A DNA stretch of 64,000 nt from Bacteroidia bacterium (GTDB taxonomy: Bacteria; Bacteroidota; Bacteroidia; Bacteroidales; CAJPTX01): NCBI GenBank assembly GCA_905373475.1, contig CAJPTC010000007.1:16852-80851 (forward strand), in the 5' to 3' direction. Positions 1 to 64,000 of the stretch are shown here, one piece after another. How positions within the stretch are numbered: position 1 is the first letter of the stretch; every line of letters starts with the position of its first letter. The notes below the pieces were generated by a model. That model searched no databases. It had not been told where the DNA came from and saw nothing but the letters and a program-made list of their open reading frames with translations. The position numbers and the translations under genes are program-made.

Positions 1-2
1 TT

Positions 3-2924
3 GCCGATTTAGAGAAACCCAAGCTCGATCTGAAGGTTAAGGGGAAGATTCTCCTAGATGAGAAAGAATCTCAGGCGCATCCGCAGGACAAGGTTAGCTC
101 TGAACCAGATAGTAAAACACAGAAAAAGGATTCAGTTCCCGAGCAGCCTACTGAATTAAAAGCCGATTCTGCTGGCACTTTGTCCGAAAAGAAGAAAGAG
201 AAACCAAAGGCAGAGAAGACGCCTGAGGTTATCGAGGCAAGCAAAGAGGAAGAACAAAAAACTGTAGAGGCAAAGAGTAAGCCCACCTCAGAAAGTAAAG
301 TAGAGAGCACAGAACTCCAAAGCTCCTCTACGATCTCTACAACTGCAGATACTAAAGAGGAAACTGTGAAGCCTCCCAAGAGTGCAAAGGTGGAGCGTAA
401 GAATGAAGCACCTAAAGCACAAGATAAGCAAGAGGCTCAGCATCAGGCACAAAATGCCGAAACGCGACTCGAATCGGGAGTAGAGAGTGCAGAGTCTACA
501 TCGAATAGGCCTCAGCCGAAGGTGGTTGGTAAGATTGAAATTACTGAACAGACCACAAAGCATGGCAAACATAAACAGTTTGAGGCAAAGGCTGATGTAA
601 AAAAGATGCCAGAAGAGACGCCTAAAACTGTGAATGAAAGTAACGAGACGCCAGTTTTCGCAGAAGAAGCACAGGAAGAAAAGAGAACACAAGCTGAATC
701 GGAGGTCTATCGTACAAATGTTACAAAGTTGGCGGGTACGACCGTAGTTGGAAAAATAGATCTCGATTCGTTAGCAGACAAGACTCGTCGTAAGCCAGAA
801 GCAAGTGCTACTCCTGGAGGCGCAATTCAGAAACGTCGAAGACGGAAGAAAGTCGGGAGTAGTGAGGATGCGCAGCCACAGAATGTGGGGCAGCAGCAAT
901 TCCAACAGCGTCAGCAAGGGCAACAGCAAAGAAATAACAACAATGCTCCGCAGCACGAGCAAGACCGTCGTAAAAAGAAGAACAATAAGAAGCAGCAACC
1001 TATACCACGTCAGGAGATTACACAAGACGTGGTAAATGAACGTTTGAAGGAAACGCGTGCGCGTCTCGCAGCGCAAAGTCCGCTGTCTAAGAGCGTGAAT
1101 TATAGAAAAGAGAAGCGGAGTTTACTAGAAGCACGTCGTGAAGAAGAGAATTTGCGCAATGAAGAAGCTCGTAAGACATTGCAAGTAAGTGAGTTCGTTT
1201 CTGTAAATGAGCTTGCTGGTATGATGGATGTACCCGTAAACGAAGTCATTGATGCTTGTTTGGGGTTAGACCTCATGGTTTCTATCAATCAGCGTTTGGA
1301 TGGTGAAGCGCTTGTGTTGGTTGCCGATGAGTTTGGCTACAAAGTAGAGTTTGTAGGTCCTACACTTGAAGATGAGTTAAGCAATGAGGAAGACCGACCA
1401 GAGGACTTGAGACCACGTATCCCTATTTTCTCGGTCTTTGGTCATGTTGACCACGGGAAAACTTCGCTTTGCAATAAAATTACCAATCGTGTAAAAAAAG
1501 AAGCGGGCGATATCACTCAGAGCATTACAGCAGATATAGTAACACTCGCTTCGGGCGAGCAGATGGTGCTTGTAGATACTCCTGGTCACGAAGCCTTTAC
1601 GGCTATGCGTTCGCGCGGTGCTAAAATTGCCGATGTGGCCATTATTGTGATCTCGGCAGTTGAGGGGGTTCAGCCCCAAACGGTGGAAGCCATGAACCAT
1701 GCTGCAAGCAATGGTGTTCACATGGTCTTTGCCATCAATAAGATTGATATGCCCGATGCGAACCCCAAACGTGTTCTAGACGAGCTTGCGAATATGAACT
1801 ACCTCGTGGAGGAATATGGGGGTAAGTACCAGAGTCAAGAAATTTCGGCAAGACAGGGCATCAATATTGATAAGCTCCTCGAAAAGGTTTTGTTGGAAGC
1901 TGGCTTAATGGAGCTCAAAGCAAATCCCACACGGCGTGCTGATGCCGTCGTTCTAGAGTCGTCCAAAGAAAAAGGGCTTGGTAGTTGTGTTAATGTGATA
2001 GTACGAAACGGGACGTTGCATAAGGGCGATCGTATTGTGGCAGGGCAGTTTTATGGTAGAGTTCGTTCTCTACACATTCCAGGCGATACCAACAAGAAGG
2101 GGGTAGATGCTGTTGGTCCTTCTATGCCCGCAATGGTAATTGGTCTGAATGGTACACCGCAAGCAGGCGACAATTTATTGGTAGTAGAAACCGATAAAGA
2201 AGCGCGGGAAATGGCTACCAAGATCGGAAAGATCCGACGTATGCAAGAAATGAGTTCACGTAAACCTATTTCATTGGATGAGATCGGGCGTCGTATTGCG
2301 ATAGGCAATTTCAAGGAGTTGAACATAATCCTCAAGGCAGATGTCGACGGTTCTGTAGAAGCGCTGTCCGATGCTCTATTGAAGCTATCCACGGAAGAGA
2401 TTCAGGTGCAAATCATTTTCAAGGGAGTCGGACAAATCACGGAGACCGATATATCGTTGGCAGAGTCTTCCAATGCCGTTATTGTCGGATTCCAAGTACG
2501 CCCGAGCGTCGAGGCGAAAAGACTTGCAGTGGAAAAGAATATAGATATTCACCTATACTCCATAATTTACGATGCTATAGAGGAAATCCGCCAGGCGATG
2601 GAAGGTATGCTAGCACCAGAAGTTAAGGAAGAAATTTTGGGGACTGCCGAGGTTCGAGAAACGTTCCATATCTCCAAAGTCGGGACAATCGCTGGGTGTA
2701 TGGTACGTGAGGGGAAGATTCTGCGTGGCTCGAAGGTACGCATCATCCGAGATGGTATTGTAGTATACACTAGCGAACTACTCACTCTTAAACACTTCAA
2801 GGATGAAGCTAAGGAGGTTTCTGTCGGACAAGAGTGTGGTATTAGCGTTAAGAATTACAATGATATTAAGGTCGGCGATTTGATAGAAGCTTACCGCGAG
2901 ACGGAAGTGAAACGAACCCTATAA
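3..2924 (+). CDS. infB: Translation initiation factor IF-2, 5' end outside the window
   Basis: The frame is open from nt 3, with no stop before the TTG at 180 used by the ORF track. K/E/Q-rich N-terminal region. GTPase motifs GHVDHGKTS (G1), DTPGHEAF (G3), NKID (G4). Long C-terminal IF-2 domains. Confidence 0.95.
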   Translation, partial: ADLEKPKLDLKVKGKILLDEKESQAHPQDKVSSEPDSKTQKKDSVPEQPTELKADSAGTLSEKKKEKPKAEKTPEVIEASKEEEQKTVEAKSKPTSESKVESTELQSSSTISTTADTKEETVKPPKSAKVERKNEAPKAQDKQEAQHQAQNAETRLESGVESAESTSNRPQPKVVGKIEITEQTTKHGKHKQFEAKADVKKMPEETPKTVNESNETPVFAEEAQEEKRTQAESEVYRTNVTKLAGTTVVGKIDLDSLADKTRRKPEASATPGGAIQKRRRRKKVGSSEDAQPQNVGQQQFQQRQQGQQQRNNNNAPQHEQDRRKKKNNKKQQPIPRQEITQDVVNERLKETRARLAAQSPLSKSVNYRKEKRSLLEARREEENLRNEEARKTLQVSEFVSVNELAGMMDVPVNEVIDACLGLDLMVSINQRLDGEALVLVADEFGYKVEFVGPTLEDELSNEEDRPEDLRPRIPIFSVFGHVDHGKTSLCNKITNRVKKEAGDITQSITADIVTLASGEQMVLVDTPGHEAFTAMRSRGAKIADVAIIVISAVEGVQPQTVEAMNHAASNGVHMVFAINKIDMPDANPKRVLDELANMNYLVEEYGGKYQSQEISARQGINIDKLLEKVLLEAGLMELKANPTRRADAVVLESSKEKGLGSCVNVIVRNGTLHKGDRIVAGQFYGRVRSLHIPGDTNKKGVDAVGPSMPAMVIGLNGTPQAGDNLLVVETDKEAREMATKIGKIRRMQEMSSRKPISLDEIGRRIAIGNFKELNIILKADVDGSVEALSDALLKLSTEEIQVQIIFKGVGQITETDISLAESSNAVIVGFQVRPSVEAKRLAVEKNIDIHLYSIIYDAIEEIRQAMEGMLAPEVKEEILGTAEVRETFHISKVGTIAGCMVREGKILRGSKVRIIRDGIVVYTSELLTLKHFKDEAKEVSVGQECGISVKNYNDIKVGDLIEAYRETEVKRTL

Positions 2925-2970
2925 GGTTTCCTACGCATAAGTTTTACCGATCTAAAAGAATATAGGATAC

Positions 2971-4347
2971 ATGAATACAGAGGCGTTGCATGCGTTATCG
3001 CCACTAGACGGGCGCTATGAGGCAAAGACAGAGGGATTGCGAAAATACTTTTCAGAGTTTGCCCTTATTCGCTATCGTCTGATCGTTGAAATTGAGTATT
3101 TCATTGCTTTATGCGAGTTGCGATTACCCGAATTGGCTTCTTTTCCCAAAGAGAAGTTTGATGAGTTACGCACGCTTTATCTAGATTTTGATGATACGCA
3201 AGCGCTTCTGATTAAGGGTGTTGAGAAGCAAACGAATCATGATGTGAAATCGGTTGAATATTACATTCGCGACAAGTTTGCTGAGCTGGGGCTACAGGCC
3301 TTTGCTGAATTTGTACACTTCGGACTGACGAGTCAGGATATCAACAATACGGCATTCCCTAGCATGCTAAAAGATGCAATACATGCCGTTTACTACCCTG
3401 AGTTACTGGAGGTGCTACAACGGCTGGATGCGCTCGTAAATGCGTGGAGTACGATTCCCATGCTGGCACGTACTCATGGGCAGCCTGCTTCGCCCACAAT
3501 CCTTGGAAAGGAAATCGGGGTCTATACCTCCCGTTTACGTGTGCAGCTCGAACAGCTCAGAAGTATTCCTGCGCCTGCAAAATTTGGAGGTGCTACGGGT
3601 AATTTTAATGCGCATCATGCAGCCTACCCTTCTATTGATTGGGAGAATTTTGCAAATAAATTCGTTAATGAGAAGCTAGGGCTTACACGGAGCGAGGTCA
3701 CCACTCAGATTGATAATTACGACAATTTAGCCGCAATTTTTGATGCCCTTCGCCGCATCAATACCATACTGATCGATTTCTGCCGAGATATGTGGTCTTA
3801 TATTTCGATGGACTATTTCCGCCAGACGATCGTTGCAAATGAAGTGGGCTCTTCAGCTATGCCACATAAGGTGAATCCCATAGATTTTGAGAATGCAGAG
3901 GGCAATTTAGGCATTGCCAACGCGCTTTTTGAGCATCTCGCTATGAAATTACCTGTTAGTCGTTTGCAACGCGATCTTACAGACAGTACGGTAATCCGCA
4001 ATATAGGAGTACCACTCGGACACACTCTCATTGCCCTACTTTCAATAAAAAAGGGATTGAGCCGAGTATCTCTACATCAAGAAGTATTGGAGCACGACCT
4101 CGAAACACATTGGGAGGTTGTGGCTGAAGGTATTCAAGTAATATTGCGCCGTGAAGGGGTCGCTAGTGCCTACGAATTGTTGAAAGACCTTTCTCGACGC
4201 GATATCCGCCCCAATCGCGAAGCGGTAGAAAATTTCATCGCCAATTTAAATGTAAAAGCTTCGGTAAAGGAAGAGCTTAGAAAGCTCACTCCGTTTACTT
4301 ATACAGGAATTCTACCGCATATCTTGAAGTCTACCGACGAGAAATGA
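2971..4347 (+). CDS. purB: Adenylosuccinate lyase
   Basis: 458 aa. Fumarate-lyase superfamily signature SSAMPHKVNPIDFEN. N-terminal LSPLDGRY typical of PurB. Confidence 0.93.
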   Translation: MNTEALHALSPLDGRYEAKTEGLRKYFSEFALIRYRLIVEIEYFIALCELRLPELASFPKEKFDELRTLYLDFDDTQALLIKGVEKQTNHDVKSVEYYIRDKFAELGLQAFAEFVHFGLTSQDINNTAFPSMLKDAIHAVYYPELLEVLQRLDALVNAWSTIPMLARTHGQPASPTILGKEIGVYTSRLRVQLEQLRSIPAPAKFGGATGNFNAHHAAYPSIDWENFANKFVNEKLGLTRSEVTTQIDNYDNLAAIFDALRRINTILIDFCRDMWSYISMDYFRQTIVANEVGSSAMPHKVNPIDFENAEGNLGIANALFEHLAMKLPVSRLQRDLTDSTVIRNIGVPLGHTLIALLSIKKGLSRVSLHQEVLEHDLETHWEVVAEGIQVILRREGVASAYELLKDLSRRDIRPNREAVENFIANLNVKASVKEELRKLTPFTYTGILPHILKSTDEK

Positions 4348-6161
4348 AAGATTTGAAGCGTTTGCTGCGTTACTTGTTACCGTTCAAGTGGCGCGCCTTG
4401 GCGAATATTCTCTTTAATGTATTTGGAGCTTTCTTCTCGCTTTTCTCGCTCTCTCTATTGATCCCGTTCCTTGGGGTCTTGTTCGGCACTATGCCGTTAG
4501 TTGAGGTAAAACCTGAGTTTCATCTCAATCTAGAGTCGGTATCCAATACGCTTTATTTCTATATTAGCGAAGTAATCAGACTCTACGGGAAAGAGATTGC
4601 TCTCTTTGTAGTCATATTTTTCGTCGCAATTAACGCGCTGTTGAAGAACCTATTTACCTATTTGGCGTCGTGGCATCTTGCCCCAATCCGACTTGGTATT
4701 GTTCGCAATTTGCGCAATCAGTTATTCTATAAAATATTGCATCTCCCGCTCGGCTACTATACAGAAGAACGAAAGGGAGACATAATGAGTAAGATGGCAA
4801 ACGATGTAGGGGAAATTGAATACTCTATTATGCGTTCCATGAGTATGTTCTTCAAAGAGCCCGTTGTTATAATCGTTCATTTTGTTGGCTTACTCCTTGT
4901 GAGCGTAAAGCTCACATTATTCGTGCTAGTCTTATTGCCATTGTCTGGGTTAATCATAGGACGAATCGGTAAGAATTTGAAACAAAGCTCCTCGCGTACT
5001 CAGCAAATGCTGGGGGGCATTTTCTCCCTCATTGAAGAGACCTTGGGCGGTCTGCGTATCGTAAAAGCGTTTAATGCAGAAAAGAAGAGTTATGAGCGCT
5101 TTGTAAAAGAGAATGGTGAATATACGCGCATGGCTTTGCACATCAATCGTCGCCAAGATCTTGCTAGCCCTTTGAGCGAATTTTTAGGAACAGTGGTTAT
5201 GGGTTGCGTACTATGGTATGGCGGCAGTTTGGTCTTCTCTCCAGAACACGCGATTAGCCCTGAATCGCTTATCGGTTACATGGGATTGTTTTATATGATA
5301 TTAAATCCTGCAAAGTCATTTTCTTCGTCCTATTTTAGCCTACTAAAGGGTTTTGCTTCTGCAGAACGTATTGATACGATTCTTGACGCAGAGAATCCGA
5401 TAAAGTCGCCCGAAAATCCGTTGCCAGCTCCTGCATTTAATACTTCTATAGAGTATCGAGATGTTCATTTTACGTACGATCAGAGAGAAATCCTGCACGG
5501 GGTCTCGCTCTCTATTCAGCGCGGAATGACGGTTGCTCTTGTCGGACAATCGGGGGCGGGAAAAACCACTTTTGTTGATCTCTTGCCTCGCTTCTATGAT
5601 GTATCAGGCGGGGCTATATATATTGATGGGCACGATATTCGAGAATACAAAGTCGAGGATCTGCGTGCTTTGATGGGAAATGTTAATCAAGAACCGATTC
5701 TATTTAACGATACGGTTTACAACAACATAACGTTTGGGGTAGAGTCTGCAACGATGGAAGAGGTAATACGTGCTGCGAAGATTGCCAATGCGCACGAGTT
5801 TATAATGGAGACTGAGGCAGGCTACGAAACGAAAATAGGAGATCGTGGATCGCGTCTCTCAGGAGGACAACGTCAACGATTAAGTATAGCACGTGCGATA
5901 TTGAAGAACCCGCCAATTATGATACTCGATGAGGCTACTTCTTCTTTGGATACCGCTTCAGAACGCCTTGTGCAGGAGGCGCTTGAACATCTCATGGAGA
6001 ACAGAACTTCTATTGTGATTGCGCACAGACTCTCTACAATTAAGCGCGCAGATCTGATTTGTGTGCTCGACGATGGCTATATTGTAGAGCAAGGAAAGCA
6101 TGAGGAACTTCTTGCTCAGGGCGGAATTTATGCACGCCTATACAGCATGCAAATTTGGTAG
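4344..6161 (+). CDS. ABC exporter, fused permease/ATPase (MsbA-like)
   Basis: 605 aa. N-terminal multi-TM exporter domain. NBD with Walker A GQSGAGKTT, signature LSGGQRQR, Walker B ILDEATS. Start overlaps the purB stop (ATGA). Confidence 0.9.
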   Translation: MKDLKRLLRYLLPFKWRALANILFNVFGAFFSLFSLSLLIPFLGVLFGTMPLVEVKPEFHLNLESVSNTLYFYISEVIRLYGKEIALFVVIFFVAINALLKNLFTYLASWHLAPIRLGIVRNLRNQLFYKILHLPLGYYTEERKGDIMSKMANDVGEIEYSIMRSMSMFFKEPVVIIVHFVGLLLVSVKLTLFVLVLLPLSGLIIGRIGKNLKQSSSRTQQMLGGIFSLIEETLGGLRIVKAFNAEKKSYERFVKENGEYTRMALHINRRQDLASPLSEFLGTVVMGCVLWYGGSLVFSPEHAISPESLIGYMGLFYMILNPAKSFSSSYFSLLKGFASAERIDTILDAENPIKSPENPLPAPAFNTSIEYRDVHFTYDQREILHGVSLSIQRGMTVALVGQSGAGKTTFVDLLPRFYDVSGGAIYIDGHDIREYKVEDLRALMGNVNQEPILFNDTVYNNITFGVESATMEEVIRAAKIANAHEFIMETEAGYETKIGDRGSRLSGGQRQRLSIARAILKNPPIMILDEATSSLDTASERLVQEALEHLMENRTSIVIAHRLSTIKRADLICVLDDGYIVEQGKHEELLAQGGIYARLYSMQIW

Positions 6162-6180
6162 AAACCAACTGTCAATTTCT

Positions 6181-6188
6181 TAACTTTG
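6181..6188 (+). promoter_or_regulatory. Candidate Bacteroidota -7 promoter box (TAACTTTG) upstream of the cheR operon
   Basis: Matches TAnnTTTG and lies 48 nt upstream of the GTG at 6237. A TTG sits about 23 nt further upstream. The 6-fixed-base motif occurs by chance about once per 4 kb per strand, so this is weak. Confidence 0.3.
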
Positions 6189-6236
6189 TTGAAGACCTAG
6201 TCTGCTACTAGGTTCGTGTTATAAGCGGAAGAGGAA

Positions 6237-7076
6237 GTGGAAAATTCGGATGACTTATTCCGGTTCATAACGGCACTCAGGGCGTATACTTCCTACGACT
6301 TGAGCGATTATTCCGATCGCTCACTGCGCCGAAGACTCTACAAAGTCCTTGACGATCAGAGAATTACAATAGACGAACTGCTTGCTCAACTTGCCAAAGA
6401 TCCCAGTTACGGCGAGCAGCTGGTCGAGGCGATTACGGTTAATACTAGCGAACTGTTCCGCGATCCTTCCGTCTGGCTTCTTTTGCGTTCGCGCATTTAT
6501 CCCAAATTCAAGGCGCAAACATATCTCAATGTTTGGCATGCTGGCTGTTCTATGGGGCAGGAGGTCTATTCAAACTTGATGTTGCTCAATGAACTCGGAC
6601 TATACGAGAAAGCCCGTGTCTATGCGAGCGACATCAATGCAAAGATTATACAAGCCGCTCAAAAAGGTGAGTATCGTTATCGCTTTAATCTCTCTTACCT
6701 AGATAATTTCGATCTGGTAATCAATACGAACCCTCTGAATTATGAAGAAAAACTCTCGATACCCTATTCAAAATATTTCAATATAGACGAAGCAAGAGAC
6801 CTTATAACGATTCATCCCTCGTTAAGACAGAAACCAACCTTTAGATGGAATGATCTCGTTAAAGGAGTTAACCCCTTCTTTGTCCGATATGATGTCATTT
6901 TTTGTCGAAATGTCTTGATTTACTTTAACGCTTCGCTACAGAATCGCCTCTTTGAGATGTTTTATCGTAATTTATACCCAGGAGGCATTTTGGTGCTCGG
7001 TGCTCATGAATCTATTATTGGCTCATGGGCTAACAAATTTGAGAGGTTGTCGCAGGTGTATGTGCGTAAAGATTGA
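6237..7076 (+). CDS. cheR: CheR-type protein-glutamate O-methyltransferase
   Basis: 279 aa. CheR motifs ELFRD, VWHAGCSMGQEVYS (SAM pocket), YASDIN, DVIFCRNVLIYFN, LYPGGILVLGAHES. GTG start preceded by a purine-rich stretch. Confidence 0.85.
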   Translation: MENSDDLFRFITALRAYTSYDLSDYSDRSLRRRLYKVLDDQRITIDELLAQLAKDPSYGEQLVEAITVNTSELFRDPSVWLLLRSRIYPKFKAQTYLNVWHAGCSMGQEVYSNLMLLNELGLYEKARVYASDINAKIIQAAQKGEYRYRFNLSYLDNFDLVINTNPLNYEEKLSIPYSKYFNIDEARDLITIHPSLRQKPTFRWNDLVKGVNPFFVRYDVIFCRNVLIYFNASLQNRLFEMFYRNLYPGGILVLGAHESIIGSWANKFERLSQVYVRKD

Positions 7077-9019
7077 AGCTGATGAAGGAAGTGTTTTTAC
7101 GCGTAGTTGAGGCACTACGTAGTTTGTGGGTTAGGGTGCGAGTCCGTCTCCTGACCATGGGGAGTCTCATCGTATTCCTCGGAATATGTCTCTTCATCTT
7201 CGAGCGCATGGTCTATTCCGAATCGCATGAGCAGCTGAGTAGAACCCTAGAGAGTTTTGCAGAGAAATTTTCTCAAACGCTCGAAATGCTGGATCTTGAC
7301 TTGAAGAATTTGGACACCGTAGAACATGCACGTTTACGTTCTCTATTCCGAGATCCTATGTACGGCGATACGGGGTATCCGTTTGTTGTACAGATGACAG
7401 GCAAGATTGATTTCCATTTCTTCCGCGACGGAGATCGCCTTTCGCGCGAGGTCATGGATCAGATGGCTTCGGCTCCTAGCCGACGAGGGAGTCTACGGAT
7501 CAATTTCGACGGTGGGCAGACACAAGAACGTGAGATAATATTTACCTACGTTCGCGAACTAGATTGTTTTCTTGCTATTGAAGTCTCCGATGCTGTGTTT
7601 GATGCGACTTTGAACGGAATTCGTATATACAGCTGGGCATTATTTATTTTTGGTAGTCTTCTGGTGTGGCTAATGCTGAGCTATTATACGCATCGCGAAA
7701 CTCGATTCCTCAAGTCTTTGCGCTCGGACTTGTCGGCTCTTGCAGAAGGAATCTTGCCAGAGCAGGTTGCATTTCGAGGACAAAAAGAGGTAACGCAGAT
7801 TGTAGATGCTCTCAAACGTCTTATAGATGGACTCTCAAATACTACTGCTTTCGTAAAACATTTGGCTATTAACGATCTTACCCAAGAATATACTCCTATG
7901 GGAGTAAGAGATGAATTGGGGAATTCGCTTCTTGAGTTAAGATCTGCTCTACAGAAGCAAGAAATTGAGGCAGGACATATAAAGGAAGAGGAACGAATCC
8001 GGAGTTGGAGTAATGAAGGGTTGGCTGAATTTGCAAAGTTGCTTCGTGAAAATAGTAACGATATCGCTCTCTTGGCAGACGTCATCTTAAAACGTATAGT
8101 AAACTATTTGGAGGCTATGCAAGGCGCATTGTACATGGCAGAGGAACGCAAAACAGGGACTGTGTTGCATTTGGTCTCGGCATTTGCTTACAATAGAAAG
8201 AAGTTTCTCAAGCAGGATCTTAAGTTGGGTGAAGGGTTGGTTGGAACGTGTGCTATTGAGCGGGAATTGGTACACATAGACGTTTTACCTCCTGAGTATT
8301 GTGAAATCACCTCGGGAATAGGCAATGTCCCTCCTAAAGAACTATTACTGGTACCGTTGAAAACAGATGACGCTCTATTAGGAGTTCTGGAACTGGCTTC
8401 CTTAAAAGGTTTTGCTCCCTATATGGTTGCTTTCGCACAACTACTCTCGGTAAGTATTGCGCAAACTTTGCAGCAAGTACAGACCAATCAGCGCACAGCA
8501 GAGTTGCTCAAACAGTCGCAGGAACAGCGTGAAGCGATGCGTTCGCAGGAAGAGGAAATGCGCCAGAATCTAGAAGAGATGCAAGCAACGCAAGAAGAAA
8601 TGACTCGCAGAACGCAGGAATATGAGGTACTTTCCTACGTACTAGAGCAAGCTACTTTCTATGCCGAATTCTCGGAGGAGGGACTGCTCTTACAAAGCAA
8701 TCAAAAATTAAAAGAGTTCTTGCATCAACTCGGATTTGCAGAACAAACAGAATTACGAATTCTAGATCTTGTTGAGGTGGAAAATAGCGTTACTGAACAG
8801 CACGCAGAGACCTTGACCTCCAGTTGGAAGAATATTCTTGCAGGAGTTTCGCAAACCTTTGTGTTGAGATTCAGGACAGAAAAGCCTGCACTGCTTTACG
8901 CCGCATTCACCTCACTTGCACGTGACGGAGGGAGTCGGGTTTACATGTTAGCACAAGATATTGCGAATCTCTTCCCTAATGGCGAAAAACAACCAACGAA
9001 ACCAGAGGAGTATAGGTAG
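7073..9019 (+). CDS. Membrane receptor: small extracytoplasmic domain, HAMP-like linker, GAF, Glu/Gln-rich coil, PAS-like C-terminus; no catalytic output
   Basis: 648 aa with two TM helices (TM2 is IYSWALFIFGSLLVWLMLSYY). GAF core GEGLVGTCAIE...LLLVPL...GVLELAS. Coil LLKQSQEQREAMRSQEEEMRQNLEEMQATQEEM. The TTG at 7073 overlaps the cheR stop; ATG at 7082 is an alternative start. Confidence 0.8.
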   Translation: MKLMKEVFLRVVEALRSLWVRVRVRLLTMGSLIVFLGICLFIFERMVYSESHEQLSRTLESFAEKFSQTLEMLDLDLKNLDTVEHARLRSLFRDPMYGDTGYPFVVQMTGKIDFHFFRDGDRLSREVMDQMASAPSRRGSLRINFDGGQTQEREIIFTYVRELDCFLAIEVSDAVFDATLNGIRIYSWALFIFGSLLVWLMLSYYTHRETRFLKSLRSDLSALAEGILPEQVAFRGQKEVTQIVDALKRLIDGLSNTTAFVKHLAINDLTQEYTPMGVRDELGNSLLELRSALQKQEIEAGHIKEEERIRSWSNEGLAEFAKLLRENSNDIALLADVILKRIVNYLEAMQGALYMAEERKTGTVLHLVSAFAYNRKKFLKQDLKLGEGLVGTCAIERELVHIDVLPPEYCEITSGIGNVPPKELLLVPLKTDDALLGVLELASLKGFAPYMVAFAQLLSVSIAQTLQQVQTNQRTAELLKQSQEQREAMRSQEEEMRQNLEEMQATQEEMTRRTQEYEVLSYVLEQATFYAEFSEEGLLLQSNQKLKEFLHQLGFAEQTELRILDLVEVENSVTEQHAETLTSSWKNILAGVSQTFVLRFRTEKPALLYAAFTSLARDGGSRVYMLAQDIANLFPNGEKQPTKPEEYR

Positions 9020-9021
9020 AG

Positions 9022-9864
9022 ATGTTTACACCCAATGTCCAAGATTTGAGCATCAAGGAGATACGAGCTATTATTGCTGCGATCCGAGTTGGACATGGTG
9101 ACGATTTCTCTGATTTCAATTTAGGCGTTTTGAGCAGGCGTGTGGCAATAGCCATGAATCGCTTGGGCGTTAGGCAAACAGAGGTGTTCTGCCAGATGCT
9201 ACAAGGCGGCGATCTGCTATTCTACAAGCGCCTTCTTGCCGAAATAACTCCCCCTACTACAGAACTTTTGCGAGATCCCTCTTTTTGGCTACATCTCCGT
9301 GAAGACGTCCTCCCAAGCTTGAACTCTAAAAATGAGAAGCTAAAAATCTTACAAGCTGCATACGACACTGGAGAGGAATTGTATTCTTTGCTAATTGTTC
9401 TAGAAGAGCTGAAGCTACGTGCAGATGTAGAGCTCACCTCTGTTTATTTAAGCGAAGATACGCTGACGCAAATCCGTAATTGTAAGCTACCATCTCGGAG
9501 ACAAGAGGTAGATAAGGCAAATTTTGCGCGCTTTGAAGCTTCTGTCCCGTACGAGCAGTATATTTCAAGTGTAGCCGATACGGTACAGTTTCGTAGAGAA
9601 TTGCTTGCCGATGTGCATTTCTTGCGGCTTGCTCCCGTTTTTAACTTACCAGCAGACCCGAAGTACCATCTTATTCTTTGTCGCAATCAATTCCTTTATT
9701 TTAATCCGCAGCTAGGTATCAGAAATATGCAGAATCTGTTTGACCGACTCCGTGGTGGCGGAATACTTGTTCTAGGGGCAAAAGAATGCTTGGATAGTTA
9801 TCAGAATGGTAGTACATTTACAGTACTCAACCGCGAGGAAAGTATATATAGAAAAAGAATATAG
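9022..9864 (+). CDS. Second, more divergent CheR-like methyltransferase
   Basis: 280 aa. LLRDPSFW, QAAYDTGEELYS (compare AA-x-x-TGEE-YS in enteric CheR), LILCRNQFLYFN, LRGGGILVLGAKE. Starts 2 nt after the previous stop. Confidence 0.75.
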   Translation: MFTPNVQDLSIKEIRAIIAAIRVGHGDDFSDFNLGVLSRRVAIAMNRLGVRQTEVFCQMLQGGDLLFYKRLLAEITPPTTELLRDPSFWLHLREDVLPSLNSKNEKLKILQAAYDTGEELYSLLIVLEELKLRADVELTSVYLSEDTLTQIRNCKLPSRRQEVDKANFARFEASVPYEQYISSVADTVQFRRELLADVHFLRLAPVFNLPADPKYHLILCRNQFLYFNPQLGIRNMQNLFDRLRGGGILVLGAKECLDSYQNGSTFTVLNREESIYRKRI

Positions 9865-10433
9865 TGACAGGACGTTATAAGGCAGTCGTTATAGGCGGCT
9901 CTGCGGGTAGTTTTCAGGTTGTGGTGCGAATATTACAGTCGCTCCCAACCTCTTTTGCTTTGCCTGTCATTTTGTGTCTACACCGCTTGAAACACGTCCG
10001 TTCGGGCTTCGATGAAGCCCTGTCTCTCCGTTCTTCGATTCCCGTAATAGAACCAAACGATAAAGAGACCATACGTTCTGGAATTGCATATTTAGCGCCT
10101 TCAAATTACCACCTATATGTTGAACTCGGAAATCGTTTTTCTCTCTCTACAGAGGAGGTCGTAAATCATTCGCGCCCCTCAATAGATCTGACTTTTTTTT
10201 CCGTGGCTCGCGTGTACCGCGAACATGCATTAGGTATAATTCTCTCAGGGGCAAATAGAGATGGCGCTTTGGGCTTGCAACGTCTGAAAAAAATGGGTGG
10301 TACTGCAATTGTGCAAGATCCGAGAGAGTGCGAAGTCCGTACAATGACTGAAGCCTCCTTGCAACTTACGACTGTCGATGCCATTCTAACAACAGAGGGA
10401 ATAATAAAATATTTGGAAGATTTGAGGTTGTAA
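9864..10433 (+). CDS. cheB: CheB-type methylesterase/deamidase, catalytic domain only (no receiver domain)
   Basis: 189 aa. VVIGGSAGS (nucleophile Ser region), CLHRLKH (His region), GANRDGALGL (Asp region). The GTG start overlaps the upstream TAG by 1 nt (TAGTG). Confidence 0.8.
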   Translation: MTGRYKAVVIGGSAGSFQVVVRILQSLPTSFALPVILCLHRLKHVRSGFDEALSLRSSIPVIEPNDKETIRSGIAYLAPSNYHLYVELGNRFSLSTEEVVNHSRPSIDLTFFSVARVYREHALGIILSGANRDGALGLQRLKKMGGTAIVQDPRECEVRTMTEASLQLTTVDAILTTEGIIKYLEDLRL

Positions 10434-10436
10434 CTA

Positions 10437-11222
10437 ATGAGTAAGAGCGAAGTGAACCGTTTGCGTAGCATTCGGCAATATCTATTGATTGGACTCTCTT
10501 TCCTATTTAGCGGCGGGATAGCCCTGCTTGCCTACAGCCCCAGTAATGGCTTGACTGTAAGTTACGGATTCATAATAGCATTGGCTTTAGGATTGAATGT
10601 CTTGCTGATTTACCAAATTCAAGTCATTTGGACGGAGATAAACCGACGCGTGCAGAGCGAGAAGATGATTCAGGCTCTGATGACAAAACGCGAAGAATTG
10701 GAAAAAGAATTAAGAGCCTTATATGCTGAAAAAGAACAAGAGAACGTGGATACGCGGAATGCAGATCAATTGCTAGAAGACCTCGTCTCTGAAGTTCAAG
10801 GAAGTGAATTCCAGACTTATGTCGATTCATATTTCCAAATTGTTGGCAAGGAGTGGCAACTTATGCAAGGTTTGCTCTTTATGCGTCAAGAAGACGATGT
10901 CTTTCGGAAGGTTGCTCACTATGCTTACTATAGCAATGAATCGGATCTCCAGTTTGTGAGTGGCGAAACTCTTTTAGGGCAAGTTGTAAAAGAGGGGAAA
11001 CCGCTGTACATCGATCATGTTGAAAGCGAAAGCATTGTGGTTGCTTCGGGAACGGGAAGCTGTATGCCTTGTAGCGTATATATAGTCCCTTTCGCAGAAC
11101 GGGAGAAAAAGTGCAATGGTGTTTTTGAGTTGGCTTTTGTAAAGCCTTTAGACGAAAAGGAGCGCGAGTTGCTAGCCCGCTTTACAGAACGCATATCTGT
11201 TGAAATAGAAAAGAAGGCGTAA
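10437..11222 (+). CDS. Small membrane protein with coiled coil and GAF domain
   Basis: 261 aa. Two N-terminal hydrophobic helices. Coil KREELEKELRALYAEKEQE. GAF-like C-terminal half (LLGQVVKEGKPLYID...VYIVPF...GVFELAF). Confidence 0.7.
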   Translation: MSKSEVNRLRSIRQYLLIGLSFLFSGGIALLAYSPSNGLTVSYGFIIALALGLNVLLIYQIQVIWTEINRRVQSEKMIQALMTKREELEKELRALYAEKEQENVDTRNADQLLEDLVSEVQGSEFQTYVDSYFQIVGKEWQLMQGLLFMRQEDDVFRKVAHYAYYSNESDLQFVSGETLLGQVVKEGKPLYIDHVESESIVVASGTGSCMPCSVYIVPFAEREKKCNGVFELAFVKPLDEKERELLARFTERISVEIEKKA

Positions 11223-13856
11223 ATGAAACATGTTACGATATGGTCAGAATTAAAATTCTGGCATTGGCGTTTACGTAGCCGAGAGATTGGGGTAGCGCTT
11301 CTGCTTTTTTGTCTGAGTTTCTTCCTTGTAATACTCAGCTGGATTCTAGCGGCAGATGCTCTCAATGGAGAATTTACAATGGCTTCGCTCTTCTCCTTGC
11401 ATCTTCGTCAGCCTATTTTATTCCTTACAGATTTTTTTCCCGTATTTATAGGTTTTGGTTACCTATTCCTTCAGTCGCGTAATACAACTCTTATTATCGA
11501 ATTGGAGAAAGAGAATGAGGCACAGAGCCAGAGCATTGAAGAAAAGGCTGATTTTGCCATGGCTATCGGCGATGGGAAATACAATGCCACTCTTGCGATA
11601 CAAGATCTTGAGAACGACCGTTTGGGACGATCCTTACTCCGAATGCGCGACAACCTGTTGGCGAATACTCAAAAGGAAAATGAGCATTCGTGGGTTACGC
11701 GCGGGAAAGATGAAGTGGCTTACGTCCTTCGTATGTATACCAATTTGCAAGAGTTAGGCTATGAAGTCTTGAAAAAGTTGGTTGCTTACATAAATGTGGT
11801 ACAAGGAGGACTTTTCCTGTATGACGAAGAGAAACAGAGGCTTTACGGTCTTGCTACCTACGCATATAACCGCGAAAAACTAAATCATCTGGAGTTTGCA
11901 TTGGGTGAAGGTCTCGTTGGACAATGTGCCTACGAGCGTGGAATTATCCATCGCACGGAAATCCCTGATGATTATTTTACAATCACATCGGGAATTTTAG
12001 GTGATGCGCGTCCGAAGAGTATTCTTCTTGTACCTCTAATCACCGATGAACGTCTACAAGGGGTTATTGAATTTGCATCGCTGAGTGAAGATTTTAACGA
12101 GCGCGACATACACTTTCTAGAAGAGGTCGGTGAGACCGTAGCGCGCGTCATTTTCAACTTGCGTATAAGTCAAAAGACAGAGGCTTTGTTGCATGAAGCG
12201 CAACAAATGACTCGCGAGTTACGGACGAACGAGGAACTTTTGCGACAGAATGCTGAGGAGATGCAGAAAACGCACGAAGAGCTAGAGCGTTCAAATGTCC
12301 AGCTAGAAGCCAAAATTACAGAAGCCGAGAATGCACAAAAACGACTTCATTCTCTCTTAGAAAATGCGAGCGAAGTAATTACGATATATGATAGAACTCA
12401 GAAAATAACCTACATCAGTCCCTCTGTCACGAAAATCTTGGGCTATACGCCGCAAGAGATGATAGACGGAAAGGATCGTGAGCGTCTGACACAGGAAGGT
12501 GTCCGAATTTTGCATAAAACATTCGAAAGTCTGATAGAGAACCCTCACGTCCCCGTCACTTATCAATACATCTTCATGAAAAAAGATGGCGTGAAGGTTT
12601 CGATGGAGGTTACTGGTCGGAATTTATTGGAAGACCCAGCTATACGCGGCATCATACTCAATTCGCGAGACATAACCGAACGTGTGCGCGCCGAGAAAGA
12701 GGAGCGAATGAAGAGTAAGATGCAGTCGCTCTCGGAGAATTCCGTAGATATGATCGTCCGTCTGAATACGGAAGGACAGTTCTTTTATGCTAACCCCATT
12801 GTCTCTCGCTTCTTTGGAGTCACCGTTAGTGAGGTTGTCGATAAGAATCTACAGGAGGTCGCAATGCCTGAAGTTCTAAGAGCGAGTATTCAAGATGCAT
12901 TGCACGAGGTCATACAAAGTCAAACAAAGTGGGAACACGAAGTCTCGATAGAGCGAGAGGGAGAGCAGTTGATTCTAAAGTTGTTAGCAATTCCAGAATT
13001 TGAAGACGGAGTACTTGAGACGATCCTATTAGTAGGGCATGATGTGACCGAGGCCAAACGAATTGAAAATGTAATCCAAGAGAAGAACCATAAAATCCAA
13101 GAGAGTATCAACTATGCAAAGCGCATACAATCGTCTATACTGCCCGATACGAAACTGATTCAGCAATATCTCCCAAAGTCCTTTATGTACTATGCTCCGC
13201 GTGATGTGGTCAGCGGAGACTTCCCCTGGTTTTTTGTAAAAGATGACTACCTTTACATAGCCGCGGTTGATTGTACAGGGCATGGTGTGCCAGGGGCGCT
13301 GCTATCCTTTATCGGCTTCTTTACGTTAAACAACGTAGTGGATCACGATGCGTCTTATAGTGCGGGTAAAGTGCTGGATTTGTTGCATGCTGGGGTTAGG
13401 AAAACATTACGTCAGGAACGCGCAGAGGCGGATGCGCGCGATGGGATGGACATCGCACTGTGTAAGATAGACTTGAAGCGTATGCATTTGGAGTTTGCAG
13501 GAGCACACCGTCCCTTGTATCTAGTTCGAGATGCCGAACTGGAGGAACTAAAGGGGGATAGGCGTGCTATTGGCGGTATTCCGAATCCGCGGAAACCAGA
13601 AGGTGAGTTTACAAACTATAGCATTGATCTGCATACTGGCGACAGAATCTTTTTCTTCTCAGACGGACTCCCTGATCAGCAGGGCGGCGAGAATGGCATG
13701 AAGAAATATAGTCCACAACATATACGCGAAGTCTTGCTTGAGAATCGGAAACTCTCGATGCCACGTTTAGCTCAATTTATAGAGGAAGATTTCTTACGCC
13801 ATCGAGGCGACTGGCGACAGATGGATGACGTCTTGTTGATTGGTATAGAGTTTTAG
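11223..13856 (+). CDS. Membrane GAF-coil-PAS-PAS-PP2C (SpoIIE-type) Ser/Thr phosphatase, SiaA-like role
   Basis: 877 aa. The ATG abuts the previous TAA. GAF core GEGLVGQCAYE...ILLVPL...GVIEFAS. Coil LLHEAQQMTRELRTNEELLRQNAEEMQKTHEEL. Two PAS-like segments. PP2C motifs VSGDFPWF, AAVDCTGHGVPGALLS, DGMDIAL, FFFSDGLPDQ, DDVLLIGIEF. Confidence 0.85.
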   Translation: MKHVTIWSELKFWHWRLRSREIGVALLLFCLSFFLVILSWILAADALNGEFTMASLFSLHLRQPILFLTDFFPVFIGFGYLFLQSRNTTLIIELEKENEAQSQSIEEKADFAMAIGDGKYNATLAIQDLENDRLGRSLLRMRDNLLANTQKENEHSWVTRGKDEVAYVLRMYTNLQELGYEVLKKLVAYINVVQGGLFLYDEEKQRLYGLATYAYNREKLNHLEFALGEGLVGQCAYERGIIHRTEIPDDYFTITSGILGDARPKSILLVPLITDERLQGVIEFASLSEDFNERDIHFLEEVGETVARVIFNLRISQKTEALLHEAQQMTRELRTNEELLRQNAEEMQKTHEELERSNVQLEAKITEAENAQKRLHSLLENASEVITIYDRTQKITYISPSVTKILGYTPQEMIDGKDRERLTQEGVRILHKTFESLIENPHVPVTYQYIFMKKDGVKVSMEVTGRNLLEDPAIRGIILNSRDITERVRAEKEERMKSKMQSLSENSVDMIVRLNTEGQFFYANPIVSRFFGVTVSEVVDKNLQEVAMPEVLRASIQDALHEVIQSQTKWEHEVSIEREGEQLILKLLAIPEFEDGVLETILLVGHDVTEAKRIENVIQEKNHKIQESINYAKRIQSSILPDTKLIQQYLPKSFMYYAPRDVVSGDFPWFFVKDDYLYIAAVDCTGHGVPGALLSFIGFFTLNNVVDHDASYSAGKVLDLLHAGVRKTLRQERAEADARDGMDIALCKIDLKRMHLEFAGAHRPLYLVRDAELEELKGDRRAIGGIPNPRKPEGEFTNYSIDLHTGDRIFFFSDGLPDQQGGENGMKKYSPQHIREVLLENRKLSMPRLAQFIEEDFLRHRGDWRQMDDVLLIGIEF

Positions 13857-13886
13857 TTCAGGCGAGTATCGAAAGTAAGAGTAGAG

Positions 13887-14456
13887 ATGGCGGAGGCGAA
13901 ACTGTGCAGCTATTTGCAATATGTAGAACGTGAGTACCAACGTTTAGGAGGCGGCGAGGTGATGCTTGCTTACGAGGGCGAGGTGTCGCAGTCGTTAATT
14001 TTGTCATTAACGGGGCTAATAGAGCTTGAAATCGTAAAGTCTGGAGAAGATGCTAAGCTCCAGAAACAGCTGTTCCATACGCTAGTAGAGGGACTACAAA
14101 ATATCATGAAACATGCTGACCCTATTGAAGGGGAGCGGATGACGATGTTTAGTGGTCGTGGTGTCGTTATGTTAATACGTACGCCAGTATGTTATTATGT
14201 CTTGGTTGGTAACATTGTCTTAAGCAGTCGTGTTCCTGACATGCGCGCGCGTCTTGACACGCTAAAAAATGCGAACGATGATGAACTCAAGGCTATGCAC
14301 AGAGCCAGCTTGCGTGGGAACGAGATTTCTGAAAAAGGAGGTGCTGGTTTGGGATTAATCGATATGGCGCGCAAGGCGCAAGATATCGATTATAGGTTTG
14401 AGGTAATAAATGAGGAACGCCAATTCTACCTCCTAGAGGTAAAGTTGAAGCGTTAG
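13887..14456 (+). CDS. SiaB-like small protein kinase (GHKL/anti-sigma-kinase-like fold)
   Basis: 189 aa. C-terminal ATP-lid-like motif GGAGLGLIDMARKA. Size and position (between a PP2C gene and a DUF1987-like gene) match SiaB-family kinases. Confidence 0.65.
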   Translation: MAEAKLCSYLQYVEREYQRLGGGEVMLAYEGEVSQSLILSLTGLIELEIVKSGEDAKLQKQLFHTLVEGLQNIMKHADPIEGERMTMFSGRGVVMLIRTPVCYYVLVGNIVLSSRVPDMRARLDTLKNANDDELKAMHRASLRGNEISEKGGAGLGLIDMARKAQDIDYRFEVINEERQFYLLEVKLKR

Positions 14457-14490
14457 TTATAAACGAAATAAAAAGGAGAGAGAAAGGAAG

Positions 14491-14874
14491 ATGGAGGTTA
14501 TCAAAATACAGGGGACAGACGATACTCCTACGGTGATTCTAGAGGCTGACAAGGGACTATTTGAGATATCTGGTCGCTCGCTGCCAGAAGATGTAACGGC
14601 GTTTTATGCCCCAGTTTTAGCATGGCTCAAAGACTATGCTGCAAATCCTAACCCTAAGACGGTATTTACCTTCAAGCTTGTGTATTTTAATACGGCAAGT
14701 TCGAAGCTTCTACTCGATATCTTGGTGAAGCTGGAAGAGATTCATAGTGACGGGAAGGACGTCTTGATTAAATGGTGTTATCCTGAAGACGACGAAGATA
14801 TGAAAGAGGCAGGGGAAGAGTATGCTGAAATTGTTGACGTCCCCTTTGAACAAGTGCCATACGACGTCGTATAG
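14491..14874 (+). CDS. SiaC-like (DUF1987) regulatory phosphoprotein
   Basis: 127 aa. N-terminal I-x-G-T-x-x-T-P pattern. YFNTASSK motif with Thr at residue 68 by my count (codon 14692-14694). Acidic C-terminus. Confidence 0.72.
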   Translation: MEVIKIQGTDDTPTVILEADKGLFEISGRSLPEDVTAFYAPVLAWLKDYAANPNPKTVFTFKLVYFNTASSKLLLDILVKLEEIHSDGKDVLIKWCYPEDDEDMKEAGEEYAEIVDVPFEQVPYDVV

Positions 14875-14957
14875 AATACATAATGCAGGTTATTTGTGCG
14901 CATAGCTAGAAGAGAAAGAGCTGGATAAAGAGTGCGTTGATATTTGGTTAGTGTTTT

Positions 14958-17900
14958 ATGAGTGAAGAAATTTTAAAGGCCTTGATGCAACTCTTCGCCA
15001 TTATTGCGAAGCAGGACGAAGGGCTTGGAGAAAGTGAGCGCGAATATGTTGAAGCGTTCTTAAAGCAGCAAATCAACGCAGAGGCTGTTGCCGAATATTT
15101 AGCCTTGTTTGACGGATATGTCAGCGACGATAAAGGGGGAAGTGGGAGTAAACTTACCTCTGTAAAAGATTCTGTCCGTATCCTAGGGATCTGCAAGAAG
15201 ATCAATAAAACACTAACGCAGAAACAAAAAGTCGTTGTTCTAGTACGTCTTTTTGAATTGGTCAGTGCAGAAGGGAAATTCAGTGAACAACGTATGGCTA
15301 TTATCAATACCGTTTCAGAGGTATTTAAGGTAGAGCCTGAGGAGTTTGCGGATATCGAGACCTTCGTTCTGAGTAAGGATTTACTGACATTAACGCGCCC
15401 AACTATACTGATTATACACGCGAACGAACTTTGTGAACACGAGCACGACGATGCGGCGCACTGCAAGGAAATTCGTGTAGATTCTCTAGATCTGCCTTTG
15501 GCAATCCTACGCATAAAATCGGAAGATCTTTATTTTCTGCGCTATACAGGACATGAAGATCTTTACCTCAATGGTTTGTCAATACATAATCGGCGGATTT
15601 ACCTCTTTGCCAATGGGAGTAGTATAAAATTGCCGAAGGGGAAGCCCATCTATTACACAGATGTGGTCTCGCATTTTATGGTCGATTTGAGTTTGACCCC
15701 TATTTCGTACGTTGTCGATAATATCTCCTACCGTTTCCCAAATGGTGCTTTAGGGCTGAGAAATATTTCCTTCTCTGAAGAACACGGTCGATTAGTGGGC
15801 ATCATGGGAGCGAGCGGAGCAGGGAAAACGACGCTCTTAAATGTTCTATCTGGAGCTTCAACACCTTCGGAAGGCGAAGTAAGAATCAATGGTCTAGACC
15901 TGTATAAAGACAAGGAACATCTTGAAGGAACAATTGGAGTTATCCCACAAGACGACCTATTGATTGAGGAGCTGACGGTTTTTCAGAATTTGTATTACAG
16001 CGCAAAACTCTGTTTCCGCGATAAAAGTGAGAAAGAGCTTTGTGAATTAGTAGATCGTACGCTTGCCAGTCTCGGGCTATTGGAGCGTAAAGATCTTAAG
16101 GTTGGATCGCCTCTGAACAAGATGATCTCTGGTGGACAACGAAAGCGTCTCAATATTGCGCTTGAGTTGATAAGAGAACCATCTATTCTATTTGTAGACG
16201 AACCCACCTCGGGATTGTCGTCGCGCGATTCGGAGAATGTAATGGATTTGCTCCGAGAGTTGACGCTCAAGGGGAAACTTATCTTTGTTGTAATACACCA
16301 GCCATCATCGGAAATCTATAAGATGTTCGATGATATGCTGATTCTCGATACTGGAGGCTATTTAGTCTATTGGGGCAATCCTGTCGAAGCCGTAATGTAT
16401 TTCAAAAAGGCTGATGCACAGGTTAATAGTGATGTTGGAGAGTGTCCGACTTGTGGGAATGTGAATCCCGAATTGATTTTCAATATCATAGAGTCTCATG
16501 TTGTAGACGAGTTTGGTCGTTATACGCCTAAAAGAAAGGTGCCTCCGCAGCGCTGGGAAGAGATCTTTAAGGAAGCAAAACCGCCTGTACATGTAAATGA
16601 GGAGTCTGTGCCTCCGCCTAAGTCCTTGAATATTCCTTCTCGATTTAGGCAGTTCCTGATCTACACTGCGCGTGACTTTCGCTCTAAGATTAGCAATACG
16701 CAATATATCGTATTGAATTTGTTAGAGACGCCAGTGTTAGCTTTTATATTGGCGTATGTAATACGATATATTCCCGATCCGAACTCTTCTGTATATGTTT
16801 TCAGAGAGAATGAGAACATACCTATATATATTTTCATGTCACTAATCGTCGCTCTATTTATCGGACTGACTGTTAGTGCTGAAGAAATATTCAAGGATCG
16901 GAAGATATTAAAACGGGAGCAGTACTTAAACCTGAGCCGTACCTCTTATCTTTTCAGTAAAATATTCATTCTACTGGTTCTCTCTGCCATACAAACTTTG
17001 TCTTTTGTACTGATCGCCAATAGCATATTAGCGCTCCGGGGGTTGAACATGGAGTATTGGCTGATTTTGTTTTCAACCGCCGTTTGTGCCAACCTGATAG
17101 GATTGAATATCTCAGCTACGTTTAATAGCGCTGTTACCATATACATAGTCATCCCGCTCTTGATGATCCCTATGATGGTACTCTCGGGGGCAATGTTTTC
17201 ATTTGAAAAGTTAAATCGTGCCGTTGGTAGCTTCGATCGTGTTCCCATAATTGCCGAATTTATGCCTACTAAATGGGGGTACGAGGCTCTCGTTGTGCTC
17301 CAGTTTAAGGACAACGAGTTCCAGCGCCACTTCTATGATATGGAAAAAGTGGAGCGTAATGCAAACTATAAGACGGTCTATCTGCTCCCAGAATTACAAA
17401 AGCGCCTAGAGTATTGTATTGATAATTGGGGGCTGCGCGATAGTGCTAAAGTCGCAGAAAAGATGCGAGACGCATTGGCTGTTCTGCATCGCAGCCTCCA
17501 GCGTGAGCATGATGTAGAAGCTGTGGAAATTCCGTATGACTATCTCTCGGCTCTGAATTACGACAGTGTCTCTGAAGAAGCGCTCTATGAAACGGTTGGT
17601 TACCTAGAACAGTTGCAAGAGAAGTACGCGAAAATATTCGGCGAAAAGAATAAACAACGGGATGCAATTGTTTCACATCTCATGGCAACAGAACCTCAGT
17701 TGTATGAAGCGAAGCGTGCTGCATACCATAATGAAAGTGTTGCAGACTTGGCACAGAAAGTGTTTGAAAAGAATAAAATCTTACAGTTCAAGGATCAACT
17801 CGTACAGCAGTATGACCCTATTTACCGTGACCCCATCCCTAATTCCTATTTTGATATTGGAGCGCATTTTTTAGCGCCCCGTAAACACTTTATGGGGCAT

Positions 17901-18041
17901 TATTTCGATACCTACTGGTTCGATCTTACGATTCTGTGGGTAATGAGTGCTTTCCTTTATTTGTCTCTGCATTTGGAGTTGCTGAGACGGATTGGAAATC
18001 TTTTTGCAATTTTGCGTAGAGGCTTCAAAAAACAACGATAA
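14958..18041 (+). CDS. Fused ABC ATPase + ABC-2/ABCG-like permease with TerB-like N-terminal domain
   Basis: 1027 aa. TerB-like helices (LFAIIAKQDEGLGESEREYVEAFL; LVRLFELVSAEGKFSEQRMAII). Walker A GASGAGKTTLLN, signature ISGGQRKRLNIA, Walker B ILFVDEPTSGL. Multi-TM permease plus a helical C-terminal extension. Confidence 0.85.
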   Translation: MSEEILKALMQLFAIIAKQDEGLGESEREYVEAFLKQQINAEAVAEYLALFDGYVSDDKGGSGSKLTSVKDSVRILGICKKINKTLTQKQKVVVLVRLFELVSAEGKFSEQRMAIINTVSEVFKVEPEEFADIETFVLSKDLLTLTRPTILIIHANELCEHEHDDAAHCKEIRVDSLDLPLAILRIKSEDLYFLRYTGHEDLYLNGLSIHNRRIYLFANGSSIKLPKGKPIYYTDVVSHFMVDLSLTPISYVVDNISYRFPNGALGLRNISFSEEHGRLVGIMGASGAGKTTLLNVLSGASTPSEGEVRINGLDLYKDKEHLEGTIGVIPQDDLLIEELTVFQNLYYSAKLCFRDKSEKELCELVDRTLASLGLLERKDLKVGSPLNKMISGGQRKRLNIALELIREPSILFVDEPTSGLSSRDSENVMDLLRELTLKGKLIFVVIHQPSSEIYKMFDDMLILDTGGYLVYWGNPVEAVMYFKKADAQVNSDVGECPTCGNVNPELIFNIIESHVVDEFGRYTPKRKVPPQRWEEIFKEAKPPVHVNEESVPPPKSLNIPSRFRQFLIYTARDFRSKISNTQYIVLNLLETPVLAFILAYVIRYIPDPNSSVYVFRENENIPIYIFMSLIVALFIGLTVSAEEIFKDRKILKREQYLNLSRTSYLFSKIFILLVLSAIQTLSFVLIANSILALRGLNMEYWLILFSTAVCANLIGLNISATFNSAVTIYIVIPLLMIPMMVLSGAMFSFEKLNRAVGSFDRVPIIAEFMPTKWGYEALVVLQFKDNEFQRHFYDMEKVERNANYKTVYLLPELQKRLEYCIDNWGLRDSAKVAEKMRDALAVLHRSLQREHDVEAVEIPYDYLSALNYDSVSEEALYETVGYLEQLQEKYAKIFGEKNKQRDAIVSHLMATEPQLYEAKRAAYHNESVADLAQKVFEKNKILQFKDQLVQQYDPIYRDPIPNSYFDIGAHFLAPRKHFMGHYFDTYWFDLTILWVMSAFLYLSLHLELLRRIGNLFAILRRGFKKQR

Positions 18042-18097
18042 GAGTGGCGTGTTACCATTCGTTTGGAACATCGTTTGTGGTTAGAATAAAGAGGACT

Positions 18098-19021
18098 ATG
18101 AGAGTAGAAAAAACGATAATTTATGCTTTTGCATTGGCAGGTCTTCTATTAGGAGGATGTCAGTGCTCGCGGACTGGTCCAGATGTATCTCAGGATTTCA
18201 ATATACCAGATTCGCTTAAAGACAAGCAAGAGGTTGAGTTGTCTGAGGGGGTCACCGAGAAAATGGTTGAAAATATATCTTCTCCTGTTGAGACAGCTGC
18301 GCTTATCAAACGCCTGAAAGTACCGTTCAATAAGGACTTCCTAATCTCTACCGACGTAGCAGATCATCTCAATACGAATTTTGAAAAGGCGTTGGGACTT
18401 GGACTGTATGGAACAGATTTGGGGTATCTCAATATGTACGAGAAAACCTCGAGTGTTCTGAACTATATTTCTTCTGTAAAGTCGCTTGCCGATGGAATTC
18501 AAGTGGGGCAGTTCTTTGATTTTGCTACGTTAAAACGCCTTGCTTCCAACAATGAGAATCTTGACTCTCTGATTTATATCTCGCAGCAGAGTTACAACAA
18601 GATTGATCGGTATCTCCGTACTACCAATCGTGCTTCTTTGAGTGTCGTCATTGTAACAGGTGTGTGGATTGAGGGGATGTATCTGTCTACGCGCGTTGCT
18701 CAGATTACAAAGAACCGGAAAATGGAGGAGAGTGTGGCAGATCAGAAAGTGGTTTTGGCAACCTTAATACCCATTTTACGCGTATACGAACGGGATCAGG
18801 ATATCAAAGGCTTGGCAGACCGCCTAGAGTCTTTACGAGAGTTGTACGACGAAGTCCGGATTACGTATGAACAGGGAACGCCTGAAACTAGAATAGTAGA
18901 TGGTAAATTGGTGGTAGAGCAAAAGGATAAGCAAATTGTTGATTATTCGCCCGAATTGATGCAACAGCTTATGAACGAGATAATCTCGATACGTACTGAA
19001 TTGATAACACCTAAGGGGTAA
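18098..19021 (+). CDS. Lipoprotein of unknown function
   Basis: Start moved to ATG 18098, where MRVEKTIIYAFALAGLLLGGC gives a signal peptide plus lipobox Cys. The remainder looks all-helical. No family recognised. Confidence 0.7.
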   Translation: MRVEKTIIYAFALAGLLLGGCQCSRTGPDVSQDFNIPDSLKDKQEVELSEGVTEKMVENISSPVETAALIKRLKVPFNKDFLISTDVADHLNTNFEKALGLGLYGTDLGYLNMYEKTSSVLNYISSVKSLADGIQVGQFFDFATLKRLASNNENLDSLIYISQQSYNKIDRYLRTTNRASLSVVIVTGVWIEGMYLSTRVAQITKNRKMEESVADQKVVLATLIPILRVYERDQDIKGLADRLESLRELYDEVRITYEQGTPETRIVDGKLVVEQKDKQIVDYSPELMQQLMNEIISIRTELITPKG

Positions 19022-19027
19022 AAGATT

Positions 19028-19471
19028 ATGAAACGAGTATTGTTAGCGGCGGTTGTGCTGCTCTCTTTGATATTTGCTCCAGGGCTGGCTTTCGGTCAGT
19101 CAGAAGATGAACTTTTGGATATTTGTGGCGCCTTGGCTGGTTCTGAGGCAACTTATCTGCGCGATTTTAAGATTCGTCTGGATGCGGCGGATCCGCCACC
19201 TATTCAACGCTATCCGATAGTCTTGAAGAAGGGGAATCGTTATCGTTTTTCAATAGCGAGCTCGAAGGACTTTGAGGGTACGATGAAGTTGGAATTGTTT
19301 GATAGTAACCGATTGATGGCTACAACAAATAATCCAGCTACGGGGCAAGATTTCCCGTCCTTTGATTACATCTGTACAAAAACAGGCGCGTATCACCTCT
19401 TCTTCTCATTTAAGGATGGGAAAGCAGGCATGGGGGTCGGAGTACTATCCCTATTAGATGGGGATAATTAA
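19028..19471 (+). CDS. Small secreted protein of unknown function
   Basis: 147 aa. Signal peptide MKRVLLAAVVLLSLIFAPGLAFGQ. Starts 6 nt after the previous stop. Beta-rich composition. Confidence 0.65.
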   Translation: MKRVLLAAVVLLSLIFAPGLAFGQSEDELLDICGALAGSEATYLRDFKIRLDAADPPPIQRYPIVLKKGNRYRFSIASSKDFEGTMKLELFDSNRLMATTNNPATGQDFPSFDYICTKTGAYHLFFSFKDGKAGMGVGVLSLLDGDN

Positions 19472-19482
19472 AGGATTCTTAT

Positions 19483-20739
19483 ATGAGAATAGAGATTGCG
19501 GCGGGTGCTGTTGTCGGTGCAATACTTCTCCTTTTCATCTTTATTTACACAGGGTGCCAGAGAAGTGCAACTTCTTTGCAGGAGACTTTGGGGCAAGAGA
19601 AGCAACTTGTCTCGCCGTTAGAGCTGGGACTCGATGTTGTTAATTCGGCTTGTGCGCCTTCGAGTGTTGTGTCGCCTGTCGCATTTTACGATTTGTTCGA
19701 TTTAATGCGTATTGGGGCTGAAGGTGAGATAAAGCAGCTGCTTGAGCAATATCAGATGTCTTTTGATGCACAGGCGCAAATAAAGAAATCGATCTCTTCT
19801 GCCTATTTCTTGCGTCTCGCTGATGTCTGGGCGGATATTTCTAGAGAATTCAGCTCATGGTATGGAGACACGATCAATTCGTGCGGTTATATGTTCCATA
19901 GTTTGCCATGGGAGGATGCGGAAGATGCCATGTCTAGCATCAACGGCTGGATTGATGAAATGACTCAAGGCGAGTTACCCGACTATTTCTCTCGTGAAGG
20001 CTATCAACCATTTGTTGAAAGTGAGGTTCTTTTTACGAATGCAGCAAAGTTTATTGCTGGTTGGAAGCACCCTCTTAATAAATACGAAGAAGGGGTTTTC
20101 CATCAGCGTCCCGATATGGATAATCCGTATGCAGAGGGTACGCAGCGTGTGGAAACCTTTGTGAGCAATTCCAGTTGTGAGGGATGGTATGCTGAAAATG
20201 AGAACGAACAGGTTCTTGCCCTTCCGTACGAGGATGCAGCCTATCGTTTGATGATAGTACTGCCACGCAATCCGATTCAAGCTGAACGTCCATGGGAAGC
20301 GTACTCACATGATAGGTTGAAAGAGCTTGAGGCAGGGTTGCAGAAGGTTTCAAGTATAGATGTTCATTTAGTGAAATTCCAGACGACGGAAAATGTCTAT
20401 TTGAGTGTACCAGAGTCAGAGCTGGAAGATGAGGGAGCGAATATTACTGGAGTATTTGCTAACCTGCGACATCTCTTTACAACCCCTGCAAGTTATCCGA
20501 AGATGTTTACAGAGCCCGCTGCGATAGATTTAGCTCCGATAATGCAGGAATGTATGTTTGAGATTACAGCAGAGGGGAGTGTTAGTGAGGAGAATGGTTT
20601 GCCAGAAGGGGCTTTACCTGAAGTAGAGCTTTCTGCTAATGCGGCGCATTCTTTTGTAACAGATCGTCCTTTCCTTTATATCCTTTACAGAGAAGATTTG
20701 GGAATAGACAATGCTCTATTTGTAGGAAGCTATGAGTAG
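19483..20739 (+). CDS. Serpin-family protein, membrane/lipid anchored, atypical hinge
   Basis: 418 aa. N-terminal hydrophobic segment ending IYTGC. Serpin-like SVVSPVAFYDLFDLMRIGAEGEIKQ. C-terminal signature SFVTDRPFLYILYRE...LFVGSY (compare F-x-A-D-H/R-P-F-L-F...LF-x-G). Confidence 0.7.
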   Translation: MRIEIAAGAVVGAILLLFIFIYTGCQRSATSLQETLGQEKQLVSPLELGLDVVNSACAPSSVVSPVAFYDLFDLMRIGAEGEIKQLLEQYQMSFDAQAQIKKSISSAYFLRLADVWADISREFSSWYGDTINSCGYMFHSLPWEDAEDAMSSINGWIDEMTQGELPDYFSREGYQPFVESEVLFTNAAKFIAGWKHPLNKYEEGVFHQRPDMDNPYAEGTQRVETFVSNSSCEGWYAENENEQVLALPYEDAAYRLMIVLPRNPIQAERPWEAYSHDRLKELEAGLQKVSSIDVHLVKFQTTENVYLSVPESELEDEGANITGVFANLRHLFTTPASYPKMFTEPAAIDLAPIMQECMFEITAEGSVSEENGLPEGALPEVELSANAAHSFVTDRPFLYILYREDLGIDNALFVGSYE

Positions 20740-20756
20740 TTTTCTACTCTAGGTAG

Positions 20757-20797
20757 AAAAGAAAGGGAGTCCTAAGCAGGGACTCCCTTTCTTTTTT
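20757..20797 (+). terminator. Rho-independent terminator after the serpin-like gene
   Basis: Perfect 12-bp stem GAAAGGGAGTCC / GGACTCCCTTTC (20761-20772 / 20780-20791), 7-nt loop, followed by TTTTTT. Confidence 0.85.
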
Positions 20798-21035
20798 CGT
20801 TGAGGAACAAAAATAAACTACCAAAGAGCAAAGGGCAGGTGTTGGTAAAAGCAAGTAGTGGGTAGCGTCTGAAAAAGTGTGTAAGCTACTGTTTGCGTCA
20901 TGACAAAAGCGAAAGGCTCTCACTTGCCATTTCGCGTTGTTTATGACGCAAACAGGCATTCTTCCAATCGCGAAAAATTACAATACCCAAATTCAAGTGA
21001 AAAATGCAACGCCGCAGAAAAGATGTTTAGCCTAT

Positions 21036-21085
21036 AAAAAATCCCCAGAAGCGAAGAGAGGAAAACGCCTCCCTTCTCTCTGGGG
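21036..21085 (-). terminator. Probable minus-strand terminator
   Basis: GC-rich ends CCCCAGA / TCTGGGG (21043-21049 / 21079-21085) close an imperfect purine/pyrimidine stem. On the minus strand it is followed by T6 (A-tract 21036-21041). Confidence 0.45.
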
Positions 21086-21089
21086 TGGT

Positions 21090-21553
21090 TAAATGTTTAT
21101 ACCTTCGGCTTCCGTCCAAAAAAGTAGAAGATGGGACATTTAACACTAGAACAAAGTGTATACAATTCAAGTGTTGCGAGAGGAGAAACTTTCGCAACAA
21201 GCAATTACCTATCAAGAATCTGTAATAGAGACTCTACAGATGTGTAATTCTTCACATTTAAATCCAGATAGAGTACAGGGTATTGTTGCCATGCTTCGCG
21301 CTTTTCTTGTCGCGCCAGTTCCTCTTCGGTCTTCTCGAGGTATACCCCCCCCTAAAGAGCTCTTTTGGATCACGAAAATAGGAGGCAAGCGTGGAAGAAA
21401 CAAACTCTTACCGAAACGACGCGGTCGGCTGAGAAAATACACTTTACCATTGAGTAGCTGCGCTATATATTGGGTTTTATCGATATAGATAAAATCGTTC
21501 TCGCGCAGATTATGGGAGCTCTGTATACCAATAGGTTGTTTTCGCTCTGTCAT
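21090..21553 (-). pseudogene. Frameshifted, truncated AAA-ATPase-like (PF09820-type) gene remnant
   Basis: The N-terminus PIGIQSSHNLRENDFIYIDKTQYIAQLL...LSRPRRFGKSLFL matches this family. Homology then continues in the two other frames (STLASYFRDPKELFRGG, then VYLEKTEEELARQEKREAWQQYPVLYLDLN). One shift falls at a C8/G8 homopolymer (21345-21352). Far shorter than the ~500-aa family size. Confidence 0.7.
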
Positions 21554-21794
21554 TTTCGTGTCTGTTGTATAGCACTAAGGTACGAAAAAGAGAAGAGGCA
21601 AGAGAAAGGCGTAACAAGAAAACCAGTGCCGAATAGCACGAGCAAATAACATAAAACGATACACTGACTCACTTCTAAAAAACACAAATGAGAAGGCGGA
21701 GACTTCTACCACCTTCTCGCAACAAACTGCAGGTAGGCAAAAGCAATAAAGAATATACGCGCCGCGTTTTCAGTAAGATTTAATTCTTAGCGTC

Positions 21795-22556
21795 GTGAAC
21801 CACAGAGCATACCTAATTATTCCATTGATGGCACTTCTGTTTCTGTTAGTAAACAGAGGTACTGCTTATGCACAAGCCAGCAAGACGGTATTGAACCGAC
21901 CACGTAATGAGGAACGCTTTATTCGCTTCGGGATCGGAATTGGACTCAATGTGATGGATTTCCGCCTCCTAAACAGCGGCGCACTATCGAAGCCTGTACT
22001 CTATGCCGACTCTACGCGTTTTTTTGGAACAGTGAATAGGCTTCACCCAGGGTTTAACGTCAATGCCTTGATGCGTTTTCGTATTAACAACGACATGCAT
22101 GTCCGGATTTTACCAGGCATCTGTTTCGGACAGCGCGACCTTACTTTCTACAATATCGGGAAGAACGGCGACCGCGAATGGGAGGACATTAAGATGCCCA
22201 TTGAGTCCTCGTATATTGAAATGCCTATTCTTTTCTGCTATTCTGTGCCTCGTCACTCCAATGTACGCCCTTACGTTTGTGCTGGAGTAAATGTTAAGGC
22301 CGATATGGCCGCATTCAAGAAGTTAAAACTGGAGAACAAGCAATACTTGCGTCTTCAGAAATTTGACCTCGCCTACGAAATTGGCTTTGGGATAGAGTTC
22401 TACTTTTATTACTTCAAGATGGCTCCCGAGTTAAAATGGTCGGGTGGTTTCCTCAATACACTTGCACCTGAGACGGCTGAAGGGAAAGAGTACTACCATT
22501 CTGCTATCAAGAGTTTGACTTCGCAAATTGTGATGTTCTCGCTCATCTTTGAGTAA
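21795..22556 (+). CDS. Outer-membrane beta-barrel protein (OMP_b-brl_2 / PorT-family-like)
   Basis: 253 aa. Signal peptide ending AYAQ. Alternating beta-strand pattern (RFGIGIGLNVMDF...). Hydrophobic/aromatic C-terminal strand. Confidence 0.55.
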   Translation: MNHRAYLIIPLMALLFLLVNRGTAYAQASKTVLNRPRNEERFIRFGIGIGLNVMDFRLLNSGALSKPVLYADSTRFFGTVNRLHPGFNVNALMRFRINNDMHVRILPGICFGQRDLTFYNIGKNGDREWEDIKMPIESSYIEMPILFCYSVPRHSNVRPYVCAGVNVKADMAAFKKLKLENKQYLRLQKFDLAYEIGFGIEFYFYYFKMAPELKWSGGFLNTLAPETAEGKEYYHSAIKSLTSQIVMFSLIFE

Positions 22557-22575
22557 CCAGAAACTTTCCACGGCG

Positions 22576-22583
22576 TATCTTTG
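22576..22583 (+). promoter_or_regulatory. Candidate -7 box TATCTTTG
   Basis: Matches TAnnTTTG, 60 nt upstream of the ATG at 22643. Weak evidence (see chance expectation at 6181). Confidence 0.25.
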
Positions 22584-22642
22584 TGTACCAAATCGCTTGT
22601 ACTCCTCATCTAGGGACTACGGCGTTTTGTAGAATATAGGCT

Positions 22643-23689
22643 ATGGACAGACACGAGACACGACAATTATTCTCTTTTCACGTAGAACCGCGGACAAAGG
22701 GACAGAGCATCGGCACAACAACAAGTGAGCTTTTTGATTGCGACGAACGCATACGTCTCTACCAACTCACGGATCTGGCAACTCAAATAGCAGAGATTCA
22801 AGGTACAACAACTCCGAAATTTTGCGTTCCTCACCATCTGATACTGGCCTCTGATCACGGCTTTTTCCTTTCGCCAGGACACCAAAATTCTACCTTTGCA
22901 TCCATTAAGTGGGCTACCGAAGTAGCGCGTGGTCAACATTTTGTAAACTACCTATGCCGTCAGCACGGTTTTGCATTACGCATTGCTAATACGGGGCTTG
23001 CCGTTACGCCATCGCCTGCACTTGGCATCGTAAACGTAAGCCTCGGACAAGGTACGCAGCATTTTTACTATGGCGATGCTATGACGCCCGAACAGCTTTC
23101 GCGCTGCATCGACAGTGGGCGTCAGTTGGTTACCAATATAGCATCGCAGGGCTGTAATGTGCTCTCTATTGGTCTTTTAGCGCACGGTACACGTATTCCT
23201 GCCGCTATTTGGGTAGAACACCTAGTGGGAATCCCGCTGGAGAAATCGCTATCAGTCGAGAGATTGGAGCGTTGGGGGAATGCTGACCTATCATTGGCGC
23301 ATCTTAAACAACACATAGAGAGTGTGCAAGAAAACATCCGTACACTGCCCGAACTGATGCAACATTACGGAGGTTTTGAACTTGTTGTAGCCGTCGCTGC
23401 CCTATTGCAGGCTGCAGAACTGCGGATGACAATACTCATCGATTCGTTCCCGATCCTCGCTGCCCTCTACGCAGCCTATACCATTGCTCCCAGTGTAACC
23501 GACTACTGTATCCTCACCCATATTGAGTTGCTAGAAGGCATGGAAATTCTTGCCGCACGCCTCAACATCGCTCCTGTGCTTCGCCTTGGACTTTCTGCCT
23601 CCGAGGGAGTCGGTGCACTAGAGGCATACGGTATCATCAACAGTGCTTTACACCTTCTACAAATACACACCAACGGCATTTCGCGCTAA
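22643..23689 (+). CDS. CobT-family (nicotinate-nucleotide:DMB phosphoribosyltransferase)-like protein, divergent
   Basis: 348 aa. By eye it aligns to CobT at ILASDHGF (compare DHGV), GGFELVVAVAALLQAA, and the C-terminal THIELLEG...LRLGLSASEGVGALEA (compare S-x-E-x-GH...RLGEGSGAA). The canonical GEMGIGNTT loop is not recognisable (SIGLLAHGTR). Confidence 0.5.
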   Translation: MDRHETRQLFSFHVEPRTKGQSIGTTTSELFDCDERIRLYQLTDLATQIAEIQGTTTPKFCVPHHLILASDHGFFLSPGHQNSTFASIKWATEVARGQHFVNYLCRQHGFALRIANTGLAVTPSPALGIVNVSLGQGTQHFYYGDAMTPEQLSRCIDSGRQLVTNIASQGCNVLSIGLLAHGTRIPAAIWVEHLVGIPLEKSLSVERLERWGNADLSLAHLKQHIESVQENIRTLPELMQHYGGFELVVAVAALLQAAELRMTILIDSFPILAALYAAYTIAPSVTDYCILTHIELLEGMEILAARLNIAPVLRLGLSASEGVGALEAYGIINSALHLLQIHTNGISR

Positions 23690-23701
23690 CTGCTAGACGC
23701 T

Positions 23702-24232
23702 ATGAAAGTATACATTGTACGCCACACATCGGTAGATGTACCCTACGACATATTCTACGGTCAGACCGACGTGCCAGTACGCGAGAATTCCTTTGTAGAA
23801 GAAGCTACACGTGTAAAAGAAAAGATTGCTCCCCTATCGTTCGATGCCGTCTTTACAAGCCCTTTAACACGTTGCGTCCGCCTAGCAACTTTCTGTGGAT
23901 ACGGCGATGCCATGCGCGATGAACGATTGAAAGAACTAAATTTTGGAGACTGGGAATGGGTCTTCGTATACGAACTCCATTCTCCCGAAGTGGAAAATTG
24001 GTTCAAACACCAGATCGAGCAACCAACTCCGAATGGAGAATCTTTCATAGATATGAAAGCACGACTGATGCAGTTCATCAGTGAGCAAAAAGCAAAGGGT
24101 TATCAACGAATCTGTCTGTTTGCGCACGGTGGCATTCACCTTTGTGCACAAATGCTGCATGGCAAGACGTTTAAAGACGATATTTTTATGCATTTACCTC
24201 CTTACGGAAGCGTTATCGAATATGAATTCTAG
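23702..24232 (+). CDS. Histidine-phosphatase family protein (alpha-ribazole phosphatase CobC-like)
   Basis: 176 aa. N-terminal VYIVRHT (RHG-motif variant). Second catalytic-type His in LFAHGG. Starts 12 nt after the CobT-like gene. Confidence 0.65.
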   Translation: MKVYIVRHTSVDVPYDIFYGQTDVPVRENSFVEEATRVKEKIAPLSFDAVFTSPLTRCVRLATFCGYGDAMRDERLKELNFGDWEWVFVYELHSPEVENWFKHQIEQPTPNGESFIDMKARLMQFISEQKAKGYQRICLFAHGGIHLCAQMLHGKTFKDDIFMHLPPYGSVIEYEF

Positions 24233-25457
24233 AGCACTACATTACGGCTTCTTAATCGCCATTTTCTTCTGCCTCCACTCTGTTTGCAAGAGTTTCGCAC
24301 AGCTCCCATTCTACCCCGAACGTTACCATCGCGCCCTTTCTTGGCAAGCTCGTGGGTGGCATACTTCTGCTGCACAGGTCTTCGATTCGCTTCTGGCAAA
24401 ACGAAACGAAATAGAATACCTGCGCGGTTCGGTACTAAGCTATCTGGCGTTAGGGGAATTCGATTCAGTACAACATCGCCTTGCCGCACATGAGATGAAA
24501 AAATTACCCGCGTATTCGTTGCTAAAAGCTGAGGTAGGTTGCTATACGGGTAACTATGCAGAAGGGATAGCATACTTAGGACAGTATCTTGCTGCACGCT
24601 ACAAGCTTTCGGAACAGGAGCTAATGCGCGATACGCTTTTACAGCCTTGCCAAAATCGAAAAAGCTGGGATTCTCTCTGGACGCAGCAATGGTATGCGCC
24701 CGAACAACAAACACTAAACCACCTCGAATATTTAGCATATAAGGGAGATTGGCATCTCCTTCTTGAAGAGTTGGATGCGCAATACGCTCGCCTTGCCAAA
24801 CGGCACGAGTATGCCTTTTTACGAGCGCAGGCTCTCGAAGGAATACATGATCTGAAAAGTGCTCTACTTGCCGCCGAAATTGCCACAAACCAGCGCCCGC
24901 GCGAGTTACGTTATGTTATTCTTCGCGCACGACTTATGCTCGCATTGGGTTATAAACGACAAGCGGAAGCGCTGTTAATCGATTTACAGAAACACGATAA
25001 GTATAATCCCGCATTTCTCCCGCCGCTCGCTTGGACACAATATGAAATAGGGCGACATGCTGTAGCCTATACTACGGCACAACGTTACTTGGAATATTAC
25101 CCGCAGGATACGGCAATGCTCCGTTGTGCAGCTTTAGCGGCTTCGGCAGCTAAAATGTATAGCCAAAGCTTGAATATGCTGGCACGACTTTTCCCCCTCG
25201 CTTCAGACAACACCAAAGTCGGCTTGCAACGATTACGCGCCGAGATGCTCACTGCCCAAGGCGACTATCGTCAGGCGCTGGAAGACTACAAGGATGCTTT
25301 GACTAGACGACCACAGGATACCACACTGCTGCGACAGACGGCGCAAGTCTATTTCCAATTGAGAGATACTGTTGAGGGCTGTAAACTCTTAAATAGAGCA
25401 CAAACAGTAGGACACCTACGAGTAGACTTGATGTTGCTGCGCTATTGTAAAAAATAG
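24222..25457 (+). CDS. Secreted TPR-like repeat protein
   Basis: Start set to ATG 24222 (MNSRALHYGFLIAIFFCLHSVCKSFAQ is signal-like), overlapping the previous stop. The ORF-track start at 24081 lies inside the previous gene. Helical-repeat composition with A/L/Y-rich 34-aa-like units. Confidence 0.7.
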   Translation: MNSRALHYGFLIAIFFCLHSVCKSFAQLPFYPERYHRALSWQARGWHTSAAQVFDSLLAKRNEIEYLRGSVLSYLALGEFDSVQHRLAAHEMKKLPAYSLLKAEVGCYTGNYAEGIAYLGQYLAARYKLSEQELMRDTLLQPCQNRKSWDSLWTQQWYAPEQQTLNHLEYLAYKGDWHLLLEELDAQYARLAKRHEYAFLRAQALEGIHDLKSALLAAEIATNQRPRELRYVILRARLMLALGYKRQAEALLIDLQKHDKYNPAFLPPLAWTQYEIGRHAVAYTTAQRYLEYYPQDTAMLRCAALAASAAKMYSQSLNMLARLFPLASDNTKVGLQRLRAEMLTAQGDYRQALEDYKDALTRRPQDTTLLRQTAQVYFQLRDTVEGCKLLNRAQTVGHLRVDLMLLRYCKK

Positions 25458-25464
25458 AACTCCG

Positions 25465-25740
25465 TTAGTCTTTTTCTACTGTTGCGAAAATTTCCTCCGT
25501 TTCCCACGCTCCAATGTTGCGCTTTTCCTCATCGAAACTCGCACCAATTATAATTATACGCTTCCCAGAAGAGAGGTAAGGTACTGCATAGCCTTTCTCT
25601 TTTATTTGCGCCAAGGCATCGGCGGGAGTACCTGTACTCCAAAGCTTGAACTCAAAGAGGTAAATGGTGTCTTGGGTTCGTACCACGCAGTCAGCGCGCC
25701 CCTGGGCATTTTGAACTTCAGTTTCTACAAACTGCCCCAT
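25465..25740 (-). pseudogene. C-terminal PD-(D/E)XK (PDDEXK_9-type) remnant of an AAA-ATPase-like gene
   Basis: 91 aa only. GRADCVV...IYLFEFK nuclease-core pattern and the typical tail ALAQIKEKGYAVPY. About 400 aa of N-terminus is missing. Confidence 0.65.
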
Positions 25741-25824
25741 CAGGGAAAAAACTAAGTAGACCGATACTTAGTAGTTCCAAAGTCCTTAAAGCTGCTTCTA
25801 AAGCCCAGACTCCTTTACATTGCC

Positions 25825-25832
25825 TACTTTTG
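25825..25832 (+). promoter_or_regulatory. Candidate -7 box TACTTTTG upstream of nadC
   Basis: Matches TAnnTTTG, 29 nt upstream of the ATG at 25861. Weak. Confidence 0.25.
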
Positions 25833-25860
25833 CAAAAGAAGAGAGGTTAGGAGAAGAGCA

Positions 25861-26706
25861 ATGGATTACGTATGGCAAGTAGAGCAGCTAATAGCTCTCG
25901 CACTGCAAGAGGATCTGGGTAGTGGCGACGTGGCAACAGAAGCATTGATTGCCTCCTCACAGATGGCAACTGCACGATGGTACGCGAAAGCAACGGGCAT
26001 TGTCTCAGGATTGGGAGTCGCCCTACGTGTATTTCAAACCCTAGATCCTGCCATTGAAATGCAGGTACGTATTGCTGAGGGACAAAGCGTTACGGTGGGA
26101 CAAGAGATCGTCTCTTTTCAGGGAAATTTCAAGGCATTACTTATGGGCGAGCGTACCGCGTTAAATTTCGCACAGCGGATGTCGGGTATTGCAACAAGCA
26201 CGCGTGCTTTTGTTGATGCTATTGGCAACCTCCCAACGCGGTTGCTCGATACACGAAAAACTGCACCAGGTCATCGGTTGCTAGACAAACAGGCTGTGCG
26301 AGACGGAGGAGGTACAAATCATCGCATGGGGCTTTACGATCTGGCAATGATTAAAGACAATCACATTGCTGCTGCAGGGGGCATTCGGCAAGCGGTGGCA
26401 CTGGTGCGAAAAAGCATGCCCGCCTATTTACGCATTGAGGTAGAGACCTCCTGCCTGAAGGAAGTACAAGAAGCGCTTGAGGCAAAAGCCGATATCATTA
26501 TGCTAGACAATATGCCCCTTGAGGCGATGCGCGAAGCAGTGAAACTTATAGATGGGCGCGCTCTTACAGAGGCGTCTGGCAATGTAACACGCGAGCGTGT
26601 AAGAGCGATTGCCGAAACTGGCGTAGATTTTGTAAGCACTGGTGCTATAACGCATAGCGTACAAGCGCTGGATATTAGCATGAAGCTAGAGGTTCATAAT
26701 GTGTAA
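25861..26706 (+). CDS. nadC: Nicotinate-nucleotide pyrophosphorylase (quinolinate phosphoribosyltransferase)
   Basis: 281 aa. LLMGERTALNFAQRMSGIAT, LDTRKTAPGHR, NHRMGLYD..IKDNHI, IMLDNM. Confidence 0.93.
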   Translation: MDYVWQVEQLIALALQEDLGSGDVATEALIASSQMATARWYAKATGIVSGLGVALRVFQTLDPAIEMQVRIAEGQSVTVGQEIVSFQGNFKALLMGERTALNFAQRMSGIATSTRAFVDAIGNLPTRLLDTRKTAPGHRLLDKQAVRDGGGTNHRMGLYDLAMIKDNHIAAAGGIRQAVALVRKSMPAYLRIEVETSCLKEVQEALEAKADIIMLDNMPLEAMREAVKLIDGRALTEASGNVTRERVRAIAETGVDFVSTGAITHSVQALDISMKLEVHNV

Positions 26707-26726
26707 ATTTTCTCGAACATCGTGTA

Positions 26727-27677
26727 ATGAGTAGTACGAAAGCACCAGCTCAAGACTCAAAATATTTGCTTGAAGAGTTAACCGAATTACGGCACAGGAA
26801 GCGCGCTATACTTCTTGGGCATTACTATGCCAACCCAGAGGTACAGGATGTCTGCGATTATGTAGGCGACTCCTTAGGTCTATCTCGCGAGGCGGCAAAA
26901 TCGGAGGCGGATATTATTGTATTCTGTGGCGTACATTTTATGGCAGAGACGGCTTCTATTTTGGCGCAGGACAAGAGAGTACTCCTACCCTCCCTAGAGG
27001 CGATGTGTTCGCTCGCCAATGGCATTACGGGAGAACAGCTTGCGGCTTGGCGCGAAGCGCATCCTGGCTATTTTGTAATCTCGTATGTGAATACGACAGC
27101 AGACGTAAAGGCCTATACCGATTGTTGCTGCACCTCCTCCAATGCATTGCAAGTGGTAAAACGTTATGCACCCGATCATCGGTTAATGTTTGCTCCCGAT
27201 CGAAATCTAGGACGCTACATACGGCTACAAACAGGAATCCCTATGGAACTGTGGGACGGCGCTTGCCACGTACACAATGAATTCACTACTGCGGTGATTA
27301 CGGCGCAAATGCGTAAATATCCCGAGGCACGCGTCTTGGTACACCCCGAAAGTGCAGGGGCGTCGGAAGATGAAATTCGGAATGACCCACGAGTATTTAT
27401 AAGTTCCACAACTGGCATGATAAACGAAGCAGCGCGCTGTGCGGAACGACAGATATTAGTGGTGACTGAGGAGGGAGTACTGCACAAAATGCGTCAGGTA
27501 GCTCCCGAAAAAGAACTTATTCTGGTTGCTCCAACGGCACAATGCGAACACATGAAGCACGCTACGCTACAAAGTGTTGTAGAGTGCCTTCGCGATGAGA
27601 AAAACGAGGTACGCGTAGCTCCGTCATTGGCAGCTCGTGCGCGTGTTTCGATCGATAGGATGCTAGAAATAGGCTAG
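26727..27677 (+). CDS. nadA: Quinolinate synthase
   Basis: 316 aa. ILLGHYY, FCGVHFMAETA, SYVNTTADVKA, VHPES, and the conserved Cys positions typical of NadA. Confidence 0.92.
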   Translation: MSSTKAPAQDSKYLLEELTELRHRKRAILLGHYYANPEVQDVCDYVGDSLGLSREAAKSEADIIVFCGVHFMAETASILAQDKRVLLPSLEAMCSLANGITGEQLAAWREAHPGYFVISYVNTTADVKAYTDCCCTSSNALQVVKRYAPDHRLMFAPDRNLGRYIRLQTGIPMELWDGACHVHNEFTTAVITAQMRKYPEARVLVHPESAGASEDEIRNDPRVFISSTTGMINEAARCAERQILVVTEEGVLHKMRQVAPEKELILVAPTAQCEHMKHATLQSVVECLRDEKNEVRVAPSLAARARVSIDRMLEIG

Positions 27678-27681
27678 CTAA

Positions 27682-29370
27682 ATGCGCGAGCTGGACTGGT
27701 CGAGTGCTACGGGGATCAGCGATCTGTTTCGTATCGCATTTTCGCAATGCTGGGAACGAGTCGCTTTTACTGAGGCCGACGGGACAGATGTCCACTATGA
27801 GGATTTGGCGTATAAGGTAGATCAACTGCACCAACTTTTCCGTCGCGCAGGGCTACAAGCTGGCGACAGAGTAGCTCTACTGGGGTACAATAGCGCACAC
27901 TGGGCGGCTGTTTATATCGCCACCATCACTTACGGAGCAATTATAGTTCCGCTACCCGAGGATGTAAAGGATCGGGGACTTTATCGGATTCTAGAACACG
28001 CTGAGGCAAAACTCCTTTTTGTGAGTGAACAGATCTGGGAAGAACTCAATGAGTTTTACCTTGCCAATCTTGAGGCTATAATCTGTTTACAAAATTGGCA
28101 GATTTTTAATACCCAAAATCCGCTTTTACACGAGTGGGAACATATTCAGGCGGCAGCTCCAAAACGCGAAAAGGCATGGCTATTTTCGCGGATGGAGAAG
28201 TATTTCCAGCACAGCCCCGAGACGCCCATTACGCTCTCCTATTCATCGGGAACTACGGGAACACCCAAAGGTGTTCTACTTGCCATGCGGAGTTTTGTAC
28301 ACAACATGCATTGCGCGCGTAAGGAAGTACTCCTCGCTGTTGGCGATCCATTAGTAGCCTCTTTACCCTTCTCACATATCTATGGTCAGGTCTTTGAACT
28401 CTTATATGGTTTCCTGAGTGGTGCACATACCTATATGTTATCAAGCTCCCCGTCTGTCTCTGCAATGAGCGAAGCCTTTATACACTATCGTCCCCGCCTA
28501 ATCCAGATTGTGCCAGGTATTTTCGAGCGCATTTTCAAGTCGGTTGTTTCTACGCGGTGGCAACGCCCACTCCCCCATTTCCTGCTCTCATTGCCATTGT
28601 TAGGTTCGTTCCTTCGCGCACGGCTACGAAAACAGCTGGATCGCTTATTTGGCAATAATTTCATGACTGTGGTGCTTGGCGGCACGCTCCTCAACCCTGT
28701 GATAGAAGATTTTTTGCACTTCATAGATTTCCGTTACTCGCTAGGGTATGGACTTACCGAGAGTGCCGCTTTGGTAACCTATCGCCCCGTATCCGCCAGT
28801 AAAACGCGGACTGTAGGACGCCCCATCGAGGGGATGGAGGTTGCAATTCGCGATACCGACTTTACGGGAGTAGGTACTGTTTTTATTCGGGGCGTTAATT
28901 TGATGCTCGGTTATTTCAAAGATGCCGTTGAAACTCGATCTAGTTTTGACGATCAGGGCTGGTTTAATACAGGCGATCTTGGCTACATGGATAAGAACAA
29001 TTACCTTTACGTTAAGGGACGGAGGGAAAATGCGTTGCGTCTGGAAAGTGGCGCACTTGTCTCGCCTGAGGAATTGGAAAGCCTGATGAATACAATGCCG
29101 CATGTGCAAGACTCATTAGTCGTAGAGCGCGACGGAGAATTGGTAATACTTGTGCAACCTACACAAGAAGCCAGTACGAGAAAGCGCCTAAGCGAGGCTG
29201 AATTATTCTTCCTGATGGAACGAAACCGAGAGCGGTTGAATGCACAGCTGAGTGCGCCTGTGCGGCTGGCGCGTGTGCAGATCCAATACCAGCCTTTTGA
29301 GTTAACCATGAAACAGAATATACGCCGCCAAGCGTATCTGAAAGCAGATTTGAGTAGAGGACAGAACTAA
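27682..29370 (+). CDS. AMP-dependent synthetase/ligase (long-chain acyl-CoA ligase-like)
   Basis: 562 aa. AMP-binding signature LSYSSGTTGTPKGV, later GYGLTES and GWFNTGDLG. Confidence 0.85.
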   Translation: MRELDWSSATGISDLFRIAFSQCWERVAFTEADGTDVHYEDLAYKVDQLHQLFRRAGLQAGDRVALLGYNSAHWAAVYIATITYGAIIVPLPEDVKDRGLYRILEHAEAKLLFVSEQIWEELNEFYLANLEAIICLQNWQIFNTQNPLLHEWEHIQAAAPKREKAWLFSRMEKYFQHSPETPITLSYSSGTTGTPKGVLLAMRSFVHNMHCARKEVLLAVGDPLVASLPFSHIYGQVFELLYGFLSGAHTYMLSSSPSVSAMSEAFIHYRPRLIQIVPGIFERIFKSVVSTRWQRPLPHFLLSLPLLGSFLRARLRKQLDRLFGNNFMTVVLGGTLLNPVIEDFLHFIDFRYSLGYGLTESAALVTYRPVSASKTRTVGRPIEGMEVAIRDTDFTGVGTVFIRGVNLMLGYFKDAVETRSSFDDQGWFNTGDLGYMDKNNYLYVKGRRENALRLESGALVSPEELESLMNTMPHVQDSLVVERDGELVILVQPTQEASTRKRLSEAELFFLMERNRERLNAQLSAPVRLARVQIQYQPFELTMKQNIRRQAYLKADLSRGQN

Positions 29371-29456
29371 ACGTTCTGTTACTGCTCCCCTGATTCTTCT
29401 GTGTATGATTTGAGAGAGAATAAACGTTAATAGGAAATAAGGAAAGGTTTTGAGAA

Positions 29457-30524
29457 ATGAGAGTAGGAAGAATATTACTCCTTGGGCTGTTTGTCAGCGG
29501 ACTAGGCATGTCTGCTGCATTCGCACAGCCTGCGGACGGGCATGCGGATTATTCCGATGATGCTACAAACGGTTACAAACGGGCAGATAAGACTACACCT
29601 GCCAACATCTCGTATCAAACAGAGGGGAAGACACTGCCATATTATGTAGCTCCAAGCAAGATTTCACACCCAGCCTTGAGTATACCTCGTAATGTCTTGG
29701 TATTTACTCCAAGTGATTTACATGCGACATGGAAATGGACAGAGAACGGAACAACCTTTTTGACTCTCCCTGCGGGTTCTCAAGCAGATAACAAAGCCGA
29801 CATTACGGTCAATACCCCAGGGACTGCCAATGTTGAAGTAGTTGAGGTAAGCCCAGATTGTGGAGATGGAGCTATGTCCAAAATCCAGATTATTGGTACA
29901 GGGAAGCCTAAATTAAAAGTCCTTAGTGCAGAACTGGTTACTGTTGGAACAATTACTGCAGCTGCAACTACTGGGACTAATGTGATTCCTGCTGCGCAGA
30001 GTATGAAGGGTTTCATGTACTCCACCTGCGATATCTCAAAAGTAAATGGGAAATCTGTTAAACTGACCTTGCAGTCAACAGAAGATAATCTTCCCGTTGC
30101 AGATGTATTACGTAAGTATTCATTTACCGTCAACTGTGTTATATATCGCCATAAAAACGATGGTACATATACTATTGATGGAGCGAGCACGGCATCTATT
30201 GATCATAACTCAGCAAATAAAGCATTTGTAGACGGAGCAACGGGCTCTGATTTTACTGTTACTATTCCAGCAATCACAGCTCCTGATCCTGTACAAAATG
30301 AAGACTATGTGGATGTGATCTTCTACCTCGGAGGTTCTGAAGGTCGCGACGGCGTGGCATCTTCTATATCTCATCGTTCAGACAATCCGCTTACAGCGGG
30401 CTTTACAACGGCTAATATTACAAGCTACCCATACGATAAGACCAATGACGAATTGTTCGCAATGGTACGCTTAACCGACAAGCCGAAGACTGGTCCTATC
30501 TATCATATTCCTTACAACTACTAG
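29457..30524 (+). CDS. Secreted protein of unknown function
   Basis: 355 aa. Signal peptide ending AFAQP. T/S/N-rich beta composition. No family recognised. Confidence 0.6.
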   Translation: MRVGRILLLGLFVSGLGMSAAFAQPADGHADYSDDATNGYKRADKTTPANISYQTEGKTLPYYVAPSKISHPALSIPRNVLVFTPSDLHATWKWTENGTTFLTLPAGSQADNKADITVNTPGTANVEVVEVSPDCGDGAMSKIQIIGTGKPKLKVLSAELVTVGTITAAATTGTNVIPAAQSMKGFMYSTCDISKVNGKSVKLTLQSTEDNLPVADVLRKYSFTVNCVIYRHKNDGTYTIDGASTASIDHNSANKAFVDGATGSDFTVTIPAITAPDPVQNEDYVDVIFYLGGSEGRDGVASSISHRSDNPLTAGFTTANITSYPYDKTNDELFAMVRLTDKPKTGPIYHIPYNY

Positions 30525-30622
30525 TGTAAGAACAGAAGCGGACGTGTGGCTGCCTGACGAAACCCGTCGGGCAGCCGTGCGCCCCTCATTTTTCGCAGAA
30601 AACGAAGTGTAGTAAATTGTCC

Positions 30623-31843
30623 ATGTCGCAGATCGTGAAGCCCCGAGAACTCGCATTCTTGCTCTTCATTCTATTCTTCCTCTTGCCGCAGGCGCAAGCA
30701 GGAACACGGAAGGATCTGCGTAAGCCCCGAGCTTTTCAAGAACCAGAATGGGGTGCGCCACAAGAACAGCTACCCAGTGTATGCTATGGCGATAAGCAGA
30801 AATATGGAGTAAAGGGAGAAAACGGGACGGCAACCTTCATCTGGACTGCCTATACCTTCCTATCCAATGGCACACGTGTAGATGTGGCGCTTAGCGATAT
30901 TGCACTTCTCAATCCGCGCGGCGATAGTATCGCTATTACTTGGAAAGACAAGGACAATGCGAACGTTGGGGGTATCTATACTATCGAAGTGGTGCAACAG
31001 ACCGCCTGTGGGCTCAGTATGCCCTATAAAACCGACATTGTAGTCAATACAAGCGATATGCTTGTGCGAAAGGAATTCGTAGAATTCTGTGAAAACGAAC
31101 CGCCTTTCAAGATTGATTTTTCTAAACTTCCCACCTTCCAAGACGCTACGCGCCTCTACATTCACCCCTCAAGTTCTCCGCTTTCCTCGCCCGATCTTAC
31201 TGTTACCGATACGGTAACCCAAAGAGTAAGATATTACTTGCCAGACTATTCTTGTGCATACGCTGGCGTAAAGGCGGTTCTGATTCCGCCGCCAAGTTTC
31301 GACCTCGGACCAGATATTGCTATCCGCGACGACGACGAACATCAAATAGACGTTTATAACCCTTCGTTTACCAAATACGAGTGGTCTACCGATAATACCA
31401 CCGCCGCATGGTGGGCATACGTTACCTCCAACACCTCGAGCATTACTCTGCATGGCTACGATGGTAGTCAGTTCATACGCCTAAAAGTTACCAATGAGGC
31501 GGGGTGTTCTTCTACCGATTCTATTCAGGTGACGGCGCTTGCCGAAACACTGTTGCGCATACCAGCTGCTTTCACGCCCAATGGCGACGGAATAAACGAT
31601 ACGTGGGAACTAGGGGTAGATCCTACCGCGCGTCACCCTTCGACGATTCCCGAGGTTACCGAAGTCCGTGTTTACGACCGTTGGGGCTCGCTCGTATGGT
31701 ATAAAAATGACGGCTATGAGCCATGGGATGGGGTAGATATGCGGGGACGTATTCTGCCCGTCGATTCGTATCATTACGAGATCGTTTACATTGAGGGCAA
31801 CGAACAGAAGCTCGCACGAGGCTCTGTTACCATAGTACGTTAG
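30623..31843 (+). CDS. T9SS type-B sorting domain (gliding-motility-associated C-terminal domain) protein
   Basis: C-terminal RIPAAFTPNGDGINDTWEL ... GSVTIVR is the type-B CTD signature. Signal peptide ending AQA. ATG 30623 preferred over TTG 30617. Confidence 0.85.
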   Translation: MSQIVKPRELAFLLFILFFLLPQAQAGTRKDLRKPRAFQEPEWGAPQEQLPSVCYGDKQKYGVKGENGTATFIWTAYTFLSNGTRVDVALSDIALLNPRGDSIAITWKDKDNANVGGIYTIEVVQQTACGLSMPYKTDIVVNTSDMLVRKEFVEFCENEPPFKIDFSKLPTFQDATRLYIHPSSSPLSSPDLTVTDTVTQRVRYYLPDYSCAYAGVKAVLIPPPSFDLGPDIAIRDDDEHQIDVYNPSFTKYEWSTDNTTAAWWAYVTSNTSSITLHGYDGSQFIRLKVTNEAGCSSTDSIQVTALAETLLRIPAAFTPNGDGINDTWELGVDPTARHPSTIPEVTEVRVYDRWGSLVWYKNDGYEPWDGVDMRGRILPVDSYHYEIVYIEGNEQKLARGSVTIVR

Positions 31844-31861
31844 AAGGAGGGGGAAGGTGAG

Positions 31862-32890
31862 ATGAAAAAAACAAAAGGCGCTATTTCTTTGCACAGTCTC
31901 CTTCTTTGCCTCGTTTGTATCCTTTTCGCCTTTATGGGGGAAAGTTACGCGCAGCAGCAAATTGTATATAATCAGTATCTACAGAACCCCTACTACGTGA
32001 ACCCCGCCTTTTCGGGTACGGATGGCATTACAGAGTTTGTACTATTAGCCCGCGAGCAATGGATAGGCTACAAGGATCGTCCGCGTACCTATTCTTTGAA
32101 CTTCCAGATGAACCTCCTAGACAATCCTGTTTTAGGCACGCCTCTTGAGACCAAAAGCGTGCGACGCGGCTCATCTGCGCGTACTACGAATGAGATTTTC
32201 AGAAACGCGAGTATGGGCGTAGCGGGGACGTTAATAAACGACGTAAACGGGCGCGTACGTCGTACTGGGATACAAGCTTCCTATTCGTACCAAATCCTCG
32301 CAGGAGACTGGATGTTAGCCGCAGGACTCGGGATGTCGTTCATGCAGTACAAGGTGAATGTATTACCCACAGACCTTTTTGATATTCGTGTTGACGACCC
32401 ACTTATTACGGCAGGTAAGCCCATCAAGGGCTATGCTCCCGATTTTAATATCGGTTTCGCCGTCTCCAATGGACGCTATTGGGGGGGGCTCTCCGTCACC
32501 TCCTTGCTACAGAATTCATTGCAATTCGGCACATACAACGAGAAGAACGTTTATCGCCAATTAACTCAACTCTACTTTCTGAGTGGGTACAAGATAGAAC
32601 TGCGCCGTGGTGTAATATTCGAGCCTTCTGCCATGCTTACGCTCAATGGGCGCACACAATGGACGGCAGATATTAACTTCAAGGTTGAATCCGAACACAG
32701 GTTCTGGGGCGCAGTAGGTTACCGCACGCTTTCAGACATTACAGTCTCTGGGGGTGTTCGCTACAATCGGCTCACATTTGGTTACGCCTTTAGCTATACA
32801 GTGGCAGGTCCAGAAGTCATTGGCAAGTACGGTACGCACGAACTGATGGTAGGTTTTCGTGTAGCCCCTCGAAAGCTAGAGAATAAATAG
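31862..32890 (+). CDS. PorP/SprF-family T9SS outer-membrane protein
   Basis: 342 aa. N-terminal AQQQIVYNQYLQNPYYVNPAFSG family signature. Beta-barrel-like remainder. Starts 18 nt after the type-B CTD gene. Confidence 0.85.
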   Translation: MKKTKGAISLHSLLLCLVCILFAFMGESYAQQQIVYNQYLQNPYYVNPAFSGTDGITEFVLLAREQWIGYKDRPRTYSLNFQMNLLDNPVLGTPLETKSVRRGSSARTTNEIFRNASMGVAGTLINDVNGRVRRTGIQASYSYQILAGDWMLAAGLGMSFMQYKVNVLPTDLFDIRVDDPLITAGKPIKGYAPDFNIGFAVSNGRYWGGLSVTSLLQNSLQFGTYNEKNVYRQLTQLYFLSGYKIELRRGVIFEPSAMLTLNGRTQWTADINFKVESEHRFWGAVGYRTLSDITVSGGVRYNRLTFGYAFSYTVAGPEVIGKYGTHELMVGFRVAPRKLENK

Positions 32891-33039
32891 ATTTTTCTCA
32901 CCCTAGTTCGCCCTAGGGACAACGCATTGCAATTTACGTTACCAAACGAGATTTGCATCCGTTACGTTATGACCTCCAGATTACACACTGCACTGGGAAA
33001 TTGGTGCAACATCGTTTATCCGAAGTAAGTAAGACATGC

Positions 33040-33067
33040 GCACTACGGAACTCGTAGTGCCTTTTTC
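33040..33067 (+). terminator. Possible terminator downstream of the PorP/SprF gene
   Basis: Stem GCACTACG / CGTAGTGC (33040-33047 / 33053-33060) followed by CTTTTTC. Lies about 150 nt after the stop codon. Confidence 0.4.
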
Positions 33068-33151
33068 GCGCCTCTTAGCGGTAACGTTATATGACACACC
33101 AAATCTAAAATTTGCGCTTAATTTGCGCCCCTACTTAATTCCTATTCTATT

Positions 33152-35560
33152 TTGATTACTTATCCGCAAGATTTTGAAGTACGTACTGGTTTTGCTCAAG
33201 TACGCGCCGAGGTACAAGAATTGGCCGTAACGAATACAGCTAAACAACGCATAGCGGCAGCCTCTTTTTCAACCGCCCTTGATGCGATCGAACAGAACCT
33301 ACACTTGCTACGTGAACTGAAAGAATATCTACTTTTCCATGCGCTGAGTGAAGAGTATTTCGTAGACCTCACCGAACTCCTCCTCATTTTAGCACAACCT
33401 GAGCGTAGTCTCCGCGAAGAAGATTTTGCGACGCTACGAACTGCACTCCATTCCGTTCTATTCCTCCAGTCAATATTTGGCGAAGGGCAGGAAGTACAGA
33501 ATCTGCACAGGCTTGTTACTAAGGGCGAAGTGCCCGATGAGGTGCGCCGTGAAATAGATGCAGTACTCGACCGAACAGGGCATCTGAAAGATAATGCCTC
33601 GCCCGAATTACAACAGATCCGGAGCCAGTTAAATGCAAAGGCGAACCGTGTTTCGCGGAAGATGGAGGAGCTATTAGCCCGTTGTCAACGCGATGGATAT
33701 TCCGACGCCAATGCACAAGTTATGGTTCGCGATGGGCGCTTGGTACTCCCTATTGCAGCGCAACATAAACGGAAAATACCCTCCTTACAGTTAGGAGCTT
33801 CTTCAACAGGACAAACACTCTTTGTTACCCCATTTGAAGTCCTCGAACTAGAGAACGAAATCACAGAACTCGAGCAACGAGAACAAGCCGAAATAGCGCG
33901 CATTCTGTTAGAATTGACCGATCGCTGTCGTCCGTATCTCACGCCTCTCGCTTCTTGTTGCGAACTCCTTCTATCAACAGACGTCCTACGTGCCAAGACG
34001 CTTTATGCCTTACAAGTTGGGGGGAGTTGCCCGATACTTTCGCACGAGCGCCAATTGGTTTTGCGCGAGGCACAGCACCCCGTACTTCTAAAACGCATGC
34101 AACGTGTAGGCACAGCTCCCGTTCCGCTTACTCTTTCATTAACCCCTACACAACGCGTCGTGGTGATTTCTGGTCCTAATGCTGGAGGTAAATCTGTGGC
34201 ATTGCAGACGGTAGCACTAGCCGTCTATATGTTGCAATGTGGCTTTCTACCGCTGGTCAAAGAAAACAGCGAGATGTGCCTCTTTGAAAACCTCCTACTA
34301 GATATCGGCGATGCGCAATCTATAGAGAATGATTTATCTACGTATAGTTCGCATCTCAAATCTATGAGGTTCTTTACAGAGCATGCGAATCCCAAAACGC
34401 TTTTTTTGGTCGATGAGATGGGTTCTGGCACAGAACCAACAGCTGGCGGAGCTATTGCAGAGGCTACTCTCAACGCGCTATACCAACAGGGCGCATACGG
34501 CATAGTCACTACGCACTATGCTTGTATAAAAAATTTGGCAACGCGAACAGAAGGAATGCAGAATGCCTCTATGCGCTACAATCTAGATACTCTTTCGCCG
34601 CTCTATGTGCTTGACATGGGCGCTCCTGGTAGTAGTTATGCCTTTGAAATTGCGCACAAAATGGGTCTAGCCGACTCGGTGATTCGGGAGGCAGAAGTAC
34701 TTGCAGGGAAGGAGTATATCAGTCTCGAAGAACAATTACGTCTGGCAGTCGCCGAGCGCCGTGCTTTAGATATAAAGACACAAGAGGTAGAGGAGCTTCG
34801 GGCAGAGAGCGCCGCGTTACGCGAAAAATTAGCCTCCGAACAAGCCTCTATTGCCGAACGAAGACAGAAGATATTGGCAGAGGCACGACGTCAAGCGCAA
34901 GAAATGCTACGCGATTGTAATAGGACGATCGAGGAGACGGTACGCTTGATAAAAGAGAGCAATGCCGACAAGGAAACGACAAAGCGTGTACGCGACGAAT
35001 TGAAATTCTACCAATCGTTTGTAGAATCGGAGGCAAAAACAGAGGCAAAAGAGGTGAAAAAGGAAGTAGCACAAACACCCGAAATAACAGTGGGTGCTAC
35101 TGTGCGCGTAATGAATGGCACAACTACGGGACAAGTTGTTAATGTGAAAGGAAAAAAAATTGTAGTGGCAGTGGGACAAGTTATGACCACGCTCAACCTT
35201 TCGGATGTGCAACTCGTAGGGACTGGGAAAGGAGCGCAACAAGCAACAACAAGCCCACAAGGGCGGATGACGCGAAGTATCACGCCACAGAGTTCGATGC
35301 GACAACGACGGCTAAACTTTTCGCCCAATCTCGATATCCGCGGCATGCGAGGCGATGAAGCCATGGATTTAGTAAGGCATTTCCTAGATGATGCACAGAT
35401 GTTCAACATCCCGTTTGTAAGCATACTCCATGGTAAGGGGACTGGCATACTGCGCAATCTGTTGCACGACTATCTGCGTCATGCTTCTTTTGTAGATAGC
35501 TTTACGAACACCTCTCCCACTTGCGGCGACAGTGGCATTACCGAAGTATACCTAAAGTAA
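33152..35560 (+). CDS. mutS2: Endonuclease MutS2 (MutS domain V ATPase + Smr)
   Basis: 802 aa. Walker A GPNAGGKSV, DEMGSGTEP, long K/E coiled coil. C-terminal Smr domain LDIRGMRGDEA...LHGKGTGILR. TTG start. Confidence 0.93.
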   Translation: MITYPQDFEVRTGFAQVRAEVQELAVTNTAKQRIAAASFSTALDAIEQNLHLLRELKEYLLFHALSEEYFVDLTELLLILAQPERSLREEDFATLRTALHSVLFLQSIFGEGQEVQNLHRLVTKGEVPDEVRREIDAVLDRTGHLKDNASPELQQIRSQLNAKANRVSRKMEELLARCQRDGYSDANAQVMVRDGRLVLPIAAQHKRKIPSLQLGASSTGQTLFVTPFEVLELENEITELEQREQAEIARILLELTDRCRPYLTPLASCCELLLSTDVLRAKTLYALQVGGSCPILSHERQLVLREAQHPVLLKRMQRVGTAPVPLTLSLTPTQRVVVISGPNAGGKSVALQTVALAVYMLQCGFLPLVKENSEMCLFENLLLDIGDAQSIENDLSTYSSHLKSMRFFTEHANPKTLFLVDEMGSGTEPTAGGAIAEATLNALYQQGAYGIVTTHYACIKNLATRTEGMQNASMRYNLDTLSPLYVLDMGAPGSSYAFEIAHKMGLADSVIREAEVLAGKEYISLEEQLRLAVAERRALDIKTQEVEELRAESAALREKLASEQASIAERRQKILAEARRQAQEMLRDCNRTIEETVRLIKESNADKETTKRVRDELKFYQSFVESEAKTEAKEVKKEVAQTPEITVGATVRVMNGTTTGQVVNVKGKKIVVAVGQVMTTLNLSDVQLVGTGKGAQQATTSPQGRMTRSITPQSSMRQRRLNFSPNLDIRGMRGDEAMDLVRHFLDDAQMFNIPFVSILHGKGTGILRNLLHDYLRHASFVDSFTNTSPTCGDSGITEVYLK

Positions 35561-35691
35561 CGGGGAAAGACTCAATATAACCACGCATTTTGTTCCTCTT
35601 TGCGCCACGAATACGGAATAAAATACTAACTTCGAAGATGTGCGGACAGGGTATGAGGGGGATGTATAAATAACTTAGGAGGTTCATTATC

Positions 35692-37065
35692 ATGGAATTA
35701 CCATTTTCTGAGTCGTACCGTATTAAGATGGTTGAGCCAATAAAGAAAAGCACGCGGGCAGAGCGTGAAAAATGGCTCAAGAAGGCACACTACAACGTAT
35801 TCCAACTGGAAGCAGAGGAAGTATTTATCGATCTGTTAACCGATTCGGGCACAGGCGCTATGAGCGATCGGCAATGGTCTGCGCTCATGATGGGCGATGA
35901 GAGCTACGCAGGCTCTCGCTCGTTTTTCAAATTTAAGGAAACGGTAACTCGCATTACAGGCTTCTCCTTGGTTTTGCCTACGCATCAAGGACGTGCTGCA
36001 GAGAATGTATTCTTCTCGGCTACCGTAAAGAAAGACGCTGTTGTACCTGGCAATTCGCATTTTGATACCACCAAAGGTCACATAGAATCGCGTGGTGCTA
36101 TCGCACTAGACTGCACAATTGACGAAGCAAAGGACACGCAGCTCGAGATCCCATTCAAGGGGAATGTTGACCTCAAGAAGTTGGAAAAGGCTCTGAAAGA
36201 ATATAAGGATCGGATTCCGTTTGTTATCGTAACCTGCACAAACAACACGGCGGGTGGGCAACCTGTAAGCATGGAAAACATCCGCGAAGTGGCTCGCTTA
36301 TCGCACTCCTACGGAATTCGGGTTGTGATAGACTCTGCGCGTTTTGCAGAGAACGCCTACTTCATTAAGATGCGCGAAAAGGGCTACAACAAAAAGAGCA
36401 TCAAAGAGATCTGTCTGGAGATGTTCTCACACGTAGACGGTATGACGATGAGTGCGAAGAAGGATGCCATAGTTAACATGGGAGGCTTCTTTGCTACAAA
36501 GCATGAGGATTGGTTTGAGGCAAGCAAGGTATTTTGTATTGTAAATGAGGGCTATATAACGTATGGCGGCATGAACGGTCGCGATATGGAGGCTTTGGCA
36601 GTTGGTCTGGACGAGAATACGGAGTTTGACAATCTGGATACACGTATCCGTCAGGTGGAATACCTAGGAAAGAAGCTCGATGAATACGGAATACCCTATC
36701 AGCGTCCCGCTGGAGGGCACGCTATCTTCGTTGATGCTCCACGCATCCTAACACACGTCCCCAAGGAAGAGTTCCCTGCACAAACGTTAACGATAGAACT
36801 GTACCTCGAGGCAGGCATTCGTGGCTGTGAAATCGGCTACATTCTTGCCGACCGTGACCCCAAGACCAAAGAAAACAGGTTCGGAGGACTAGATTTGTTG
36901 CGTCTGGCTATCCCGCGTCGCACCTACACCAACAACCATATGGATGTGGTGGCTGCTGCCCTTAAGAATGTATACGACCGGCGTGAAACAATAACACGCG
37001 GCGTAAAGATTACATGGGAAGCACCCATAATGCGCCATTTCACGGTACAGTTGGAAAGACTATAG
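35692..37065 (+). CDS. tnaA: Beta-eliminating lyase: tryptophanase / tyrosine phenol-lyase family
   Basis: 457 aa. FIDLLTDSGTGAMSDRQWSALMMGDESYAGS. PLP-lysine motif MSAKKDAIVNMGG. AGGAGG Shine-Dalgarno-like sequence 8 nt upstream. Substrate (Trp versus Tyr) is not resolvable by eye. Confidence 0.85.
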   Translation: MELPFSESYRIKMVEPIKKSTRAEREKWLKKAHYNVFQLEAEEVFIDLLTDSGTGAMSDRQWSALMMGDESYAGSRSFFKFKETVTRITGFSLVLPTHQGRAAENVFFSATVKKDAVVPGNSHFDTTKGHIESRGAIALDCTIDEAKDTQLEIPFKGNVDLKKLEKALKEYKDRIPFVIVTCTNNTAGGQPVSMENIREVARLSHSYGIRVVIDSARFAENAYFIKMREKGYNKKSIKEICLEMFSHVDGMTMSAKKDAIVNMGGFFATKHEDWFEASKVFCIVNEGYITYGGMNGRDMEALAVGLDENTEFDNLDTRIRQVEYLGKKLDEYGIPYQRPAGGHAIFVDAPRILTHVPKEEFPAQTLTIELYLEAGIRGCEIGYILADRDPKTKENRFGGLDLLRLAIPRRTYTNNHMDVVAAALKNVYDRRETITRGVKITWEAPIMRHFTVQLERL

Positions 37066-37083
37066 ATTTATAGGAACTTTGTA

Positions 37084-37119
37084 AGCGGATAACGGAGCAT
37101 CCGTTGTCCGCTTTTTTTG
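37084..37119 (+). terminator. Rho-independent terminator after the lyase gene
   Basis: 13-bp stem AGCGGATAACGGA / TCCGTTGTCCGCT (one G-U pair), 3-nt loop, then TTTTTTT. Confidence 0.8.
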
Positions 37120-37195
37120 TCGTAAAAAAAAATTAACCGCGAGTCTTGTGGCAGCCGCATACGTCGTTGCAAGACTTCCAAATAGGGGATTGGGT

Positions 37196-38089
37196 ATGCT
37201 TCGTTCAATGACGGGTTTTGGTAAGTTTGCTTGCGCCGATGAGCGCTTGATGCTTACTGTCGAGCTCAAGTCGGTCAATAGTAAGATTCTGGATCTGGGT
37301 GCACTACGAGTGCCGACACGCTATCGGATGTATGAAGGCGTGTTACGCAATTTGCTCGCCGAGGGTTTGGAACGCGGCAAAGTTGAGATGCAAGTAACGC
37401 TAACGTGGCAAGAAGGGTACGAACCCGTATTGAGTGGTTTGAACAAGACACAATTTGCGCACTTAGTCTCAACGCTACGTGAGGCTTGCCAAGTTTCGCA
37501 CTTACAATGTTCTGACGATGCTGTTTTTCAAGTTGCGATGCAAACAGAGGGAATATGGCATCAGGAAGAACTACCCGTTTCGGAAGCGGAACTTGAGCTC
37601 CTTAAGGGGGCTGTATTAGGCGCTATTGCCGAAGTGAACACGTTCCGAGAAAAAGAGGCTGAGGCGACGGCAAGAGATTTCTTGCAACAAATTGAAACCA
37701 TTAGAGCCAAGGCGACTCAGATTGATAAGATCAAGGATTTGCGCCCTGAGTTCTTCCGAGCCCGTTTCGACGAGGAGTTGGCAAGATTAAAGGCGCGCGA
37801 GAATATAGAGATAGACGATAGTCGTCTCGCACAAGAGATCTTCTATCATATTCAGCGACTTGACGTCAATGAGGAGCTTAAGCGTCTGGAACAACATTGC
37901 GCCTACTTTGAACAGACGCTCAAGGCAAGTGTTTCTCAGGGTAGAAAACTGAGTTTCATTGCGCAAGAAATGGGACGAGAGATTAACACGCTAGGCTCAA
38001 AATCTTGCGACAAAGAGATGCAGCATCTTGTAGTAGAAATGAAGGATGCGCTTGAGAAAATCAAGGAACAAGTATTGAATATTCTGTAA
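37196..38089 (+). CDS. yicC: YicC/YloC-family protein
   Basis: Start moved to ATG 37196, giving the family-typical N-terminus MLRSMTGFGK. C-terminal REINTLGSKS motif. Confidence 0.88.
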   Translation: MLRSMTGFGKFACADERLMLTVELKSVNSKILDLGALRVPTRYRMYEGVLRNLLAEGLERGKVEMQVTLTWQEGYEPVLSGLNKTQFAHLVSTLREACQVSHLQCSDDAVFQVAMQTEGIWHQEELPVSEAELELLKGAVLGAIAEVNTFREKEAEATARDFLQQIETIRAKATQIDKIKDLRPEFFRARFDEELARLKARENIEIDDSRLAQEIFYHIQRLDVNEELKRLEQHCAYFEQTLKASVSQGRKLSFIAQEMGREINTLGSKSCDKEMQHLVVEMKDALEKIKEQVLNIL

Positions 38090-38092
38090 ACG

Positions 38093-38692
38093 ATGGTCGA
38101 TACGGTCAGTACAACGCTCGGACAAGCGTTGGTCTTTTCTGCGCCCTCGGGGTCTGGCAAAACGACCCTTATAAACTATTTACGCTCGCTCTACCCGAAT
38201 CTTCGTTTTTCGGTGTCGGCTTGTAGTCGTGCGCCACGTACGGGAGAAAAAGACGGAGAGTCCTACTATTTCCTCAGTGCAGCCGAGTTTAGACGGCGCA
38301 TAGAGCGTGGCGATTTCCTTGAATGGGAAGAAGTCTACGAAGGCAATTTTTACGGTACTTTGCGTAGTGAGGTTCAGCGTTTATGGGCGCGGAAGGAAGT
38401 CGTGCTGTTTGATGTAGATGTAAAGGGGGCATTAAACCTCAAACGTGCGTTGGGCGATTTGGCATTGACCATTTTTATAGCTCCCCCATCACGAGAAGCT
38501 TTGCGAGAACGTCTTATGGCTCGTGCTACTGAGACTGAAGAATCGCTAGCGAAACGACTCGAAAGGTACGATTTGGAAATGGCGCAAAAGGAGAATTTTG
38601 ATTACGTAGTTATAAACGACGACCTTGAGAAGGCAAAAAAGGAACTCTCTACGATTGTTGCCAATTTCTTGGCACGCCCTCCGTTTGCATAA
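38093..38692 (+). CDS. gmk: Guanylate kinase
   Basis: 199 aa. P-loop SAPSGSGKTTL. YYFLS...FLEWEEVYEGNFYGT. Confidence 0.93.
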   Translation: MVDTVSTTLGQALVFSAPSGSGKTTLINYLRSLYPNLRFSVSACSRAPRTGEKDGESYYFLSAAEFRRRIERGDFLEWEEVYEGNFYGTLRSEVQRLWARKEVVLFDVDVKGALNLKRALGDLALTIFIAPPSREALRERLMARATETEESLAKRLERYDLEMAQKENFDYVVINDDLEKAKKELSTIVANFLARPPFA

Positions 38693-38704
38693 CCCTCTCT
38701 CATC

Positions 38705-39265
38705 ATGCGAGTCGCTCTTTTCTTTGGTACGTTTGATCCGCTGCATATCGGGCATATTGCCATTGCGGGGCACGTTTTGAATATGGGCGAAATGGATGCT
38801 CTGTGGTTTGTACTCTCGCCGCATAATCCGCATAAAGATGCTTCACAGATTCGTTCATTTGATACGCGTTTAGCAGAACTGCAACAGAGCCTAGCCTATT
38901 ACGCCGATGAGCGTTTGGCTTTGTGCGATGTAGAAAACCACCTCCCCCGTCCCTCCTATACCATCGTTACGCTCGAATATCTGGAAGCTGCGTACCCCAA
39001 CAACCAGTTCTACCTCCTCGTAGGGGGCGATTCGTTGCTCTCGTTTCCCTCTTGGCACAGAGGCGAAGAACTCTTAGCACGTTTCCCTATTTTGGTTTAT
39101 CCGCGGGGTGAAGTGCGAGAAATCCCCAAATCTATCACCTGTCGTGGCAACATTCAAATGCTTGACGCACCATTGTTAAATATCAGTTCCACCTACATTC
39201 GCGAGGGGCAACGAGCTGGTAAAAATATGCGCTTCTTTGAAGCCGCTCGCAGTAGCGAGCGGTAG
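38705..39265 (+). CDS. nadD: Nicotinate-nucleotide adenylyltransferase
   Basis: 186 aa. GTFDPLHIGH (HxGH motif). ISSTYIRE near the C-terminus. Confidence 0.9.
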   Translation: MRVALFFGTFDPLHIGHIAIAGHVLNMGEMDALWFVLSPHNPHKDASQIRSFDTRLAELQQSLAYYADERLALCDVENHLPRPSYTIVTLEYLEAAYPNNQFYLLVGGDSLLSFPSWHRGEELLARFPILVYPRGEVREIPKSITCRGNIQMLDAPLLNISSTYIREGQRAGKNMRFFEAARSSER

Positions 39266-39330
39266 GGCAAAGTAGTTCGCCAAGGACAAAGCGGTAAGAC
39301 GGTTTGTCATTATAGTATAGAGCGCATCAG

Positions 39331-39950
39331 CTACTCCAAGGCAATATGTAGTACTTCCGCTTCGGGTAAAGTAAACGGCTCAGGATAAATCCGTTGTTGA
39401 AATACAAACCCTTGGAGAAGAACATCCCGTTGCGAGATATTTGCATTGAGCAAAGTGGGTCTATTAAATGCCGCGAGATTCTGATTTACGAGCGACGAAT
39501 TGGGACTTTCGGAGATCTCGCCATTTCGGCTATAAATTCCGAAATTTGATCCTGTGTAAGCTTCATTATTCTTTTGTTTTTAGTTTTAACTTTTTCAAAG
39601 TTCTGAATTTTGAAGCTTACACACTTTTTTGGGACAGTATCTTCAATGCTATACTCTGCACCGTCAACGGTTACCTTATAGCGAATTATACTATCCTTGG
39701 TAACGAGTTCTTCCATTCCGTCTTGCAACAATTTATCGAGACGAAAACGAAAAGGCGACTTTGGGATTTTCGCATTTTTAAGATAGGAACGGATATTCAC
39801 CATCTTATACAGGTAGCGCATCAATACCACTACCTTGAGAATGGTGCTTTTCCCACTCGCGTTTTTTCCAACAAATAACGTCAGCGGTTTAAGCTCCTCT
39901 ATCTCTATTTCGCGAATAGGGCCAACCGATTTTATGTAGATAGATTCCCA
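39331..39950 (-). pseudogene. Decayed AAA/ABC-like ATPase (abortive-infection-type P-loop protein) remnant
   Basis: The minus-strand frame reads ...ESIYIKSVGPIREIEIEELKPLTLFVGKNASGKSTILKVV (Walker A). No ATG/GTG/TTG lies between the upstream in-frame stop and the P-loop. The ORF ends after about 150 aa, and a further coding-looking stretch continues in another frame to 39331. Confidence 0.5.
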
Positions 39951-40058
39951 CAGTATTTCTTGTTGTGTTTATAAGTTTGGAATAAAAATTAGTGCGTACT
40001 GCAACGCTACGGAATAAGAGAATTTTCTCACACACTCTCTTGCAAAGACTTCCTCTGG

Positions 40059-42365
40059 TTAGACTTCAAATGAAAGTTTTATGATTTTGTATACTTTGCC
40101 TGTATGGTTCTTGAGCGGGAGATAGAATTCTAAAAGCTGTAACTCCGTACCATTGATATTCTGTTGCATGGAAATTCGTTTGCTTTTTCCCGAACGCACA
40201 TCGCGCCAAAAGTCGTTGTACTTTGCCCTATTCCATCCTACTATTTGGCAACCCTCCGAAAAATGGGAATGCAGTACCTCCTCGCGCGTCACCTGTAGCC
40301 TATCCAGATAGCTCTGACTCGCATCCGTTGCATAGCCATCGAGGTCATATTCCACATAGAATAATGCGGCAGACAGCGCTGTAAACAAACTCTCGTTCTC
40401 CTCTTTCTTTCGGTCGGCTTCCTCCTGCGTAGCTTTTATCTCTTCGAGGTTCTGTCGGAGTTCTTCGTCTTGTGCCTTCAGTTCTTCCGACTGTTCTTGC
40501 GCTTGCGCCAGAAGCTGTTTGGTATTCATACCCACCTGCACAGTAAAGAGGCTAGCGGCTACGTATACCGACAAATTGTTGAGAAACTCAATAACGTGCG
40601 GCGGGAAGATTTTGAACGATGCGAGCTCGAGCACGGCAATGGCTTCTCCCTCATGCAAAAGAGGAACAATCAGTATGCAGTTCGGTCGCGCTTGCCCTAC
40701 GCCTGCCATAATGGCGGAATAGCTCTCGGGAATCTCAGTCAGAAGGATGTGCTTTTTTTCCATCGCACAAGAACCGATGAGCCCCTCGCCCATTCTGAAT
40801 TTTGCGGTAAGGTAACGTTTCTCGCCCCATGCAAAAGAGACCTTCATATTGTACTCCTCTTCTTGCCGACGCTGGTGGCGATCGTCGTCGCGTAGGTATA
40901 GTGCCCCCATCTGCGCATCAACGAAATGCGCAATTTGAAAAAGGAAGTTCTCGCACAACGAATCCAAATGATTGGAATTTTGGCGAAGGAGTTCGCTAAA
41001 GGTTGCCAGCCCGTGGTTAACCCAAGCGCGGTTCTTGTTCTCAATCTCGCGTTTTTCTTCTTCAGCTTTTGCAGCTCGCAGACTATTGCGGACAGCGACT
41101 AACGACTTACCCAGCGTGTCATTCTCGCCCAGTAGAGTGATATCCTGCGACAAATCGCCATTACCTATGCTCTGCGCCAGTCGGTTCATGTGACGCAAGC
41201 CGTTCAGGAGCTTATTCATTGCCACACTCATCCACTCCATTTCATCGGCAGAATGGATCTTGAAGACTTTGTCAGACTCTATATCGCCATGTGCCAAGGT
41301 ATTGAGCATCTGCGTCATCTGTAGAATGGGACGAGTGATAAGCGATGATATTTTAAGAAGCGCTAGCCCTGTGATAATCATGGCAATAAAACCAACAAGA
41401 ATCGATATCTTCAAGCTATTGTCTGCACTGTGCGTTATTACACTTAGCGGTACATAGATCCCCATGGCCCAGTTAGAATGTGTATTTGTGACAGAAATGG
41501 GGGTGATGTATACGTAATAATCCTGTTCCGTACGCGGATCTTGATAGATGAAAGAGGACGTTATCCCCTTTCGGACTTTATCTTCCAGATTTTCGTTATA
41601 TGCTACATTACCAAAGAGCTGTTCCACGCTCTTATTGAGCATAGAGTCTAGCGGATGCGAAGCAATACGCGCCTTGCCCGAAAGGAGAAAAGAGATACTC
41701 CCCTCAAAAGGCTTTATTTCCCGAATAAAATCCTGAATCCAGTTCAGGGTTACATCTAACCCCACCAAGCCTGCAAAGCGAGAATTTTTGCGAATGGGAG
41801 CTGCCACCGTGGTCATCATCCTTCGGTTCTGCGAGTTTTCGCTGGTGGTATCGAGGTACGGATCCCAGAGGTCGGGAGCATTTATGCGCCTAAACTCGGC
41901 ATAAGGGGCGGGGTCACCATTTAATGACAATTCGGTGGTTACACTGCGCAGAATCTTGTTATCATCGTAGTACAAATAGCGCGCTAGTCGTCCATACTCT
42001 TTGGGGTAATTGGGGCGGAATTGCGAATACTCGTAGCTATCCCAAAAGGCAGTAATCTCGCGGTGATTCTTGTAGGAGTTTTGCAACATCTCTAGAAAGA
42101 GGGGTTGCCATTCTGTAGAGTCTAGAGTTGTGAATGAACCAAATGCTTCGGCTAGCGAGGTAGCAATGCCCATATATTCTTCAAAGCGACTCCGCACTTC
42201 AAAAGCCGACTTCTCGGCACTGAGCTTTACTTTAGAGTAGGCTTCGTCTTTCAGGGTTCGCGAAGTGCTATTGACGATATAGCCGATAGAAATAACATAG
42301 ATAACAAGGGCTAGCAAAAGGACAAAAAGGACAATTTTGTTCCGTATGCTAATATAGATGCGCAT
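40059..42365 (-). CDS. Membrane receptor: Cache-like domain, HAMP, GAF, Glu/Gln-rich coil, PAS-like C-terminus; paralogue of 7073..9019
   Basis: Start set to ATG 42365 (MRIYISIRNK followed by a TM helix); the longer ORF would overlap the upstream gene. About 300-aa extracytoplasmic domain. HAMP ITRPILQMTQMLNTLAHGD. GAF GEGLIGSCAMEKK...ILIVPL...AVLELAS. Coil LLAQAQEQSEELKAQDEELRQNLEEIKATQEE. Confidence 0.85.
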   Translation of the reverse strand: MRIYISIRNKIVLFVLLLALVIYVISIGYIVNSTSRTLKDEAYSKVKLSAEKSAFEVRSRFEEYMGIATSLAEAFGSFTTLDSTEWQPLFLEMLQNSYKNHREITAFWDSYEYSQFRPNYPKEYGRLARYLYYDDNKILRSVTTELSLNGDPAPYAEFRRINAPDLWDPYLDTTSENSQNRRMMTTVAAPIRKNSRFAGLVGLDVTLNWIQDFIREIKPFEGSISFLLSGKARIASHPLDSMLNKSVEQLFGNVAYNENLEDKVRKGITSSFIYQDPRTEQDYYVYITPISVTNTHSNWAMGIYVPLSVITHSADNSLKISILVGFIAMIITGLALLKISSLITRPILQMTQMLNTLAHGDIESDKVFKIHSADEMEWMSVAMNKLLNGLRHMNRLAQSIGNGDLSQDITLLGENDTLGKSLVAVRNSLRAAKAEEEKREIENKNRAWVNHGLATFSELLRQNSNHLDSLCENFLFQIAHFVDAQMGALYLRDDDRHQRRQEEEYNMKVSFAWGEKRYLTAKFRMGEGLIGSCAMEKKHILLTEIPESYSAIMAGVGQARPNCILIVPLLHEGEAIAVLELASFKIFPPHVIEFLNNLSVYVAASLFTVQVGMNTKQLLAQAQEQSEELKAQDEELRQNLEEIKATQEEADRKKEENESLFTALSAALFYVEYDLDGYATDASQSYLDRLQVTREEVLHSHFSEGCQIVGWNRAKYNDFWRDVRSGKSKRISMQQNINGTELQLLEFYLPLKNHTGKVYKIIKLSFEV

Positions 42366-42474
42366 GTTGAAACGAGTTATAGAGAAGGACGTGTCGTTAT
42401 AATATATCCGCAATACCGTGGCTAATTGTCCACTACCGTAGCGTGTAGTCTGTTTTTTTGTACTATAGAATGTG

Positions 42475-43521
42475 TCAGGTTGCTGTTTGAGGCTTGCTAC
42501 CAAAAATGGTATCGAGAGAATGAGATACATGCAGGCGTACGGCTACATGATTGTAAATAAAGCGAGCCACTTCACCGTACGAAGCGATAGAGCGTGGCGA
42601 TGGTTTCGGTACATAAAAGCAATTGACAGAAAAGATAACAGAGTCTGCATTAACTGTGAAGAGGTCTTCTTCGTTCAGGTAGCGTTTCCCGATGTAGTAG
42701 GAAAGCCCGGGAATTACGGGTGTAGCAAGTATCAGGCTTTTACCTGTTACATTCATTAGAATTGAAACCGTTGTATACTCGCCGTGGAGCTGCGTTATAA
42801 GGGTTGTCTCGGCATCTATTGCAATATCGTGCGCATCTGCGTAGGGCTTAAAGACGGTACGAAGTTCTGTCGTATTATTTAGGATATCGTTTTTCACTCC
42901 CTCCTCCACTGCACTATTCTCAAGCACTGAGCATTCCGAGATATTGAAACTTGCATTGGGGAACTTGAAGCGTGGCTTACTGAGGTCTGGCTCGAAAGGG
43001 TTTATAATATCATACCACGCTTTATAGTTGTCATACAGAGCACAATGCATTACCACTACGCGTTCTACATAGAATTCGCCTGTTCCGCCGTCCACCACCA
43101 CAGATTCGCGCATTTTGGGCGTACCGCACTCACTGCCAGCAATCCAACCAATTACTGGGTGCTGCCAATTGGGGGTCGTTGCCGAATAGATCGCAAAGCT
43201 CAGATGCACCGAGCTAAAAGCTGGAATGGTGATAATTGAGAAACCATTTGTGAAAGCATCCTTTTCAATGCTCTCAAAGTTGAAAGACTGATACGAGTTG
43301 ATGTGTACACTGCGTACCCACCGCGAGAGGTCATTAACCTGTATGAGGAGCGGTTCTCCCTCCTCGTTGTAGGTTACTTCATTCTGATTCGCTATCCCCC
43401 CGATCCAATTCCCCGTGGGTAGCTGAGACAAGGTCTCGTCGAGCGCCGTAAGTACGAGAACGCGATCGTTACAGATCATCTCGGTAACTTCGCGGATAGA
43501 ATAATAGGCGCGTTGCTCCAT
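42475..43521 (-). CDS. Hypothetical cytoplasmic protein, possibly FIST-like sensor domain
   Basis: 348 aa with no signal peptide. Weak resemblance to FIST proteins: DRVLVLTALDETLSQLPTGNWIGGIANQ near the N-terminus and SYGEVARF near the C-terminus. The CDS is well supported; the function is not. Confidence 0.55.
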   Translation of the reverse strand: MEQRAYYSIREVTEMICNDRVLVLTALDETLSQLPTGNWIGGIANQNEVTYNEEGEPLLIQVNDLSRWVRSVHINSYQSFNFESIEKDAFTNGFSIITIPAFSSVHLSFAIYSATTPNWQHPVIGWIAGSECGTPKMRESVVVDGGTGEFYVERVVVMHCALYDNYKAWYDIINPFEPDLSKPRFKFPNASFNISECSVLENSAVEEGVKNDILNNTTELRTVFKPYADAHDIAIDAETTLITQLHGEYTTVSILMNVTGKSLILATPVIPGLSYYIGKRYLNEEDLFTVNADSVIFSVNCFYVPKPSPRSIASYGEVARFIYNHVAVRLHVSHSLDTIFGSKPQTAT

Positions 43522-43540
43522 CGTTATGCTTTGACTGAAA

Positions 43541-43548
43541 CAAAGATA
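43541..43548 (-). promoter_or_regulatory. Candidate -7 box (TATCTTTG on the minus strand) for the 43521..40059 gene pair
   Basis: Matches TAnnTTTG and ends 20 nt upstream of the ATG at 43521, in a divergent intergenic region. Weak. Confidence 0.3.
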
Positions 43549-43670
43549 GTGCTTTTTCGTAGCAAAAGAACGGCTTCTGTAAGTTGAAAACTAAGGAATT
43601 AGCTCTTCTTTCCTCTCCGAGCAGAGCAACCGATTCGCTCGTCTAGTATCTGTAATGACCGTCTATCCTT

Positions 43671-46340
43671 ATGGTTCTTTCGTCCCCCTTACGTAAAGGG
43701 TTGCGCTATTTTCGCAATCTCGTTATTGTAGTTGTTTTGCTCTGCTGTTTGGTAACGGCATTGTTGCTCCTCTTTGAAAAGAAATGGGGCGAATTTGCCG
43801 TGCAACAGAGCATAGAAATGCTCAACGAAGAACTCAATGTACCAATTACAACCTCGGGCATTGAGTTTACTTTCTTTGCCAATTTCCCACACGCCAGTCT
43901 TCACCTTCGCGATGTCGTGATACCGTCGGCACACGAGAATGTATTCGGTAAGCGCGATACGTTGCTGGTTGCAAAAAGCGTATTCCTCGCACTCAATCCC
44001 TTCGATCTTCTGAATAATAGGGTGCGTGTTAAATCCTTCCGCATTGTACAAGGGTACTTAAGCCTAAAACACGATAAAACGGGCTTGCAGAACTACGATC
44101 TGTTGAAAAAGAAAGAAAACAACGAGGCTGATGGCAAAACTTCGTTCGCCCTTGAAGTGCAGTCGCTCTCGCTGTCGCAAATGGTGGTACAGTTTGACGA
44201 CGCACATGCACTTTTCACAGGCAAACTCGTTGTTCCGACCCTCGACGCCAAGTTCCGTTTTGCCGAGGGCAACTCTAGTTTTGATGTGGAGTCCGACGGT
44301 TTAGTTGAGTATGTGCGCCAAGGCGATTTTATTTTTGCACAAAAACAGCATTTCGAACTCAAGAGTCGGTTCAAAATAGAAGCAGGTTGCCTTGAAACAG
44401 AACGAACCTCCATCGAACTAGATCGCAATCGGTTCGCCATTTCAGGCTATTGGCATCTGAAAAAGAACGATACCCGCCTTAACGTCTCGGGGTCGCACCT
44501 CGATTTGCGCACGTTGCTCGCATTTGCATCGCAGTACAAATGGCAGCTTCCCCCCAACATTGATTTGAAGGGAGCACTCAACGCCGACCTCAGCATGGAG
44601 GGCGACGCGAGCTATGGGGGAAAACTACGCCTGAATATGAAGATATACGGCGAAAAACTAGCGTTACAAATCGCCAACCAGAATTATACCCTCAAGGTCT
44701 TCCAAGGGAGTTTTTCAAACGGTAGAGACGCTTCGCGACGCTCTACAATGTTTGAAATCGCAAAATGCGAGATACAACGAAAGAATTCCACTCTGTCGGC
44801 ACAATTCCGTATCAACAATCTGGAACACCCGTCGGTCTACACAAAATTGGATTTTACACTGCTGGATAACGAAGTCTTACTCCCATTCCTAACCCCCTAC
44901 ATACAGGATTATAAGAGCATACGCGGCAGTGGCGAATTAGTAGCTTCTTTACAAAATCTGGATTCTTTTTCGTTTGAAATGTTGCGTAACCCGAAGTTGA
45001 GATTGGATGTAGATTTTGATGTGAATACCTTCAAAGCCAATCCGCATCAGACGTTCACCGACCTTCGCGGAGCAGCCACTCTTGCTGACGAAGATTTGGT
45101 AAAAGGAGCATTGCGCGGAAAATGGAACGGAACCGACTTTGAATTAGGGCTAAATGTACAACACTTCCTCTCGCTATTCCGCAAAGGCCTTGCACCGCAG
45201 TGGACTGTAAATGCGCGGCTCGCACATTGCGATATACCGATAAGCGGCATCCCAGTCTGGAATCCCGACTCGGAGGCACAAGCAACCAATGATACACTAG
45301 TGCAACGCAGAGATCCATGGGAACTGGTGGGTACGATAAAAGGCGACCTCGAACTCTACAAGAGTCTCTATCGCGGCGCGCTGATAGATTCGGTTCAGGC
45401 TCGTTTTTTTGTGACACAAAACAGAATGCAGTTTGATTTGCAAAAAGCAAAGCTTCTGGGTGGGCGCGTCCATGGCGAGCTCCTATTTCAAGAATCTGCC
45501 GTTTCTCCCCCCCTCTTGCGCGCCGAACTATACACGGAGCGGCTTAATTTACAAGAATTGTTCCTTCGTTATGACGACTTTGGACTAAAGAATTTCGGAC
45601 ACGAAAATATTTCAGGTTTTCTCTCGGGGACAATCTCCTTGCACCTCCCCTTTGAGGGAGGGAAACCATCGCTACCCGATCTACAGATGCACACAAAGGT
45701 GGTAGTACATAACGGCGAACTCAGAGAGATAAAAGGGTTAGAGAAACTCTCAACTTTTATCAAACTCGATGAATTACGTCACATCCGCTTTTCTACGCTA
45801 GAAAACGAGATTTCGGTAATGGAGCAAAAGATCGTAGTGCCGCAGATGAATGTTCAGTCCTCTGCGCTTTCCCTTAAGTTACAAGGCGAGCAGCATTTCG
45901 ATTCTCGTTTCCAGTATCGTTTGCAGCTCTCGCTCTCTGATTTGCTCTTTAATCGTTGGCGCGGGAAGAGTCGCGATCTGGACAATGAAGTATATGAGGA
46001 GGGGGGAAATATGGGTGGTTCGTTGTACCTCCTCATTGAAGGCGATTCCACCGATGTGCGTGTCTCTTTTGATCGGCGTGCACTTGCCGAACGTTATCAG
46101 CAACGTGTACAACGCGAAAAGGAAGAGCTAAAGGCTTTATTCAATGAAGAGTTTAATTGGGAGAATCGCGACTCAGCCCGGAATGCAGAGCAAACGCCCA
46201 CAGTTCCGACCAAGCGCTATACAATTGAGTGGGAGGAGAACGATACCATAAAGAAAGCCGACTCGGTAAAGGCGAAGCCTAAACAGCAGCCCACTAAAAA
46301 GAAAAAGGATGCGCCCGCTGTTACATGGGAAGACGAGTAA
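43671..46340 (+). CDS. AsmA-family outer-membrane biogenesis protein
   Basis: 889 aa. Single N-terminal TM anchor (NLVIVVVLLCCLVTALLLLF), long beta-rich body, basic/acidic low-complexity tail. Typical AsmA-like organisation. Confidence 0.78.
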   Translation: MVLSSPLRKGLRYFRNLVIVVVLLCCLVTALLLLFEKKWGEFAVQQSIEMLNEELNVPITTSGIEFTFFANFPHASLHLRDVVIPSAHENVFGKRDTLLVAKSVFLALNPFDLLNNRVRVKSFRIVQGYLSLKHDKTGLQNYDLLKKKENNEADGKTSFALEVQSLSLSQMVVQFDDAHALFTGKLVVPTLDAKFRFAEGNSSFDVESDGLVEYVRQGDFIFAQKQHFELKSRFKIEAGCLETERTSIELDRNRFAISGYWHLKKNDTRLNVSGSHLDLRTLLAFASQYKWQLPPNIDLKGALNADLSMEGDASYGGKLRLNMKIYGEKLALQIANQNYTLKVFQGSFSNGRDASRRSTMFEIAKCEIQRKNSTLSAQFRINNLEHPSVYTKLDFTLLDNEVLLPFLTPYIQDYKSIRGSGELVASLQNLDSFSFEMLRNPKLRLDVDFDVNTFKANPHQTFTDLRGAATLADEDLVKGALRGKWNGTDFELGLNVQHFLSLFRKGLAPQWTVNARLAHCDIPISGIPVWNPDSEAQATNDTLVQRRDPWELVGTIKGDLELYKSLYRGALIDSVQARFFVTQNRMQFDLQKAKLLGGRVHGELLFQESAVSPPLLRAELYTERLNLQELFLRYDDFGLKNFGHENISGFLSGTISLHLPFEGGKPSLPDLQMHTKVVVHNGELREIKGLEKLSTFIKLDELRHIRFSTLENEISVMEQKIVVPQMNVQSSALSLKLQGEQHFDSRFQYRLQLSLSDLLFNRWRGKSRDLDNEVYEEGGNMGGSLYLLIEGDSTDVRVSFDRRALAERYQQRVQREKEELKALFNEEFNWENRDSARNAEQTPTVPTKRYTIEWEENDTIKKADSVKAKPKQQPTKKKKDAPAVTWEDE

Positions 46341-46469
46341 TCCGCGCGCTATTGCAAGCTCCGCACCATTGAATGCCATGTTGCGATGTGTTTTCTATGG
46401 ATATTAAGCTCTGTAGAGAACAAATAGCAACGCCCAAACGTTACTCTAGTGTACTTAAATTTTTAACCG

Positions 46470-46946
46470 ATGAGTGTTTTAGATTATACAAAACTCGATG
46501 CAGCTCGCAGCGCTAAGACCATCGAGGCTTTAAGCCAACTACTGGCAGACATGCAAGTGTTCTACACCAACCTTCGTGGTTTCCATTGGAATGTCAAGGG
46601 GCATTTGTTCTATCAGTTGCACGCTTATTTTGAAGAAGCATACAATTCGTATGCAACGCACATTGATGATATTGCTGAGCGTATATTACAACTCGGCGGG
46701 CAGCCAGATCCTCACTTTTCAACCTATCTGAAAGTGGCTAAAGTGAAGGAGCAGTGTCCGAAGTGCGTTGACGAATTCGGTATGGCAAAGAATGTGTTAG
46801 AGACGTATGGTCTTTTGGTTCAAGAAGAGCGTGCTATCCTCGAAAGATTAGATGCTGGCGATGCGGCCACGAATGATTTGCTAACCGCCATAATTCGGGA
46901 ACAAGAGAAAGCGATCTGGATGCTGAATGCAATGCTCCAGAAGTAG
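46470..46946 (+). CDS. dps: Dps-family DNA-protection/ferritin-like protein
   Basis: 158 aa. LSQLLADMQVFYTNLRGFHWNVKG, plus ferroxidase-type H/D/E residues (HAYFEE...DDIAERI). Confidence 0.92.
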   Translation: MSVLDYTKLDAARSAKTIEALSQLLADMQVFYTNLRGFHWNVKGHLFYQLHAYFEEAYNSYATHIDDIAERILQLGGQPDPHFSTYLKVAKVKEQCPKCVDEFGMAKNVLETYGLLVQEERAILERLDAGDAATNDLLTAIIREQEKAIWMLNAMLQK

Positions 46947-46975
46947 GTTCTTTTCATTGTGGAACTTTTTGTTGG

Positions 46976-47004
46976 GAGGCTGCCTAATCGGGTAGCCTCT
47001 TTTT
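46976..47004 (+). terminator. Terminator after dps
   Basis: Stem GAGGCTGCC / GGTAGCCTC (one G-U pair), 6-nt loop, then TTTTT. Confidence 0.6.
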
Positions 47005-47121
47005 GTATGCTCGCTTCCTAGGCTGCATAGATGCCTCATCGTTGGTTGAAAGCTCCTCATAAGAAGTGGTGATTTTCCAGAAATGGGATGACCAAATGTG
47101 TTGTGCAAGCGTGAAATACAC

Positions 47122-47129
47122 TAGTTTTG
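47122..47129 (+). promoter_or_regulatory. Candidate -7 box TAGTTTTG upstream of the first T9SS cargo gene
   Basis: Matches TAnnTTTG, 47 nt upstream of the ATG at 47176. Weak. Confidence 0.3.
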
Positions 47130-47175
47130 CGACTCTCAATGATTATGTGGAACAAGTTTAAACTGTAATAATAAG

Positions 47176-48711
47176 ATGAGGAAAATATTGTTGGGTACAA
47201 CATTGTTTCTAGGTTCTTTGCTCGCATTGGCGCTGTCTGCCAATGCGCAAGCGCCGACTCCTGCGCCTTTTACGGCGAGTGTAGCAACTCTGGAAAATGG
47301 AGACGCTGGTTTCTATAAAGCAACCATGAATGGCACAGAATTCACAGGCTATGAAGGCGATAAGCTTACATCCCTGAATCCTGATGCCGATTATGTGTTT
47401 GTTATGAAACCGAACGCAGGTTTCCGTGCTACAACCTGCGAATTTAAGGTTACTGCACATGGTACTGAAAGTACAAGACCGCAAGTAATAAAAGAAAAAA
47501 AGACGGGCGAAAACGTAGAGTACTACTATGTTGCCTTCAAGTTTCCCGCAGCAATGGGTACAACAGCCATCGAAGGTAAGGTAGTGTTCAGTAAACCCGA
47601 AGACGGAAACCTCATTAAGGTAACCGATAACGGCGCTAAGGTGACTATAAAGGCTGGTGAAACTGAAGTAACCCCCACGACCTTAGTGAAGAAGGATACC
47701 GATCTGGTAATTACCGTAGAACCTCCTAAAGGACACGAACTAGAGAGTGTAACCTTCAACGGTACAGCTCTAACCGCAGAAGCCGATAAGTCCTACAAGA
47801 CGAAGATGTCGGAAGGCGAAGCAACTCTGGTTGTAAACATAAAGGGTGGCGTTACGCCTCCTGCAACCACCTATACGGCAACGATTGCAGCCGCTGAGCA
47901 TGGTACAGTCTCGATCCATAAGCCGAAACTGAATGCAGATAAGAAGCTGGAAGGCTACGAAGAAGAAGCATTAACGACCCTCGAGCATGGCGTACTGTAC
48001 CTCTTGGTAATGAAACCCGAGGCTGGCTATGTATTAGGGAAAATAGAAGCTAAGCTCAAAGCTCAAGGACAAGAAATGCCAATCTCATCATGGGGAGGGA
48101 AAGTGAATGCCATGAAGGGTAAGGATGGCAAGATTGAGTATTACTACGTGGGCTTTGGTTTTCCCGCAGCGATGGGTACAGAAGCTATCTCCGTTGCCGT
48201 GACTTTTTCACAGGGTAACCTGATTAAGACCACTGCCAATGGCGCTACTGTAAAGATTATGCAAGGCGCAATGGAAGTAACTGCAGAAACAAAAGTAGGC
48301 GCTGGTGCAGTGCTAACCATTGCCGTAACCGCCCCAGAGGGGAAGGAAATCGAAAAAGTAGAATTCGCAGGAACTGCTCTTACCCTCAATAAGGACAAGG
48401 TTTACGTTGCGACAATGCCAGATGCTGAGGCTACCCTAGTTGTCTCCATGAAAGAAGGCGCTGCTGTTGCTGACGCTGTTCTTGATGCAGTGGTAGTATA
48501 CCCGAATCCGTTTGCTTCGGAGATTGTGGTAACGAACTTAGCAGAGGTTGCAAAGGTAGCTTTGGTAAATGCACAAGGTGTAGTGGTTCGCTCTGTATTG
48601 CCTAATGGTGCAAGCGAATTGCGTCTCGCCGTAGAAGATTTGCCAGCTGGTTTGTACCTGTTGTTATTAGAAAACAACGGTGCTCAGAAGGCTATCCGTT
48701 TGGTAAAGTAG
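47176..48711 (+). CDS. T9SS type-A CTD cargo protein with an internal ~190-aa duplication
   Basis: Signal peptide ending ANAQA. Two diverged repeats (each with EYYYV-F-FPAAMGT, NLIK-T-NGA-V-I, then -F-GTALT...EATLVV). C-terminal VVYPNPFASEIVV...GLYLLLLENNGAQKAIRLVK sorting domain. Confidence 0.85.
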   Translation: MRKILLGTTLFLGSLLALALSANAQAPTPAPFTASVATLENGDAGFYKATMNGTEFTGYEGDKLTSLNPDADYVFVMKPNAGFRATTCEFKVTAHGTESTRPQVIKEKKTGENVEYYYVAFKFPAAMGTTAIEGKVVFSKPEDGNLIKVTDNGAKVTIKAGETEVTPTTLVKKDTDLVITVEPPKGHELESVTFNGTALTAEADKSYKTKMSEGEATLVVNIKGGVTPPATTYTATIAAAEHGTVSIHKPKLNADKKLEGYEEEALTTLEHGVLYLLVMKPEAGYVLGKIEAKLKAQGQEMPISSWGGKVNAMKGKDGKIEYYYVGFGFPAAMGTEAISVAVTFSQGNLIKTTANGATVKIMQGAMEVTAETKVGAGAVLTIAVTAPEGKEIEKVEFAGTALTLNKDKVYVATMPDAEATLVVSMKEGAAVADAVLDAVVVYPNPFASEIVVTNLAEVAKVALVNAQGVVVRSVLPNGASELRLAVEDLPAGLYLLLLENNGAQKAIRLVK

Positions 48712-48732
48712 TCTATACTAGGTTGTTATTAC

Positions 48733-48768
48733 AGCACGGGCGTGGAAATTCCGCGTCCGTGCTTTTTA
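48733..48768 (+). terminator. Rho-independent terminator
   Basis: 12-bp stem AGCACGGGCGTG / CGCGTCCGTGCT (two G-U pairs), 7-nt loop, then TTTTT. Confidence 0.75.
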
Positions 48769-48870
48769 TATATATATCATGTCTTAACCAAAACCTCCCG
48801 TTAAATTATTTACCTTTTTCATAAATTGCGATCAGTTTTCTATGTTTATCAACTAATAAATACTGATTGC

Positions 48871-51800
48871 ATGACTTTTATTAGGTTTAATGTGTGGCTA
48901 TGGCTACTGCTAACCCTCCCCTTGTGTCTTTGGGCTCAGGACGAGGTACAGTTAGGTGGTCATCGCTTTGTGCCTCCACAGAACATGGAGGGCAATGTAC
49001 GCGGACGCGATGCCGACGTGGCAGCTCTGAAAGGGCTAAAAAACGTACTGGTACAATTCAAGCAAATTCCGAATGCAGAAGCAATCGCGAAACTGCGTGC
49101 TGCGGGACTCGAACTTGGGTCGTACGTCGGAGGAAATGCATACTACGCAGCTCTCTCGGGCGATGCGCGCGTGGTTTCACAAGTACGTCGCTTGCATTTG
49201 CTAACCTCTATGGTTGCCATGCGTCCTGAGTGGAAACTCCATACCGCTCTCTCTGGTGCAGAGCTTCCTACATGGGCAACAACAGGGGGGAATGTAAAAG
49301 TGGTCGTTCGCTTTGCACCCAATGCGCCACGCACAACGATTGTGGCAGCATTGCAAGAACTAGGCGCAACTGCCATTCATCTTTCTACCCTTTTTGACCA
49401 AGTGGAGGTTACCGCTTCCCGCTCTCAAATCAACGCTATTGCTGCATTACCTTGGGTACTGGCAATAAACCCTATAGATCGTCCTTCCACCCTCTTCAAT
49501 GACGGTGGCGCTAAATTAGGACGTGCGCAAATACTACGTCAACCCACCTCAATGGGAGGTCGTGGACTCTCGGGCGCAGGTCGAAAAGTGGGTATATGGG
49601 ATGGTAATGTGATCTATCACCCCGATTTTGCTAATCGCGTTCATGTACAAGAATACGAGAGTGCTGACGGAAATGAAGAACATGGTACACACGTGGCGGG
49701 CACAGTACTCGGAGCAGGTTTGCTAAATGCAAAGGCACGAGGCATGGCGCCCAAAGCAGAAGCATGGACGTACAATTTCAATGTCTCGTCGAACGGATTG
49801 AGTGAGCGCGAAGAGATGGCTCTGGCGCGCGAACGCTTTGGTATTCACGCGACGCAGAATTCTTACGGACTTGCCATCGGCGGCTTGTGTGACCAATTGA
49901 AAGAACTCGTTTATTTCAATTCGGAGTATCAGATTGATGCGCTTGCTAATAAGTATCCGACTCTTACGCATGTCTATGCTGCGGGGAACGACCAATTCCG
50001 TTGTACAGAAGAGACAAGAGAGCTTTGGGGCGTGGAAGGGTACGGAACAACCTCACGAAAGGCAAAAAATATCATCACCGTGGGTGCGGTAGACGACTAC
50101 GGGTTTATCGCCTCTTTTAGCAGCTGGGGACCTACTGATGATGGGCGTTTATTCCCATTGCTTTGTGCAAAAGGAGTACAAGTTTATAGTACGCAACCGA
50201 AGAGTAAATACGCGTTCCTAGATGGTACCTCTATGGCTTGTCCTACAGTGACGGGGCACGCCTTACTACTACAAGAACGCTATGCACAGCTTTACCACGG
50301 CGAGGAAATGCGTAGTGACCTCGTACGCGCGCTTTTAGCAAACACCGCTGACGATGCAGGAACAGAAGGACCTGACTTTAAGTATGGGTACGGTGTTATG
50401 AACGCCGAAAAGGCAGTTATTGCACTAGAAAAAGAGTTTTTTGCGTTTGGCGAAGTAGAAACGGGCAAGAGCTTTACAAAAGAAATTACTCTTCCCGCAG
50501 GGACGCAAGAGGCTCGTGTTATGCTGGTATGGAACGACCCAGCATCTGAGCGTGATTATCAGTGGGGACAATCTGTTCTGATAAACGATCTTGACCTCCG
50601 TGTAGCAGTTGCAGGCAAAGAATATCAGCCATGGGTACTTAAACCAGAAAAAGGGAAAGTTGAACTACCCGCTGAACGTGCGAACGATCGTTTGAACAAT
50701 GTAGAACAGGTAACACTCACTAGTACTGAGTTAGCAGGCGCAACGAACATAAGCGTTACCGTAAAAGGGACACGTATTACCGATGGTAAACAAGCGTTTG
50801 CTATCGTATGGTGGGCTGACGGGAAACCAGAGGCTCGTATAGTAGCTCCTGCTGCTGGTGAGGTTTATGCTGTAGGTGAGACCACCGTAGGCATTCTAGA
50901 AGCGGTAGAAGCGCCTTACGTAGTGGAAATATCGTATGACGGCGGGAAGAATTATAACTACTTGGGCAAAGTAGCGGGTCAGTATCTGCAAATGAGCTAT
51001 CGAATTCCCGAAGGTGCGCCCAATACGAACCAAGCAAAAATGCGCATCATTGACAAAATGGGGCGTACGGCTGTAAGTACTGGTCAGTTTACTATCTCTG
51101 AGAAAATCGAGAACCTTGAGTTGACGACTGGCGATTGCGGTCTAGCGGGCTGGAAACTCACTTGGGATAAAGCTAAAGCGGCAAGTGCAGAGTACGAGAT
51201 ACTCTTGGCAGACCGAAGCAAAGGGACGTGGCACTCTATTGGTCATACGGCGGAGACTGAATTTGTAATTCCTGAGGCAAATTTCCACGCTGGCGAGCAA
51301 CCCAGTTTCTGCGTTGCTATACGTTTTGGCGATAACCAGTGGGGAGTACGTTCGGAGGCCATTACGGCGACTGTACCCATGCCGCTTAAATTGCAACCTA
51401 CAGACTTGCCATTCGCCGAGACATTTAGACAGGAAGGCTCCGATTATTTCAAGATAACGGGGGGAAAACACACTTCTATCTTCTATCGCAATGTATCCTA
51501 CCAGCAAACACCGGGTTCTAATGTCCTCTATTATGGCGTAGTAGGAGTAGGAACATTCGACGAGAGTGCATGGTTTGATAAGGGAAAAAACGGCGACTTT
51601 ATTAGCGATCTGACTTTGTGTAATATCGATTTGACATCGTTTGCAGCCGACCAGCAAGTGCAACTACACATCCGTGGTGGTTTGGCACGCAACACAGTTT
51701 CGGAACTTACCACATCGCGTTTCCGTGTTTTAGACAATGGGAAACCGTTACCCAATTCTTATGGTAAAGAGGTTGTAGAAACTACGCAGAATGGTCTCGA

Positions 51801-54800
51801 GGACTATTACTACCTCCTTCAGGGCGGAACTACTCACAAGCTCGTCATTCAGCACTGTGGCATGAAACCTCGTGATTTCCTAACCCTCAATGGTATCTGG
51901 ATAGAAGCATTGGATCAAAACCCCGACGTAAGTGTCGCGCTTGCGCGTAAGGTAAGTGATAGCATCAATATGGGCGTAACATTCTTCCCCTTTGCTGTAA
52001 AGAACGTCTCGTCACGCCCTGCGGATAAAGTGGAACTACGCGTCTATCTCAATGATAAGTGGGTGACAAGCAAAGAGGTAAAGAACTTATTGCCAAAAAC
52101 AGATCAGGTGATTAACGTACCGATCGATCTTAGCACGACAGATCCATACGGAGCGCGCTACACGATACGAGCAGAGGTTGCAATGGCTGACGAAAAGAAC
52201 ACAAAGAACAATACTTTCACGTTTGCCATCAACAATTTGGGGAAGGTGCAAACCCACCCGAGCTCTACCTACTACGGTGGCGAAGCTATGGATCCTCGGC
52301 GTACGATCGAGGTTGACAAGCCTATTCTATACACAGACAACGGGGGTGCCTATAGCGATTACTTAACTTCGCAGCGTGCCACCTTGCAATTTATTCCCAA
52401 AGACCCATCTATGCGTCTGCGTGTCCGCTTTCATAGTGTAGACTTGGTGGGAGACAGCACATATCTTGTAATCTACACATCCAAAGCACCTGCAACCCTC
52501 GAGATGGGCGAAACGCCGCCTCGCGACATCTTGCAAGACCATGCTGAGAATTTGGAATACGTCTCAGACTCTGACGATGGTGGACTTGTCTTTTTCTTCC
52601 GTACAAAAGAGGAGGGACGGGCAGCTGGATGGCGTGCAGAGATCGATCTTGTTCCGATGGCTAATCCGTTGACACTACTCAGTGCCAAAGCCTCTTTGCG
52701 TGGGACAAAAGCGGACGAACGTGTACCAGTACAAGTTACTATTCGGAACAACTATCCTACGCCGCAAAAGGATGTAAATGTGTCGCTCTTCAGCCCATAT
52801 CTTGCCTCCTACATCAGCGATACGCTCATTAGCGAGGTAAAACCTGGAATTACGGAGCTTTCGCTTCCTCCTGTAAAAATCAAACAGCGCTTCATTACTG
52901 ACTGTCAAGCGGTAATACAAGCCAATTGCGATACTTACGGACAAGACAATAGCCGTAAGACGCTTCTTGCTTACGAAAAGTACCCCATCCCAGGACTGAT
53001 AGGGGTTTCTAATCCCTATATCTTCGAGATGATAGTGAACGACTCTCTATTCTCTCCCAATGATCCGTGGATACACGTCCAGTACGAAACGTTCCCCACC
53101 ATTCCCGTTTATATTGACGACCAAAAGGTGAAGGTGCAGTACTCATTGGAATTTGGAGAAGACGATGTTCCGTACGCCATCGGAGCATGGGTGGACTGGA
53201 ATCAGAATTCCGAATTTGAGGAGACTGAGAAGACCAGTGCCAATTTCGAGGCTGGCGAATCTGAACCTGTGCTTAGTATACCGTTACCAAGTACTCTTCA
53301 AGAAGGCGAGTATCGTGTACGGATGGCAATATGTCCTCCAGATGCATTGAAGGATGGTGCGAACTTCCCCAATGGCTTTGCCTACGGCGATCTGCGCGAT
53401 TTCACATTTGCAGTAAAAGCGAAAAATCCGACAACAGACGATCTCGAACTGCTTGCTATAGATGCGGGAGATTCGGGAGAGAACTTAGCCTCTAATCAAC
53501 CAATCTCTTTACAACTCAAGAACCGTTCATTGCATACATATGATAAGGAGATTACGGTAACTGTGAGTGTAGATGGAGCACCTGAAGCTAGTGAAACTAT
53601 AAAAGTGGATCCTGCTATCGAGGCAAAAGACAACGGAGAGATAGAGCTTCAGGGAATAACAGCCAATCTTTCCACACCTGGGCGGCACATAATCAAGGCA
53701 ACCATTGCAGAGAAGCCTGAGGCAGTAAATACGACGAATAATACCACGACTCATATTGTCTATTGTACAAAACATAAAGTGGACGATGAGCAGTACTGTA
53801 TGTCGTTCCAAAGCCTTGTTAGCGAAAGCGACAAACAGAGTGTTGTTCTCCCTCACGTTGCATCTCAACTCAAGGAGTTCCGTCAAGGTGACATCTATCG
53901 TTTCGAGATGCTTTTCAAAGCTGACCAGTCGCAACCTGCGACCTTGCTACAAGGGAAGAAATTTGCAATACAGCTAGCGCGTAATTCGGAATATGGTTTC
54001 CCCAACAACTCAATTGGCGTTGTCTGTGGTGACTATGCTTTCCGTTGGACTGACGGCAATGCTGTTACATTCGGGCAATGGCATCATCTAGCTGTAGAAG
54101 TGGCCATCACCAAAATGCCAACCGAAGATTCGTCGGGCGATACCGATGTAAGAATTTGGATTGATGGAAAACCGCAAAAAATAAACACGTACGGTTTAGA
54201 CATCCCTAATTTCCGCGCATTGGAGTTGGGTAAGTATTTCAATGGTGAGATTGACGAGTTCCGTTGCATGCGTGGTAAAGCAGAAGATGCAAAGATCCTT
54301 GAGTACATAAATAAGCACTATGTAAAGAGTGGCGAAGACCTCCCCGCGAATTGCATTGCCGAATACAGCTTCGACGAAGGCACAGGAAACTGGGCTAGTA
54401 TTTGCAAGGGTACTGCGGCTGGAATAGAAGTTACCGACGCTACTCTTGTAAGTAAAACGGAGAATGGGATCTGGAAAAAACACGGTGAACTACTCAGCCA
54501 GATCAGCTTTGACGGAATGGTGAGCAAGCAGTTGGTAGGTAACAAGTGGAAGGTGAAGTTTAAGAAAGAAGTCGCTGCACATAAGAATGCTATCAAGGGC
54601 TCGCTACTCCCTAACTGGCAGGGAACAGAATTCAAGTACAAAGGGAAGACAGTTACCGAAAACCAACTCTTTGATTTCACAACAGATGTTACCATCAATG
54701 CTACTCTTACATTGTTTGGGAAGTCCTACAACCAAACATTAGTTTTTGAGTTTGAGGCAGACGAATCTGATGCGCGCGATTTGCTTTCATTAGGTCTCAA

Positions 54801-57800
54801 GAAAGCGAACAATGCAGGGATGACCGCTGACCTTGATGTGGTGCAGCCCATACCTACAGTTTGCCCAATTGTACTGAAGCGTGCAGAATTTGGCGAACCT
54901 ACTGCGCTCAATAAGGTAAAACTCTCTTTTGAAGCTTCGCCCGAAGCACAGGTTTATGTCGACGAGGTAAAACCCGCGAATATACTGGTTAACAATGTGA
55001 CTGAGGTGGATTTCACACGTCCGCGTGTTCTGATAGTAGAGGCAAAGAACAAGGAAACGAAGCGTTACGAAGTCAGTCTACTACGCGAACAAACGATTAC
55101 ATGGGACAACGTAGTAACCTCCTATACCTACGGGGCAGCAGCGGTCACTCTGTCAGCGACTGCTTCTTCCAACCTCCCTGTACGTTACGAAGCGTTAATG
55201 CCTACAGTTGCAAGTGTAGTGGACAACCAGCTCCGTATTGGTTTACCTGGCAGTGCTGTAATCCGTTGTATACAAAACGGTAATGAACAGTATACATTAG
55301 CTCAGCCCATAGAGAAGACTATTGTAGTAGCAAAGAAGCCGATTACCGTGGTGCCAAAACTGGAAGCGACCGTCTCTTATGGTGCGCCCATTGATTGGAA
55401 ATTCTCTTACACAGGGCTTGTGAGCGAAGCTGATCGCGCATGGCTAAAAGACGAAAGTGCAAAGGGGGCTTACAAACTCTCTAATGCAGCAGGAGTAACT
55501 TTCGCTATGGACGATCTGCTCCCCGCTGGACAATACAAGTTGCAAGCCACAGGTGCATACGAGACAGAGCGTTACATTATTACCCCAGAAGAGAAAACAT
55601 TTGAGGTAGTAAATGACAAGCAAGTTGAGGTTACGTTTGTAGTGAAAGACAACGACGGTCCTTTGGCAGACGTACTTATTACAGTTGCTAAGCTCGAAGG
55701 GCGGACTAACACCAATGGCGAAGTGCGTTTCCCGCTGCCTATAGGCAAGGCTATAGGGTATGTGGCATCTAAAGGGAGCGTCCGTATTGATGGCTCACAT
55801 ACTCCCACGGCGAGTGGCAACAACAAGGTTGAGATTACATTCCCCAAAGAGACGCTCACGCTGACCTACAAGCCAGATGAGCATAGTACACTCAGTGGAA
55901 ATACGCTTCAGAAGGTCGCAGTCTCTATGAGTGGGACAGACGTGCTAGTAGTGCCTGCCGAAGGTTACGAATTTGTTCAGTGGTCTGACGGACGTAAGGA
56001 CAATCCGCGTCGCGATACCCAAGTCGCACAATCGCTGGAGGTTACCGCTCAGTGTAAAGCCAAATTATTTACCATACACTATGCTATTGTCGGATCGGGA
56101 AAATGGTTACAAGGCGAACAGGAACAGGTGGTAGCATACAACGAGAATGCAAGCCCCATTGCTGTAGCACCCGCAGACGATGAAAGCCTCTTTGAACGCT
56201 GGAGTGACGGAAATGTATCGGCAGAGCGAGAGGATAAGAATGTCAAGAGAGATGCAGAACATACTGCATACTTTACTAGCTACGCAACGCTACCCACTGT
56301 TCAGAAATTCGATGACGGCACTTTCCCCAAAGGCTGGTATTCGTTGAGTGAAGGTGCTACTACAAACCCCATGTATGTGGCAAATGGGTTGAGTGACAAG
56401 GCTTTTGTACTCGACAATGGCTTCCTCTTCTGCGACAATCGCAATCTGGCAATCAATGGTAGAAATTATACAACCTACCTGTATACGCCTCGCTACCGTA
56501 CTACGGGCTTGGCAGCTGACTTACAGATGCATTTTGATTATTCGTTACGTTGGGGTTTCCAAGCAAGTCGTTTTGTCGTAGAGTATACTACAGACGGGCA
56601 GAACTGGCAACCTTGGACCACGAATATTCCGAACAGTGGCGAGGGACGTGCTACATTTGATGCGACCCTTGACGCTACGCTCTTTGCTGGAAAAGAGTTT
56701 GTGCAGTTCCGGTTTGTGTATCAACCGATTGGTGGCTGGTATCTATGCATAGATAACGTGAACATTTTCGAGAAAAAAACGCAGCAATACACTCTTAGCT
56801 ATGTAAGCGAACCCGCTGGGGCAGGCGAGTTTATTATTGACGATGTTGTGGTTGAATCGCAAACAGTGGAACACGGCGAAGCGGCTAAACTTGTTGAAGC
56901 TCAGGCAAAAGCCGACTATCGTTTCATTGGTTGGAAGGGCGGCAGTACATCGCCCAAATTCCGTGCCGTAGGCTCAGTATTTGCCGATGCTACTTATACG
57001 GCTCTTTTTGCAAAGGCGGAAAACGTGCGTGTAGCTTACACGGCTAGCCCAGCGGAAGGGGGAACTATCGTTGGCGAGGCGGGACTACCTCTCTCGTATC
57101 AATTGCTGAATAAAGGAGGTAATGCTGCTCCCGTGAAGGCTGTTGCGAATGAAGGATGGCAGTTTGCATACTGGTTGCATAACGGCGTTGCTGTAGCAGA
57201 GCTACAAGATAATGATGTACAGGCAGATTATGAACGCACTGCGGTCTTTACTCGAAGCACAAAGACAGTACATTTCGTGGTGACTTGCGATAAGGGTACG
57301 CTCCGCGATGCACAACTAACACTTGGTATCAAGACTTTCGATCTGCAAAATGATGGACGCTTGCAATTGGAATTGGCTACTGGCGAATACCAATATACGA
57401 TAGGTGCTCCGCACTATCAGTCTAGTAAAGGTAAATTTGTAGTGGGTGCAGAGGATGTAACTATCTCGGTACTACTTAAGCGTTTACCGAATGAGTATAT
57501 TCCACTCTATGCTATCACTTTTGCACAGCCAAGGAATGGTAAACTAAGTGTTCTATTGCAAGGACGCGAACTGACTTCGGGCTACGAGGTAGAAAAAGGT
57601 ACTGAGCTTGAACTTCAAGTAATGCCCAATGAGGGGTACGAGTTAGAATCGCTAAAGGCTGGTGACGATAATTTGACAGGGACGGTTGCAGACAACAAAG
57701 TCCGTTACACAGTGCAGAATGCGGTAACAATTAGCGCACAGTTTAAGCAAAAAGCAACGCACGTAGACTCCTCTGAAGTATTCAGTATCTCTGCGAGACC

Positions 57801-58014
57801 TAATCCATTCGCAGACAAGCTGAGAATTATAAATGAGGAACAGATACAAGGTATCTATCGCCTCACCAATGCTACGGGAGTTGTTGTACGTAGTGGTAAG
57901 CTAGAGAGTCATGAAGTTGTTATTGAAACAGCCGACCTTGCTTCTGGACTATACCTTCTCCGTATAACCAGTGCCAATGGTGCTTCTAAGACCATACGCG
58001 TAGTGAAAGAGTAA
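48871..58014 (+). CDS. Giant (~3047 aa) T9SS-secreted subtilisin-like (S8) serine protease with multiple adhesin-like domains
   Basis: Start set to ATG 48871 (MTFIRFNVWLWLLLTLPLCLWAQ). S8 triad: Asp in GIWDGNV (49600-49602), His in HGTHVAGT (49681-49683), Ser in GTSMACPTVTGH (50230-50232). Downstream: LamG-like segment (WHHLAVEV...IWIDGKPQ...GEIDEFRCM), CarboxypepD_reg-like segments, Listeria-Bacteroides/InlB-B-type repeats (EGYEFVQWSDG, FERWSDG, YRFIGWKGG, WQFAYWLHNG), MAM-like segment. Type-A CTD ARPNPFADKLRI...GLYLLRITSANGASKTIRVVKE. Confidence 0.92.
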   Translation: MTFIRFNVWLWLLLTLPLCLWAQDEVQLGGHRFVPPQNMEGNVRGRDADVAALKGLKNVLVQFKQIPNAEAIAKLRAAGLELGSYVGGNAYYAALSGDARVVSQVRRLHLLTSMVAMRPEWKLHTALSGAELPTWATTGGNVKVVVRFAPNAPRTTIVAALQELGATAIHLSTLFDQVEVTASRSQINAIAALPWVLAINPIDRPSTLFNDGGAKLGRAQILRQPTSMGGRGLSGAGRKVGIWDGNVIYHPDFANRVHVQEYESADGNEEHGTHVAGTVLGAGLLNAKARGMAPKAEAWTYNFNVSSNGLSEREEMALARERFGIHATQNSYGLAIGGLCDQLKELVYFNSEYQIDALANKYPTLTHVYAAGNDQFRCTEETRELWGVEGYGTTSRKAKNIITVGAVDDYGFIASFSSWGPTDDGRLFPLLCAKGVQVYSTQPKSKYAFLDGTSMACPTVTGHALLLQERYAQLYHGEEMRSDLVRALLANTADDAGTEGPDFKYGYGVMNAEKAVIALEKEFFAFGEVETGKSFTKEITLPAGTQEARVMLVWNDPASERDYQWGQSVLINDLDLRVAVAGKEYQPWVLKPEKGKVELPAERANDRLNNVEQVTLTSTELAGATNISVTVKGTRITDGKQAFAIVWWADGKPEARIVAPAAGEVYAVGETTVGILEAVEAPYVVEISYDGGKNYNYLGKVAGQYLQMSYRIPEGAPNTNQAKMRIIDKMGRTAVSTGQFTISEKIENLELTTGDCGLAGWKLTWDKAKAASAEYEILLADRSKGTWHSIGHTAETEFVIPEANFHAGEQPSFCVAIRFGDNQWGVRSEAITATVPMPLKLQPTDLPFAETFRQEGSDYFKITGGKHTSIFYRNVSYQQTPGSNVLYYGVVGVGTFDESAWFDKGKNGDFISDLTLCNIDLTSFAADQQVQLHIRGGLARNTVSELTTSRFRVLDNGKPLPNSYGKEVVETTQNGLEDYYYLLQGGTTHKLVIQHCGMKPRDFLTLNGIWIEALDQNPDVSVALARKVSDSINMGVTFFPFAVKNVSSRPADKVELRVYLNDKWVTSKEVKNLLPKTDQVINVPIDLSTTDPYGARYTIRAEVAMADEKNTKNNTFTFAINNLGKVQTHPSSTYYGGEAMDPRRTIEVDKPILYTDNGGAYSDYLTSQRATLQFIPKDPSMRLRVRFHSVDLVGDSTYLVIYTSKAPATLEMGETPPRDILQDHAENLEYVSDSDDGGLVFFFRTKEEGRAAGWRAEIDLVPMANPLTLLSAKASLRGTKADERVPVQVTIRNNYPTPQKDVNVSLFSPYLASYISDTLISEVKPGITELSLPPVKIKQRFITDCQAVIQANCDTYGQDNSRKTLLAYEKYPIPGLIGVSNPYIFEMIVNDSLFSPNDPWIHVQYETFPTIPVYIDDQKVKVQYSLEFGEDDVPYAIGAWVDWNQNSEFEETEKTSANFEAGESEPVLSIPLPSTLQEGEYRVRMAICPPDALKDGANFPNGFAYGDLRDFTFAVKAKNPTTDDLELLAIDAGDSGENLASNQPISLQLKNRSLHTYDKEITVTVSVDGAPEASETIKVDPAIEAKDNGEIELQGITANLSTPGRHIIKATIAEKPEAVNTTNNTTTHIVYCTKHKVDDEQYCMSFQSLVSESDKQSVVLPHVASQLKEFRQGDIYRFEMLFKADQSQPATLLQGKKFAIQLARNSEYGFPNNSIGVVCGDYAFRWTDGNAVTFGQWHHLAVEVAITKMPTEDSSGDTDVRIWIDGKPQKINTYGLDIPNFRALELGKYFNGEIDEFRCMRGKAEDAKILEYINKHYVKSGEDLPANCIAEYSFDEGTGNWASICKGTAAGIEVTDATLVSKTENGIWKKHGELLSQISFDGMVSKQLVGNKWKVKFKKEVAAHKNAIKGSLLPNWQGTEFKYKGKTVTENQLFDFTTDVTINATLTLFGKSYNQTLVFEFEADESDARDLLSLGLKKANNAGMTADLDVVQPIPTVCPIVLKRAEFGEPTALNKVKLSFEASPEAQVYVDEVKPANILVNNVTEVDFTRPRVLIVEAKNKETKRYEVSLLREQTITWDNVVTSYTYGAAAVTLSATASSNLPVRYEALMPTVASVVDNQLRIGLPGSAVIRCIQNGNEQYTLAQPIEKTIVVAKKPITVVPKLEATVSYGAPIDWKFSYTGLVSEADRAWLKDESAKGAYKLSNAAGVTFAMDDLLPAGQYKLQATGAYETERYIITPEEKTFEVVNDKQVEVTFVVKDNDGPLADVLITVAKLEGRTNTNGEVRFPLPIGKAIGYVASKGSVRIDGSHTPTASGNNKVEITFPKETLTLTYKPDEHSTLSGNTLQKVAVSMSGTDVLVVPAEGYEFVQWSDGRKDNPRRDTQVAQSLEVTAQCKAKLFTIHYAIVGSGKWLQGEQEQVVAYNENASPIAVAPADDESLFERWSDGNVSAEREDKNVKRDAEHTAYFTSYATLPTVQKFDDGTFPKGWYSLSEGATTNPMYVANGLSDKAFVLDNGFLFCDNRNLAINGRNYTTYLYTPRYRTTGLAADLQMHFDYSLRWGFQASRFVVEYTTDGQNWQPWTTNIPNSGEGRATFDATLDATLFAGKEFVQFRFVYQPIGGWYLCIDNVNIFEKKTQQYTLSYVSEPAGAGEFIIDDVVVESQTVEHGEAAKLVEAQAKADYRFIGWKGGSTSPKFRAVGSVFADATYTALFAKAENVRVAYTASPAEGGTIVGEAGLPLSYQLLNKGGNAAPVKAVANEGWQFAYWLHNGVAVAELQDNDVQADYERTAVFTRSTKTVHFVVTCDKGTLRDAQLTLGIKTFDLQNDGRLQLELATGEYQYTIGAPHYQSSKGKFVVGAEDVTISVLLKRLPNEYIPLYAITFAQPRNGKLSVLLQGRELTSGYEVEKGTELELQVMPNEGYELESLKAGDDNLTGTVADNKVRYTVQNAVTISAQFKQKATHVDSSEVFSISARPNPFADKLRIINEEQIQGIYRLTNATGVVVRSGKLESHEVVIETADLASGLYLLRITSANGASKTIRVVKE

Positions 58015-58040
58015 ACACACTCCTCGCGAAAAGAGACAAA

Positions 58041-58070
58041 GGGTATTGCCTTCGGGCAGTACCCTTTTTT
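58041..58070 (+). terminator. Rho-independent terminator after the S8 gene
   Basis: Stem GGGTATTGCC / GGCAGTACCC (one G-U pair), loop TTCG, then TTTTTT. Confidence 0.75.
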
Positions 58071-58145
58071 GTATTGTGTCACCGTTTTATAGTCTTAAGG
58101 TTTTCACAGAAAAAGTTCTCCCTTGTTAAGGGAGAGAGCGTGGTA

Positions 58146-61100
58146 CTATTCTTTCACTACACGAAGTGTTTTGCTGGTTTTATCTGAAAAAATGCGCAGT
58201 AGATAAACGCCCGCTTTTAGCTCTTCTGTATTGAGTACAGTTGCTGTACCTTGTAAAGAGCCTTTGCGCATAACCATCCCGTTCGTATTTACAAGTTCGT
58301 AACGGGCATTGATTGCTTCGTCATTCTTTATTTTAAGTAGCGAAGAGAAAGGATTGGGAGCAATGGAAATGCCTGCCAATAGTACGTTTTCTATAGCATT
58401 CGGTGTTGGAGGCTCTGGTGTTTCCTCTTTCTCGAATCTAACGGTGATAAACACTTCGCTTACCACCTTGTACTTGCCATCGGCTTGTTGCTCAGCACCC
58501 TGTACGTCGAGTTTTGCTAGCTTATAGAGCTTTGTGGGGGTTGCAATGATATTTAGTAGTGTTCCCTCTTGCACTTCTGTGTCGCTGAGTAATTTCGTGC
58601 CGCCCTCTATACTTACATCACAAGTACCCCCTACTAGCCCCGTTGGGAGGTGTACCATAAATTTTTGAGGTTGAGGTTCAGGTTTAGGCTCTGGTGTTTC
58701 CTCTTTCTCAAATCTAACGGTGATAAACACTTCGCTTACCACCTTGTACTTGCCATCGACCTGTTGCTCAGCCCCCTGTACGTCGAGTTTTGCCAGCTTA
58801 TAGAGCTTTGTGGGGGTTGCAATGATATTTAGTAGTGTTCCCTCTTGCACTTCCGTGTCGCTAAGTAATTTCGTGCCGCCCTCTATGCTAACATCACACG
58901 TGCCACCCACTAGCCCCGTCGGGAGGTGTACCATAAATTGAGGTTCAGTCCCGTCTTGTAGAAACGACACCTTTATGCGTACATCTTTTCCTGTCACTTG
59001 ATATATTTTCCCCTCAAAGACGAAAGCCCCATCTCCGTAGCTTGCCTCGCAAAGGTAGTCTGCCCCTTCTGCTTCAACTCTCCCTATTTTGTAACCAGAG
59101 GCTGCTTTGGGGGCTACCCCAATTAGTGTTCCAAATTCTACTTGTTCGCCAGCTGCCAAGGCACGCTCCTTAGTATCTATTTCATAGATAAAACACTCTC
59201 CAGCACCTTCTTTTACAATTTGAGATGCGTGTATGGTTGCCATTGTTTGCGTAGGCAGTGGGGGGTATGAGGGAACGCCTATAGTATTGTCTGGTGGCGT
59301 ACTGCCGTTATTAGGTAGCACTTCGATATTTCCCCCGAGCTCGCTAATGAGTTCCAAACCATTATTGTAAACGAGAAGCTGATAGACACCTGCGGGCAAA
59401 TCTATTTTTTTATCCAACACAAACTCTTTCGTCTCGCCTGATATAATAACCGCAGGGCGTAATGTAAAATCATCTACCACACTCACGCTACCTCCCTTTT
59501 CTTGTTGGAATACTACCATTAAATTAAGCGGGACATCAGGATTGCCAGTAGCTACACTAACCGAATATTTCATCTTAAAATGCTCGCCTTTCTTCAAGCG
59601 GAAGTTAGCAGCAAGGCGTTTTACCGTGTATTGGGAAGTAATGTTGTTAGAGAGTACAATCTTTTGGGAACTATGATGCGCGGTGGGTACAGAAACGGTT
59701 TGATTCCCGTGCCATGGAAGCCGTTTTGTGCCTAGGTTTAAGTTCTGTGCATCGTAAAAGAAATGAATGTACTGAACAGAGCTTTGCGGCATTTGGACTG
59801 TAAAAATACGCTCTTCGGTTGTGCTAGGATCTATGCGCATATAAGACAAAAAGGGGAGTGCTAGCGCACTGGTTATTTCAGGCGTTTGTTCACTCGAGGT
59901 GAGCATAGCTGCCAAGGGACAATAATAGGTTTGTGTGCCCGAATTTTTTACGGTGAGGCGAAAAGTCGCTATCCGCCCAGGGCGAACCTCTGAAGGGGTA
60001 ACCGAAATTGTAAGCTTCGGTTTCATTTCCTCCTCCGATACGATAAGCGCGTCTTCCGTAACCTCTACGGCAAAAATTCGCTTCTCGTTCCATCGTCTGT
60101 TCGCTACGATATAATCTTTTGTTGCAGTCTCATAAATCGCAGCATGTAGGGTGTACTTCCCCACTGGTAAATCTTTTAGGTTCAGCGCTACCGTTTGCTC
60201 TCCAAAAATTCGTTTATTGCTCTTCATCAAGATAGGTGGTGTACTCGTGTGAGCTTGTAACACCTGTTGCCCATCATGCTGCATGAGCACTACGGCATAA
60301 TTACCCACAATGGGCGAAAAGGCTCTGTTATACATCCCTTCCACTATGCAGAGCAATTGTTTGGATTTTGGGAAACGCCCCAATTCTATCTTTAGATTGC
60401 GGTCGCAGTATACCTCTTTCAATTCTTTAGCCTCAGGCGCATTTACCAAGGGCTGCATCCCGATAATCATACTCCCCGCAAAATTGTACAGCATACCATT
60501 GCTACCGCCATCACCAGTGCCTACAGATTGAAGCAAGAAGTAACCATCGGACTGACCTCCCCAGCCCCAATTTAGGTGGAAATAGCCTTGACCGTCGTAA
60601 CCATCGCATACAAATTCGTGTGCAGTATTGACAATTGTCATGCCTCCCATAGGTACAGGACGCCCCGCTTTCAGCTCATCTATAAGCAGTCGTTGCCATT
60701 CGACGGTGCTGTGTTCATCTGTTATATAGTGGCGCAGTGTTTTCGCATAATAGAAATTGCGACGTAAGGCTTCAAAGGCATAGTGAGGCGTAGTGCTACT
60801 CTCATCTACTTGAAACTTCATTCTAGACGCATACCCTACATCGCGCATGAGCCGTGCTACAGCATTACCTTGCTCTTGTGTATACGCTTGTGCTGTATAG
60901 TCTCCGATCATTGCCTTCCAATTGTAGGGCGCTTCTGTGGCGAAATCTATCTCTTTGTCAAGGTGTTTTACTTTTCCATGACCCTTAGGCGGCCATGCAT
61001 AATAGCGCATGACTTGTGCAACAGCTGTGGCAACACAACCCGTAGGAGCATGCTTTTCGACATTATCCTTGGGCGACCATCGCATAGGACTATACCAGTT

Positions 61101-61586
61101 ATAGGGCGCAAACTGACTCCAACGAATCTTTGCAAGTAGCGGTTCCACTACATCGTCAGGGGCGAGAACAGGTGCGGTGTAAATATTTGCTGCATTCTCG
61201 CGTGTTTTTTGTACAAGCTGCGCATAGCTATCTAGTACTGTTTGGAACTCGGGGCTAATCACTTGCGGAAAAACATTATCCTTCGAATAGGCTAGAATAG
61301 GCGATACTACGTCGTCGCCCGCCACAACTACCCAACCAGTGCCGCGCGCAGCACCAAATACGTAGTAATCGGATGTATTTTGCTTACCACGAATTGGGCG
61401 TCCAGAACTAGTATAGAGTAGTCGTACTTCTTGCGCACTACTGCGTATTCGGCGTATCTGTTGAAGGTGCGTGGCTGCTAATTGGGCGGCATGTTGCACA
61501 CTAATGGGAGCTGCTTCTGCAATAATAGAGATACCAAGGATACCTAACAATACCAGTAACAAAAACAAACGTTTATAGAGTCGCAT
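58146..61586 (-). CDS. T9SS-secreted C10-family (streptopain-like) cysteine peptidase
   Basis: 1146 aa. Signal peptide. Spi-like propeptide. Catalytic Cys in APTGCVATAVAQVMRYYAWP (codon 61035-61037). His region AHEFVCDGYDGQGYFHLNWGWGG. Ig-like middle. Two 92-aa tandem repeats. Type-A CTD APNPFSSLLKIKN...GVYLLRIFSDKTSKTLRVVKE. Confidence 0.9.
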   Translation of the reverse strand: MRLYKRLFLLLVLLGILGISIIAEAAPISVQHAAQLAATHLQQIRRIRSSAQEVRLLYTSSGRPIRGKQNTSDYYVFGAARGTGWVVVAGDDVVSPILAYSKDNVFPQVISPEFQTVLDSYAQLVQKTRENAANIYTAPVLAPDDVVEPLLAKIRWSQFAPYNWYSPMRWSPKDNVEKHAPTGCVATAVAQVMRYYAWPPKGHGKVKHLDKEIDFATEAPYNWKAMIGDYTAQAYTQEQGNAVARLMRDVGYASRMKFQVDESSTTPHYAFEALRRNFYYAKTLRHYITDEHSTVEWQRLLIDELKAGRPVPMGGMTIVNTAHEFVCDGYDGQGYFHLNWGWGGQSDGYFLLQSVGTGDGGSNGMLYNFAGSMIIGMQPLVNAPEAKELKEVYCDRNLKIELGRFPKSKQLLCIVEGMYNRAFSPIVGNYAVVLMQHDGQQVLQAHTSTPPILMKSNKRIFGEQTVALNLKDLPVGKYTLHAAIYETATKDYIVANRRWNEKRIFAVEVTEDALIVSEEEMKPKLTISVTPSEVRPGRIATFRLTVKNSGTQTYYCPLAAMLTSSEQTPEITSALALPFLSYMRIDPSTTEERIFTVQMPQSSVQYIHFFYDAQNLNLGTKRLPWHGNQTVSVPTAHHSSQKIVLSNNITSQYTVKRLAANFRLKKGEHFKMKYSVSVATGNPDVPLNLMVVFQQEKGGSVSVVDDFTLRPAVIISGETKEFVLDKKIDLPAGVYQLLVYNNGLELISELGGNIEVLPNNGSTPPDNTIGVPSYPPLPTQTMATIHASQIVKEGAGECFIYEIDTKERALAAGEQVEFGTLIGVAPKAASGYKIGRVEAEGADYLCEASYGDGAFVFEGKIYQVTGKDVRIKVSFLQDGTEPQFMVHLPTGLVGGTCDVSIEGGTKLLSDTEVQEGTLLNIIATPTKLYKLAKLDVQGAEQQVDGKYKVVSEVFITVRFEKEETPEPKPEPQPQKFMVHLPTGLVGGTCDVSIEGGTKLLSDTEVQEGTLLNIIATPTKLYKLAKLDVQGAEQQADGKYKVVSEVFITVRFEKEETPEPPTPNAIENVLLAGISIAPNPFSSLLKIKNDEAINARYELVNTNGMVMRKGSLQGTATVLNTEELKAGVYLLRIFSDKTSKTLRVVKE
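58411..58950. repeat. 276-bp tandem duplication (2 copies) inside the C10 peptidase gene
   Basis: Copy starts at 58411 and 58687 (both GGCTCTGGTGTTTCCTCTTTCTC...). About 253 nt are alignable with about 14 substitutions by eye, giving one amino-acid difference (QQVDGK versus QQADGK). Confidence 0.95.
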
Positions 61587-61599
61587 TATGCCCGAATTT

Positions 61600-61790
61600 C
61601 ATACAGATTACCAACAGTATATATACCGCCGTATCTGGCGAACTGTTGCATTCGTTCATACAACTTGTGACAAACTGCCACTAGTCTTTGATAAATTTAA
61701 AGAGGAAAGAATATCGCCTCGATAGAGGGCAAGACTATGCAGGTAAAGACGTTGCGACACAAAAACAGATTCACTCCGATGTTACACATT
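61600..61790 (+). pseudogene. Possible 5'-proximal remnant of the IS256-family transposase gene interrupted at ~61791
   Basis: Weak frame-hopping similarity to the IS256-family middle region (AVSGELLHSFIQL in one frame, DYAGKDVATQKQIHSDVTHY in another). There is too little room for a complete N-terminus before the C10 gene start at 61586. Confidence 0.3.
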
Positions 61791-63375
61791 ACAGACTCAA
61801 CTTTCGCAAGTTTGTTGGACACAGAGTGGAGGCGGATTTAGAAGATTTAACATATCTCGAAATATCTGATATTCAGCAGAAAAGAGTTCCCAAAATTGCT
61901 CAAGCGGGATATTAAAATATTGGTAAAGCGTCTCGCTGAAATCTTTGATAAACAGGCAGATTCGTTCGTAAAGAGTGAGCTGGGCAGATTCGGTTCGCAA
62001 ACCTCGGAAAATACCTCCTAGAGTCTCGTACGACTCAAAGCGTTTAAGTATCGAAAGCAAGTTATAGGTTAGCATACACAAGGTTAAGTGGGCTATTTGT
62101 GCATCAAAATCGCGAGCTTCGCATTTGCCCATGCGAAGATGTTGTTTGGCCTCTTTGAAGAAGACCTCTACTGTCCAGCGCATGGCGTATATTTGGAACG
62201 CAGTATCAAAATCTAGCTTGGTATTGCTTGTTGGCATAGCGCACCATTTTCCACGATGCGAATTCTTAGAAAAGAAGAGTTTTACTTCCTTGCCGCTAAA
62301 TGTTACCGTAGCTTCGATATAACGATGCTTGTATTGTCGAGATCGCTTTACCTGTTTCCGTTGCTTAAGCAGTCTTACCAGACCCTGTGCTGTATATTCT
62401 TTCCCGTTGAAGGTATAGAGCGTTTTGCTATTTATCTTGAGCATACCTAGCAAGTGTTGCCCTTTACGCTTGAGTACTACTAAGAGCATTGCTTTGGTTA
62501 GATACCAGCTGTCGACCAATACATAGTCAAACGCGATACGATGAGCGCGAACTCTTTGCACAAACTGCTGTGCGAGGTGCGTCTTCTTTTGTGTGTACTC
62601 ATACGCCCGCTCATACCCTAGAGTTGTCTTTTCCCTTTTCTTGAAAAAACGTTCTCTTAACTGGCGTAGCGTGAGTCCAAATTTCCGATTCTTTCCTTGT
62701 CCTTTTTCGCCCACTAGGGCGGCATCCAAGGCTAGAAAACTTTTCCCATCGTAGAGACCCGCGACAATCGCTTTAAAGCCCAAGAGGAAGCGCAATTTGG
62801 TATGCGAGTATACATAGCCTATTTTCTCGATTTTCATCCCCGTTTTGGGTAAAACCGTGTCGTCAATAATCAGGCAACGAGGCACCTTGCTTGTTGGCTC
62901 ACTTTCCCGTGCTAGCTTTCGTATGAGCTGGTTAGTTAAGCTATACAGGAGTTTACGCCAATCGATCTTCGGGGAGTTGAGTAGGCGATAAAAGACATCT
63001 TTACCACAGCGGAAATAGTGATACAAATCTGCTTTGCAATACTGATCGGCAGTTCTTATTCCAAAGGGAACGAAGAGTAGTAGAGCCTTTATGATATCGC
63101 TGCTCTTATAGATTTTATTGACGTAGTCGACCAGACTCGTATTTTTAGTAGACAAGTGAAGTTTGGAGATGAGTTCGCAGAGACATCTTAATAGACTTTC
63201 TTTATTGATACAGAAAGTTGCAATTTCAGTGAGATTAAGATTACCTTTGTGCGGCAGCATGGTTTTTTATTTTTGGACATGTAAAGTTACTGATATCCAA
63301 TGACTTTACCAAATTATCGTGCTGCCTTTTTCTCTGATTTCTAATCTCTTAGAGACCTGCGAAAGTTGAGTTAGT
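61791..63375 (-). mobile_element. IS4-family insertion sequence (~1.6 kb)
   Basis: Imperfect terminal inverted repeats with a 14-bp perfect core: ACTCAACTTTCGCA at 61795-61808 and its reverse complement at 63358-63371. A single transposase ORF fills the interior. No target-site duplication could be identified by eye. Confidence 0.75.
61797..63260 (-). CDS. IS4-family DDE transposase
   Basis: 487 aa. DDE candidates LIIDDTVLPK and LVDSWY, and the exact Y-x2-R-x3-E-x6-K signature in YAMRWTVEVFFKEAK. Confidence 0.9.
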   Translation of the reverse strand: MLPHKGNLNLTEIATFCINKESLLRCLCELISKLHLSTKNTSLVDYVNKIYKSSDIIKALLLFVPFGIRTADQYCKADLYHYFRCGKDVFYRLLNSPKIDWRKLLYSLTNQLIRKLARESEPTSKVPRCLIIDDTVLPKTGMKIEKIGYVYSHTKLRFLLGFKAIVAGLYDGKSFLALDAALVGEKGQGKNRKFGLTLRQLRERFFKKREKTTLGYERAYEYTQKKTHLAQQFVQRVRAHRIAFDYVLVDSWYLTKAMLLVVLKRKGQHLLGMLKINSKTLYTFNGKEYTAQGLVRLLKQRKQVKRSRQYKHRYIEATVTFSGKEVKLFFSKNSHRGKWCAMPTSNTKLDFDTAFQIYAMRWTVEVFFKEAKQHLRMGKCEARDFDAQIAHLTLCMLTYNLLSILKRFESYETLGGIFRGLRTESAQLTLYERICLFIKDFSETLYQYFNIPLEQFWELFSAEYQIFRDMLNLLNPPPLCVQQTCES

Positions 63376-64000
63376 TACTTAGTACAAGCCACCCAAACAG
63401 ATGTATACACGTGGTTGAGGCGCGACTTAGCGTCTCATTATTTTGTCGTGTATATTGACGCGACCTTTGTTCCGACGCGTCGCGAACATCGCGTTACACA
63501 AGAAGCCTACTACTCCATATTAGGCGTTTTACCCGATGGTACTCGCGAGGGACTAGCCATCGTAAATCATCCGACTGAGGGAGCTGTTAACCGGCAAGGA
63601 GAGTTGAAAGCATTACAAGAACGTGGTGTTGAACATATTGATCTGATTGTATCAGATGCCCTCGCTGGTATCGAGAATGCTGTAACGAGCGCTTTCCCTG
63701 CTTCCCGACACCAATTTTGCGTAGCTCATTTGTTGCGTGAGATGAGTGCATTAGTACCGCGAAAAGCACTTCTCGAATTATATGACGAATTCCGCGAAGT
63801 GCTGTCAATAGACCTAGAATCCAAAGACGTAAATAGTGCTTCACAATATGCCGCCTTTCTTAACTTTGTAGAACGATGGAGTAAGAGAGTACCAACTTTT
63901 GAGCGCTATAAGAAGTCACGTAACGCCTTGTATTTTACATTTTTAGACTATTCACCAAAGTATCGTCGTATGTTGTATACTACGAACTGGATTGAGCGCC
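63376..64000 (+). pseudogene. IS256-family (Mutator-like) transposase gene, 5' part cut off by the IS4 insertion, 3' end off the window
   Basis: Not in the ORF track because it is open to the window edge. It begins just after a TGA inside the IS4 repeat. Reads ...DVYTWLRRDLASHYFVVYIDATFVPTRRE...GVEHIDLIVSDALAGIENAV...FCVAHLLRE...MLYTTNWIER, the IS256-family D..D..E core (compare W-Q-x-R-P-L...DA...D-G...YTTN-x-IE). Confidence 0.8.

Follow-up and report, generated by a model that had tools for sequence, protein, structure and literature searches.

The locus studied here raises the question of which proteins are modified by CheR and CheB enzymes that are encoded among GAF-domain receptors and a PP2C phosphatase. 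In the window, that is, the whole 64-kb stretch of DNA analysed, a profile search detected no CheA, CheW, MCPsignal or Response_reg domain in any open reading frame of at least 100 amino acids, and tblastn searches with verified CheA, CheW and MCP queries returned nothing. The absence of CheA, CheW, MCP and CheY from the 64 kb, as reported in the initial annotation, was borne out by both approaches. The host had also been described as being of the T9SS type, in agreement with the PorP/SprF, CHU_C and Por_Secre_tail genes found in the window. The relevant features are:

6237..7076, + strand: CheR1, CheR-type SAM methyltransferase (CheR_N and CheR)
7073..9019, + strand: p2, two TM segments, periplasmic domain (possibly Cache-like), HAMP-like linker(s), GAF, coil, PAS-like C-terminus, no enzymatic output
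8486..8626, + strand: p2 coil, aa 472-518 (...LLKQSQEQREAMRSQEEEMRQNLEEMQATQEEMTRR...), MAC-like, candidate methylation segment
9022..9864, + strand: CheR2 (CheR′), degenerate CheR paralogue, always the CheB-proximal copy
9864..10433, + strand: CheB, receiver-less methylesterase/deamidase
10437..11222, + strand: p5, small protein with two TM segments, charged linker and GAF, no conserved coil
11223..13856, + strand: p6, two TM segments, HAMP-like, GAF, coil, PAS, PAS and PP2C (SiaA-like) phosphatase
12165..12305, + strand: p6 coil, aa 315-361 (...LLHEAQQMTRELRTNEELLRQNAEEMQKTHEELERSN...), MAC-like
13887..14456, + strand: SiaB-family Ser/Thr kinase (DUF6272; NF038262, 131.5 bits for a cut-off of 85)
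14491..14874, + strand: SiaC-family phosphoprotein (DUF1987; Pfam SiaC, 6.6e-42)
14958..18041, + strand: d1, 1027-aa fusion of TerB, FHA-like beta domain, ABC ATPase and ABC-2 permease
18044..19021, + strand: d2, probable lipoprotein (lipobox LLGGC), no Pfam family
19028..19471, + strand: d3, small secreted protein with signal peptide, no Pfam family
40059..42530, - strand: third receptor, unlinked, of the same family (Pfam dCache_1, HAMP and GAF; coil (…DEELRQNLEEIKATQEE…); PAS-like)

An ORF check of the window confirmed the first eight genes on the same (+) strand, from 6237 to 14874. CheR1 and p2 overlap by 4 nt (7073/7076), p2 and CheR2 are 2 nt apart (9019 to 9022), CheR2 and CheB overlap within TAGTG at 9864, CheB and p5 lie 3 nt apart (10433 to 10437) and p5 and p6 meet in TAAATG (11222/11223). 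Gaps of 30 nt and 34 nt separate p6 from the SiaB gene and the SiaB from the SiaC gene, respectively. Coordinates and every junction match exactly the tight packing first described, and the profile search (Pfam, NCBIfam) upheld all of the CheR, CheR′, REC-less CheB, GAF, PAS, PP2C, SiaB and SiaC assignments. The unit is however larger than these eight genes; it comprises 11 genes and runs into the exporter d1 and the envelope proteins d2 and d3.

The full order CheR1, p2, CheR2, CheB, p5, p6, SiaB, SiaC, d1, d2, d3 recurs in Bacteroidales, and the same order with a single CheR is found in Chryseolinea and Fulvivirga. The 11-gene order occurs in well over 100 species of Bacteroidales and Cytophagales, and CheB of this type is present in the genomes of at least 560 species. 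When loci were anchored on SiaC, CheB was found upstream in 55 of 56, and d1-d3 followed SiaC in all 48 loci with enough DNA. The linkage of REC-less cheB and cheR to GAF-PP2C genes is kept across Bacteroidota: among 63 loci anchored on CheB, a GAF gene directly follows CheB in 62 and a PP2C gene lies downstream in 61. This gene arrangement is far beyond chance. The data support the view that, in Bacteroidales and Cytophagales, CheR, CheR′ and the REC-less CheB belong specifically with the GAF-receptor, PP2C, SiaB and SiaC genes and are inherited together with them.

CheR1 matches Pfam CheR (5.9e-35), with a weak CheR_N match. Aligned to the B. subtilis and P. aeruginosa CheR structures, it retains the FRD, WHAGCSMGQEVYS, ASDIN and CRNVLIYF motifs, which are retained in 26 of 26 orthologues, and from these residues it looks catalytically intact. 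The second CheR-like protein, first noted as more divergent, does belong to the CheR family (Pfam CheR, 4e-17) but its SAM motifs are degenerate: AAYDTGEE stands in motif I, and SVYLS, in place of 'TDID', lacks the ribose-binding Asp, the same losses being found in 26/26 orthologues. CheR2 is probably an inactive, conserved pseudo-methyltransferase; in Chlorobiota loci it is the sole CheR. As for CheB, its 189 residues are all taken by CheB_methylest (1e-46 across the full profile), leaving no room for a REC domain, and without REC the enzyme cannot receive feedback from CheA. Alignment to 3sft and 1chd showed the Ser (GGSAGS), His (LHRL) and Asp (RDGA) contexts, conserved in 47-48 orthologues, and CheB looks catalytically competent.

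The phosphatase p6 matches Pfam GAF, PAS (twice) and SpoIIE as well as the C-terminal family of SiaA in NCBIfam (4e-49). Its best PDB match is the PP2C domain of SiaA (6k4e, 2e-37), and the metal-binding motifs GDF, DCTGHG, SDG and DDV are conserved. The SiaB-like kinase matches the SiaB chain of 6kko (3e-6) with a conserved GAGLG motif. The SiaC-like protein, aligned to 6kko_C (2.5e-16), has the phospho-acceptor Thr68 (FNTASS), and YFNTASS is present in 25 of 27 SiaC orthologues. With PP2C metal ligands, SiaB G-loop and SiaC Thr68 all kept, these proteins look active. Phosphorylation of T68 by SiaB blocks SiaC from binding its target, and DUF1987 proteins have been proposed to modulate adjacent proteins (PMC8457831). 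SiaABCD of Pseudomonas aeruginosa has the same gene order, with a membrane PP2C, a SiaB kinase and a SiaC/DUF1987 protein carrying Thr68. However, the window has neither a SiaD diguanylate cyclase nor any GGDEF domain, a GAF-coil-PAS-PAS input module is inserted in the phosphatase, the conserved gene next door encodes a TerB/FHA-like ABC exporter, and CheR and CheB accompany the switch.

In p2, the GAF domain spans aa 333-467 (Pfam, 8.8e-10) and the TM segments lie at aa 22-50 and 183-203. The description of this protein as a Cache/HAMP/GAF receptor devoid of output stands for the GAF domain and the lack of an output domain, whereas Cache (E=0.07) and HAMP (E=0.03, aa 213-255) are sub-threshold in p2; both are significant in p2 orthologues and in the third receptor, encoded about 25 kb from the cluster. 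In the orthologue alignment, the C-terminus of p2 lines up with PAS. The profile search found no MCP signalling domain and no histidine kinase in the cluster receptors.

C-terminal to the GAF domain, a near-invariant coiled coil (…QEEEMRQNMEELQATQEE…) carries Glu pairs in heptad register. A coil HMM found it in exactly three window proteins, all receptors of this family: p2 (3.5e-19), p6 (9.3e-19) and the third receptor (8.3e-15). The p2 coil is near-invariant in Bacteroidales and Chryseolinea while its flanks diverge; likewise, the p6 coil is kept in all p6 orthologues while the sensor and C-terminal parts diverge. [E/Q][E/Q] pairs occupy coil columns 17-18, 24-25, 31-32, 38-39 and 45-46, each pair immediately preceding a core hydrophobic residue. 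The central heptad MEELQAT follows the x-E-E-L-x-[AS]-T logic of the classical MAC repeat (NEELQST)x10, which was found beside a REC-less CheB and a CheR in a cyanobacterial locus (L051). A family census gave 3263 representative clusters with the coil. Among 47 sampled coil proteins, 44 had GAF and PAS, HisKA, HATPase_c and GGDEF were absent from the 25 commonest families, and SpoIIE was the only enzymatic output. In one clade, CheD is encoded directly upstream of two coil receptors; CheD is the third family of MCP-modifying enzymes. Methylation had initially been placed on the GAF receptors. Within them, the conserved coil that follows the GAF domain, with its heptad-spaced Glu pairs, appears a better candidate than the GAF domain itself and is the probable methyl-acceptor.

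One may ask whether CheR and CheB instead act on, or are regulated by, p5 or the GAF domain of the shared subfamily itself, the coil being a generic signalling helix. The GAF protein p5 (GAF_2, 1.3e-06) accompanies CheB more constantly than any other protein: a p5-type protein follows CheB in 47 of 51 loci (62/63 for a GAF gene) and also occurs in stand-alone CheR-CheR′-CheB-TMGAF ('minimal') modules; moreover, the GAF domains of p2, p5 and p6 share the distinctive motifs GEGLxGQ, PxxY..SGLG..P and ElASF. However, p5 shows no conserved Glu/Gln pair beyond those of general GAF motifs, the family alignment reveals a variable low-complexity linker rich in K/E between TM and GAF, and action of CheR/CheB on a globular GAF fold is without precedent. 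We consider this explanation improbable.

Alternatively, CheR1 and the REC-less CheB could have canonical MCPs as their substrates, whether these are encoded at other sites or, in some species, beside the cluster; the PP2C switch and the GAF/coil proteins would then act downstream in place of CheA and CheW and would not be the methyl acceptors. MCP genes or CheD adjoin the cluster in several relatives: an MCP gene with intact hairpin tip comes right after d3 in L105, L118 and L218, and true MCPs also occur in L060, the locus of an organism closely related to that of the window, and in the vicinity of minimal modules L037-L042. Bacteroidota commonly have orphan MCPs whose neighbourhoods lack CheA and CheW. 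Around the minimal modules, some of which are flanked by housekeeping genes, the coil HMM detected no coil protein in the 10 kb to each side, and a canonical MCP lies near about half of these modules. In addition, the central coil Glu pairs are 93-97% invariant Glu (columns 38/39 tolerating Asp), without the E/Q interchange often seen at MCP sites, so that the motif could be a docking or structural element and not a substrate; the coil matches only half of the MCP consensus EExxA[ST]. On the other hand, of 213 loci only about 8 had an MCP in the 7-10 kb flanking each side. More than 210 loci showed no CheA, CheW or CheY, either in the cluster or in these flanks. The related Ca. Bacteroides periocalifornicus (L062) carries the same 11-gene cluster and, in its RAST table, a separate CheB(REC)-CheD-CheR-CheW-CheA-CheY-MCP cluster. 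This sole documented canonical system has its own CheR, REC-CheB and CheD, and therefore the enzymes of the 11-gene cluster are extra and dedicated. It also means that the notion of a non-chemotactic host devoid of CheA, CheW and MCP holds within the 64 kb but is unsafe beyond. Finally, MCP substrates would leave unexplained the extreme conservation of the coil, its heptad geometry and its kinship to the MAC repeat of L051. Overall, we regard this alternative as rather unlikely.

The exporter d1 matches Pfam TerB, ABC_tran and ABC2_membrane. Its FHA-like domain has no Pfam match and the canonical GR motif is not conserved; an AF2 model (pLDDT 90) had FHA domains as all of its top 50 Foldseek matches. 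Judging only from conserved adjacency, d1 is the probable target or output of the switch. It follows SiaC also in Chryseolinea, in Fulvivirga and in L015, where the block is inverted. d2, whose true start is probably an internal Met near 18098, and d3 travel together with d1 across loci. Mycobacterium tuberculosis Rv1747 is an FHA-regulated ABC-2/ABCG-type exporter tied to Ser/Thr phospho-signalling genes. In d1 too, an N-terminal FHA-type module precedes the ABC ATPase and the ABC-2 permease. In contrast with Rv1747, d1 has TerB followed by only one FHA-like domain, conservation of the GR motif that binds phospho-Thr is lacking, and the phospho-signal would come from the SiaB/SiaC pair, not from a Hanks kinase. 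CheR/CheB/TM-GAF adaptation and the PP2C-SiaB-SiaC-ABC exporter set might be two uncoupled modules lying side by side, as could be suggested by their separation or inversion in L015, L127, the minimal modules and one CheB-anchored locus, and by a TerB-ABC gene occurring without the switch in L054. Yet the two blocks remain adjacent in L015 when inverted, co-linearity extends over more than 100 species in two orders, and the PP2C protein p6 has the same GAF-coil cassette as p2, the receptor encoded between the two CheR genes. Uncoupled modules appear very improbable.

In the initial annotation no characterised system with this architecture was known, but a methyl-accepting coiled coil (MAC) class, especially MAC2 (MiST3), is a predicted precedent (Wuichet & Zhulin 2010). 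The accessible part of the MAC literature describes MAC proteins as receptor and histidine kinase in one, methyl acceptance being a prediction. Shared with MAC/MAC2 are a REC-less CheB and a separate CheR beside non-MCP sensor proteins, and a sensor coil with heptad-spaced Glu-Glu pairs, for which methylation is predicted in both cases. Here, however, the coil is a fixed motif of 3-5 heptads after GAF, a short MAC form; the proteins are output-less or PP2C-linked whereas MAC proteins are described as kinase-linked, the distinction from MAC2 being one of available description; and a pseudo-CheR, a TM-GAF protein, SiaB/SiaC and an ABC exporter are further members of the cluster. MCP-CheA-CheW arrays likewise have CheR and CheB families, exposed heptad-spaced Glu pairs on a helical receptor segment, and several receptors, not all of them linked, that probably share one set of enzymes. 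In contrast, the cluster receptors have no MCP signalling hairpin, CheB has no REC domain and the output is Ser/Thr dephosphorylation.

With modest confidence, we favor a CheA-independent dedicated sensory pathway in which MAC-type coil receptors are joined to a SiaABC-like partner switch. This reading is sustained by the linkage, coil conservation, family census, apparently intact enzymes, CheD neighbours, separate canonical che set, SiaABC mechanism and MAC precedent, and weakened by the invariant Glu pairs, the coil-less minimal modules and the MCPs after d3. Signals would be sensed by the periplasmic Cache-like and cytoplasmic GAF/PAS modules of p2, of the unlinked receptor and of p6 itself, and would pass from HAMP and GAF through the conserved coil to PAS and, in p6, to PP2C. 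The phosphatase would strip the phosphate placed by the SiaB-like kinase on Thr68 of the SiaC-like protein, whose phosphorylation state would set partner binding, the TerB/FHA-like exporter d1 (with d2 and d3) being the best candidate partner. CheR1 would methylate the exposed heptad-spaced Glu pairs of the coil and the REC-less CheB would demethylate them. Charge neutralisation would alter the balance between on and off states of the signalling helix, in a presumed direction of regulation, and provide adaptation or gain control of the kind known from MCPs. CheR2 and p5 may serve the CheB/CheR machinery as scaffold or regulatory subunits, with p5 perhaps standing in for the missing REC domain. 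The 'memory' machinery of chemotaxis has apparently been re-used here for a non-kinase output.

The eight same-strand open reading frames (ORFs) proposed in the initial annotation were all recovered, with exact junctions of −4, +2, −1, +3, 0, +30 and +34 nt. Profile searches found two CheR proteins, a CheB, GAF domains in three cluster proteins, two PAS domains, a SpoIIE/PP2C phosphatase, a SiaB and a SiaC. The Cache and HAMP domains proposed for the receptor remained sub-threshold in that protein (HAMP E=0.03, Cache E=0.07), both being significant in its relatives.

Features of the cluster and of a related receptor (window coordinates)
6237..7076, CheR1: CheR domain (5.9e-35) and a weak CheR_N
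7073..9019, p2: GAF receptor
9022-9864 (+), CheR2: CheR domain (4e-17)
9864..10433, CheB: 189 aa, methylesterase domain alone (1e-46)
after CheB, p5: small TM-GAF protein
after p5, p6: 877 aa, two PAS domains and SpoIIE/PP2C; closest solved relative of the PP2C domain, SiaA (6k4e, 2e-37)
after p6, p7: SiaB-family kinase (NF038262, 131.5 bits, cut-off 85)
after p7, p8: SiaC family (Pfam SiaC, 6.6e-42, 142 bits), Thr68 conserved
14958-19471 (+), d1-d3: 1027-aa TerB–ABC ATPase–ABC-2 permease fusion (d1), probable lipoprotein (d2), small secreted protein (d3)
40059-42530 (-), third receptor: dCache_1, HAMP, GAF, coil DEELRQNLEEIKATQEE, PAS-like; 25 kb from the cluster

Conservation of the neighbourhood was studied by locus scans using three anchors, CheB (52 loci), SiaC (80 loci) and a profile of the receiver-less CheB (best 80 of at least 560 matching genomes). 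The eight-gene order CheR1, receptor, CheR2, CheB, TM-GAF, GAF-PAS-PP2C, SiaB, SiaC was found to recur. In 55 of the 56 SiaC loci whose upstream DNA is long enough, CheB is present upstream. The sole exception (L127) is uninformative, having just 6.6 kb of upstream DNA; it keeps the coil described below. With the CheB profile, a GAF gene lies immediately downstream of CheB in 62 of 63 loci, and PP2C downstream in 61 (best 80 of at least 560 genomes). Cytophagales (Chryseolinea and the complete Fulvivirga maritima genome) have this cluster too, with one CheR instead of two. Coincidence or close-kin inheritance was rejected as the explanation of the CheR/CheB adjacency, given that the gene order is retained between taxonomic orders at protein identities of 46-60%. 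After SiaC, d1, d2 and d3 follow in 48/48 loci, and they are also found within an inverted block in one related locus (L015). Upstream of the cluster, synteny is limited to close relatives. Therefore, the functional unit spans ~6237–19471. Carriers number in the hundreds among Bacteroidota species of gut, rumen, oral and environmental origin; they include a periodontitis-associated bacterium and the cultured F. maritima and Perlabentimonas gracilis. Overall, the wiring of the cluster is strongly supported.

At the borders of this unit, TAACTTTG, in the 75-nt gap 5′ of CheR1 (window 6161-6237), fits the Bacteroidota −7 promoter consensus TAnnTTTG. Scanning of this region for sigma-70 promoters and for terminators gave results no better than chance. 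A serpin-family gene (window 19483-20739, +) starts 11 nt past d3, and serpin homologues also follow d3 in four related loci (L055, L062, L116, L130).

The two CheR proteins differ in their motifs. In CheR1, all SAM and catalytic motifs, with the motif I/post-I loop, the ribose-binding acidic residue and CRNV, are kept in 26/26 orthologues. None of the 26 CheR2 orthologues retains motif I, the ribose-binding Asp or CRNV. Judged by these motifs, CheR2 appears to be a conserved pseudo-methyltransferase. It is always the CheB-adjacent copy, and it is the sole CheR beside CheB in three Chlorobiota loci (L043-L045); its role is presumably that of an adaptor. CheB keeps its Ser, His and Asp contexts. 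As initially annotated, it lacks a receiver: it is a catalytic domain alone, and the preceding gene stops at the CheB start codon, whereas canonical chemosensory CheB has an N-terminal receiver domain. The most constant neighbour of CheB is p5, which has no coil. In stand-alone CheR–CheR'–CheB–TM-GAF modules located between housekeeping genes (minimal modules), p5 still comes after CheB. We speculate that p5 acts as a scaffold or regulator, possibly as a stand-in for the missing receiver.

GAF receptors had been proposed as the target of these enzymes. Family alignments and heptad-spaced Glu pairs point to a coiled coil (hereafter, coil), not the GAF domain, as the likely substrate. In the alignments of the p2 and p6 families, the sensor and C-terminal parts are variable, and a near-invariant segment, …LLxQSQxQxEEMxxQEEEMRQNMEELQATQEE…, stands right after GAF. 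This coil carries up to five [E/Q][E/Q] pairs at exact heptad spacing (columns 17-18, 24-25, 31-32, 38-39 and 45-46), each just ahead of a core hydrophobic residue. The spacing of the pairs appears to be that of MCP methylation sites; of the MCP consensus, only one half finds a match. A weak MCPsignal match on the coil was not significant (E=0.043). Among 244 instances, no E/Q interchange was seen: Glu at the central pairs is 93–97 % invariant, and Asp is tolerated at columns 38/39. A methylation/deamidation signature at the central pairs is thus unsupported by the E/Q-versus-D substitution test. On balance, the coil is a strong but unproven candidate for the methylation substrate.

Exactly three proteins of the window match the coil profile, namely p2, p6 and the third receptor. 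The latter is encoded 25 kb away on the opposite strand; hence several dispersed receptors may share a single CheR/CheB set, as MCPs do. Directly 5′ of the third receptor is a DUF6976 gene (window 42475-43521, -), which overlaps the annotated start of the receptor and may be co-transcribed with it. An exhaustive search using a coil-only profile yielded 3263 representative clusters. GAF and PAS were present in 44 of 47 sampled coil proteins, often as repeated coil–PAS units, and several had Cache or HAMP sensors. Among the 25 commonest families of this sample, SpoIIE was the only enzymatic output; HisKA, HATPase_c and GGDEF did not figure there. A word-indexed protein search using GAF plus coil returned fragments of 405 aa at most, of no use for output domains. 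Its PF28175 match was discarded as a LegC2C7 coiled-coil artefact.

The initial annotation had cited no characterised system with this architecture. A precedent does exist in the methyl-accepting coiled-coil (MAC) class predicted by Wuichet and Zhulin in 2010, itself uncharacterised according to secondary descriptions. In these descriptions, CheB and CheR are fused to the protein itself in MAC1 and encoded by separate genes in MAC2, and MAC proteins combine receptor and histidine-kinase functions in one protein. The present coil resembles MAC in its heptad-spaced Glu/Gln pairs, reminiscent of MCP methylation helices, and the cluster resembles MAC2 in its separate CheR and receiver-less CheB genes beside coil proteins. 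Unlike MAC as described in these secondary sources, the coil family here would comprise, from its domain content, output-less receptors (p2) and a PP2C version (p6), with no histidine kinase. A classical MAC locus was observed in a cyanobacterium (L051 280-4538). It encodes a REC-Trans_reg_C-Hpt-REC protein and a receiver-less CheB, then a CheR together with a PAS_10/PAS protein containing some ten heptads, (NEELQST/NEELETT)×10; the contig stops short of the output domain. The central heptad of our coil, MEELQAT, is built on the logic of this (NEELQST)n repeat.

We also considered the chemosensory context. No CheA, CheW, MCPsignal, Hpt/H-kinase_dim or REC was found in window ORFs of at least 100 aa, in line with the initial annotation, which saw no MCP signalling domain, CheA, CheW or CheY. 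The system thus differs from canonical chemosensory ones in having receptors without an MCP signalling domain in a window without CheA or CheW. The window does contain T9SS components and cargo. A run of T9SS cargo genes with Por_Secre_tail occupies 47176-61586. Among the products are an S8 subtilase of 3062 aa, in which GEVED and InlB-like repeats occur, and a C10 (streptopain-like) peptidase of 1146 aa that carries an I69 inhibitor domain of its own. Near the window end, a DDE transposase (DDE_5 / DDE_Tnp_1) is found at 61797-63260 (-).

The tblastn queries, run against the window and 212 loci (3.15 Mb), were the Pfam-verified CheA, CheW, MCP and CheD of one Rhizobiales locus. CheA and CheW gave no match in this set, and the positive control in L219 worked. 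CheD was found directly upstream of two coil receptors (L017 5172-5711; L010 6897-7460; L154), in a clade with no CheR gene beside CheB. True MCPs with canonical hairpin tips occur near the minimal modules of L037–L042 (L038 12927-14795(-), L042 14332-16440(-)). Others lie directly past d3 (L105 15065-16897, L118 15131-16897, L218 10001-11830), and one is present in a close relative of the window organism (L060 18266-20161(-)). Such proximity bears on the main rival explanation, in which canonical MCPs are the real substrates of the cluster enzymes. MCPs are common in Bacteroidota and usually orphan, and no CheA or CheW was found near those of the Bacteroidales loci L105, L118, L218, L038, L042 and L060.

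Also bearing on this explanation, and the weightiest evidence on whether the host lacks Che proteins, is Ca. Bacteroides periocalifornicus (L062), which has the full 11-gene cluster on one contig (RAST table, PMC6275135 supplement). There, SiaC is labelled 'Fe-S oxidoreductase' and PP2C 'sigma factor-like phosphatase'. On another contig, the same table lists a complete canonical cluster, made up of CheB (382 aa, with REC), CheD, CheR, CheW, CheA, CheY and MCP; the flanking genes have their best hits in P. gingivalis. Motility of this bacterium was inferred from its canonical che genes (PMC6275135); the RAST table has no flagellar genes. The premise of a host devoid of Che proteins is therefore unsafe and holds for the 64 kb only: given the canonical che cluster beside the full 11-gene cluster, the lineage is not free of chemosensory genes. 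A CheR, a CheB and a CheD belong to the canonical system itself, which argues that the cluster CheR and CheB are dedicated paralogues. Such a separate system agrees with the secondary report that ~80 % of MAC-bearing species have additional Che systems. We regard canonical MCPs as unlikely to be the real substrates.

We finally examined the output. The cluster resembles SiaABCD in having a SiaA-type PP2C, a SiaB-family kinase and a SiaC phosphoprotein with Thr68; p6, p7 and p8 fall below the NCBIfam equivalog-level cut-offs of SiaA, SiaB and SiaC. In P. aeruginosa, phosphorylation of T68 by SiaB blocks SiaC binding to the SiaD stalk helices, and DUF1987 proteins were suggested to modulate adjacent proteins (PMC8457831). 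In contrast with SiaABCD, there is no SiaD here, the conserved neighbour being the TerB-ABC exporter; GGDEF was absent from all window ORFs of at least 100 aa. In AF2 models (pLDDT 87-90), the N-terminus of d1 contains a bundle of helices (TerB) and a β-domain. For the latter (aa ~150-232), the top 50 Foldseek/PDB matches are all FHA (probability about 1.0, TM 0.45-0.54, E of at least 9e-3). Pfam FHA was undetected in d1, and the FHA-like fold is suggested by fold comparison only. With the phospho-Thr-binding pattern of FHA (GR...SxxH...NG) as reference, S188, N205-G206 and G220 are conserved in this β-domain, and the canonical GR is not. That the domain might read the phospho-Thr of SiaC~P is a lead rather than a finding. 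Besides p6, coil-less PP2C sensors were observed near minimal or split modules: a Y_Y_Y-SpoIIE protein (1103 aa; L043 72-3383) and a HAMP-PAS-SpoIIE-REC protein (917 aa; L015 2184-4937).

Overall, we consider it somewhat probable that the cluster encodes a MAC-type, methylation-adapted PP2C/SiaB/SiaC switch, probably controlling the ABC exporter. A broader proposal, that CheR/CheB were rewired in Bacteroidota toward a third kind of output, without CheA or any histidine kinase, is put forward tentatively, as short of an even chance. In such a mechanism, CheR and CheB, aided by the pseudo-CheR and the TM-GAF subunit, would adapt by methylation MAC-type receptors, possibly orphan MCPs too, and these would set the activity of the PP2C phosphatase. 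The resulting phospho-state of the SiaC-like protein would gate the envelope ABC exporter via the TerB/FHA-like module.

In the textbook view, bacterial chemotaxis has its molecular memory in reversible glutamate methylation. To our knowledge, experimental proof of it is almost confined to CheA-coupled MCPs. If the model is true, the same memory device would tune a partner switch based on a Ser/Thr phosphatase and, by way of that switch, probably an exporter of the envelope. It would also give the uncharacterised MAC class a first testable function, and SiaC/DUF1987 proteins a target other than a diguanylate cyclase. The results further offer a lead on the roles of orphan MCPs and of CheR/CheB outside CheA/CheW operons in non-flagellated bacteria. 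If the rewired reading is true as well, such bacteria would have a sensory system with memory.
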